From positions 1 to 55,846 of the forward strand of contig UYFQ01000841.1 in the NCBI GenBank assembly GCA_900617105.1: a stretch of DNA of 55,846 nt. Reading direction: 5' to 3'. The stretch is from Hydrurus foetidus (taxonomy: Eukaryota). The notes below the pieces were generated by a model. The model searched no databases, was not told where the DNA came from, and worked only from the letters and a program-made list of their open reading frames with translations. The position numbers were made by a program, and so were the translations under genes. Shown one piece after another: positions 1 to 55,846 of this stretch. Numbering within the stretch: position 1 is the stretch's first letter; the number at the start of each line of letters is the position of its first letter.

Positions 1-98
1 CTTAATTATGTCAGATTTTTACTGACTAAAACCATAAAAACCTCACAGAGGGAAAATTAGGAAAATCTTCAAAAGATAATACGTTCGAGATCAGCAAC

Positions 99-2969
99 TT
101 AGGCTGATGTCTCAATGTTTCTGGGAATGAAATGTTTCATTTTATTATCCCGTAAATAATCATGGAGTGCTTCACAGAGCCGTAGTGATTTCCACGGCTC
201 CCATGTATTATGAGAGTCATCGTAGTTGAGCCATTTAACATGGAACGACATTGTAGTCGGTTTCTTGGTGTCACCAGCGTGACCCAGAACTTTCTCAACC
301 ACGAACTCCATGTAATCGCGACGAGCAGTGTCAGCAGGTATATCTACCTCTGGGTCATAATTGAATATTTTCAAATTTTTGACATGAACACTTCGTGTCT
401 TGTGATTCACAAGATTAGCGAGAACATACTCGGACCCCTTAAAGGAGACAATACAGTAAGGGCCATGCCACTTAGTATGTAATCGAGTTGGAGGTCGATC
501 AGTGTATCGGCATAAGACATATGACCCCACGGGGAACACAGTCGTGATTCAGCTGACGCGGCGTTTTTAGCATCCGCTTTTAACAAAGTTTGAACCGCAG
601 TTTCAAGTACTTTGTCTTGTACACTTATCAAATCTGATATGTACGTTGATCTTGAATGTGTTCCAACACTTAAGTGTGGAGTGAGAATACCACGATTCAA
701 ATCAAGTTTGTTCCCGAACAATAAATGAGCGGGGCAGACACCTGTGCGTCTATTAACTGAACCGTTAATGATACGTTGCACGAATGGGATTGACTTAGCA
801 TATCCCTCAAGGGTTTGTTTATCAAAAACTAAACCTCTTAAGTGTCTATTCACCTCTTTGTTGACTCTTTCAACAATTGCATTCTCTTGTTTCGAGTAAG
901 CAAGGGTGAGATTATGTGGTGTCCCACAAAGATCTAAGAATTCTTTGATCAAATCATTTGCGAAATGTGATCCTCGATCAGATCTAATCATATTTGGTGA
1001 ACCAAATCGACCAAAATGCGCAAGCAAACAGTCAGCTGCTGATTTAGCATCTGCGTCTGCACACCAGAACAATTCTGTCCATCGTGTGAATGTATCGATG
1101 ATGACTAGGATATAACCTTTGTCAGGAAATGGACCAATATAGTCAACATTTAGCGTATCGAAGATAGCATAATTTGAAGTTGCAAAGTGAGACGCATTGA
1201 TCTTAGGATCTTTTGCGCTCAACTTTTGACAACACGGACAGTTCTGTATGAACGTACGTACATGTTGTTTCATGTGTTTCCATACTTGTTGTAAACTAAA
1301 CAACCGAGTAAGGGTACGGTCTACGCCGTTGTGACCGACAATTGCATTGTGGCACATTTGAATGTATTCTAACTGATCGTCTGAAGCTGGTTCTATGACC
1401 GTCAGAGCTGATACAGTGAAAGAAGATGATGAAGTAGGAAGTAATTCCAATTCTTCTGTTCGTAATGGCAGAGCAATTTCTGTCAGATTAGGACAAAGCC
1501 TTGACAGTGCGTCTGCCAAAACATTCGAAGTACCGGGTACGAATACCACGGTAAAATCTAGTTCTTGCATAGCAATGAACCATCTCGCCACCATTGAGGT
1601 AGGATTTTGTTTCATATATGTTATGTTCAAATGATCCGTATGGATAGTGAACGTACGATCTCTGATTAGATAATCGAGTTGTGTACAACAAAAGAAGATG
1701 GCATAAGCCTCCTTTTGTATCGTAGACCACCTTATTTGTGTGGGTGTCAACGATTTGCTAATGAAAGCAATTGGTTGCCAAATGGCACCAACAACTTGGA
1801 ATAAGACTCCACCGATACCAAAGTCGGATGCGTCTGTATACAAGCGGATGTCTAACTTATTGTCATCAATGAAGTACATTAATGGACAACGAGATATAGC
1901 AATCTTTGTGTCAACAAATGAGTTGGTGCTCTTTTGAGTCCAAACTACAGCAGAACGTCTCGGAGCAGAGTGATCAATCATATCCTGCATTGGCTTAACC
2001 AAAGTGGAGTGCATTGGTACAAACTGTCGAAAATAGTTCGCTAAACCCAAAAATGACCTGAGTAAGGTTAAATTTTTAGGTATAGAAAAGTTTAAAACTG
2101 TTTCTATCTTCTTCTTTGACATGGATAAACCATCTTTGTCAACGACTCTGCCAACGTATTCAATACGTGGAAGGCCGAAACGGCATTTTTTAGCTTTGAG
2201 TCTTAGACCCTTAAGTCTAAATCTTGCAAAAACTTTTTTCAAGTTAGTAAGAAACTCTGCTTCACCCTTGCCATATACTATACAATCGTCGAGATACATC
2301 TCGCAACAATGATAGATAAGGCCATAGAGGACCGCCGTTACCATCTGCTCTTGAAAGTAAGAGGGGGCTCGACACGGACCAAAGGGCAGTCTCGTAAACT
2401 GAAATACCCCCGCAAAGCATATGAATGCCGTAAAAATGCGGTGTGCGGGGTGTAACGGTGCTTGATGGTAACCAGCGGTTAAATCCATCACACCAAAAAT
2501 ATCCGGTTTTTTATTACCGATCCTCTCAAAGAGGTGTTTGATATTTGGTAACGGGAATGAGGCCGGCTTAAGACACCTATTAAGTGGCCGGTAATCGATG
2601 CAGGTTCGAAATTTACCGGGTGACTTAGTTACTATTACAGGATGACTGTAATAAGCGGCATCTGATCGCTCTATAACCCCTGATGCAAGCATCTCGTCAA
2701 GGTTTTCTTTGAGAGCAACCTCTTTTGTTGATGACTGGGGACGTACCGGCGTACGGTTTTCGTTTTTCCCACAACTCAAGTGGGATGTTAATCTCAAAGG
2801 GTTTAAGTGACGCTGGTTTCTCAGCTAATTGATCACTGAAGATGTCTGAATATTCAGAACAGAGCTCTCGGAGCTTCCTTTGAAAGCTTTCATCTCCTTC
2901 AAAGGTAATCTCGTTGAGGAAATCCTCTGGCCCTTTGGGCAAGTCATCTTGACTAGGTTTCTCCGCCAA
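99..2969 (-). pseudogene. pol: Gypsy pol (RT-RNase H-integrase-chromodomain), split by frameshifts near 2760 and 540
   Basis: RT motifs CIDYRPLN, DLTAGYHQ, LPFG, YLDD; RNase H YTDASDFGIG, TDH, NVLADALSR; integrase H..H..CPCC, VDYIGP, SDRGSHF, ERVN; chromodomain VKWLNYDDSHNTWEP. Confidence 0.93.
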
Positions 2970-3496
2970 GAAGGGGCAAACGTATCTATCTTGCCATCGT
3001 CAATCTCGTCAACTGAGAGTGCGACACCACTGGGCCATAAAGGCTCAGTGACATAGTCTAAGGTATCAGAGTCCCAGAAGTGTTTGTAGGGGTGGGAATC
3101 TGGTCGCCACCTAGGTGCGGTGTATCACCCGTACGTTTTGCGAGAATAGTAGTGACACTATTCAGTCGCTCACAACCTACAACACCACAGGGATCTTGGG
3201 TCATGACTCCCTCGATTTCCATCTGAGTATCGTTACATGTCGACATTGTATGGACACAAGAGACGTTGCTCTTCGAAGAAGATTGACCATGCAATATGCT
3301 CTTCCTATTCGGATACTCGTACAATCCATATGTTTCTCTCTTATCAGAGGATGGTTTACCGCCTGGATATTTCAGCTTGTCGTAGTGAGGTGTTAAAGAC
3401 TCGACTACGGCTGTATCAGGTTCGGCACCCAACGCTATCATACGACGCGTATATTTGTGTTGAAACAATGGGTCGAGTTTATCCGATGCTTATTTC

Positions 3497-4020
3497 TTAT
3501 CGAATTCGCATGCGAGCATCACTCTTTCTCATATTCTCAGCGCTAAGCTCAGGAGAAATGCCGAAAGCAAATGGAGTTAACGTCCAAAAATCATACTTAT
3601 TTACCGTATCACGGCTAAATAATATGCCAATTTCCGTTTTCCGAATAGGTACATGTGGCTGCACTTCGACATGATCATCAGTCAGATTAAAGACATCATT
3701 ATCGAAAGTGACAGCCACGCAGTCCTGGGCAAGGAAATTCCTGGTTTTGTCCCCGGCTGAGGTTATTCCGCCAAATAATATGTCGATATTTGTTTTTCGG
3801 TATACCCTTATGGGCAGGCTGATGCTATTGCATTCACCATCGAATGAAAGAGGATTGTTAAATCGCAAGTTATATTGATCCTCGCGACCGCTACACACCG
3901 TTATGGCCCTTCGGGCAGGATAACAAAGGTGTATAACGTTAAGAATTTTTATCATGTAAAATGAAATAAAACCCTTGATGAATTCGCTGTACCCCACACA
4001 GATTGATCAGTGCCTCTCTG
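3497..4020 (-). pseudogene. Degenerate retroviral-type aspartic protease region of gypsy copy 1
   Basis: ITVCSG...SISLPIRVYRKTNIDILFG and TEIGILFSRDTVNK align by eye to IWMCSG...FSLPVRIAEDSKVDLILGLETIKK in the 51109 ORF. The active-site DTG is not intact. Confidence 0.6.
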
Positions 4021-5439
4021 ATGGCTAACCGGTGTTGTGTGCAAGCAAAAGGTTGATTTCATTTACGATCACTTTTTCAATCAATGCGTAATATTGCATT
4101 GCAATATTTTTACTTAGCATAGAGCTGTGTAAGAAACGTGAAAGCGTGAAATGTTTTTTTTTTTTTTTTTTTGAAATGTTTACAGTCTCAAAATCTTGTA
4201 AAGACTTGAAATCTGTTGTTAAATTGTTACAAAATGTGTACCCACATATTGAAAACTAAAAAAAAAATACGACATTTTCAAATGTACGAAAAGGTGACCC
4301 ACCCCTACTGGGGCTCGAACCCCGAACTCAGGATGGTCAGTAATCCTTGGAGGATATTTTCTTTAATCGTCGATATCTCTCTACTGAGAGCGATTCGAGA
4401 GATTAGAAGCTTCAGATCATGTTTATATGACTGTTAGGCATCTTTCTAGAGGTTCTGACCTTTTCTAGGTCAAAACCTGATAAAAATTAGTCGAGAACGA
4501 CGATGTCGCGCTAAGTCTATAACTCAGCAGGATGATCTCGAATTCAACCAGAACTCGGTGTAAACGATTCTATAGGATACTAGAGATCATTATCCGAAGG
4601 GACAATGATGTCCGCATGCGAATTCTCTATGTATCTCTTGTCAAAAGATGAGCAGAAATCGTTTATTCGCTCGAGATATTTCTCCGAAGAAAAATGGCTG
4701 TATCTCTGTGAAGAGGTTAGCCCTGCTCAGGAAAATTTTTCCAGAGCTTCGCCTCGTTCACGAACGGGTACTGTAACGTCAGTAACAACGAATAAAGCAA
4801 TTCTAACCAACTCTTGAACTGAAAAGTTCTATGGCGTGAAAGCCAAATTTAGAGTGGTAGAAAATCTGAGTGACCGTTAAGGTCGAAGACGTTGCTCAAC
4901 GTCGACGAAAAGAAGTCTATAGACTAACTTTGTGTCTCTGGTGATGAATCTGTGATTCGATCGACCAGCGGAGCAAGTCTAAAATGACTTTTGGGAAGGA
5001 TAAATCAACTTCGACCAAGATGTCAAGTTTGGAAGAGCCCAATGCACGGGGATTCCAAGAAAGCACTTAATCTGACTTTCTCTAACTTAGACTAGGTCTT
5101 CTGAGCCAATGGCTGCAGAAGAAAACGGCTCAAAAGTCGTTGAGCAAACGCTCAGAAGTCTTATCTACAGGTTGGGACGAGTAGACGGAATGAGAAGTAG
5201 AAGAAGAAAGAGTGGACGAATAGCGCTATTGTAGTCCGGATAGGAAGTAGGTCGATAGAAAAGAGGTGTTACTTAGTTACGAGGCTAAGCTAGAAGCTAG
5301 GATAACTTCTACGAGTAGGCTAGAGCTAGCTAGCAGCTGCGCTAGAGATGTATGTGTACAGTAGGCGGTAGGATCGGATGGATCGGGACTAGGTCCGGTA
5401 CGGCCCGTAGGCCCGGTATAGCTGGTCCGACCACACAAG

Positions 5440-7913
5440 ATAGAGGAGTCGTGGAAGGTCGAAGACAGTCCTGAAGACTAATTCGATGCCTCTGGACACG
5501 ATTTTTGAGCTTTAAAATAGCTAGAACTCCTTCAAAATTGTACAGTAATAAAATTTCCAGTAAAAACGCTAAAAATCCTTATTTTGTCCGAGTTACAGAC
5601 TCCGAAAACAGCAATCGCTGGACAGTGCAACTCTAATCACCAAGGGATCAGAGAGACTGAGCAGAGAATCAACTTTCTCGACAAAATATATTTTTCTCAG
5701 CATTTTATCCTTTTTCGAGAAGGAAAAAGTGCTGAGTGGGTTGTATTTGCCCCCTCAGGGATTCTTTCCCTAATAACCTCTACCACCACCTTGGTTACCC
5801 ACGGGATTTCGTTGGTTTCGGTTTTGGTTGTTTTGGTTACCAAAACTTCGGTTTTGATTACCTTGGTTTTGGTTTCCTCGGTTTCCATTGCCTTAGTTTC
5901 TATTACCTTGGTTTTGGTTGCCACCTTCCTCCTACCATGGTTGCTCTTTACCTTCTTGCTGTTGCGCATCAAGAAGGGTGGAGAACCAGCAGGGTGGTAA
6001 CTTTCGCGGTTTTCGAAACCAGGTAGGATGAGTCTCTCCTGCTCACCATTTGCCAACCATGCGTCACCCACAATTGAACCAGACCAATTACAGTAATGAT
6101 TGTTGTTATTGTCGGTATAGTACAGGACTGGACAATCGTTCAGCATATGCGCAGGGTTTCCGCATGAGCGACAAACACGAGTAGCAGCCACCAACGGTAC
6201 GTCAAGAGAGGAACGAACCGCCAGGGTGCTCTTCTCGATGGAAGTATCAGCGTCGCGTATAGCAAATGTACTCCTGTAGTCGGGTAGAACGACCGGCCAC
6301 CCCCAAAGTACAACGCTACACTCCCCCGTTTCTTCGTCGATCGGGGAGGAGGTACTGCTGTACTCGAGAACGGGTAGACGATATCAGGCTTGCCATAACT
6401 CCTGCTCATCCGAATCGTCTCTCGTGCCGTAGTGATGACGGCAATAACGCGCACCCAAGTCTTGGGTGACAAGGTGTCTCTCTCGGATGATATGTTGTGT
6501 CTTTATGTTCGAGATAGTCGGCTCGGATACGACTCCCTCGAGGAAGTCGTTTCTCAAGAATTGTGATCAGCTCTGCATGTTGAGAAGCATTGATACGACA
6601 AGTACGCTCGTAATCTGTGATGAGGTCTTTGTACACCATGTACGTAGCAAGTTCCTCCTCATCAGATGCGAGAGAGTAATGAAACGGGACCTTTGCGAAA
6701 AGCTCCGCTAGGGTATGATCCCCTTGTTTATTTGTGTTAAATTATTGCATGATCAATAATGCAACGGATTTGATGTTCAGCAAGTTCTGCCAATCATATC
6801 GTTCCTGAGGAGTAATCATCGTTGAATGTGACTGATCAGTCATGATTTTCACAGGAAGCAAATCGACTGCTTGACGTTGCATGCATTCTTTGATGCGTAG
6901 ACGTGGCAAGCGTTGAGCTTGCTTATAGAAATCCCCAGCATCCTGCGGAGTAATGAAATCTTCTCTCAGGATGAATACTTCTCGCTGGATCTGCATCGTC
7001 TGTGGGAATACTACAGTATTAGAAAATTGTGAGGTTTGCGAGGTGTTTAGAATACCCACATCCTCCTCTTGTATCTCCACCTCTTCAATCTCGTCATCCT
7101 TAGGATCAGCTACGAGTTTCTCTTTCTCTTCCTCTTCGTCATTAGGGCTGTCTCCTCGTTCAGACGCATCTCTATCGAAAGATGATGAGCTGATATTAAT
7201 CGACTTATATCGAAGCAAAGAATACAGCATCTGGTCAAAAAAATGCGGGAGCTTCGCCTGGTTAGCCTATTGAGCGCTTGACGCACGTAACAGCGAATAA
7301 TGAAGTGTCAACCAACTCTTATCGAAAAAAATTTTATGGTGTGAAAGCCGAATTTTGAGTGGTGAATATTTTCGAGTTCTGTTAAGGATGAAGGAAAACT
7401 TTCCTGACGACCAAAAGATGTTCGTAAGCTAATCTGATGTCCGGTGTTCAATTTGCTAGCGGAAGACTCCCTGATTACGAGTTTGGAAGGCTCTCGCGAC
7501 TTCGGCCAAACACAAACTTTTGGAGACACCTTTCGTAGGGTCCCAAAAGGAAAGAGGCTAAGCCCAACTTTCTTTAACTTAAACTACGTTCTCGGAGCGT
7601 CGGGCTCAGCGAGAATCACGACTCCGTGGAAGTCGATGAGTACATCGTACTCGTTTGGGAAATCTTAGCTGAGAGTTCGGAAAAGTAGAGATTGGAAAGG
7701 TTAGTAGCAATAGATTGGAGGTTAATAGCGCCATTGTGATCCGGGAAGAAGAAGAAGGGTGTCGAGTGGTAGAGCTTAGGTTGCATTGTATGATAGAAGC
7801 TACGGTAGTTAACATCTACGTGGATGCTGCAAATGGCTACGACGATACAACAGACTGTAGTGTACAATAGTATTATCTGGTAGGATCAGGACCTTGGACC
7901 CGCAACTACCACA
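5440..7913 (-). mobile_element. Ty3/gypsy retrotransposon copy 2: 5' leader plus fragmented gag
   Basis: Starts TGTGGTAG on the minus strand at 7913. Leader is homologous to 4700-5437. Gag pieces at 7230-6742, 6639-6406 and 6194-5697. Confidence 0.7.
5697..7230 (-). pseudogene. gag: Gag, frameshifted, with CCHC zinc knuckle
   Basis: CRSCGNPAHMLNDC knuckle followed by NNNHYCNWSGS, parallel to CHTCGRAGHNRYDC...NNTCCTWSQS in the 51109 Gag. Acidic N-terminal tract. Confidence 0.7.
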
Positions 7914-8810
7914 AGAGTTAAAAAGGAGGTTAATCGCCATTTACGCGCCTTTGCTTTTGATTCAACGAATCTGAATGCATGCAAGCTTTGCCTGCCCTTC
8001 AATCCGTACATTCACAAAAAAATCAATAATAAAGAATAAGAATAATAAACAGTACGGAAGCTTCACCAGCAAGTCTGCTGTTTGGAGTTCAATTGAGCTT
8101 TGGCAGAGGTATCTTGGTTAAAATTTCCTGATGCAAATCAATTGCCGACCAGAGCGTCGAAAGTTGTAGCAAATATGTTGCTTATACAACTACAGCTCAA
8201 CGATGTCGCTATCGCCCAGTTGAAATCAACAGACGCTAAACGAGTTTCAGTGAACAATGTACCAAGAACAGTCTTTGAAATTGATTCTTATGTGTTAGCT
8301 CCTAACCCTATAGGGCCAGAGACTAGATTACACTGTAAGTGGCAACGCTCATTTAAAGTTGTAAGCTATGATCAAAGTGAATACACTTTACTAAATCTTA
8401 TCACGAAGAAAACACGTGAGGTTCATGCAAGTAAATTAAAATCTTTTAGGTTTCATCCGACTCAAAGAGCACCGACTGACACAGCTCGTTGTGATTGCAT
8501 GGAGTTTTTCATGGAGGAAGTCATTTTACATGTTGAAATTAAAAAATCTCCTTCTTGAATGAAATTCTATATTAAATGGTTGAACTACGATTCAAGCCAT
8601 AATTCATGGGAACCTTGGAAGTCCATGCGCGCTACAGATCAACTTTATAAGTATCTGCGCGAAAACGACTTACAGTATGTTCTTCCAAGATAATTTCGTA
8701 TTGTACCTCCCCCTGTGATAAAGAATCTGTGAATGTTGTCTATGAAGATTACTCCTAACGTCACTTGAGTTTTTTTACGAAAGTTTAGTCAGTAAAAATC
8801 TGACATAATC
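7914..8810 (+). mobile_element. Gypsy integrase C-terminus plus chromodomain relic with 3' UTR
   Basis: RVKKEVNRHLRAFAFD, RLHCKWQRSFKVV, VHASKLKSF and IKWLNYDSSHNSWEPWKS match the 3' part of pol copy 1. Contains stops and frameshifts. Shares a 26-nt 3' UTR motif with 5-30. Confidence 0.85.
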
Positions 8811-9837
8811 ACTCACGTGGAGTTCACTCGGCATACTTCCCTCCCTTCACATGTTCTTCATACAATTTCCTATCTTTGTTTTTTAGTTTTGCCGCGCTAG
8901 CCTGGTTAGTTAACATACCCTTCACAGAAAGTGTTAGTCTAGTCAACGAAAAAAGTTGAATAACGGAACAAAAAACAAACTATTTTATACTCTACCTTAA
9001 GAAGCGTTAGTCTTGATGCCCTAGCCTAATTCTCTTTTCTTAGAAAAAATATTCCAATTATTGTTGAAATAAGTGGCAGTAGTGCAGTCGTCTGGGGTTC
9101 TAGGGATCTTGGACCTGATTCCGTCTCTAGGTATACCTAAACTCCGTAGACCTCTAGGTAGACTTCGTGCAGTTGCTAGTTGTTCCCTATGGTACCTAAC
9201 CCTAAGCAAGACCTTTTCCCTTCCTCGACTAGACTCGAAATGAGCATTGGACTTCCTAGGAAACTCGACACTCGGCAGTACAAGGTCATGCTCGAAGCAA
9301 GACATGAAGCAAGATGCGCTACAGCGCAATGCTGGTGCGTTCCCCATCACACTTGCCGTTAATTCTGTAATTAGTATTAGGACGTTTTTGGCTGTCAATA
9401 CCTGAATTTCGAGTAAAAATTTCGCAGTCTTCCTAGTCGATTTTTAAGTTTTTAATTGCATTAGATACTTTAATTTATCGAGAGCTATCCAGAAACGTGA
9501 TAAAAATTCCATTTGAAGCACTCCTACGAGACCTGGGTTACAGCATGCACGTACATAGTAACGTACATTTGTGTTTTTATAACTACTATGCAACTATCCT
9601 ACAACAGACATATCTGAGCCATATTAGTTAATCTGACAACTGCATTTTGGAACGGACTTTGACCTCGTTGGTCAGTCTGGTTGTTTGTTTCCGCTAAAGC
9701 ACTATGCGATCAGAATAATCTACGGGCTCGATGACCGCCTTGCGTTGAGGAGATGCCTCGTCCGAGGATTAAATGCGATTCTTTTCCAACACCTGCTATT
9801 TCTGATAAATGGAAGACGCTGGTTCGCGGAGGTATTA

Positions 9838-10054
9838 CCGTAACGGAATAAAATGTCTACTTTTCATCCCCAAAATCCGACTCAAACGTGTGTGTGACAT
9901 GATCAAAAACGGAGCCCACACCATATACAAAAAATTAAGAAGAGGAAGGTTCCCCAGATTTTTTACTTTTTTAATAGTGGTGTGGGGTGACTTGAAAATT
10001 ACCTGAGGTGTTTAAGTTTTGGGCACGAAAGGTGAACATTTTATTCTGCTATGG
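9838..10054. mobile_element. MITE, TA-flanked (Tc1/mariner/pogo-type)
   Basis: Imperfect ~38-bp TIRs: CCGTAACGGAATAAAATGTCTACTTTTCATCCCCAAAA versus reverse complement CCATAGCAGAATAAAATGTTCACCTTTCGTGCCCAAAA. TA on both sides (9836-37, 10055-56). Confidence 0.7.
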
Positions 10055-10660
10055 TATTATCAATACTTTCTTATTTTATATACTCGAAAAATATTTAGTA
10101 CGTCTCCGCTAGTGGGATTGGCCATCGGGATGCAGCACGCAATGTTATGATAAATTGGGTAGTTCTGTAGCCTATCGCATAAAATAAGATTACTCATACC
10201 ACACCACTGGAAAAAAAGATTTCTGCGAACTTTCCCTACGACGATATCCTGCAGCTTCCAGAAGATTGTGATTGATGGGCGCAACGTGAAGTGAGATAGA
10301 AAAGTGAAGTGACCCCCTCCATAGTTTGAGATTGGGAGATACATATCGAAGTGCCATGCAAATGCCTTTTATAATGATTACTTGAGCATACACCGTAGGT
10401 ACAAACCGTCACTGTAAATGTAGTCTCGTCCTGGGAAACCACCAAAATTATTTTTCGACTCGAAGAACTTTCCCGGGGGATCTGGAACTCCAAAATTTGC
10501 CCAAAAGAACGTACTCGAACAACAACACCAACTTGAACTTCATTTTCCTTTGCTCCGTCGAAACCCCGAAACGCACATTGGCTTCGACGGTCACTTCGGA
10601 AATTGTTCAGAATATCAAAGTAAGCACTGAAATCAACGTCGAGGTTGTTTTCTGCTGACA

Positions 10661-12499
10661 ATGTTTGCCATCAAATTATTTTTCAAGGATGAGACACGAC
10701 GCGCACAGATTTATTCTGAAGAGAATAAGATCTCATTCGCGATGCTTGTCAGTACTGCCCAAAGTCTCTTCCCAGCTCTTCGCGGAAAATCTAACCTAGA
10801 GTTTTACTGGAAGGACGAAGAAGATGACACTATTATCGTGTCCAGTGATGACGAACTTTCAGAGGCCACAAGAGTCATGACGCACTGGAAACGTAATGTC
10901 ATGCGCTTTGAGATACGTGAAAACCAGGATGGCGAACTTCTGACATCCTACCCAGTTCCAGAGGCCACCATCGCGAGTGAGATAAATTTGGCTATCCACA
11001 ACCATGTCAGATGTGACGGCTGTGATGTGTGTCCAATCGTTGGAGTTCGTTACAAGTGTGCTGTCCGCGAAGATTATGACCTGTGCGAACTCTGTGAAAG
11101 TAAAGAACTTCAGCCGCACCCAATGATCAAGATTAACAATCCAGACCAAGCACCTGCTGCAATCGTAATTGCAGTCAAGGAAGACTCCTCCAATCGCGGA
11201 AACTGGAAAGGATCCCATCACAGAACGCACGGTCCTCATGGTCCGCATCACAACCATCACGGACATCACGACCGGCTTCACCCCAATGGCCCCTTTCAGA
11301 ACGGCCAACAAAATTGCCGAAATCCCTCGGTGCATCCTGACGGATCTTGGGGAGAAGGAAATCTTGGTGGCCCCGGTCCTTGGCGACGCATGATGCGACA
11401 AGAAAGACGGAGCGCTGAAAACTGTGGACAGGGCCGCAACAACTGGATAGCAGCTGCTACAGAGGCCCTCGCCAATTCGCTTTCAGCCGATGGAATGACA
11501 GCCTTCAAGCATCAATCCGCCGAGATCGACCGAGCGGACGATGCGACGAAAACTGACCAGGTATGGCTTGAAGAGGCTCTTCGCCAATCTCTCGAGGGTA
11601 GTGCGCTCGACGCAGCCGCCAGTGCCGGCTCTAGGCCCAATGAGGCAGCAGCACCAGTCGAGGAGAGTCTCGCTGCTGCAGGCACTCAGGCTGCGGCGGT
11701 GATTGCTGTTCCTGCGTTACCTTTGACGAAACCCATGGCGCGATTCGTGAGGGACGTAACATTCCCGGACGGCACACCTGTCCAGCCGGGATCCGTGTTC
11801 TTGAAGACATGGAGAATTCGCAATGATGGTGAACGCGCGTGGCCTGAGAATGTCGTGCTCGCCTGTGCTGGTGGAGACAGCCTATCATCCCCTGATGTCA
11901 TTTTACCTGTTGAATCGCTTCTCCCTGGCTGCGAGTCAGAGGTTACACTGCAGCTGAGCGCACCAGAACGGACTGGCAGACATGTGGCATATTTCCGCAT
12001 GCGTACTACGGAGGGAGTCAGCTTTGGGCAACGCCTGTGGGCCGACATCAGAGTGATGGAAGATGATCAGGGATGGCACCTACTCGGCGGAATGCTAGGC
12101 ACAAATGTGTCCTCACCATCGCTCAGTCGATCGGACTCTGATAACCCCGCTGTCGTGCAGGAGGTGAAGGCGGAAAGCTCTGAGCTCCCCACAACGGCAT
12201 CCTCTACTGCGGAAGAACATCTCTCGGATGACGACTCGGCCGATATTACTGGCACCAACAAAGACGATGCGGAAAACGCCACGGAAGAGATGGGTGAGTC
12301 CCACAACTCACTTGTTGCCGTTTGGACGAAGGTTTGGACACAAGAACTTAACGTTCTTGCAGAGATGGGATTCACCGATACGGAGACCAACGTGACCCTG
12401 CTGCAGAAGTACCTTGGGATCCCCTCCTCTCTGTCCAGCAACGGCCCTGTGCACACCGAGGGAATCCAGAACGTTATTAATGCACTTCTAAGTGCCTAA
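10661..12499 (+). CDS. NBR1: NBR1-like selective autophagy receptor (PB1-ZZ-FW-UBA-like), intronless, 612 aa
   Basis: PB1 (YWKDEEDDTIIVSSDDEL), ZZ finger (HNHVRCDGC..IVGVRYKCAVREDYDLCELC), FW domain (FVRDVTFPDGT..FLKTWRIRN..FGQRLWADI), C-terminal UBA-like LAEMGF. Confidence 0.9.
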   Translation: MFAIKLFFKDETRRAQIYSEENKISFAMLVSTAQSLFPALRGKSNLEFYWKDEEDDTIIVSSDDELSEATRVMTHWKRNVMRFEIRENQDGELLTSYPVPEATIASEINLAIHNHVRCDGCDVCPIVGVRYKCAVREDYDLCELCESKELQPHPMIKINNPDQAPAAIVIAVKEDSSNRGNWKGSHHRTHGPHGPHHNHHGHHDRLHPNGPFQNGQQNCRNPSVHPDGSWGEGNLGGPGPWRRMMRQERRSAENCGQGRNNWIAAATEALANSLSADGMTAFKHQSAEIDRADDATKTDQVWLEEALRQSLEGSALDAAASAGSRPNEAAAPVEESLAAAGTQAAAVIAVPALPLTKPMARFVRDVTFPDGTPVQPGSVFLKTWRIRNDGERAWPENVVLACAGGDSLSSPDVILPVESLLPGCESEVTLQLSAPERTGRHVAYFRMRTTEGVSFGQRLWADIRVMEDDQGWHLLGGMLGTNVSSPSLSRSDSDNPAVVQEVKAESSELPTTASSTAEEHLSDDDSADITGTNKDDAENATEEMGESHNSLVAVWTKVWTQELNVLAEMGFTDTETNVTLLQKYLGIPSSLSSNGPVHTEGIQNVINALLSA

Positions 12500-14581
12500 G
12501 TTAAATGATGGCGACTGGACAAATAGTTCGCCGATGGTTCTTAAGGAGGTCCTGGCCTACGTTTCTTCTTCTGTGAGCAAGAGAACGCGTCCAGAGACTC
12601 TTCCTGTCTTAGCTAGCACACTACTGTAGTTAATAGTGCCACTTGGCAACACGATCAATGACAGCCATACTTTCGCAGAAAATAAGAGTTCTAATGAGAT
12701 TCCATGGAACTTTTTTTCCATTTTATTCGATCGAACGTTTACTTAGCTGGAAAATAGTCAAGAGAACCTAATTCTGAAATGTACAGGTCAATTTGCTCTT
12801 GTCCTCGCTTCTATATGAGCCCAGGCATGACAGAAATTGTTGTGCAACGGAACACTTCGCTGATATTTTGCGGTACTTCGAGACAACTTCTTTTCGAGAG
12901 TTCCGCCATTCCTGTGGGCAAATAGTTGTGAGGAGAGGAGACTGGTCAAGAGAGCCCAAAGCAGTCAGAGAGAGGTAGGTGGAAATCAGGGCAGCATCAA
13001 ATACTAAGCGCATTATGGTGTACCTGTTGCCTTGCATGCTCCTTCCGTCCCTGTCTCAGTCCCTCTCACGGCCAGCAGCTTGGGGTGCAGGGAATGCGAG
13101 GAGAAAAGTGGAGCGAAGATGAAAAGTGAAGAAATTAATATGGAGGAAGAAGAGATTGAAGTGAGGTTAGGTGGGTAGATAGTGCAGCATTCGGTACTGC
13201 GCATCATCATGAAGAATTGATCGGGTTTCCCTTCCCGTTCATCGGTCTGTACTACCCAACTCACATCTCTTCACGTCTCATGGCACCATCTCACATCTCA
13301 TAACACTATCCCATATCACATCACGTCCCTCCTTATCGTACCATACCGCACAAAGCATCTTGCTGGTGCTAGTAATAGATGCAGAGCGTTCAGCTCTTCA
13401 TGCTCACCTGCTTTCTCTCTCCCTCTCTATATCTCTCTCCCTCCCTCTTTATCTCTCCCTCATCAGCAGCGGTACCGACTCTTCGCTCTGTTGATTTTGG
13501 CTCTGGTCCTGCCTCCGATTCTCATTCTCATTATTGCAGTTACAGTACTTCTTCTGTTCCAGTGCACACGGAATGCACCGTAGGTAGCGGTGAAGAGGAG
13601 GAAGAAGGAGATAATGATGAAGGAAGGGAAGAGGAGGGGGATTCCTGTGGGAAAGAAGAGGTAAGGAGAGGTGTGAGCACATGAAGATTGTGGAAGAGAG
13701 AATGACCACTGTATGCGAGCATGAATGGATATAAATAAATGAATAAATAGATACATGCATGACCGAAGGAGGGCGAGAAAGAGAGATGAGAGATGAAATA
13801 ACATCTCGTCAGTGCCGAAAAAATCTACGTGTCAACCTATCAATGAATGCATCAATCTTTCTATCTTTGTGACTGTCAATAAATATGAGCTACCTTATAT
13901 TTTCTACCTTCTGTTCAGTCACCTTCTCAGGTGCCTACTAGACTCATTGAAAAGGCGTTACGAAGAGAAAGAGAGAGCCATGTATCAGGGTGCACGACCA
14001 AGTCTGCTCTGCTCTCGTCTGATCAGATCTGATCTATGAGAGCAGGAAACTCATAGCGGCATACGGGTCCGCATTGGTGATATCGAGATGAGGAAAGCAG
14101 AGTTGAGCTGAGTTGAGTCGAGTTGAGCAGTGATATCAATTCAGATCAACGCATTTCAGTCGAGATTATTCAATTTAATTTGAGTTGACTTCACTTGAGT
14201 AGTGTTAAAGTATGGATTGTCCGATTAAATTGCGTGATTTGGATAAGAGGGGGAGGGGAGAGTAGGGCGAGGGTGAGGGTGAGAGTTAGGTCCTAGCAGC
14301 TTCGCTTCCTCCTGATATGCGCTTATATTATTGTGGGAGGGTGTTGGAGTATCCGGAGAAAAGACACTGCTGTAGTTGTACAGGCTGGTGACGCCTATTG
14401 TTGGAGTTTCATTAGAGTGTTTGCGCAAACGGAAATATCCGGCTGGAACCCCAGGGTTCGGAGATTTACCCCCCTCTTCCGTCAAATCTCCGACAATTTT
14501 CTCCGAGATTTGACGAGTCTCGGAGATTTGATCTCGGATATATCCGAGATATTTTCGAGATCTCAAGAGTCAGAAATTGCG

Positions 14582-15367
14582 ATGGTAAATACAGTTTGGA
14601 CCAAGGAGGCCAATGAGTTCTTAATAAGTGAGGTCGCTATCGGCCATCCAGTGCGAATTTGCAACTATGCAAAGATCGGCCACGGCCAGAAGAATACCTT
14701 CTGGAATGGAGTCGCTGCAGCCCTGAAAGAGAGGACGGAAACTTTCCTTGGTAATTCATTTCCAAGTGGCAAGACATGCAACATTCAATTCGACAAACTG
14801 CTCACAATTCAGAAAGGCAACAAGAAGAACCACAAGTGGAAATCTGGAGGCACTGAAGACGTCGGTGAGATTGCATCGGGCTTGGAAGAGATATTAGCCG
14901 AAATGGAGGAGGAAGCTGATCATGCCGATCTGGATCGTGAAGCGAAGGAAGGAGTGGTAGCCCTATCCGCCGCACAAGATTTGGAATTGTCGAAGGGAAG
15001 AGTCACCCCCAAGGCTAACAAGAAGCTGGTCATCCGCGCCACTCCTGATGGAGAACCAGTCAAGCAGAAAGACACGCTGGACTCCATGCTGATCAAGGTC
15101 CTCGCAAAGAAAGCTGACGAAGACAATTCCGTCGATAGGGACAGAAAGCATAGCCTAGAGGATCGGAGGATGCTGCTCCAAGAGGAGGAATTCCAGGAGT
15201 CCAAGAGAGTCCGCACTGAAGCTGCTGAAGAGGCCCGTGAAATTCGTCGCGAAGCAGCTGAAGAGGCCCGTCTGATTCGCCAAGAAGCTCGAGACGATGC
15301 CCTCAGAAGAGACGAAATGTCGAACGCTATTCTGAAAATTGCCATGGAGTCTATTGCAAAGAAGTAA
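14582..15367 (+). CDS. Myb/SANT-like DNA-binding protein of Harbinger element 1
   Basis: WTKEANEFLI...FWNGVAAALK...GKTCNIQFDKLL trihelix pattern, then acidic and coiled-coil tail. Start placed at the first in-frame ATG inside the element (MVNTVW). Confidence 0.75.
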   Translation: MVNTVWTKEANEFLISEVAIGHPVRICNYAKIGHGQKNTFWNGVAAALKERTETFLGNSFPSGKTCNIQFDKLLTIQKGNKKNHKWKSGGTEDVGEIASGLEEILAEMEEEADHADLDREAKEGVVALSAAQDLELSKGRVTPKANKKLVIRATPDGEPVKQKDTLDSMLIKVLAKKADEDNSVDRDRKHSLEDRRMLLQEEEFQESKRVRTEAAEEAREIRREAAEEARLIRQEARDDALRRDEMSNAILKIAMESIAKK

Positions 15368-15428
15368 GCTTATCTTATGTTGATAAATTGATCTCTCTTA
15401 ATTAAATCAAAGAGTTTCAAAAATTTAT

Positions 15429-16256
15429 TCAATTTACTAAAGCAATGTCATCAGTAACTGGAAATAAATTCGATGATGCTGAAATGAACAGCCTCGAGTT
15501 CTCCTCTGTGTATCCGTCGCCAGCATGAGGCATATCACCTCTAAAGAATATCATAGAATGTAGAGGAATGCTTACTGTCTTGGAACCTCTGCCAACAAGC
15601 AGCGTCGTGTCTTCTTCTAAGCTAATCAGGGCAGAGTAATGAAAAGCAGACAGCGATTCAATCGGTGTTGCCTTGTCTGGCACATAGTCTGTGTGAGAGT
15701 CCTGTGCTTTGTCGCCAGCTTTGGAGTTCAGGAGTTTTACAGTAATGTTGCTACATCCGCTAAATACAAATCTGATGGCCTCCAAGACATCAGATAAATG
15801 TACAGAGGGATCCTCAAGAGCATGCATTGTTCGTAGGAATGGAGGAGTCCTGTTGGAGAAGTTGATTGGCTCAGCTATACCAGTCAACTTAAAGTCCTCA
15901 GGCTTCAAGGTACTCGCAACTGCATTAGCCACTATAACATATTGTCTGCTATCCTTCATTCTGTTCAGAACAGTCGCCATTCTTTTGACGTTCTCGTTCT
16001 CGATGGCCTCTATGGCATCTTGTCTCCCTCCTCGGGATTTTTGCTGCCGCTTGTTCGCTTCAAGAGTCTCCCTGGCTCTTGCTGTGAGTGCATCTCTCTT
16101 AGAGCTGGACTCAACCTTCCTCTTCAACTTTTTTCTTGACTTTCTCGCAGCTTGATTAAGATGTTTCTTGCATTTTGAAGTAACTCTACCACCATCTGGT
16201 CCGCAGCATTCCGTCAGACAAACTATGTTACCGAATTTGTAATTACAGATGGTCAT
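15429..16256 (-). CDS. 2-oxoglutarate/Fe(II)-dependent dioxygenase-like protein (transposon cargo), 275 aa
   Basis: HxD (QDSHTDY), distal His (FRGDMPHAGDGY) and Arg (NSRLF) in a beta-strand-rich domain. N-terminal Cys/His cluster followed by a basic helix. Intact ATG-to-stop ORF. Confidence 0.8.
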   Translation of the reverse strand: MTICNYKFGNIVCLTECCGPDGGRVTSKCKKHLNQAARKSRKKLKRKVESSSKRDALTARARETLEANKRQQKSRGGRQDAIEAIENENVKRMATVLNRMKDSRQYVIVANAVASTLKPEDFKLTGIAEPINFSNRTPPFLRTMHALEDPSVHLSDVLEAIRFVFSGCSNITVKLLNSKAGDKAQDSHTDYVPDKATPIESLSAFHYSALISLEEDTTLLVGRGSKTVSIPLHSMIFFRGDMPHAGDGYTEENSRLFISASSNLFPVTDDIALVN

Positions 16257-16564
16257 GCTGATTTGATTTAATTGTGATTAGTCCATGTAACAGCTTAAAT
16301 AAAATGGTAAATTTAACGTAACCGTTTTTCAAAAATTGGTGTCTGTCACAGCAGTTTTTGACGTCGATTCTACAAAAATGGACACCGAAAACAAAGATTT
16401 AAACTCTGTGCTTTTGCAAATGTTCCTAAAGTTTGCGGATTGAAATGGCCCAATTTCAAAATTTTAAATTTTTGATAATTTATAATACGAAATTTTCTTT
16501 TTCAATTATTTGGGGTACATTTACACGAAGAAGAAAAAATGAAAATCACAAAATTGAATTAAAT

Positions 16565-17962
16565 TTAAACAACTGGAGATAAATATTCTTCTAGCGTTGG
16601 TGGAGCGCACTCAAAAAATTGTGACGTTTGCCCGCCATACAAACAAGTGTGACAATTAGTGAGGAACGCCATAACAGTATAATACGAAGCAATTGGCGAA
16701 GAGAACATTTGAAGGTTTTTTGAGAAGTCTAAAAATGCCCAAAGATTCACAATTTTACCGAATCCCCACTCAACGCATTCTCTAACTTTTGACATTCTTC
16801 TACTATTTTCTAATGCGACTAAATTTAAGGGATTCGGTACTTTCGCTCTCTTCGCACCTCTTGTGATAAAACGGAGTTTGGGGTAAGCTGAATCACCATA
16901 GCACAAATAATCCACTGGAAAATCAGAAAGCAAAGCAGTCAATCTATCATGTAACCCACTCTTTCTCAGTAAGTATGAGTCATGACGGCGGCAAGAGACA
17001 GGGCCATAGAGATCTCCAATCATACCTGAAAGAGAGAATTATATTTAGAACCACTTCAAATTGTTATCCATTTAAAACCATGCAAAATGGATAATCTTAC
17101 CGTTAGGATACATTAAGGATTGCATCTTAAAACCATGCTTCCTGTAGTATCCAGAATAATACGTTTTTTGAATATCTTCAACTCTTCCTGCACCATCACT
17201 GGGACGGCATATTGACTTCTGAGTACCGTCTAAGAAAGAATTTACGTTTGCAAACTCAAGAGGAACATTAGTTTTCGTTGCAACAACAGTCGCGAAAGTT
17301 TCCTGGTAGGGCATCCAGAAGCGTAAGTTGTTGTTGATGCGAAAGCCGTGATTGGCGAGCAACCAATTTACAGTCAAGCTTAAAGATCGGCTCAAAGATG
17401 TGTGCTCTTTCCCGAACTCGATCTCAAGGTCGTGAAGCCTCCCTGGATAAGCCATCCGCCTCAGCAAGAGTATGATGGAGAATTCCTTCGAATAACGATG
17501 ACGTGAGGGAGAAAATAGAAACGGCGGCATCGCAAGCTGATCAATGAGTCTAACTAAATCAGGTTTGCGAAAGCGTAGCAAGGACCAGGATTGCTCATCC
17601 GAATAAGTGGCAGCTGTAATCTCTTTTTTCACAAGCTTGGTTATTGTGATATTCATAGGTTGATCAATAGAAATGACTTTCTCCAACAGAGCATAGCTAA
17701 CTAATTCTAATGTATTATCTTTTGGATCACTCTGATTCTCGTGATCATCAATTTCCTCCTCTTTGTCACTGTCATCACTAGCAGCAGACTCATAACCATC
17801 ATCGAGTAGACCTGTCATGATCATAGCAGATACTTGCAGATACTTCTTTTGCCGCAAAGTTTCTTCAACAGAGATACCGGCAGAACGACGTTTCAGAGAC
17901 AAAGAGCCAATCGGAGCTCGATCCACTTGGACGGTCTCAAACTCGTCTTCCATAGTTTGCAT
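16565..17962 (-). CDS. Harbinger DDE transposase, 2 exons (17962-17101, 17025-16565)
   Basis: FLDGTQ, YSGYYRKHGFKMQ, YGDSAY, RECVEWGFG. GT-AG intron 17100-17026 restores PNG|MIGDLYGP. Start codon uncertain; the frame is open to 18037. Confidence 0.92.
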
Positions 17963-18576
17963 AAGTTCTGATGCATCTTGCAACGCATCTGAGCGGGAAG
18001 ACTGCTCCACTTCATAGTAGAAAATTTGAATTTTCAAAAAAAAAAGACTTCGAACTCTTCATTCCAGATATATCAAATGTCCGAAAGCGCAAGATGATTT
18101 TTCCAAATGACTGAAACGGCTTTTACCCCCAGAAATCTCGGAAAAGTCTAAAAGACAGAATTCCAAATATCCGGGATATTTCCGTTTGCGCAAACACTCT
18201 ATTGTGTGGTGAACCGTTTATTGTAGAATGTAGGACCGTTCGGTTGTCGTACGTATGTGTGTGTGTGTGTACTATACGAAGTGTTGTACGTTACAGCGCG
18301 CATGAAAACTGTTTCATGCGTGCAACACCACTAGTATAGTCATGTTCTGTTTTATTCTTCTAGAGTAGCGTTGTGAGTCGGAATGTAAACTTCGTGGCTA
18401 GGTCGAACAGGGACGACAGACACAAGTTAAATTATCAGTTGATTGAACACACTGCGGTCTTTCATTTCACGGGATTTGCTGAGTTCTCGTACCGTTCGCA
18501 CAGAACCTCGAGTGGTCCACGCGTGCTGCGAAGTACGGAAATTCGCAACATAATTTAAACATCTGGGCATTCGAGA

Positions 18577-21500
18577 ATGCCTCCAAAGAAAGCTGCTGTG
18601 GCGGCTGTGAAATCCGACTCGAGATGCATTCTCCAGTTCGGTCGAGAAAACAACGCCATTGAGTGGCGCGAGGCCATGTACAACATCGCCACAGGCCTGT
18701 ACGGCACTACGGGAATGTTCTTTCACCTCAATAGGTCTTACAAGTTCCCTCCGATCCAACAGCGGGATTACCACCCGAATTTCGTCAACCAACCCGCCAA
18801 TGCAGAAGGTGCTGCAGCAGGAGGCGACGATGACGACGATGGGAACGAAACTGACGACAGTGACGCCGAGACCATACAAGGCGAGGATGAACCCGAAGCT
18901 GAGCCCGAAGTGTTCACTGAGCAATTTATTAATAAGCTCAGAACAGGAGCATATGATCGCCGTCTGAAGGCTATGGAACAGCAGAGACTGGATGAGGGCA
19001 AAATGTGGGCCCTCATGTGGGACCTAATGTCACAAGCGTCTCAGAGCAAGGTCAGGGAAGACCCACGGTTCGAAGCTGCCAGACTGTCACTTGACAGTAT
19101 CCGGTTATGGAGAATTATCCGGAGATCTCACCTCACTCACATGTTCGGAGATCACGACAACATGACGTCTGTCAACCTACACGATCAACAGTTGCGTTAC
19201 AACGCACTCCGTCAGGGTGACCGAGAGCCCATCGCAGAATTCAAAACGAGATTTGATAATCAGCTTAAGGCAAACAGTGGAGTGGGCATGACTGACATTG
19301 GCGAGTCACTGCGTGCACTGGACTTCATCAGCAAGTTGGACACAAAAAGGTACAGTGGCATGCTTACTGTAATGCGTAACAATGCATGCCAGAACATACC
19401 AGGTGCCTATCCGGACACACTAGCGAGTGCCTTCCGCACCGCATCCACCTGGATCCGTGACGGAGCACTAGTACCCCTTGGGAGCAACCACCAACACCAC
19501 TCGGCATACCTAGCCGATGCCGTACACGTAACAAAGGCTAAGGATCCTGAAAAAGGGAAGACCCCCTCGTCAAAGAAGGACAAGGCTCCGTTGGAAAACA
19601 GAAAAAGGTCGTCACTCGAATCCATTCTCTGTTACGTCTGCGGCAAGATGGGCCACTATGCACGAGATTGCGACGAGAGGAAAGGAGATATAGCACTCTA
19701 CACTGCAACAGAAGATATCGACGTCGATGACGAAGACCACGGTGAATACGCGTTCATCACAGTGGATGAGTTGGTTCTGTTCTCGCGGTCACATGTGCTA
19801 CTTGACAATCAAGCCTCTGTGAGCATCTTCAGCAATCGGGATCTCCTTACTAACGTTAAGCGGTCGGAGAACCAAATTGTCTTGAACGGAGTGCAGTCCG
19901 ATGCTAAGGGAGTGCGAGTCAGTGAAGAAGGACATTTCAACGAGATGGGAAACGTGTACTACAGCGAGAAAGCAACTGCCAATATCCTGTCGTTCGCAGC
20001 CATGGTCGACGGGGGTGCTCAGATTCGATACAATCAACGCGAGAGTCGGTTTACCTTACAGCCCAAAGGAAGCAACATGATATACAGTTTTTGCAGACGA
20101 AGCATTCCAGGCAGTGAAGGTCGATTCTACGTATGTGACGTGAGATCTATGGTATCTAATCGTGCTACTAGTCATCCGGTGATCGAGCATGCTATGGTTC
20201 AGACCGTCTCGGACAACTTGAAGCTCTACACGAAGCGCGAAGTGGCGTCAGCGAAGAATGCTCGAGAGCTACTCGCTCGGATGGGATATCCGTCGGTGGA
20301 GGAAGCTATCGCTATGCTCAGAGATGGCAACGACTTCAATGTCACCGAGTACGACTTCCGTGTTGCTGACTCTATCTGGGGTAAAGACATTGCATCTATC
20401 AAGGGGAAAACAACGAAGCAGAAGTCACCAGCACCGAGTCTTGTCTTGACACCGTCAATCGTGCAGCAGCAGCAGATCCTCTCAATCGACATCATGTTTG
20501 TCGAACAGGTGGCGTTACTTGTTGCTGTATCTCATCCACTTGATCTCACACTTGGTGTTATAATGGAATCTGCAGATACCGGCAAACCCTCAAGAACTGC
20601 AGAGTCAGTGAAGAGGTGTCTGGATACTATACTATCAACCTTGAGGTCTCGGAACTTCATCGTGTCAGTCATCATGTCAGATGGTGAGGGAGCTGTCGGG
20701 AAATTGATTCCATACTTGGAGAAGTTTGCAATAGAAGTCAACATCAGCGGTGCTGGAGGTCATATTGCAAGAATCGAGCGGCGCATTCGAATGATCAAGG
20801 AGAGAATACGATCTCACATCTGTGGACGTTTGCCATTTGCACTCACTATCAACGGTCTGTCCATGCTTGCATTATATTGCATCTCCCGCATCAACTATCA
20901 ACACTCTGGAACTCGTCCTGGAGGGGTCACTCCAAGAGAAGCGTTCTCAGGACAGCGGGTTGCGGGGAACAGGGACTTCAGGGTGGCCTTTGGGGATTAT
21001 TGTCAATGTACAGTTGCGAATACCGACCGTTCCATGAGTCCACGTACTGACGATTGTATAGTGTACCTGCCAACGGGTAATCGCACTGGATCCGTTAAAA
21101 TGCTGTCAATTGCAACCAACAAGATCATCTTGAGAGACAACTTTAAGGTTCTGCCTATGCCAGCATCAGCGATAATGCAGCTCAACGCACTTGCAGCAAA
21201 GGACGGTCGATACCTTACTAAGATTCCGAACGTCTACAACGAGATACAGTACATGCACAGTGTGGATAAGTCGCAGATGCCGAGATTCATACCTATCCTA
21301 CCACCTAATGCAGAAGAGAGAATTCGAGCAGAGGCTCGCATAGTACCAGTCAACATGACGATGCATCAGCTGGTCCTGGCCGACACTCCACCAGTGGAGA
21401 TCGTCAACGATATCATCCCTCCGGAGATAGGGGGTGTAACAACATTAACAGAAAATATTTTGGAGCTACATCCGGAGGGATATGACCGAACAAGTCCAAC

Positions 21501-23463
21501 GGACTCACACGATGCAGAGCAAGGCATCGATCAGCATAACGCTGACACACCAATCGACATCACGTCACCCGATTTGGTCGGAGAACACTCCCCTTCCCCA
21601 TCCCTTCCTTCCCCCACTCCCACTACTGTCAACACCATTACAGAAGAGCACGTAGAGCGTAACTCACAGGAGAAAGTGATAGATTACTTCAGGACAGGAA
21701 ATGGCATACTGAAGAGACCGTCCGAGCAGGGAGCAACTTTCGTAACGTTCAACACACCGTTAGTGACTACACCGACTCAACGAGTGTCATGCACAGAGTC
21801 TATCACAGCGGTTCTTGCAAAGCGCAAGAGTGAACTACACGTAGAGCCTAGTGCCAATGTGAGTGTGAGAGAGGCGCTCAGGACTAGGGGTGACGACGCG
21901 AGGTTAGTCATCAACAAAGAGCTACAACAAATGATCAACAAGAAGGTGTGGGCGCCTGTCCTGTACAACAGACTCACAGCTGGTGAGCGTGCGGGTATCA
22001 TTCGATCGTCAATGTTCCTTAAGAGGAAGACTCATCCGGACGGGAGGTTCGACAAGTACAAAGCGAGACTGGTTGCAGGAGGCGACCAGCAGGACAAGAA
22101 TCTATACGACGACTTGTCCTCCCCAACAGTGTCGACGAGTGCAGTGTTTACAATCGCAGCGGTGTGCGCACACGAGCATAGGCATGCAGCAGTGGTTGAT
22201 ATTGGGGGTGCATTCCTGAATGCGAGCATGACTACTGGAGTGCCAGTTTACATGCGTCTTGATAAGACCATATCAGACTTCCTGATTGCACTTGATGGTG
22301 CATACAGCGGATTCACAGACGACAAAGGGAGGATTGTAGTGCTGCTCAAGAAGGCGCTGTACGGGTGCGTAGAGAGTGCTGCACTGTGGTACGGTAACCT
22401 GAGTAAGAGTATGACATCACTGGGATACAAGTGCAACGACAGTGACATATGTGTGTTCAACCGCACGGACAGTGGGGGTGTGCAGTGCACAGCAACAGTC
22501 CACGTTGATGATCTCTTCATCACGAGCAAGAGCAAAGCCATGATCTCTGAGCTCACCGAGGGTCTCAAAGCTAGGTATGGGGAAATCACTCTTGCGCACG
22601 GTCCACTAATCAATTACCTCGGCATGGCATTCGATTTCTCTCACACAGGCGAGGCGCGCGTGAGCATGTCGGGGTACATTGACGAGATGCTCGATTCGTC
22701 CGGGGTGCAGGGTATCGCGAAGACTCCTGCCACTGATGGGCTGTTCGAGACCAGACCTGATGCAGTCATGGTGACTGAGGGAGTGCGTGTGTGGTTCCAC
22801 CGAGTCACCGCGCAGCTAGTGTACCTGTCCAAGCGAGTCAAGCCCGAATGCCTGACTGCCGTTGCATACCTCGCCACCAGGGTTACTCGCTGCAGTGAAG
22901 ACGACGTTGACAAGCTGCATCGCCTCGTGAGGTACATACGCTGGTCTCGCGATACGGGACTAGTCTTCAGACCTGGGAGCAGTGGGATATCAGTGCGGCT
23001 ATTCGTGGACGCGTCGTACGGGGTGCACGCTGACGGGAAGTCCCACACTGGCAGCTGCGTCGTGATCGGGGATATTGGTGCAGTGCACTGCAGGTCCACG
23101 AAGCAGGGGATCGTGTCCAAGTCGAGTACCGAGGCGGAGCTCATCGGTCTATCGGACTCGGCCAATCAGGGGATATACACTAGGATGTTCCTTGTGAATC
23201 AGGGATACACTATGGGGCCGGTGATCGTGTACCAGGATAACATGTCCTGCATGGCTCTTATCGACCGAGGGAGGTCCGGTGCAGAGAAGACCAGGCACAT
23301 CGGGATCCGCTACTTTTGGGTGAAGGAGCGAGTGAGCACAGGGGAGGTCATACTGGTGCACAAGGGGACCAAGGAGATGTATGCGAACATCCTCACCAAG
23401 CCACTGCAAGGGGCGCAGTTCACTTACGAGAGAGAATGTCTTACGGGATGGCCCAAGGCATAA
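18577..23463 (+). CDS. Copia Gag-Pol polyprotein (Gag-PR-IN-RT-RH), 1628 aa
   Basis: CYVCGKMGHYARDC; LLDNQAS; integrase IDIMF/SDGEG/IERRIR; RT KARLVAGG, DIGGAFL, VHVDD; RNase H VDASY, SSTEAE, QDNMS. IN-before-RT order. Confidence 0.97.
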   Translation: MPPKKAAVAAVKSDSRCILQFGRENNAIEWREAMYNIATGLYGTTGMFFHLNRSYKFPPIQQRDYHPNFVNQPANAEGAAAGGDDDDDGNETDDSDAETIQGEDEPEAEPEVFTEQFINKLRTGAYDRRLKAMEQQRLDEGKMWALMWDLMSQASQSKVREDPRFEAARLSLDSIRLWRIIRRSHLTHMFGDHDNMTSVNLHDQQLRYNALRQGDREPIAEFKTRFDNQLKANSGVGMTDIGESLRALDFISKLDTKRYSGMLTVMRNNACQNIPGAYPDTLASAFRTASTWIRDGALVPLGSNHQHHSAYLADAVHVTKAKDPEKGKTPSSKKDKAPLENRKRSSLESILCYVCGKMGHYARDCDERKGDIALYTATEDIDVDDEDHGEYAFITVDELVLFSRSHVLLDNQASVSIFSNRDLLTNVKRSENQIVLNGVQSDAKGVRVSEEGHFNEMGNVYYSEKATANILSFAAMVDGGAQIRYNQRESRFTLQPKGSNMIYSFCRRSIPGSEGRFYVCDVRSMVSNRATSHPVIEHAMVQTVSDNLKLYTKREVASAKNARELLARMGYPSVEEAIAMLRDGNDFNVTEYDFRVADSIWGKDIASIKGKTTKQKSPAPSLVLTPSIVQQQQILSIDIMFVEQVALLVAVSHPLDLTLGVIMESADTGKPSRTAESVKRCLDTILSTLRSRNFIVSVIMSDGEGAVGKLIPYLEKFAIEVNISGAGGHIARIERRIRMIKERIRSHICGRLPFALTINGLSMLALYCISRINYQHSGTRPGGVTPREAFSGQRVAGNRDFRVAFGDYCQCTVANTDRSMSPRTDDCIVYLPTGNRTGSVKMLSIATNKIILRDNFKVLPMPASAIMQLNALAAKDGRYLTKIPNVYNEIQYMHSVDKSQMPRFIPILPPNAEERIRAEARIVPVNMTMHQLVLADTPPVEIVNDIIPPEIGGVTTLTENILELHPEGYDRTSPTDSHDAEQGIDQHNADTPIDITSPDLVGEHSPSPSLPSPTPTTVNTITEEHVERNSQEKVIDYFRTGNGILKRPSEQGATFVTFNTPLVTTPTQRVSCTESITAVLAKRKSELHVEPSANVSVREALRTRGDDARLVINKELQQMINKKVWAPVLYNRLTAGERAGIIRSSMFLKRKTHPDGRFDKYKARLVAGGDQQDKNLYDDLSSPTVSTSAVFTIAAVCAHEHRHAAVVDIGGAFLNASMTTGVPVYMRLDKTISDFLIALDGAYSGFTDDKGRIVVLLKKALYGCVESAALWYGNLSKSMTSLGYKCNDSDICVFNRTDSGGVQCTATVHVDDLFITSKSKAMISELTEGLKARYGEITLAHGPLINYLGMAFDFSHTGEARVSMSGYIDEMLDSSGVQGIAKTPATDGLFETRPDAVMVTEGVRVWFHRVTAQLVYLSKRVKPECLTAVAYLATRVTRCSEDDVDKLHRLVRYIRWSRDTGLVFRPGSSGISVRLFVDASYGVHADGKSHTGSCVVIGDIGAVHCRSTKQGIVSKSSTEAELIGLSDSANQGIYTRMFLVNQGYTMGPVIVYQDNMSCMALIDRGRSGAEKTRHIGIRYFWVKERVSTGEVILVHKGTKEMYANILTKPLQGAQFTYERECLTGWPKA

Positions 23464-23566
23464 GAGATACTGTTATGTTTGTTTAGCTTAGTTACAATCA
23501 TGTTTTGTTTTATGTCATTCTTATACGACTATGTCATTGTTTCAACCGACCTCCATCCTAGGGGTG

Positions 23567-23928
23567 TGTTGGAGTTTCATTGTGTGGTGAACCGTTTATT
23601 GTAGAATGTAGGACCGTTCGGTTGTCGTACGTATGTGTGTGTGTGTGTACTATACGAAGTGTTGTACGTTACAGCGCGCATGAAAACTGTTTCATGCGTG
23701 CAACACCACTAGTATAGTCATGTTCTGTTTTATTCTTCTAGAGTAGCGTTGTGAGTCGGAATGTAAACTTCGTGGCTAGGTCGAACAGGGACGACAGACA
23801 CAAGTTAAATTATCAGTTGATTGAACACACTGCGGTCTTTCATTACACGGGATTTGCTGAGTTCTCGTACCGTTCGCACAGAACCTCGAGTGGTCCACGC
23901 GTGCTGCGAAGTACGGAAATTCGCAACA
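23567..23928 (+). repeat. Copia 3' LTR
   Basis: 362 bp, TGTTGG...GCAACA, preceded by a short purine tract AGGGG. Confidence 0.96.
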
Positions 23929-24251
23929 CCTATAGGGGCTCAAAAAGTTGACATTCGTGAAAGCAAGTCTTTGAGCGAACCGTTTTTCTCGTTTGATAGC
24001 TCAAAAGAACGGAAATTTTGTGGTAAATAGGGCGGCGACCGTGCATAAGCTCTAAAATTTGAATTTTCAAAAATATTGCCTAAAATCTCTTTATGCATTT
24101 TCTAAAGTGCCTCATTACTTCGCTAAAATTGGCTTCGAAGCTAATGCATTGTCGCCACGGTGTACCTACTGTGCTGACGAAGATTTTGATCTATTCAGCT
24201 CCTTCTAAATCCAGCTGGAAGATATGTTTGGTCGTGTAGAAGATAGCGATC

Positions 24252-24800
24252 GTGACAAGAGGAGCTTCTCAGTCCGTAAGGATGGACCAGTCAAAGAATG
24301 TGCAGGAAAAGTTGATCGTGGCTGGCGCCAGCCATAAGATATTGAGAGATGAATTAAACGCGCACCATGTTCTTAGCTCCTGCCCTGATTTTAAGTTTGA
24401 AAGGACGGCACTTCAAAATGTTGTTGAAAAACGAGGACACATTCTGCTCCCATCAGTGGTATGCACTCCAGAGACTGCTGGAGGCGGCATTGAATACGCT
24501 TGGGGCAAGCTAAAGTTTGAGCAGAGGAGAAGGAATGACACGGCCGTGAAATTGGAGTCTGGCGCTAAATTTGCTGATCGAGTTAAAGCATTGTGTGCTG
24601 ACAAGGAGATTTTACCTTTGATTCGTGTATGGAAATTCCAGCGGCGTGCAAGAGACTATACGAGGCTCTACCTTGCTATCGGGCAGAGACAGGGGAAATC
24701 AGCTCCATCACATCTTGACATTGAAAAGATGAGGCAGAAGCAGAGAACACATCGAAATATAATGGAGGTCGACAGAGAGTTTGTCCGATCCGTCATCTAG
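24252..24800 (+). pseudogene. C-terminal fragment of a large-insert IS630/Tc1/mariner-class transposase
   Basis: DFKFERTALQ..RGHILLPSVVCTPETAGGGIEYAWGKLK is nearly identical to the C-terminus of the 37063-38676 ORF. Confidence 0.88.
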
Positions 24801-25865
24801 AAATCTGTTATTACGATATTTGTCGTTTTTCAGTGTAATTAATCAAAAACGTTTTTGCCGTCTCTTGACGTCACCAGCCCGTATAGTATATGTATGGATG
24901 ATAATTATCGAGAATCAAATATCACTGAATTCGAATCAAATAATAATTATTCCGTTCAAAATAAATTCCGTTTATTTCTGGGGCAAATAGTAGTCAGTCG
25001 CACCAAAATACCGTTGCATTCCGACTCAAATATTTGTGAAATCAACCAATTTTCGGATTGAAATTCAAGATTATTTCAAGCCACTTTTTTAACGGACACT
25101 TCGTTTCGAAAGTATTGATCATTGATCACAGTCACTCAACTCTCAACTCAACTCCACTTCGCTCTGCATAATATCATCGATGACACAATTCTGTGTCACT
25201 GATGACATAATTCAACGAATTATGGTAGCATCAACTGGGATGAGTAGAATGTCTCCTGCTGCTGCGAGACAACTGTTAAAGTTGGCTCAAAGGAAGTCGC
25301 GCTGTGAGGAATTCTCACAGCGATATTGCGACGCCGTGGAATGCTATCCAGTCTGAAGACGAGATGAGACTGTCGAGGCTTGGATACAAACAGGTTTCGC
25401 TAGTGAAGAATTGATCCTCATATCATTGAGCTGAACTCAATTCCCCTCTCAATATATCCTGTCTCACCATATCCTGCCACCGCTTATTTTCGATGCTACT
25501 TTTACAAGAGGCGAAAAGGATCTTCGGTCAAATTTTGGATTGGCTGCGAGTATGATCAGCGTACTTCTCGGCGTAACTTCGCTTTACACCCGCTCGCTCT
25601 GGCGGTAAGCTTCAATTAATTCCGCCATTCATTTTCCAAGTAGCGTGCCATTAAATGCGCTTCCGAATTTCTCCTAGGTCCAGCAGTCATGCTGTGGTCG
25701 TGGGTTGTGATAATCTTGGTATCAAGTCTCGCTGATGCCACCCCCTTCGAGTCATCATCATATGTGATTCTCATCGGATCGTTGACTGGAGCATCAACTT
25801 TCACAGGTATCAATAATGAAAAATCTATTTCTATTAAACACAACGTATCCGCATCAAACCAAATC

Positions 25866-26571
25866 ATTGCTCGTGTATAGGGATAACGCTGCTCAATTTT
25901 GTTTCACATGTCCACACTCACTGCATGCAACACACTGTATAATTCAATTCAATTCACATCACATCACATCACATCACATCACATCACATCACATCACATC
26001 ATCATCACATCACATCACATCACATCACATCACATCACATCACATCACATCACATCACATCACATCACTGCTTGTGTATAGGGATAACGCTGCTCAATTT
26101 TGTTTCACATGTCCACACTCACTGCATGCAACACACTGTATAATTTTATTAAATATGAATCTTTTCTTTCTTTCTATTTTTGATTACCAACATCATCATC
26201 ATTACTACATAGATAGCATTATACATTGCTTGACATATGCTTTCATTCACTTTATCAAACAGGTTGTACAACACGGAGAGGAGAGCATCGGTCAAGTTGT
26301 CATCAGTAGCATGCTGCATGTAGTAACTACTACCCTGGAGATGTAAGTGAATACTTTATTTACTAGTTACTCTTACTATCTCTCACATCACATCACATCA
26401 CATCACTGCTTGTGTATAGGGATAACGCTGCTCAATTTTGTTTCACATGTCCACACTCACTGCATGCAACACACTGTATAATTCAATTCAATTCACATCA
26501 CATCACATCACATCACTGCTTGTGTATAGGGATAACGCTGCTAAATTTTGTTTCACATGTCCACACTCACT
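25866..26571 (+). repeat. Four copies of a ~50-75 bp unit (GTGTATAGGGATAACGCTGCT...) interspersed with (CACAT)n microsatellite
   Basis: Copies at ~25873, 26074, 26412 and 26522. Longest CACAT run ~25955-26067. Confidence 0.9.
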
Positions 26572-28454
26572 CATAAACCACCATCGAGTGTTAAAGGCGA
26601 TCACCTTCATTGCTGTAAGAATCTAGATGATTCGATGAAGAAAAAAAATGGCGCACATGCTACATTCATGAGAGGTCTGAGTGACTGTTTCTTTATGGTT
26701 TCCAAGGAAGATGTAGAGTGTGTAGAGAATACATTACGCTCGCAGGGTATGGACGAAAGCAAAATAGCTCTTCAAAAGAAGCTGTTCTGGAAAAAAAAGT
26801 TCCTAAGTCATTGTAGAAGGACAACTGGTCACGACAGAGTGTGTCAGCTATCGCGCTTCGATAAATTTATTGAAACGTTCATGTCGGTAAAAGATGCTAA
26901 AACAAAAGAGCTTTTGGTAACACCTCGTACTAAGTCGAAGATTGATTCTACCCGATTGGCGATTGCATCTGGATATTACATTGATATGTAATATCAATCC
27001 TCCTGGTATTAATATGTTCCGAGAGTTAGGACGAGATCAGCTTGGGAGAATGAAATATGCATGTTATCATGGAACCAATGCTTTGGAGGTAATATTTGAA
27101 TTTTACTTACTTTGATGTATTTTTCAAATCTAAAACATTGATCTCTTAAATAAAACAAAGGGGTATCATAGGCATAATCAACTCAATGACAGCAGGATTT
27201 CAATGGGAAAAAGCCATGTTTGTTTTCCGTGCTACATATGATTACAAAGGTAAATACGAAACTGATTGATAACATGACATGAAAAAGATAATAAATGATG
27301 AAAAAAAATATGAATGCAACAAATCATAAATGAAAATAGTAAATTTTAATATTTCAGATACAGGGGAAAGATTCGGAATTATTCCTTCCGACGAAAACAG
27401 AGATGTAAATTATGAGGAAGATTTTGATTTGATTCTATTAGGAGAAAACGGATTCACAGCAGAGATTTCTGATGATGAGGACTCGGAATCCGACATTCAG
27501 TCGTCAAAGCAGATTTTAAATGGAAAAGGCGACGCAGCATGATGGTTAGCTAGGATGGAGGGTACAAGAACGATGGCGAAAAAGATTGCTGGCGAACATG
27601 AAATAACAAAATTCTGGGAAGAATACAAGAAGTATCAGTCGATAGGTGAACATGGAATACGAGATTGGAGTTCGATAGCTACAGCTTGGAACTTGTTCGT
27701 GTGTGAGAGAGAGAAAAAGAAGGAGAATGATGTCGTAAAGTACTATCGAAAGCAAAGCCACATGCTCGAATCATTCTTTGATTCAGGTGGGAAAAGCAAT
27801 AATATAAAAGCAACATTGCAACCAAATGTAAAAAGTATAGGCAATTTGATGAGAGAACATAGGACTCCGGTTGTCGGACCCAGTACTTCTTTGGACGCAC
27901 CTGGTCCAAAGGCTACCCACGGTCCAAATTCGGACACCGTTCAAATCAACGATTTTAGTCAGATGGTACCGTTAGTTCCACTTCATATGAGCTATGCAAC
28001 CATACTCTTGAACCAAAAAAGTGGTCCCCTTGTATACCCCGGGCAGCTAGAACAGACACCTGCTAAAAATGAAAAGAAAAGGCCATTGGATCGTGCTCTT
28101 CAATTATGCATTACATGTGGTCACTTCCGTCAACACAACAGAATTCACAATGGAAAACACATCGCTAAGTGTCCTGTTCAAGAAGACGCGTATAGCACTG
28201 ATAGATCGATAAAAGGTTGGTGCTCCTGTCCAGAATGCAAGGAAGGAGCAGAAAAAGTCGGCTATTCGAAACCTGATATTATGATTAAGAATGCTAGATC
28301 ACTAAAAACTTGCAAGAAATGTGGACACTATAAAGATTACGGATACTTTTCTGACAACCACTCTAATACAGAATGTAGTGTACTTGAAGAAAATTATGCA
28401 ATGGATAAGTATAAGGGTTATTGCAAATGTGAAAAATGTATCTCAACGGCATAA
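26530..28454 (+). pseudogene. KDZ (Kyakuja-Dileera-Zisupton)-like transposase relic with two C-terminal Cys/His modules
   Basis: VKGDHLH..NGAHATFMRGLSDCFF..DAKTKELL..NPPGINMF..GRD..YACYHGTNALE|GYH (across an intron) matches my recollection of the RG(T/S)xxLExxH family. Stops at 26989 and 27540. Confidence 0.5.
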
Positions 28455-29631
28455 TTAAGAGGAAAAGAAAAACCTCCGAAGCTAAGAAAACTGTACCAGG
28501 ATACTTAATTATTTCGTAACTCATTAAACTGTCAAGATCCGAGTAAATCCGAATTTTTTTTCATATTTTTCAATCTATGATAAAAATTTTAATTTCAATC
28601 TTTTCTTTACCATTCTATTCTATTCTGTTTTAAAAGTAAACCAGCGAAAATAGTGTGTAGAACAACACCGTGTGCGCTGCCGCGCACACTATATTGGCGC
28701 TTCGCGCCAATAATTAATTCTTTTAGGGGGCCCCAGATGTGTACGATGAGCCGGTTTATCCCCCAATTGACGACTCTTCGCTGTAACCGGTCCCAGGTAG
28801 AAGTATTTTCGCCTCCATGGAAGAAAGTTCTTTTTTCTGAAAACGTAAGTTGTACTAGGTAAAATCACACAAAAGTACAGAAAAACACCGTATAAAACGT
28901 ATTTTGATGTTCTTGCTGTAACCGGTCCCAATTGAATCTCTGTAACCGGTCCCCAATATGAGTAGGCGGTCCCCTGTGTTTGTACTCATCGAACTGTTCC
29001 ATGGCACATCATTCATTCGATAAATCATACAAAATGGTACCAAAAACAGCCACTGGTCATAATAATACGATTATTATTATATGTTTTACACTTATTTCCA
29101 TTAACTCTTACCTACACACATAAACTCGATGTATAATGACTTTATAAAGTTAATAACTTTTGTAATACATCGAGTTCATCGACCCCACTTCATAACCATG
29201 ATCATAATACATATATATAGCAGTTTCATATCTTGTTTGATAGTTGTTTAACATTTGGCTGTACCATAACGGTGTTTTAGACGGATATTGAGACCTTCTT
29301 TCTGTATTCGATCCCCGACCACATCAATAGGTCCTAAAAGTCTAAGAAACCGTTTTTCGCAACGAATATCACGAGTGCAATACTTTAAAGTACCATTACA
29401 CGCATCATTATGATGAGATCTACTCAAAAATGCTATTTACATGTAAACGGTCCCATGCTTTCTGTAAACGGTCCCATGCTTTCAAGTAGGACTCAAATTC
29501 CATGTCAGGTTCAAGTTTCGTGTCAAGAAAAACTTGAAAGTTACCATGAAAGCTACACTTTTGCAACGACTGTTTTGCAACAGACTCATTCATCTCTACA
29601 CAGAATCTGGTCAGATTTTTTGAGACTGTCA

Positions 29632-31812
29632 ATGGTGAAACTGAGGTCGTCGCCCGCGGCTCCGCTTTCACCAGCTGAAAAATTGGAGAAAGCATGCGCT
29701 CTATCGATCAGACTCGGCGGAAAGGTGAACAAGGCTGCCACAATGTGCAATATTGATCGCAGAACACTGCAGAGGTTGGTCAGAACTGATTTTACAGATC
29801 ATATAAAGTAATCATGCAACTGTGTCTCATTTGCAAACGTACTCCTTGAAGATACATAGAAGAGAAGGCCAACGGCAAAAGGGTGCCGAAGAAACGCGGT
29901 CCCAAACGTCTGATAAGTGACGATGTGATCAAGAATGCAACGCTGGCGGCTGAAGTTAATGATGCATCGAAGGACTCCGCAACCAGCACAGCAACAATCT
30001 TGGCTAGTATTGACACGTTTAGGAGAAATGAGCAGTCAAATCCCTTGGCATCACCCAAGACTGTCAGTAAAAGCACAAGCATGAGAGCCGTCAACAGGAT
30101 CGCACCAGTCCAAGCGAAAAGCGGGGGAGTGCAGAACACTAGCGGGCAGAAGGCGCTGCTTGACCCACGGAACGCCATTTCATGTGCTGCTACTTGGACA
30201 GCAGTGACCATGGGAGTAGTTGACCCGAGACAGATCCACTCTTGGGACGAGCTAAGTATTGAGCTCAATGGTTTTGGCAAAAAGTCGCTTTTGAGACTCA
30301 GTGCTGTCGGGGCGAAGCTGCTGAAGAAAAGAAACTTAACTCCAGCAACGACAAGAAATCAAGGTCAAAGAAGGACACTCAAGATTGGCCTCAGTAAGTT
30401 CTATTTAAGATTTATGTTGACAAATAATCACAATAAATATTGACAAGTTCTCATTTATTCAGACACCAATGCTGAGGGAGAAATTGAGTGTGCCATAGCA
30501 ATGATCAAGGACGACAACTTTGTCGAATTAAAAAGCTACAAGGTAATCAGTGTAAATGAGCTTGTGATTGTGATCTCCAACATGACCAACAGAAATATCA
30601 ATAACATTTGTTTTGATGCAACAGATAGAGGACGGACTGTACTGCTTCCTCATACCACCAAACTATGATGGCACACTACTCATGAAGGAAATGTGGACGA
30701 GAGCAGTCCTTCCCGAAACGATCGCCCGCAGAGCTAGAATGTACGAAGAAATTAGGAGGTCGGCTTCCTTCCAAGAAATGTCGCTACCTATGAGGGAGGA
30801 AGAGATATCAGCACAAATTGCAAAGCTAATCGAGGAGTGTTCTAAATGGATTCTCACTGTAGATGGATGTTGGCAGCAGATAGAATCGTTCTTCAGGCAT
30901 TTGAACAGAAAGTTGATTGATGAGAATTGCGAGGCGTACAAATTTGCAGCAGCATCAACAATGTGCCAGCAACCCAATGACGTTGGCAGGATGCACTGCA
31001 ATATGCACGGCTACTACAAGTCGGCTAAGTACCTGACTCAAACTTCCTTCCATGTTCCATTCGCCATGCAGCCTCTGAGAAAAATGCTGCTTGAGTGCGG
31101 TCTTGACAAGGCAAGCTTCACAACCTACTGGACTGCCATCTGCCAGCTTCCTGACTGCCTTGCAAAGTCATGTCAACCATCAACAGTCAGAGATGGATTC
31201 AGAAAGTCAGGCATTTGGCCAGTAGACGTCAGTATAATCATGTCAGGATGGGCAGGGTGGAGTAAAGTGCCCTTATCAACAGCTAAAATTGTCATAGAGA
31301 GAATACCTGATTTGGCACTACTCGCAAGGAAGGGACGTCTTTACGATGCAGAGATCGAGAGACCCTTCGCCGATTTGCTCACCTTCGACCCGAATCAGAG
31401 GAAATCTGATACATGTGCAATAAATCACGGAAGATGTATCTGGATTAATAATCCGATTGTCATGGAAAGCTATAGAGAAAAGCAGCTCGCACATGAGTTG
31501 GAGGAAATTGAGAAAGACAATGAGTACATGCACCGGCAATTCCGAGCGGAATATCCTGTCGAAGCTGCTGCTGATGATGCCATTGAAAGAGAAAGGCTAT
31601 TACCTGCTGTAATGGATGGGATCGCTGAAGTCGTGATCCCGTTGCCGCGAAAATTGATTAGCTGCGGCAACGCAAGCTGTCCAATAACCGCTACAGCTCT
31701 AGTCCGCAAATCCTGGTCCGGTTGTCGGAAGAAGAGGTGTCGGATACTCTTCTGCAACAAGGTGGCTTGCGCAGCGATATCGGCGCAGCACCAGGCAATC
31801 TGCATGAAGTAA
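29632..31812 (+). CDS. pogo-like DDE_1 transposase, 4 exons (29632-29774, 29852-30393, 30463-30542, 30625-31812)
   Basis: psq-type HTH (VNKAATMCNIDRRTLQR|YI), triad SWDE / LTVDG / QQPNDVG (D38D), C-terminal Cys/His cluster. GT-AG introns keep the frame. Confidence 0.82.
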
Positions 31813-32628
31813 CTCGTCGCCATTAGTATCGCTGTATACATATATCATTTGATCACCCTTCGTTCTATAGTCAGATGCGTTGACACCTAACATTCGCTCA
31901 TCCAAGAATTCACTGCACTGCATACCACTCATTTTCTGCTACGTCATCTACAAAAACATCTACGAAAGCCGCTCATCTCAACAAATATGTCATTGCTCGT
32001 ACCGTATCTCATCCGACACATCGCAATTAAACTAATGCTATCGTTGGCATCCACTGCATCAGTTCAGTTCCTGCAAAATATTCGAGTCACTGATGTTAGA
32101 GTGAAGTATGATAAATTCTAGATCTGAAAGTAGATCGCAGCCGATGCGGTTGGTACGGCAGTGCTCTACCTGACGTTTGGATTTGCCATCACTTCATCGG
32201 CAATAAATTCTTGAGTTTTGAGGAGACAAAGAGCGCCGTTGGGCTACGCTGCACAAAATTCCTCTGCGGACGACATCTCAACTTGAGTGTGCGGAAGATA
32301 TCAATTTCATTTCGCGTATCAGTTGTATTTGCTGAGGTTGCTGTGCTGAATATCGAAGTGCAGCAGTACTTTTTGGGAAATTAATTGACACGAAACTTGA
32401 ACCTGACATGGAATTTGAGTCCTACTAGAGTGTTTGCGATTTTCGATATTTCGGAGAAACGAGTTCTAAAGTCGACTTCTCAAACTCGATTTCTCGCCAT
32501 CTCTGAGCTGTTGTGCGATATCGGTGGAGAATTTGGTATTTTCACATCGAAAGTGTCGTCCGCTAGTCATCTCGTCAACTTCACATCGTCATGTAATTAG
32601 CGCTGCAAAAGCATCACACATTAACAGA

Positions 32629-33990
32629 ATGTCTGTCAGGCAGTTCACCTGGACTTGGGCCAAATTGTCTGTAGTAGTAGCGCATCTGGCCGATCAATCT
32701 CGCTTCAACAACGCGTTTTCTGGTCAGGATAAGGAAGATGCTTATGTTCGTGATACAGATTATTACAATGGTCACCCAGTGTTTGCGACCATGGAAGTCA
32801 ACCGTCGTCATCTACATGGAAAGGATGGTATCTATTGTCGAATTTACGGTCAAGCAGACACGCTTAGGGCGCAACTCATGCAGCATGGCAGGGAATCGTC
32901 TCTCAGCCAAATGAGCCACAAAAGCTTCGGTATATCATCTGTCACGATGATGCGAGATGGCCCTGCACTCTTCGATAGCAACAAAGAAGCAGTGTTCGAT
33001 TTCCTTATCTCTATAGCTAATATGCAGCATGAGACAACCAGTAACCCGGCTCGTATGACACGCTTTGAGAGAGTGAATCACGATAAAGAAGGTTGGTTCA
33101 TTGTATACCGATATTGAAGTTACTCTCCACATTTATCTGAGTAACGACTTCACTGATCTGTAGAGGAGATGCTGAGAAAGAAAAATGCCAAGGAGGCAAC
33201 AGTGATTAAGAAATTAGACAAAGAGAAAAAAGCAACTGCGAAATGTGAATTGGGATATGATGTTATCAATGCAAGTGATGAAGGGGTGAAGAGGAAGAGG
33301 TCTTCAAACGGAAGCGGCAGCGATAATGAAGAAGAGTGTGATGGAGACTCTGAAATCAACCGTGAAAGCTCGGCTGCATACCGAAAAGAAAACAAGGTAC
33401 CTGTCCAGCACCACCCTGTTTCTAATTATAGAAAGCGAGTGAGAGCGAGTCCACCAAAACGAGGTCACATTATGTCTCCAAGAGAAGTTAGGGAAAAATA
33501 TCCCGATATTGACCTCTGTGATAAATCTGATGATGATAGCTATGGAGATTTCTCTCACCGTATCGTTGTAGATGGGGTAAGCAATCTCACTCTCAGTACC
33601 TCACAATATTTTAATAGTTATCATTTGATATTTAATATTTAATAATCAGGAACCAGGTCAGACCCCAAAGGGACAAAGCTCGGGTAGTTGTAAAGGGCAG
33701 TCAAGTGCTAGCAGTAAATCTGGGAGCAGCAGTCTCTCATCCATGTTTGCAGATGTCAGTGGTTCCTTCAAAGAGGCTGTCAATAAACTGACACAAGGAA
33801 CCCCTCAACACACTCCACAGCCTTCAAATATGACCAGTACGTCTTCGACGAAGAATTCTCTTCGAGTTTTAGCGCATCGCAGAGGTATAAGTTCAAGCGC
33901 GATCTGGATAGGCAGAACTTAGCTGAGTTGTTTCTGAAGTTGGACAGCGAGGAGAAACATTTCTGCATCTTGGAGACTCTTGGTGAATAA
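32629..33990 (+). CDS. Second (putative DNA-binding) gene of Harbinger element 2, ~3 exons, probable frameshift near 33815
   Basis: Convergent with the transposase, as expected for a Harbinger ORF2. MSVRQFTWTW start, acidic/basic middle, C-terminus LAELFLKLDSEEK. Plausible introns ~33092-33163 and ~33577-33649. Confidence 0.5.
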
Positions 33991-34178
33991 ATGCTCATCT
34001 CATATACTCCTTCTTGAATCATCATGATATCATTTGCAAAGCGCATCTCCCCCCACCATCACCGACATTTTTACTCCCGACCTGAAGATACATAATACGT
34101 AAATACCGCATGCTTAGCACACACATTGTATGTTCATGTCGCATACTGCGTCATCCATATTGTGTACATGCAACGGTA

Positions 34179-34337
34179 ACATCACATGATTTCCTTTGCG
34201 ATAGAGTTCATAACTTACCTCACTCTCACAGACATCACATGATTTCCTTTGCGATAGAGTTCATAACTTACCTCACTCTCACAGACATCACATGATTTCC
34301 TTTGCGATAGAGTTCATAACTTACCTCACTCTCACAG
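34179..34337. repeat. 53-bp tandem repeat, 3 copies
   Basis: ACATCACATGATTTCCTTTGCGATAGAGTTCATAACTTACCTCACTCTCACAG repeated three times. Confidence 0.95.
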
Positions 34338-34480
34338 TGCAATCACTACAACCCTTGCCGTTACTTCCGCTCGATCACTAACATTTCTTTCATTTTAGAT
34401 AAACAAATAATTAATCTCATTTCAATTCGATATTTGCAGCTATTTTATGAGGACGACAATTACATCATGATATTATAAAG

Positions 34481-35803
34481 TTAATTATGTATTTGCTCCT
34501 CTTGAGCATAGTATTCGTCTATAGATGGAGGTAAGATATCAAAGTATCGTGTGTGCTGACAGCCATACATGCATGTGTGTGAATTAGCTAACAAGATGGC
34601 AACATGGTAGTATTTACTAACAGGTGAAGATTGAATTTTCATACCCTTTCCAAACGAAACAAATTTGTTACGTTCAATTACTTTTCCAAAACTCCATTCG
34701 ACACCTACACGTATATCCGACATCAGTCTATTAAGTTCAATTTGCCATTGTGTTAGACCCGCTGGGTTGTTGCGTACACTGTACGCAGCTGTTACCAAGG
34801 CATTGTTCTGGTAGATTTTATCAGCGTAGAGTTTGTATCGATGTCGTCCCTCTGCGACCCGCTCCGCCATAATACGTTCCAGCTCGTGTCTCATCGCGCT
34901 ATCCCTCCAAACCATGGTATCAGGTTGATAACCAGGAAATGCCCCTTCTATGACGAGCAGTCCATCAGGAAATGATACGCCCTGGAAAATCAGATAGTGG
35001 CCGTGCAAGTATCCATTATAAAAGGGATTCTGGGCGCCATTAGAAGGACGAGCGATTTCAAGACCAGTGCCATCTAGAAATGCAAAAACATTCGAAACTT
35101 CGATTGGCACATTACCGACATTCGGATTTTTCGGGCACTTCATTATCTTCCTTATGATGGCTTCATGATACATATCGAACCTGTCACTGTACCACTCCAA
35201 ATTACCATGCACTTTGTGTTTGTGGTTTGTGTGCATGAAGTTAATCGCGTATTTGAATATGCGAGACAGTTGAGTGTACTCCCTACCGAAAATGTCCTGC
35301 AGAGTGAATAATCGGCTTGGGTATGCAAGACGATATAGCATCAGCATAAAGGCATACTCCCCAGGACAAGAAATACCATTCAGACATTTGACATTTGCTG
35401 GAAAACCGCTCAACTCGAACAGAATAGTCAGCTCGCGTCTTCTGAATCTCAAATAGTGCCAACACTCCTCATCAGTGAAAGAATCGAACATTCGGTTCTT
35501 GTTGGCTCGATTGACTTTTGTTACTTCACTACTCTCGACGCACAAGACACTTAGAACAACGAAAGACAGCATCATCGTGAAGAGTAAGACTAAATTGCGC
35601 AGTGGCGCGAGGGGTATATAATCAGTGAATCGAATGATAAAGTTGATGAACTTTATCAGGAGGTCCAGTTCATACATTTCCGCAGCTGACAGCCCATGAT
35701 ATCTCTTCCGATATGGCATGTTCCTTATCGTTTCTCGCAGCTCGATTTCCATCTTTGAACGTCCCTCAAGTATCCGTGTCAATTTCTCCCAAAGGACCCA
35801 CAT
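34481..35803 (-). CDS. Harbinger DDE transposase, intronless
   Basis: LYRLAYPSRL, FLDGTG, YNGYLHGH, YADKIY, RVGVEWSFG. Clearly homologous to the 16565-17962 transposase. Confidence 0.93.
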   Translation of the reverse strand: MWVLWEKLTRILEGRSKMEIELRETIRNMPYRKRYHGLSAAEMYELDLLIKFINFIIRFTDYIPLAPLRNLVLLFTMMLSFVVLSVLCVESSEVTKVNRANKNRMFDSFTDEECWHYLRFRRRELTILFELSGFPANVKCLNGISCPGEYAFMLMLYRLAYPSRLFTLQDIFGREYTQLSRIFKYAINFMHTNHKHKVHGNLEWYSDRFDMYHEAIIRKIMKCPKNPNVGNVPIEVSNVFAFLDGTGLEIARPSNGAQNPFYNGYLHGHYLIFQGVSFPDGLLVIEGAFPGYQPDTMVWRDSAMRHELERIMAERVAEGRHRYKLYADKIYQNNALVTAAYSVRNNPAGLTQWQIELNRLMSDIRVGVEWSFGKVIERNKFVSFGKGMKIQSSPVSKYYHVAILLANSHTCMYGCQHTRYFDILPPSIDEYYAQEEQIHN

Positions 35804-36189
35804 TTATAAATCCAATGAGGACAGCACCATCCACCAAATTCAGTTCTGCATGTCCGCGATGCCAGGTTTGGACATGAGTGATCTAAAGTAACGCATCCTG
35901 AAAAGTTTCCTGAGTGTCGTTGAAGTTAAACGACTTCTGCAGTCTGCAGTGCACAAGTCGACTTTGGGAGAGATAAATTGTGGTTGCTGACAGGAAACGA
36001 CTTTGAAGAAAACGAAAGTTTGAGAAGTCGACTTTAGAACTCGTTTCTCCGGAATACCGAAAATCGCAAACACTCTACTTGCTTTCTGAAAACGGTCCCA
36101 TGCTTCCTGTAAACGGTCCCCATAATTCTTATTCCCCGTTTTTTTCCATCAGAAATTTTCCGTCTTTTTAAAACCGCTCCCCTGCTCTA

Positions 36190-39100
36190 CAGGCTGAAGA
36201 CACCAAGAAAGGTAAAATACGGTTTTCAGAAAAAAATCTTAAATTTTTTCGAAATAAAAAAAATCTTAAAATTTCTTCAAAAAGATGACGTTGACACTTT
36301 CCTTTTTGATTCGGAAGCCATCCCAATCGCTTGACGACCATCGATTATCTATATAATCCAACATCTCTGACACACTACGCGCACTGTAGAGGACATAACC
36401 AACGCTGACCTCACAGACGAAGATCTCGAGGGGCACTACCTTTCTCTGCCGCATTTTTTCCTCGAGGAATTTCGCCGCAACCATCAGGATATCGAGGAAA
36501 ATTACTTTTTGCGGTCGCCATCGTCCAGACGAATATCGTCTGACTATCAGCGTCGATATTCATGCCCTCAATCAAGGCGCCAACAGTTTTAATCATCATA
36601 TAGATAGTTGCGGCCATCGGTAGAACCTCTAATGGCTCCTTACAGACTCAGACAAGTTGCCTACATCACTGAATTTTCGCGAGCCGATTGCGGAAGAAGT
36701 TTTTACGACACATTTCTTCCGGAGCACAATACCCTGCGGTTCTAATCGCGATAGCAAATAATGGAAACCTATTGCCCATCCTAGAAGAGTTCAACTTTTG
36801 TAAATTTCGCGATTAAGCTGATCTCTGCGGAACCTTGTTCAGCGGCCACTTTAGGGCGTCCATCGTCCTTTCTATTGGCGGCAGCGAATTCCAACCAACT
36901 CATCAGTGTGATTTATCATCGCAGTAGTTCTAACTGGAAGCTCTTGGCCCATCCCACAACGCCTAAACTTCCCTGATCTTAGCCCTTGAACTGATACTTG
37001 CGATACCATATTGTAAGACGGCGTAATACCTACATATTGCAAGTCAAACCTTAAAACATTTATTAATTATCTTTTACAAATGATCTATCGATTTCCATTA
37101 TGTTTCGATGTGTTTTCTGTTTCTTTCTCATTCTCTCTATGGCAGTGTATGATGGAGCTGATTTGCCAGTGCGTAATTTCTCAGACATATACAATCTAAT
37201 GTAGTCCCTCGCCCTCCTCTGATATCTGAAAACTCGAGCAATTGGCAAAATATCCGAATTCTTGCATAGCTTTTTGACCCTCTCAATAAACTTTGCACCT
37301 GCTTCTAACTTTGTTGCGTGATCATTTTCTTTCCTCTGTTCGTACTTTAATTTGCCCCATCCATATTCTATTCCTCCACCAGCAGTCTCTGGCGTACATA
37401 CTACTGAAGGTAGTAAGATATGTCCTCTAATCTCTACGACTTCTTGGAGAGCAGTTCGCTCGAACTTGAAGTCAGTGCAGCCATTTAGTACAGCATGAGC
37501 ATCAAGATCAGGTGTCACAATTAATCTGCTTTCTCCATTCATCTCGTATCTTTCTTTGACAGTATCTGTCTGTCTCCCCTTCATTTTCTCTTTGTACAAC
37601 CCTCTCTCGTACAATATTTGAAAGATGCCTTTATTTTTTCCAACGTATCCAGTGACGTTGAATGTCGGTTGCACATCTACCACATCGTCCCCAGCAATCT
37701 GACCACTCTTTTTTTGTTTTTGAATTCTCCTCTTCCTCATTTTCTCTAACGCCTCAATTTTTTCATCTGGTGTCATTTCTCTATCGTAAGGTGGTACAGA
37801 TAGATCTTGGAAGGGTGGGGGAGAACCATCTTCAAAGACCATTCTTTGAATGCTTCCTACAGCCAACTGACAACTATTGAGAACAGGTGGATTTTCACCG
37901 AGACAACCTTCCTCTATTATTGTATCTCTTTTTGGACCACCTTTTCCTCCCCATCTTACATTCATTGCATTCACCATAAGCCCATCAGACTGCTCTTTTA
38001 GATGTCCTGACGAATGATCGACTTCTAACAGGATCTGCATCGTTGGGTACAGCACTTCCACAATGTTTATAAATTGAATACACTGCTGCTGAAACTTTAA
38101 TCCATCCCAATAACCTTCCTTATTCTTTCCATACTGAAAGAAGACCAACCCAGGGGAGTCGCCAGGAACCAGAGTAGGTAAATCAGTGCTCCTTCGAGCT
38201 GCAGTTACTTTTGTCTCCTCCTCACTCGTTAGAGGGAACCCGAACCCTCTTCTCTCGCACCACATAGCACTCACCATAATTCCCTGTCCTTCTGACTTAG
38301 GTCTTAAAGTAGTCCTTCCATTTACTGACCATCGGAACGCTGGTAAAGCGTTCTGCTTGAATACCGCCTCATCTTGGCCGACATGGTAAAGTGGAGACCT
38401 GCACTTACATGTCTGAACGCTATGTCTATGATTGCATTTGAAGTTCTGCCACTCTGGGTCTCCCAATGGAAAGTAGTAGTCACCTGGATTACCATCTTCA
38501 ATCAGATGTTGTTCTCGAAATGTCGTATGTAACTCCTCTTCTAAGAAATCAACATGTATTTTGATAACCGGGTCCATAAGCTCATTCAATATCTCAGTGC
38601 TTCTGCCATCTGATTTAAGTGCCATCTCACGATTCTCTAATGCAGCCTCAGATGCTGAAGATAACTGAACGCTCACCCAAACTGGAAGTCGAAGTGAAAA
38701 CGCAAGTTGAGATGGTCCATATCTGAGTAAGTTAAATGTTTATGTTCAGCACATTGACTCCGTTTAAGCGATATATTTCAAGTCATTTACCTTGTTTTAA
38801 AGTCTAATTTTGTAGACTCTGCCTCGTGTGAGTCTGTGTAGTATGAAACAGTAGCTTTCTCATACTTACAGCCACACATCAACATCCATCTATGAACAGA
38901 TCTGTTGTGCAAGGGCAGCATTTTGTCGACAAGATCATTTGCATCACTCGGATGCTTCGCAGCGTGAGCTCGTATCAATGATTCCAATTGAATCCTAGCC
39001 ACATCGACTGTGAGATGCTTTTCATTCTTGAGAAATAGCTCAAATGGGCGCTTAAGACTGTACTCGTCGAGAAGGAAATGCCTGAGGTGACATCCCCGCA

Positions 39101-40480
39101 TGTCTTCCTTAAAATGTCGAAATTCCTGGAATTCATGATACCATTTTAGAATCACCTTCGTCGAGACAATTCCATCTGTTTCATTTGACACATTTGACAC
39201 TATCTGACCAATGGAATAGATAATCTTGTGCTCCTTAATCTTGTTCCAATGTTGTTGAATGTTTTGCTTTGATACAGCCATACTTAATTTTGGGTCTTCA
39301 ATATCTTTTACAACTTCACTTATCAGTGAGAATTCATCCGAAAGTTTAGAGGAGACCTGATTGTAAACTTTTTCGACCAACTGACATTGCTGTATTGATC
39401 GTGTCAATTGAGCCTTTGATACGTTCTGTAATGTAAAAGGCTCGTCTTCTACTAAATTGATTGTCTCATCATCTTGAACTTCCTGATCGAACTTTGCCTT
39501 CAGCAGCAAAGTAAATGTCGATCCCGAAAAAATTGCTGATCTTAGAAACTTTAAACATGCCTTATTTTCACTAATGAGTCCCTCCAACGTTTTGATGCGA
39601 TCTCTGAAATAGTTGATCGATGCCTTAAAAGACTCAGTGACTTCTGAGTCACTCTGAGATAGTAATCCTTTAGTTATCGCAGCTTGAAGGACTTTAGGAT
39701 CCCTGTAATATCGTCGCATGAAGCGGTCTCTATCGAACGACTTCTGATTGTGTTGCTCTATCCACTCTTTCTGAGGTATGCACACTTCACCCCAAGATTT
39801 CAAGATTTTCTTATATGAGTTGTACTCTTTCTGAAGGTTAGTCCGTTTACCGCTTTTTGCGCAGCCCCTCACCTTCTCCATTACCCTGCTGTAATCCAAC
39901 TTGACGGCTTGATTACGACAATTAGATACGTCAGTGTAGCAGCTGACAAAGTCGATAATTTTCTTGTGACCTTCAGAAAAAATTTGATGAGGCGTGTCAC
40001 ATCATTGCTGGCGGTATTAGCACAGGGATATCCTCTCCGCTCGAACAAAGAACGTTTGCTAGCCTTAGCATACTTCGTTCTGACTTGAATTCTGTAATTG
40101 TCTCCATCTGAGCACACATTATAGGTGCGTGACGTCATTGCTGCTCCTATCGAAACTGTAATCGATATCCCAAAACGATTAAGACGCTTCGTAGAAATCT
40201 AAAGTTACCCACAGAATCAGGAGAGTAGCCTCTGTTGAGTGACCTCGATGCATTTTGATAGATGATCAGTATTGGAAGCAGAAGTGGCGAACAGTACTGT
40301 GAGACAGCTCTCCTTCTCCAAAATTTTCAAATTTTTGAAAAAAATTAAAAATGCATCGAGACAGCTGAGTGAGGAATTTAATTTCCGTCATTTTGAGCTA
40401 TTGAGCATGGAAAACGGTTACAGAGGCGTATTGGGATCCGGAAAAGAATAATTTATTCCAGTGTTGGTGTCCTCAGCCTG
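36190..40480 (-). mobile_element. TA-flanked IS630/Tc1/mariner-class DNA transposon (Sagan-like, large catalytic insert)
   Basis: 17-bp TIR CAGGCTGA(A/G)GACACCAA. TA at 36188-89 and 40481-82. Confidence 0.88.
37063..40138 (-). CDS. DDE transposase (intron 38790-38723; apparent frameshift near 39900)
   Basis: GQDE, LRPKSEGQGIMVS, GKNKEGYW, EVDHSSGH, RGH...GIEYGWG. Splice KTR|YGPSQ keeps the frame. Confidence 0.82.
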
Positions 40481-40555
40481 TAAATAATACGAAGCAACTA
40501 TATATTAATACCATTACCGTACTTATCTCGACGAGAGCTACTCAAAAACGATATC

Positions 40556-40595
40556 TCTTTGTTTTCGGTCCCCGCTCTGGGACCGAAAACAAAGA
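40556..40595. other. Perfect 17-bp inverted repeat (hairpin) with 6-nt loop
   Basis: TCTTTGTTTTCGGTCCC cgctct GGGACCGAAAACAAAGA. Confidence 0.9.
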
Positions 40596-40837
40596 ACGAA
40601 AAGTCGTCAATTCTTGGAATTTTTGGGTGACACCAGCCCGTCGCTCACTAGAAATTTGGCGATGACCCTCTCAATCTGTCTCGTAACCTTGTGCTCATCG
40701 GTTTGCTCTTAAGGCTGAACGCTCACAGCTCTCAACAGCTAGATAGTCCGTAAGAAATTCAGCACAACTAACGAAACTTCTTGCTGGGAAACATATGTTG
40801 ACGGGGTTGCCCTCACGTACAACTCAATTTCTGAAAA

Positions 40838-43800
40838 TGCGCATGCCTCGCGCTATCTATTGGATGCTTCTCCTGTTACCTGCGCTTGCCTGCGCAACTT
40901 CCCTGCGCCGTCAGAGACATCCTGACGAAGGTTATCTGCAGACCAACTTGTCTCATATGAGAGTAGAGGATTTAATCAGGAATCAACAGGCCATCAACGC
41001 CATCGGTCGGAGTCGAAACATTATTTCTGATGCGATGCTGAAAAGTGATGAGACCCCGACCTCTCTTCATGAAACTCACCAAGTATCAACAACGTCGCTA
41101 TTGAATGGATATTACGTTACTGCTGACTACAATGATGGTGAATGCTACACAGTTATGTCGGCTGTAGCTTATGAATTGAACACATGCATCGATTACGGCA
41201 ACTTCTTTCTCAAGAGCGCTGCGACTGCAGATGCAGAATCTGAGACGAAATACTCTAACAATTTGTGCACTGCGACAGAATCGTTATCTAGCTACACTGA
41301 CTACACGGCTTCATGTGCCACAATATCTCGGAAGCAATCAACTTTGACTTTGATCAACTCCAATGGTGTTCCTCCTTCGTCACTTCCCATGATGAGTATC
41401 AGGTTTGTCTCACCGTCTCTGCTCCGATCTGATCCCTAATCATACTGTGCAGTGCAATTTCACACTACACTATCATATCTACTTCTCACTTCCTGCAATC
41501 AGGTGGCACATAAGCAGCTACTGCTCATAGCATGTAACTGACTAACCCACCTATCCTATCCTATCCTATCCACATCTGGTGTAGCTACTACAACAATGAG
41601 GATGCGACGTGCTCCACGAATGCATACAAGATAAAATACCTGCCACTCAACATATGCTATGATAGGTCAATACGTACAGTATCAGGTCAGTCACGTCTTA
41701 TGTATTGAGGAGTAAAAATGCTCGTGCGTTGCATCATACTAACTCCGTCCTACCCCTGTGTGTTTAAGTATATGTGTCATTTGTAATACGGGTGAGTGTC
41801 TGTATGTGACTTTTGACACTAGCTTCTTGAATTCCATGTGCGTGTCGAAGTGTACGTCAGATGATGCGCAAATCACGAGTTATGCATGTTTGTGTGTGAC
41901 TAATTTCGCTTTTACATTCGTTATGTCTTCATTTTGTAGAGTAAGCTGTGCATCAGTGTGTGTGTGTGACTGGAGACTGCAGACTGATTTGTCTTCCATT
42001 CGTATCGAGCATGTGCGTGTGTTATCTCGTGAGGAACATTCTATTCATATTTGGCTGAATCTCATTTTTAACACGCTTACTTGTGACAGGATCGACGCTG
42101 ATCATTCGCGAATATTTGAACTTGTATTTTGCGAGTGCATGCATCGGTGAATACATCATCAAAACTTACACTATTGGTGCTTGCTCTAGTGGTGGTGTTA
42201 AGTATCAAATTGTTCCAGGCACTGCAAGTCTCGTCCCGTCAGCCGCACCTACCGCCTTCTCGTCGGCACTCACATTGCAACTGAGCGGATACTTCGTCAG
42301 TGCTCAATACAGTGACACTAGATGCACCACGATGACATCGGCCGTGTCTTATCCACTGAACTCCTGCAATGAGTATAAAAACAGAGACGGGATAAGTGGA
42401 TACGCGAAGTACACCGCTACTGCATACACCATCGCTCGTACTGAATACTCCGACTCGTTGTGCACGACCGCGGCATCGACACTTGGACCTTATTACACCG
42501 ACTACTCGGCTTCATGTGTCAATAATACGTATTCAATTTCCGCGACATCATCTATAGTGAACTCGAATGGTGTTCCTCCTTCGTCGCTTGCCATGGCGAG
42601 TATCAGGTTGGTGCTCATCACCAGTATCTCATGCCTTATAGCCAGCCTGCGTTTTTCTCGTTGCTGACGGGTGGCACAAAGGCAGTCATCGCGCATAGCA
42701 CGTAACTGACTAACCCGCCTATCCATATTTCGTGTATAGCTACTACAACAAGGAGGATGCGACGTGCTCCACGAATGTGTACAAGATTATGTATCAAGCA
42801 CTTAATGCTTGCTATGATAGTTCGATTCTAAAAATATCAGGTCGATGATATAGATGCTTGTGTTGATGAGATTGAGAATCTGTAACATCTACTCCTTTAT
42901 TTGATGAGTGTCGTATCATATGTCTGTCTCGAGTATAGTGTGTGTGTGTGTGTGTGTGTGTGCAGGTTTACGTATTCTGTACCCCATGATCAAGTACTCT
43001 TTGAACATCTAACATACCCTATTTGTATTGAACTTCACAAACAGCGTTGTTATTTGATCATGTCTCAAATTTGCCTTCATTTACATATTAGCAACAGGAT
43101 CGACGCTGATCACACGTGAATATCTGACTACCAATGATTGTCTTAAACGATGCAAGCCACCAATTGTTCTATGTGTGTGTCTGTGTGTATTTGAATGCAT
43201 GTATAGAACGATTTATTTTTGAAATATCTAATTGATTCTGGTTTTTGGTTTTACAGGATACACACTGTTAAAATTGACGTACTCGCCTTATAACCTCCTC
43301 TGCACCGGTGAATACACCATCAAAACTTACACTATTGGTGCTTGCTCTAGTGGTGGTGTTAAGTATCAAATTGTCCCGGGCACTGCAAGTCTCGTCCCGT
43401 CAGCCGCACCTACCGCCTTCTCGTCGGCACTCACATTGCAACTGAGCGAATACTTCGTCAGCCCTCAATGCAGTGACGATAGATGCACCATGATGACATC
43501 GGCCGTGTCTTATCCACTGAACTCCTGCAATGAGAATAAAAACAGAGACGGGATAAGTGGATACGCGAAGTACACCGCTACTGCATACACCATCGCTCGT
43601 ACTGAATACTCCGACTCGTTGTGCACGACCGCGGCATCGACACTTGGACCTTATTACACCGACTACTCGGCTTCTTGTGTCAATAATACGTGTCCAATTT
43701 CCGCGACATCTATAGTGACCTCGAATGGTGTTCCTCCTTCGTCACTAGCCATGGCGAGTATCAGGTTGGTGGACATCACCAGTATCTCATGTGTCATTGC

Positions 43801-46800
43801 CAGCCTTCTTCTCACTTCCTGCAATCAGGTGGTACAAAGGCAGCCACTGCTCATAGCATGTAACCGACTAACCCACCTATCCTATCCTATCCACATCTGG
43901 TGTAGCTACTACAACAATGAGGATGCGACATGCTCCACGAATGTGTACAAGACAGAATACCTGCCACTCGACATCTGCGTAATACAACTCACCATGGCCG
44001 GATATCCTCTGTCAAGGATCAGATTATCAGGTGAGATTCATATCGGAAGATAGACGATGGAGTTACAATGAAACGCAGCCATGAGAGGACCACCAGCGAT
44101 GACTATTTGCAAGTGTGCGTGCAACAACAATGTGTGGGTGAGCGCTTCCTCCTCTCTCTCCCCTGGTATCTCCTGTGTGTGTGTGTGTGTGTGTGTGTTT
44201 TACACGGTATATGTGTGCAATAATTTATACATCACTGAGAGTAAGTGTGTGAGTGTGTGCAGTCTCCCATCTGTTGTCTGTCATCTCCTGCGCTTGTGTG
44301 TTTCACGGTGAATGTTTGCAAGTGGCGACGTGGCGTCCAACAAATCTTGAAATTATTGTTCATTACTTTTTTTAGGATCGACAATCACGCGTTTCACATA
44401 CTCTGGTTCCACTCAAACCTCTGGTGCCTGCACCGGTGAATACACCATCGAAACCTACACTATTGGTGCTTGCTTTAGTGGTGGTGTTAAGTATCAAATT
44501 GTTCCAGGCACTGCAAGTCTCGTCCCGTCAGCCGCACCTACCGCCTTCTCGTCGGCACTCACATTGCAACTGAGCGGATACTTCGTCAGCGCTCAATACA
44601 GTGACACTAGATGCACCATATTGACATCGGCCGTGTCTTATCCACTGAACTCCTGCAATGAGTATAAAAACAGATACGGGATAAGTGGATACGCGAAGTA
44701 CACCGCTACTGCATACACCATCGCTCGTACTGAATACTCCGACTCGTTGTGCACGACCGCGGCATCGACACTTGGACCTTATTACACCGACTACTCGGCT
44801 TCCTGTGTTGGTTCTATCTATTCATCGTCTTCATCGTCAGCAGCTTTGATTAACTCCAATGGTGTTCCTCCTTCGACACTTCCCATGATGAGTATCAGGT
44901 TTGCCTCACCGTCTCTGCTCCGATCTTATCCTTGCAGTGTAACTCCACGCTACACTATCATATCTTCTTCACGTCTCATTCTATTTGGTGGCACAAAGGC
45001 AGCCACTGCTCATAGCATGTAACCGACTAACCCACCTATCCTATCCTATCCTATCCACAACTCGTGTAGCTACTACACCAACAAGGATGCGACATGCTCC
45101 ACGAATGTGTATAAGACAGAATACCTGCCACTCGACATCTGCGTAATACAACTCGCCGTATATTCTCTGTCAAGGATCAGATTATCAGGTGAGATTCATA
45201 TCGGAAGATAGACGATGGAGTTACAATGAAACGCAGCCATGAGAGGACCACCAGCGATGACTATTTGCAAGTGTGCGTGCAACAACAATGTGTGGGTGAG
45301 CGCTTCCTCCTCTCTCTCCCCTGGTATCTCCTGTGTGTGTGTGTGTGTGTGTGTGTTTTACACGGTATATGTGTGCAATAATTTATACATCACTGAGAGT
45401 AAGTGTGTGAGTGTGTGCAGTCTCCCATCTGTTGTCTGTCATCTCCTGCGCTTGTGTGTTTCACGGTGAATGTTTGCAAGTGGCGACGTGGCGTCCAACA
45501 AATCTTGAAATTATTGTTCATTACTTTTTTTAGGATCGACAATCACGCGTTTCACATACTCTGGCTCCACTCAAACCTCTGGTGCCTGCACCGGTGAATA
45601 CACCATCGAAACCTACACTATTGGTGCTTGCTTTAGTGGTGGTGTTAAGTATCAAATTGTTCCAGGCACTGCAAGTCTCGTCCCGTCAGCCGCACCTACC
45701 GCCTTCTCGTCGGCACTCACATTGCAACTGAGCGGATACTTCGTCAGCGCTCAATACAGTGACACTAGATGCACCATATTGACATCGGCCGTGTCTTATC
45801 CACTGAACTCCTGCAACAATCACTCGGGAGGCGTAGTTGCTTACGCGAAGTACACCGCTACTGCATACACCATCGCTCGTACTGAATACTCCGACTCGTT
45901 GTGCACGACCGCGGCATCGACACTTGGACCTTATTACACCGACTACTCGGCTTCCTGTGTTGGTTCTATCTATTCATCGTCTTCATCGTCAGCAGCTTTG
46001 ATTAACTCCAATGGTGTTCCTCCTTCGACACTTCCCATGATGAGTATCAGGTTTGCCTCACCGTCTCTGCTCCGATCTTATCCTTGCAGTGTAACTCCAC
46101 GCTACACTATCATATCTTCTTCACGTCTCATTCTATTTGGTGGCACAAAGGCAGCCACTGCTCATAGCATGTAACCGACTAACCCACCTATCCTATCCTA
46201 TCCTATCCACAACTCGTGTAGCTACTACAACAACAAGGATGCGACATGCTCCACGAATGTGTACAAGACAGAATACCTGCCACTCGACACCTGTGTGGAT
46301 AGGTCGATGGTAAAAATATCAGGTGAATATCATTTAATATCATGTAGACAAAAAGTTAATAAAAAATAAAAATGATCGTGGGTGTATTGCTACGCGGATA
46401 ATGATGCCGTGCTATCGTCTGCTGGTCGCTGTGAAAGCAGACACGAGTACCGTGATCAATGCTATCAGTAATTCGTCACTCACTTACTTTACCTCCTATC
46501 TTAGGGTCGACCATCTTCTGGAGGAAATACTTATTTACCTTGGAGGCTAACAACTCACCGTATTTGTGTACTAGCAGATACAATCTCTTCAACTACACCA
46601 TCGGTGCCTGCTCAAATGGAGGCATAAAGTATCAGACAGTCGCAAGTACTATGACTTCCTTCCCATCACTAGCTCCTTCTGCGATACCTCCAACTTCTCC
46701 CATCGCATTACCAACAGCAGTTACTGCCAAGCCATCACTAGCTCCTTCTGCGATACCTCCAACTTCTCCCATCGCATTACCAACAGCAGTTACTGCCAAG

Positions 46801-48657
46801 CCATCACTTACTCCATCTGCTCCTTCCGTGGTACCACCACATTCTCCGACCATGTCACCGGAGTATTTCATCAAGGCGCGGTACAGTGACGCGGCTTGCA
46901 CCTCTGTAGTGTATTCAAAAGCGCTATTGCTCCACTCCTGCGACAAAGAATCAGGTGGCGAATACGTCATGCACGTGGCCACCTCATCTACTTTCTCAAC
47001 TACGTACTACTCCGACCCCGCGTGTAAGACTGTGGCATACACCAGTCTCGTCTATTACAAGAGCAGTTGCACTGATTCGTCTTTGTCGTTCGTAAGTCCC
47101 GATGGGGTTCCTACTTCCGTGACGGATGTTGTCAGTCGCAGGTTGGAGTCTGTCGTCTTTGTATCATACACCGTACATCACTTTTCTGCACTGACATAAC
47201 ATTCTGTTGTTCTACGTTGGCCCTGCAGTGCACCATCTACTAAAAAGATAAACAATATCTAGCATTGAACCTCAGCGAAATATCATGAAGACGAGATACT
47301 AACACTCCACTGCACCACACCGCACTGCACTGCGCTACCTTCCACATCCTTAACACAGCATCTACAGGAATGTTGACCCAACGTGCCAAGCCCCTATCTA
47401 CATGGCAGAACATGCCTCCTTGAACACGTGCATTACGGAGACAAATTCTATAATAGCTGTCAAAGGTGAATTACTCGAAAGAAAAGTGGTCTAGATCTCT
47501 ACTTACAGCTTACTGCCTGCCTCTCATCCGCATGATATCACATCCTATAATCATCTATGATCGTCTGTCTTGATAGATTCTTCTGGCACAGCGACCACTT
47601 TTTCTCAACCGGGCTGTACTGGGACTGGAGTATCCATAGTTTTCAGTTTGAACGTCTGCTGGGCCGATGGTGTGAAAGTTCAAATTATTTCTGGTACACC
47701 ACTACCAAGTGCGTCGTCATCTCCAAAAGGAACCTCGATTGCTGATTGTTTCGCTGGATCAGAGACGGTCAAACTGGAATCTGGTGAGGACCGACAGATC
47801 TCTCAAATCATGGCTGGTGACCGCGTGCTATCAGCAGATGCCGCGGGCAGGACATCCTTCTCCGAGGTGGTCTTCGTGCCTCACAGTCCCAACAAGGTCA
47901 CTGCCGCATTCATCCATATCACTACCACCAGCGGTCGCGACATCAAAATGACCAAGAGTCATGTGCTTCCAGCAGGTGCATGCGGCTCCTCTTCACCGCT
48001 GCGACTGAAGTACGCTTCACGGGTGTTAGTGAACGACTGCGTCATGACAGTGATAGGGGAGGAGACGGTCACCAGTGTACAGACCATCCTGGCAGAGGGG
48101 TTGTACACCATTGTCACTAAAGAGGAATTCATCGTTGTGAACGGAATAATCTCATCTCCATTCGCGCACAACCACATCGCCGCCAACTTGTTCTACCACG
48201 TGCATCGCTTTCTCTACACTGCTGCACCTCAACTGCTACTGTCGCCATTGCTCCGATCGGCCAACGAGGTTAGCGATCATGCGCGATGTACTTTTACCAA
48301 CTTCCTACTTCCATTCCGTCAAGTGCTTGGTTTCGTTAATTTCCGATTTTGTTTCACTGAGTGATGTTGTTCTGTCTTGCTGCTCACAATGCATGATGTA
48401 ATGCAATGCAATGCGATGTGATTTGGTGACTTCACTCTAGACACTTAGCCCGCTAATGCTTTACCACACTCTCTCAGCATCTTCAATCACACTCAAGAAT
48501 GATATACAGGCCTCCCTATTCAACGATCACCCGAAATCGCCCTACTCGATAACACACACAACAATAAATAATGCTTTTCAACCTCACCTGATCCCCCTTT
48601 CAACTGTAGGCACTAGGAGCCCTGCCTAATTTAGTCGGATATTCGAAATGGTACTGA
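40838..48657 (+). CDS. Secreted Cys-rich tandem-module protein with C-terminal Hedgehog-type Hint (Hog) domain, 14 predicted exons
   Basis: Signal peptide (IYWMLLLLPALACA). Exons 40838-41402, 41585-41685, 42090-42606, 42740-42840, 43257-43764, 43906-44030, 44376-44898, 45070-45188, 45534-46050, 46222-46322, 46505-47141, 47359-47465, 47577-48268, 48610-48657, all GT-AG; junctions I translated stay in frame. Hint motifs DCFAG, VLSAD..FSEV, MTKSH, VVNGIISSPF. Last exon tentative. Confidence 0.85.
43860..46290 (+). repeat. Near-identical ~1158-bp tandem duplication of exon-intron modules
   Basis: 44031-44375 versus 45189-45533 (offset 1158), including introns and (GT)n tracts. Identical spurious ORFs at 44081 and 45239. 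Confidence 0.92.
46663..46800 (+). repeat. 69-bp coding tandem repeat, 2 copies (PSLAPSAIPPTSPIALPTAVTAK), Pro/Ser/Thr linker
   Basis: Exact duplication visible in DNA and protein. Confidence 0.92.
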
Positions 48658-48877
48658 GTGAATACTGCCGAAATTAATCGTACCACGCCTTGTCCGCCCC
48701 GTCCAATGACAACAATCAATTCATTTGTTACGAGTCACGCAACGCGACTGCCCTTCAAAGTGATAGGAATAGTTAGACTACCTTGTACTTACGCACAAGC
48801 AGTCTAACGTATTAGATGTGATATTACTTTGAGCGGTATCACCGAGTCACTGACCGATAAAAATTCATACTTATTAC

Positions 48878-49077
48878 ATAGCAAGATCACCAAGTAAATT
48901 CACCTCTACATATTACACATAGCATGTAGCTTTCTCCACACAAACGTTGTCAGTCCATACATAAGCGACTCTGACCGACATTAGTTCACATTAATCACTA
49001 GCAAAATCACCAAGTAAATTCACCTCTACATATTACACATGATTACCAAGTAAATTCACCTCCACATGTTACACACA
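48878..49077. repeat. Three copies of ACCAAGTAAATTCACCTC(T/C)ACAT
   Basis: Copies at ~48889, 49009 and 49045. Confidence 0.8.
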
Positions 49078-49309
49078 GTAGCTTTCTTCACAAGATTAGC
49101 TAAGTACTGTTGGATGTATCATTTATCCCTACGACGATGATGACGAATCATAGCTAGCATAGATAGCAATGAAGTGCTTTGTTCTGACATGCCAAACACT
49201 TCTAATTTACGGAGACTATATTGCTGAGTGCCTTCTTCCTCACACCTGAGTGAGCTGTTGGGGCATCTTTTTCGACTGGCTGAAAACAAAGTGTTCACAA
49301 AACCAATTC

Positions 49310-49692
49310 CTTCATATGAGTGTGAGTCTCATTGAAATATGAGAAGAAAGAGCCGCTTGACTCTAAGTGCTTGTACTTCCCACAAACTTGTACAAGCACC
49401 CTTTGCTCCTGCACACATAGATCCGGGAGTTAAAGATGGACGAGCCCCTCTTCGAGAAATTACTTAGTGCAACATCTCGAATCACTGCCTCGAGTGTAAA
49501 GAAAGATTCGTGACTGTTCGTCACAGGATCAAGAAACTCATCGCAGAGCAAAGCCCTCCCACGATATATTGGCTTCAAATCAAAAGCAGTCCCATCTTGC
49601 TCATCAACACTGTATTCATCGTCACTGCTATCAGAGGAGGGTAGCGGAGAAGCAACCCTTTCCTCGAATCCAGTTTCATCTTCAGGAATCAT
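49310..49692 (-). pseudogene. Possible MuDR/FAR1-type zinc-finger fragment
   Basis: Acidic tract, then RIYVCRSKGCLYKF, with a downstream HTH beyond the stop. No catalytic domain or TIRs seen. Confidence 0.3.
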
Positions 49693-50092
49693 TTCAACCG
49701 TCTTATGGTAGGTCGGATCAAACCGTTGTGGTGGCTTGCAACAACTTGATGCGGTTTACTTTTATCTTTTATCTGACACCAATTTGATACCAGACCACCG
49801 AAGCAAGGGGGTATTAAAAGGAGTTTACCCCCTTTTAATTGTGGGGGGGCTCGTATCTACGTGCCTTGTGGGGGATAAAGCCCCAACCTGGATTTGGATA
49901 CGGAATACAGAATGTGCATACCGGATAACAGTAATTCAATGTCCAACATTTCTGAGTTGAATGCTTGTGAACACAGGATGTGTAGTGCAATAGTGCAAAA
50001 AAATTGAGTATAAAATTATATTTTTGATTATAATTACTTGAGAGTTTTCCATCATTGCATTTCTAGTTTAAGACAATTTAATTAATGAATTA

Positions 50093-50329
50093 GGCCAATC
50101 CTTAACAGGCCAATCCTTAACATATCCAAAACCGTTTATCCAAAAAAGTTCTTTTAAAATTATCCGGAAAAATAATTTCGTTTTCGTCATTTTGAGTGAG
50201 TCGTTGAAAATGTTGTTTTGGGATGGAACAAACCATCCAAGAAGGAGGTCATTTTTTTGGGAAGAAATCGGTCATCCAAAAAATAAAAACCGTATTTATT
50301 GACTTTTTTGGATATGTTAAGGAATGGCC
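50093..50329. mobile_element. Tourist-like (PIF/Harbinger) MITE
   Basis: TIR GGCCA(A/T)TCCTTAACATATCCAAAA. TSD TTA (50090-92, 50330-32). First 15 bp tandemly duplicated at the left end. Confidence 0.8.
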
Positions 50330-51108
50330 TTATTGATACTGTGACCCGCACACCCGTACGGGCTGTACGGGTACAGGCGTACGTTCGGACCGGATCGAGG
50401 ACGATCCGATCCATCCGATTCATTGCCATGATACCTGCTGTGTTTACCTGTAAGCTAACCACATTGTTTCCACAGCAATAGCTCTCCCAGCTTCTTTTCC
50501 CGCGCTCCCGCTTCCAGCCGTCCCGCTCCCAGTGCCCAGATCCTGGCAAGGCCACAATACCGGTATTTGGAACCAGCTAGTGATCTCTCAGATCCAAGTT
50601 GACCAAACGTCCCAACCAAAAATCCCGCAACGACCGTAAAACAGTCTGAGCAACAAGTTGAGTAACTCTTCAGGAGTGAAAACCACCCAAAACGATACTA
50701 CAAAGGTCTCGTCAACGCGACAGCCTCTGAATCGTAGTCGTTCGCGACCTCAAATATTGGCGATTTATTCCCAAAATATCGTGTAGCTCTTCTACGCGAA
50801 GGCTTACGAAGGAAAGGAACTTGCAAGCAAGTAACACCTCCCAAACTCGTTCACGAACGAAATCCAACGCGCCCACGCCCAGCTTCGTTCCTTACGAAGC
50901 CGCCGCCCACGTCCAAATTTTGTTGCGATTTCCTCCCGAAATCGCACCAAACCATTCCAATCCCCCTGACTTCTACTACCACATCCTTTACCTACCAGTC
51001 CTCACCCTCGAACAACCTACTCCTCTTTTCCCTGAATCACCGCGTCCGCGTTCCGTCGCTGTCCAAGACGCAGAGTTCCAGTGAGATTTCCCACGCCAAG
51101 TTTTCAAG

Positions 51109-54100
51109 ATGGTTAAGGCCCAAAAACCCAAGGAAAAGAGCTCTAGCGAAGCTAGCTCGTCTTCCAAACGCTCCAAACCCCAAAATATCCTCTTCCTATC
51201 GGATAAAGAGAAGGCTAAACTCGAGCGTCTCGCTCGGGAAGACAATATAGCCAACTCCATGAAGACGCTGGGCAAATCGGCTATCAAAGCCTCGAGCACC
51301 CATACGCGCATATCCGATGAATTGGCGGCAAACGAAGCACGCTTTCTGCAGCTACAACAAGAACGTGAACGCAATCGCGTGCGACTTGAAGTGCTGCAGG
51401 AACAGGCTGACAACAGATCTGATCTCGAAGATCAAGAACTGAAAGACTTGTCAGCCTGGATGCAAGAGACAAATGACTTACACAGTCTAAACCCTCAGTC
51501 AGATGAGGATGGCTCTCCAATCCGATCCCAAACCGAAGAAGAAGAGGATATCAATCCTTCTCAAACGGAAGAGGGCGACGACACAATCGGTACCAAAATA
51601 TCTCCGAAGGAAATTCTCTCCGACGATGATAACGTCTCGGTGTCTGACAACGTCTCGGAAGAGGCGGAAGACGAACAAACCAACGACGAGGACGAAGAGG
51701 AAGACAACAACCCCGACGATACCAAGTCCAAATCGGACGAGGAAGATCAAAGTGAGTCGGAGGCGTCAACCCCACCGTCACCAAAACCGAAAAAGAAAAA
51801 GGCGATGCCAATCAAACCCCTTGCCAAAACAAGGGAGGCAAAACCACTCTCTGCCGTCCAATCTGAAGACAAACCCACGCGTGCCACTAGATCCAAAACG
51901 TCCAAAGCAACGGTAGCAGCTGCAAAGAAGTCAGCGACAGCTTCCACGAAAGCGGCTGCCACTTCAAACCGCAAACGCAAAACCGAAGAGACTGACACAG
52001 TCTTCGAACAACAACGAACACCCCAAGCACTCACAACCTCCCTCATCAACATGAAGGAAGTGTTCTATGTAACACGTGAGACATTACTGAAGGACATGGA
52101 CGGCACAGCCCGAAAGTTCTATACACAGGCGCACCGCCCTCAGTTTAATGCACCTTGGAAGGATCTCATCGAAGACGAAGCTGTCCATGTGATCCGAGAC
52201 AGTCTCCTTCAAAATCGAAAGACTCTCGGATACACAATCAAAATGTGTCAAACCTGGCCCATCATCGACGACAAACTCCTGTCCATTCGCGACATGGCCA
52301 CCGATCTCAAGAAACTCTTCTTCAGTGATCGCGCCACAGAGTCTACCTATGACTTGGACCTTGCCCTGAAAAACTGGCAAATGAAGATCAAATGGCAAAA
52401 CCCAAACGTAGAGTTGGCGGCGATTGCACGACTCCGAGACATCCTCTTCGGATACTACGGCAGCTACGACAATATCCCTGCAGACCGCCAACATGAGATC
52501 TGTAAGATCATCTACAAAAAGCTCCCTCTTGATAATAAGTTCACTGAAAACTTCATGAACATTACAAAGGACAAAACAAGAAACAACAAAAAGGATTCCA
52601 TCCCAAACATGTTGTGCCGAATGAATCTCTGCCTCAGTGAAGCTCGGCAAACAGTTATCAACGCGTCCAACATGGGTGGCCTTCGTTACGACTTCGAGAC
52701 CAAAATCACCCCCGACAACTTGTCGTCCAGCAGCACAACGCAGCTCTCCGCCTCCTACCGCACAATACCCAAACGCGAATCCGACGCCTACCCAGGGTTG
52801 AGCAAAACAGTCGATAATTGCCACACCTGCGGTCGTGCAGGACACAATCGCTACGATTGTCGCAACTTCATGAACCCTCATTGCAACAACACGTGCTGCA
52901 CGTGGAGCCAATCCACGATGGCCACAGAGTTCAGGAAAATTGGTCACGATCACTTCGTCCAAAACGTCCTAATCAACGGCGAAATGACCAGAGCGACCAA
53001 CAACCCTGGCGCGGCAACATACGTCTATCCAACAGATGACGTCGAAAACGACATGGGTCCCGCCGCAAAAGACGACCCTCGCAACAACAACAACCGAAAC
53101 AACGACCGGTCCAACCGCGACAGCGACCGCAAAGACAATCGCGACACCGATCGCAACGAAAATCGCGATACTCGCGACATCAAAGACCGCGGGTACAAAG
53201 GAAAAAGTGAGTCCAAAATTCCGTATGCGGAAAATATCTCAGAAAATCGTATTTTGCCAAACATGCAAATGCTTTTATCAACAATCATACCTAATGAGAT
53301 AAATGATTACTTACAAGTAACAATATATCTTCCTCAGACCCCATCCCCGGCTACCGCTTTGGCGACCGCGTTGACAGCCGCGACCGCGACTCCAACCGCA
53401 AAGACGACTCGCGCCAAGCGGAAAAGGACAAAGACAAAGATCGCCGCGATCGAGACCGGTCCCCACCCAAATCCTCATCCAGCTACGGACCCAAATGACG
53501 GCATGGCCGCCTTAGCCCAAATAGACACCGGATGTCAGGTTGGGGACGTAATCAATCGTAGAGTCCTTCGGGGCCTACGTGGTGAACCCCAACTCCGCAC
53601 CACCGACTCTCCCATATGGATGTGTTCGGGTCTAAATAATCAATGTATTGAATCCACTGCTGTCCTTGATATTGTTGTATCATTTAACAAAAACGATTTG
53701 AAATACACTTTTTCTCTTCCGGTGCGAATTGCAGAAGATTCCAAAGTCGACCTAATCTTAGGATTAGAGACCATAAAAAAACTAAATTTGGTTAAAATCA
53801 TTCCGGAATTCTTCCAATCTCCGGAAAATATCCAAAATGAAAAAATTCACTCATTACAAAAACTGAATCAATCCACAAACATGGTATTAAACCACGTGGA
53901 CGTTCCACTCATGCTAGAAGCAGAGTCGGACACAGTAACGAGTATAACAAGTCCAACCTTACCTCCGGTTATAACTAGCCGAGAGGGGATAAAACCCTCA
54001 GACACAGACAGTCGATGGCAAGACGACATGGTGGCTCGAGGTGCTTGTACAAGCAAGACATGCGCTCCTTCATGTGGGTGTCCCACTAGCTTAGCTGCGG

Positions 54101-54831
54101 CAGCGGCTAGGCTAGATTCCGATGAGTTCATTTTGCACTCTACGGTCGAGGCAGCAGTTTTGTTGTCACCTCCCCGACAAAATGATTTAGGTGTAACAAC
54201 CGACAGGAGTCCGGAATTAGCTACTCCTACTCCCTCATCCAAGGCACCAGCCCAAACACGTGGTTTAGTTGCTGCTCTACTCCGGGAGCGTGAAGAACTC
54301 CCAGAGGTTCAACCCTTCGGACCCGAAGAGATTGACTACAAGTCGAAGGATACCTTCGCTCCTTTCCAAGACAATCCAACAGAGGACAAAATGTACCTCA
54401 TCGATCTAATACAAATCGATGGTACCCCTGAACAACAAGCAAAAATTAAAGCAATTTGTGTCAAACACATAAAGCTATTCAACAACAAACTCGGACCAGA
54501 GCCCGCGCGAATTCCCCCCTTTGGACTACCCGTACGGGATCCAGAGTGGAAAGTTTTCAAAAACCGCGTAGCACCACGACCAACGTCTACACGAAAACAA
54601 GTCGAAATCCGAAAACAAGTTGAAACTATGCTTGAACAGGGTATAATAGTCAAATCAGAGGCATCATACTATTCGCAAGTAACACTCGCGGCAAAGCCAG
54701 ACGGTTCATACCGATTCTGTATCGACTATCGTCACCTCAACGACGCAACGGAATCAGCAAGCTGGCCAATCCCTAATATTAAACAAATGTTAGCAAGATT
54801 AGGTTCACAAAAGCAGACACATTCGGTGTAA
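51109..54831 (+). CDS. Gypsy Gag-protease-RT N-terminus, 1240 aa
   Basis: CHTCGRAGHNRYDC knuckle; AQIDTGC...VDLILG protease; KPDGSYRFCIDYRHLN. Confidence 0.9.
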   Translation: MVKAQKPKEKSSSEASSSSKRSKPQNILFLSDKEKAKLERLAREDNIANSMKTLGKSAIKASSTHTRISDELAANEARFLQLQQERERNRVRLEVLQEQADNRSDLEDQELKDLSAWMQETNDLHSLNPQSDEDGSPIRSQTEEEEDINPSQTEEGDDTIGTKISPKEILSDDDNVSVSDNVSEEAEDEQTNDEDEEEDNNPDDTKSKSDEEDQSESEASTPPSPKPKKKKAMPIKPLAKTREAKPLSAVQSEDKPTRATRSKTSKATVAAAKKSATASTKAAATSNRKRKTEETDTVFEQQRTPQALTTSLINMKEVFYVTRETLLKDMDGTARKFYTQAHRPQFNAPWKDLIEDEAVHVIRDSLLQNRKTLGYTIKMCQTWPIIDDKLLSIRDMATDLKKLFFSDRATESTYDLDLALKNWQMKIKWQNPNVELAAIARLRDILFGYYGSYDNIPADRQHEICKIIYKKLPLDNKFTENFMNITKDKTRNNKKDSIPNMLCRMNLCLSEARQTVINASNMGGLRYDFETKITPDNLSSSSTTQLSASYRTIPKRESDAYPGLSKTVDNCHTCGRAGHNRYDCRNFMNPHCNNTCCTWSQSTMATEFRKIGHDHFVQNVLINGEMTRATNNPGAATYVYPTDDVENDMGPAAKDDPRNNNNRNNDRSNRDSDRKDNRDTDRNENRDTRDIKDRGYKGKSESKIPYAENISENRILPNMQMLLSTIIPNEINDYLQVTIYLPQTPSPATALATALTAATATPTAKTTRAKRKRTKTKIAAIETGPHPNPHPATDPNDGMAALAQIDTGCQVGDVINRRVLRGLRGEPQLRTTDSPIWMCSGLNNQCIESTAVLDIVVSFNKNDLKYTFSLPVRIAEDSKVDLILGLETIKKLNLVKIIPEFFQSPENIQNEKIHSLQKLNQSTNMVLNHVDVPLMLEAESDTVTSITSPTLPPVITSREGIKPSDTDSRWQDDMVARGACTSKTCAPSCGCPTSLAAAAARLDSDEFILHSTVEAAVLLSPPRQNDLGVTTDRSPELATPTPSSKAPAQTRGLVAALLREREELPEVQPFGPEEIDYKSKDTFAPFQDNPTEDKMYLIDLIQIDGTPEQQAKIKAICVKHIKLFNNKLGPEPARIPPFGLPVRDPEWKVFKNRVAPRPTSTRKQVEIRKQVETMLEQGIIVKSEASYYSQVTLAAKPDGSYRFCIDYRHLNDATESASWPIPNIKQMLARLGSQKQTHSV

Positions 54832-55846
54832 TAGACCTCACAGCAGGATATCACCAAGCACCGTTAACTCTAAGTACACGTGTGTATACAGCTTTCATAA
54901 CATTTATGGGCATCTACCACTTTACCCGACTACCTTTCGGACCCAAAAGAGCCCCCTCATATTTCCAAGAAATGATGGCCTCAATAGTTCTTTTAGGACT
55001 AATATACCAAATCTGTGAAGTATACCTCGACGACATCATCGTTTATGGTAATGGATTTGATCAATTCTGCGAGCGATTAGAAATCCTTTTTCAACGCCTA
55101 GAAAACAAAAACATTTCACTAAAAGCCGCAAAGCTAAAGCTAAATGTGCGAATAGTTGAATATGTCGGTAGACAAATATCTAAAGAAGGTATAACTATGA
55201 GTTCCAAAAATAAGAGGTGTGACCGACTTTCCTATGCCACGAAAGACGACTGAACTTAGATCGTTCCTCGGACTCACCAATTATTTTCGGGATCATGTAC
55301 CAAATCACTCCAACGTGGTAGCACCACTGCACAAAATTATAGATCACGCCGCGAAAAAGCAATCAATGCTAATCTGGACAGATGACGCCGCAAATTCTTT
55401 TCAAAAGATAAAAGATCTAATTGCAAAGAGTCCTTTATTATATTTCATACACGATACAGCGCCCATTACCCTCATGACCGATGCGTCAGATTACGGGATC
55501 GGCGGCTATTTGTATCAAGAAGTCGACGGAGAAAAACAACTCGTCGCTCTCGTAAGCAAGTCTCTTACCAAGACTCAACTGAAATGGTCAGTAATACAAA
55601 AAGAAGCCTTCGCGCTATATTATTGCTGCACTTATCTCGACGCACTGCTACGAGACCGTAAATTCACAATCCTCACAGACCACAAAAATCTTACGTTCCT
55701 AGAAAAGGATAAAAACGAGATGGTCGGCAGATGGCGTATGGCCCTGCAGGAACTAGAATATACGATAGGGTACATCTGGGAAAACAAAATGAAATTGCTG
55801 ACGCAATGTCTCGCCTATGTTTAAACAGAATGCCTCCTAAAACAGT
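54810..55846 (+). pseudogene. pol: Continuation of RT and RNase H, frameshifts near 54810, 55210 and 55790
   Basis: DLTAGYHQ, LPFG, YLDD, LRSFLGLTNYFR, TDASDYGIG, TDHKNL. Confidence 0.9.

Follow-up and report, generated by a model that had tools for sequence, protein, structure and literature searches.

Introduction

Enzymes carried by transposons point to the marks by which hosts silence foreign DNA, and several mobile elements with such cargo have been described. In rust fungi, Kojima (2025) reported 15 TET/JBP-carrying Harbinger (PHISTA) families, which are three-gene PHIS transposons with TA target-site duplications (TSDs), one 2OG/Fe(II) dioxygenase and a proposed anti-silencing function; the structures nearest to their TET/JBP enzyme are CMD1, CcTET, NgTET and TET2 (PMC12730594). 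The Plavaka accessory gene PAG3 of the red alga Bostrychia belongs to a CMC-type giant transposon with mostly degenerate copies; in its product a putative 2OG oxygenase (best HHpred match 2OPW) is fused to ParB, and modification of its own element has been proposed (10.1101/2025.02.11.637652). HarbingerS of Phytophthora carries a SET methyltransferase as cargo (cited in PMC12730594 and PMC4482050), and HarbingerS-9_PI was placed in the Pangu clade (Han et al. 2015, PMC4482050). Helitron-like elements carry 2OG-FeII_Oxy_2, UCH, Ulp1 and DUF6570 cargo, DUF6570 and UCH being reported for HLE2 Helitrons (PMC11417382), and orchid Gypsy elements carry active AlkB (PMC9289625). TETs are carried by Chlamydomonas transposons and by an endogenous giant virus (10.64898/2026.10.09.758095), and PhyH is present in phycodnavirus pangenomes (PMC10598087). 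Where these sources give or assign a chemistry to such oxygenase cargo, it is that of TET/JBP or AlkB.

Among PHIS transposons, TNA and ANT TSDs separate different groups (PMC12477816). The Pangu (Harbinger2) group is defined by a 5'-ANT-3' TSD and terminal inverted repeats (TIRs) of 11-40 bp beginning with AG or GG; as described, its members are about 3.5 kb long and have two ORFs, a DDE transposase and a second ORF without detected motifs (PMC4482050).

Here we analyse a three-gene transposon of this kind in Hydrurus foetidus, in a window that comprises the whole stretch of DNA studied (contig UYFQ01000841.1, 55,846 nt). The first-pass annotation of this DNA had taken the pairing of a Harbinger with a dioxygenase to be undescribed. 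That is no longer so for TET/JBP, since the rust families are published (PMC12730594); it may hold for a non-TET, PhyH/PHD-like, zinc-finger-fused oxygenase, of which no example on a Pangu or Harbinger element was found in the literature covered. As far as those sources go, oxygenase cargo on a PHIS transposon is thus known, and what is new is a different and unnamed enzyme family on an intact, recently mobile element.

A Pangu-type PHIS transposon, by its termini, in a young Copia retrotransposon

The boundaries of the element and its insertion site are as follows.

14414-18200: whole transposon, 3,787 bp, delimited by TIRs and TSD
14411-14413: left target-site duplication ATT; the 3' LTR has a single ATT at the corresponding position
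14414-14440, plus strand: left TIR, 27 bp, starts with AG
18174-18200, minus strand: right TIR, 27 bp
18201-18203: right target-site duplication ATT
14399-23928, plus strand: recipient Copia retrotransposon, with its 3' LTR at 23567-23928 and TSD CCTAT

The two 27-bp TIRs match one another perfectly. The transposon sits 15 bp into the 5' LTR of the Copia element, the 3' LTR of which is a paralogous empty site; because only one ATT is found there, the duplication of ATT is proven, and both the perfect TIRs and the TSD named in the first-pass annotation are thereby confirmed. With the transposon taken out, the Copia LTRs show 1 difference in 362 columns, as had been claimed, and the Copia ORF (1628 aa, with RT and zinc knuckle by Pfam) runs without interruption. 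Near-identical LTRs and an intact Copia ORF show that the transposon was inserted recently, again in agreement with the earlier reading.

The transposase is of the DDE_Tnp_4 type, and both of its exons score above the Pfam cut-off. The duplicated ATT, confirmed by the empty site, fits the ANT rule of Pangu, and the TIR is inside the Pangu range in both length and first letters. The ATT agrees neither with the TNA-type TSD of canonical PIF/Harbinger elements nor with the TA dinucleotide of PHISTA. Judged by TSD and TIR, the element is therefore a Pangu-type PHIS and not a canonical Harbinger, and the earlier term Harbinger-class is correct in the wide sense (PHIS) only. It resembles the Pangu group in its ANT TSD, in its TIR and in having a DDE transposase beside a second ORF, and differs from Pangu as described, with two ORFs, in having three (PMC4482050). 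Like PHISTA it is a three-gene PHIS transposon with one 2OG/Fe(II) oxygenase, here a predicted one; unlike PHISTA it has the TSD ATT, an enzyme with no Tet_JBP match and with AsqJ and PHD enzymes as its nearest structures, and a finger at the N-terminus of that enzyme. The likeness to HarbingerS, as far as that element is described, lies in a position within or next to the Pangu clade (PMC4482050) and in an accessory gene for a chromatin enzyme, putative in the present case, the cargo being a SET methyltransferase there and a predicted oxygenase here. With PAG3 it shares, by description, a DNA-binding module (putative here) joined to a putative 2OG oxygenase, ParB standing in place of the C3H finger (10.1101/2025.02.11.637652).

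A second Pangu-type element lies in the window at 32427-36076, with an ACT duplication and an identical TIR start. It contains an intronless DDE_Tnp_4 transposase of 440 aa (34481-35803, minus strand), a probably spliced plus-strand gene and a 53-bp triple repeat, and has no oxygenase gene; the gene is therefore optional, or dispensable, for the Pangu class. Inverted and direct repeats occur near it at 29442-29526, 32385-32429 and 36066-36120. The arrangement suggests that this second element may lie inside or beside another TIR element, which would hold the ORFs at 29883-30443 and 30613-31812.

Genes of the element

The transposase and the gene at the other end of the transposon were delimited as follows.

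14582-15367, plus strand: ORF2, 261 aa, helical at the N-terminus (a Myb-like identity has weak support) and with a coiled coil at the C-terminus
17101-17962, minus strand: transposase exon 1, counted from the first ATG, an uncertain start, with the first D motif; DDE_Tnp_4 E 6.6e-7
17026-17100, minus strand: transposase intron, 75 bp, GT-AG, predicted from sequence
16565-17025, minus strand: transposase exon 2, with the second D and the E motifs; DDE_Tnp_4 E 1.4e-8

Removal of the 75-bp GT-AG intron puts both DDE_Tnp_4 pieces in frame. ORF2 has 12 homologues of 47-96% identity. It is indeed present where a Myb-like gene had been annotated; its Myb identity is only weakly backed, for the Pfam scan gave no Myb match, and with a structure model of pLDDT 70 the best fold match was the Sap1 DNA-binding domain at a weak E of 0.09, with Myb domains at E 5.6 and 8.1.

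Between them lies the third gene.

15429-16256, minus strand: third gene, 275 aa, comprising a zinc finger, a basic helix and a 2OG/Fe(II) oxygenase domain
16161-16247, minus strand: putative zinc finger C-x8-C-x15-C-x2-H, residues 4-32
15450-15995, minus strand: double-stranded beta-helix (DSBH) domain, residues about 88-269, from fold searches
15695-15693, 15689-15687 and 15527-15525, minus strand: predicted Fe ligands H188, D190 and H244, invariant in 29/29 rows
15494-15492, minus strand: predicted 2OG-binding R255, invariant in the 29/29 rows that cover it

As first annotated, the ORF contains no stop and carries the HxD...H...R set in SHTD (H188, D190), PHAG (H244) and NSRL (R255). The 275-aa frame is probably complete, as its Met aligns with the starts of the more distant relatives P0004, P0005 and P0008. 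In the 10 codons upstream, the window copy has TAA in codon 3, a stretch that is open in its nearest relative, P0001; at position 16279, the full depth of sequencing run X1 (693/693) differs from the window copy.

The N-terminal cysteine cluster had been written as C-x8-C-x3-CC...C-x2-H. In the alignment, C4 (20/22), C13 (20/21), C29 (23/23) and H32 (24/24) are conserved, C17 is found in 12/21 rows and C18 in 1/21. The finger itself is thus upheld in the form C-x8-C-x15-C-x2-H, and the 'CC' is peculiar to the window copy. Of 38 chosen family members, 32 show the pattern C-x5-9-C-x13-17-C-x2-H. The finger may resemble those of WRC or zf-C3HC3H; the Pfam scan matched it to neither, and, searched on its own, it matched no Pfam family. 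Following the finger is a Lys/Arg-rich stretch (17 K/R against 5 D/E over residues 33-80), with helices modelled at residues 30-50 and 53-83. From its pattern the finger may bind zinc, and from their composition alone finger and helix may bind DNA.

Predicted fold and family placement

The Pfam scan of the 275-aa ORF named no family, and profile searches of PDB sequences returned chance-level matches only. A structure model was built from an 18-row alignment (mean pLDDT 81, beta-rich core). Foldseek gave PHD2 as the best match (E 2.4e-7) and, against BFVD, returned viral 2OG oxygenases. A comparison with VIA-align against 48,161 chains was headed by AsqJ (Z 14.8, rmsd 3.2, 175 aligned), followed by Trichoplax PHD (Z 14.3, rmsd 3.3, 168 aligned), PHD2 (Z 14.2, rmsd 3.0, 169 aligned) and the EF-Tu-bound Pseudomonas P4H, an EF-Tu hydroxylase (Z 14.2, rmsd 3.3, 162 aligned). 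These four are tied for best, and a second VIA search gave the identical order; JMJD7 (10.4), ALKBH6 (10.3) and E. coli AlkB (9.9) scored lower. The model thus has the DSBH that the first-pass annotation had expected, and the third gene is predicted to have a 2OG/Fe(II) oxygenase fold. In a 31-row alignment reaching down to 33% identity, H188, D190, H244 and R255 are invariant in the 29/29 rows that have the residue, and the same is true of R142, S178, Q185, S208 and R239. The H-x-D...H...R set, placed in the modelled DSBH, suggests Fe/2OG catalysis.

Kinship with TET/JBP, AlkB or JmjC, which had been put forward earlier, is not borne out: the best profile and structure matches are those to PhyH-like enzymes and to PHD prolyl hydroxylases. 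First, Tet_JBP (PF12851) matched 0/31 and 0/20 family members at E<=1, and no TET/JBP structure was among the best 50 rows of either VIA search, a result that by itself does not exclude TET/JBP. Secondly, AlkB enzymes have the C-terminal motif RxxxxxR; the R+6 position is Ser in the window protein, among about 110 cores no more than 1 has Arg there, and Pfam 2OG-FeII_Oxy_2 matched 0/31 members and 1/20 distant members, the latter at E 0.17. Thirdly, JmjC enzymes use Lys as 2OG ligand instead of the distal Arg; R255 is invariant here, and JmjC profiles gave no match in the 31 + 20 family members scanned. PhyH (PF05721) did not match the window protein or its close clade, gave weak matches in 4/20 distant members and passed its cut-off of 22 bits in two of the distant relatives (L005, 25.9; L053, 25.6). 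On these matches the oxygenase belongs to an unnamed PhyH/PHD-like family and is classed as PhyH-like, not as PhyH. With PHD/EGLN and PhyH-family enzymes (AsqJ, AndA, EasH) it shares the DSBH and the H-x-D...H...R set at Z 13-15; identity is 6-15%, Pfam matches the window protein to neither, and a substrate is not transferable from them.

Relatives in viruses and metagenomes

Word-based searches returned 17 relatives in a first round and 43 in a later one; their sources are all of the metagenome type, and none has an informative name. With E<=0.001 as the limit, an exhaustive profile search gave 1,147 representatives, of which 196 reached 1e-10 and 46 reached 1e-30; these were clustered at the 50% level, and the best 150 of the 1,147 were inspected. 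Among 56 proteins scanned, 4 carried an Ulp1-type Peptidase_C48 domain above the cut-off and 2 a weak PhyH match. The Atlas entry nearest to the domain was a 177-aa cluster, 83% viral (0.97, 183 of 256 features).

Protein-based scans of loci found a close relative in 0/46 candidate stretches of viral contigs, 0/85 metagenome contigs and 1/10 genome contigs, the last being L001; the window transposase as query found nothing in the viral contigs. A motif scan recovered 7 loci from viral contigs, 6 of them in the oxygenase family, and these members are stand-alone genes of about 200-230 aa (one of them split), two lying beside NCLDV capsid genes and one scoring above the PhyH cut-off. Of 120 loci in metagenome contigs, 99 had a family match; none of these 99 was close to the transposon clade (at most 61 bits) or had a tblastn match to the window transposases.

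Fusions were found in 2 of the 70 ORFs scanned, which came from a chosen subset of the metagenome loci. In L048 (128-2893, 922 aa) a SET domain stands immediately ahead of the oxygenase domain. In L039 (165-4964, 1,600 aa) a member of the oxygenase family is fused with a ubiquitin C-terminal hydrolase (UCH), and a DUF6570 Helitron-type gene (5247-8036) lies alongside. By the published descriptions, Helitron-like and orchid Gypsy elements likewise stably carry 2OG oxygenases and protein-editing domains, and L039 lies in such a setting; their oxygenases are AlkB-type by Pfam, and the family studied here is not.

Other arrangements were also seen. At L008 (2750-6156) a giant-virus-like oxygenase is interrupted by an insertion encoding a TnpB/Fanzor-like protein (Cas12f1-like TNB domain). 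P0093 combines a Tc1-like helix-turn-helix N-terminus with the C-terminal third of an oxygenase and is probably a nested insertion or a chimera. L001 (1-1010) carries a close-clade oxygenase at 39% GC on a contig in a bacterial MAG; no match to the transposase was found in that MAG, and the contig is probably a stray eukaryotic contaminant.

A tree was built from 69 of 114 non-redundant cores; it took in about half of the close clade and a minority of the unlabelled loci, and its P rows had been picked beforehand by score. The 17 sampled finger-bearing rows of the close group form one clade (99/95). We do not claim a giant virus as donor: the tree is unrooted and covers these cores only, and the four rows from the virus collection do not group together.

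Candidate substrates and a proposed mechanism

We favour, with a probability of about 0.42, the reading that this PhyH/PHD-like oxygenase likely works on chromatin, likely by oxidising a chromatin-bound protein, and so keeps the element expressible. The zinc finger and basic helix would hold the enzyme on chromatin, where its Fe/2OG centre would hydroxylate or demethylate a side chain of a bound protein, such as a histone or a silencing factor; this modification would ease silencing, and the element would stay expressible. Nuclear or DNA targeting is suggested because of the finger and the basic helix, and a protein substrate because of the equal-best similarity to PHD enzymes and the Ulp1, SET and UCH fusions of relatives. 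That the gene has been kept inside a compact transposon suggests that the element gains from it. The fusion partners would speak for chromatin or a protein as the target. A role in anti-silencing or self-marking, as suggested at the outset, is an inference. The transposon ORFs of the window, the oxygenase aside, have CpG observed/expected ratios of 0.79-1.12, that is, no depletion; this does not point to 5mC, though weakly, for the ORFs are young. Against the reading count the small-molecule PhyH-type enzymes AsqJ, TlxJ, EasH and AndA, which tie with PHD in Z, identities being 6-15%; the finger, which on its own matches no Pfam family; the commonest form of the family, a stand-alone gene of 200-250 aa in giant-virus-like contigs with no chromatin module; the 99 metagenome loci, in which the window transposases found no match; the second Pangu-type element, which lacks the gene; and the oxygenase ORF itself, with a low CpG observed/expected ratio of 0.57.

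The enzyme may instead oxidise a DNA or RNA base at the element (6mA, m6A, thymine, 5mC or a lineage-specific mark), in the manner of TET/JBP or AlkB cargo but as a clade outside these, which was the main idea of the first-pass annotation and which we regard as less likely, though strong by precedent. It would account for a zinc finger and a strongly basic helix placed ahead of the oxygenase domain and for the conserved basic residues R142, K174 and R239 near the core. The entry 2OPW, matched by PAG3, is presumably human PHYHD1. Precedents, as far as described, are base-oxidising cargo on fungal DNA transposons (PMC12730594), orchid Gypsy (PMC9289625) and PAG3 itself, with ParB and a PHYHD1-like oxygenase, as a proposed self-modifier (10.1101/2025.02.11.637652). 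Against base oxidation stand the want of any Tet_JBP match in the family members scanned, the near absence of the second AlkB Arg, AlkB-family structures that score about 4 Z units under PHD/PhyH, and the sites at which X1 sequences differ, which show no C>T/G>A excess (65+74, versus 75+82 for T>C/A>G).

Rather improbable, in our estimate, is a small metabolite as the substrate, or a part as O2/2OG-sensing or host-manipulating factor drawn from a giant-virus-type pool, from which the element would profit indirectly or through its host. In favour of this, small-molecule PhyH-type enzymes provide the top VIA match and about half of the 15 best, L005 and L053 exceed the PhyH cut-off, and the Atlas cluster is mostly viral; yet the transposon clade has come to carry a finger and a basic helix, other members of the family have acquired SET, Ulp1 or UCH, and a diffusible metabolite would presumably give a selfish element little copy-specific gain.

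Oxidation of a chromatin-bound protein remains our preferred reading. A broader extension of it is doubtful: giant viruses, Helitrons and Pangu transposons of microbial eukaryotes may share one unnamed oxygenase family outside TET, AlkB and JmjC, which would add or remove a chromatin mark not yet described, the Pangu finger aiming it at its own element. Were this true, the transposon would be a three-gene, 3.8-kb and still mobile anti-silencing system with new chemistry. The substrate of an unnamed family that also occurs in giant viruses could reveal a new silencing mark or chromatin reaction in microbial eukaryotes. This is directly testable, because the protein has 275 aa, is encoded by a single exon and comes from a recent element, and the Pangu element without the gene in the same window is a natural control.

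Copies of the element and retention of the gene

Host DNA was present in 20 of 23 listed public sequencing runs from 12 studies, mostly of freshwater, sediment and biofilm. Contigs of four runs (X1, X2, X4 and X7) were compared with the element region. Near-identical contigs covered ORF2 and the oxygenase gene in X1 (1,456 bp, 6 differences, depth 813) and extended over 1,722 bp with 9 differences in X2; in X4 a contig over 15905-16643 joins the oxygenase gene of this family to the transposase. A sister contig, about 84% alike, holds ORF2 and the oxygenase gene together in X1 (depth 748) and also in X2 and X7, and is in two pieces in X4. Diverged transposase contigs of X1 (827-857) match the sister set in depth; probably, then, all three genes are present in the sister family, although no single contig shows all of them. 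Depth in the flanks was 94-100 in X1; a depth ratio near 8 per contig set fits two repeated families, contig depth being no copy count. In three of the four runs, joints from about 14470 to about 18167 indicate short non-autonomous derivatives.

It had been asked at the outset whether the ORF occurs as a single decaying copy. It does not: it is found in two families about 16% apart. Compared with L001 (48% identity, 195 codons), pN was 0.32 and pS 0.81, which is saturated. In neutral-drift simulations (5,000 each, 15-18% DNA divergence) an open frame with the eight key residues survived in 0.02-0.12% of cases, and P0005 (77%), likely the product of the sister family as judged from diverged patches shared with the sister contig, has an open frame and all eight. 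Its occurrence in one repeated family and in a sister family at about 84% makes it a selected accessory gene of a repeated element and not a one-off capture. Passive capture of a host gene, carried neutrally in the window copy, might explain the stop in its upstream extension, open in the main family, and is otherwise nearly excluded by the two families, by the residues kept in P0005 against neutral expectation and by 46 clusters (50% level) at E<=1e-30. The linkage of the oxygenase gene to Pangu is shown for two close families only; among homologues of 33-55% identity, the only context seen is the 1,010-bp contig L001, which has no transposase.

Other features of the window

In addition to the transposons described above, the window contains at 27555-28454 and 37063-39899 a Cys/His-rich ORF and two transposase-like ORFs with no significant Pfam match. 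The former stretch is flanked by 24-bp inverted repeats, and 24252-24800 is a partial copy of 37063-38676, 65% identical. A host gene for an NBR1-like autophagy receptor, with PB1, ZZ and NBR1 Ig-like domains, lies at 10661-12499. Tandem gene units of about 1.15 kb each, with a signal-peptide-like start, occupy 40795-48364; the ORF at 47570-48364, which comes after the tandem array, may be Hint-domain-like by motif.
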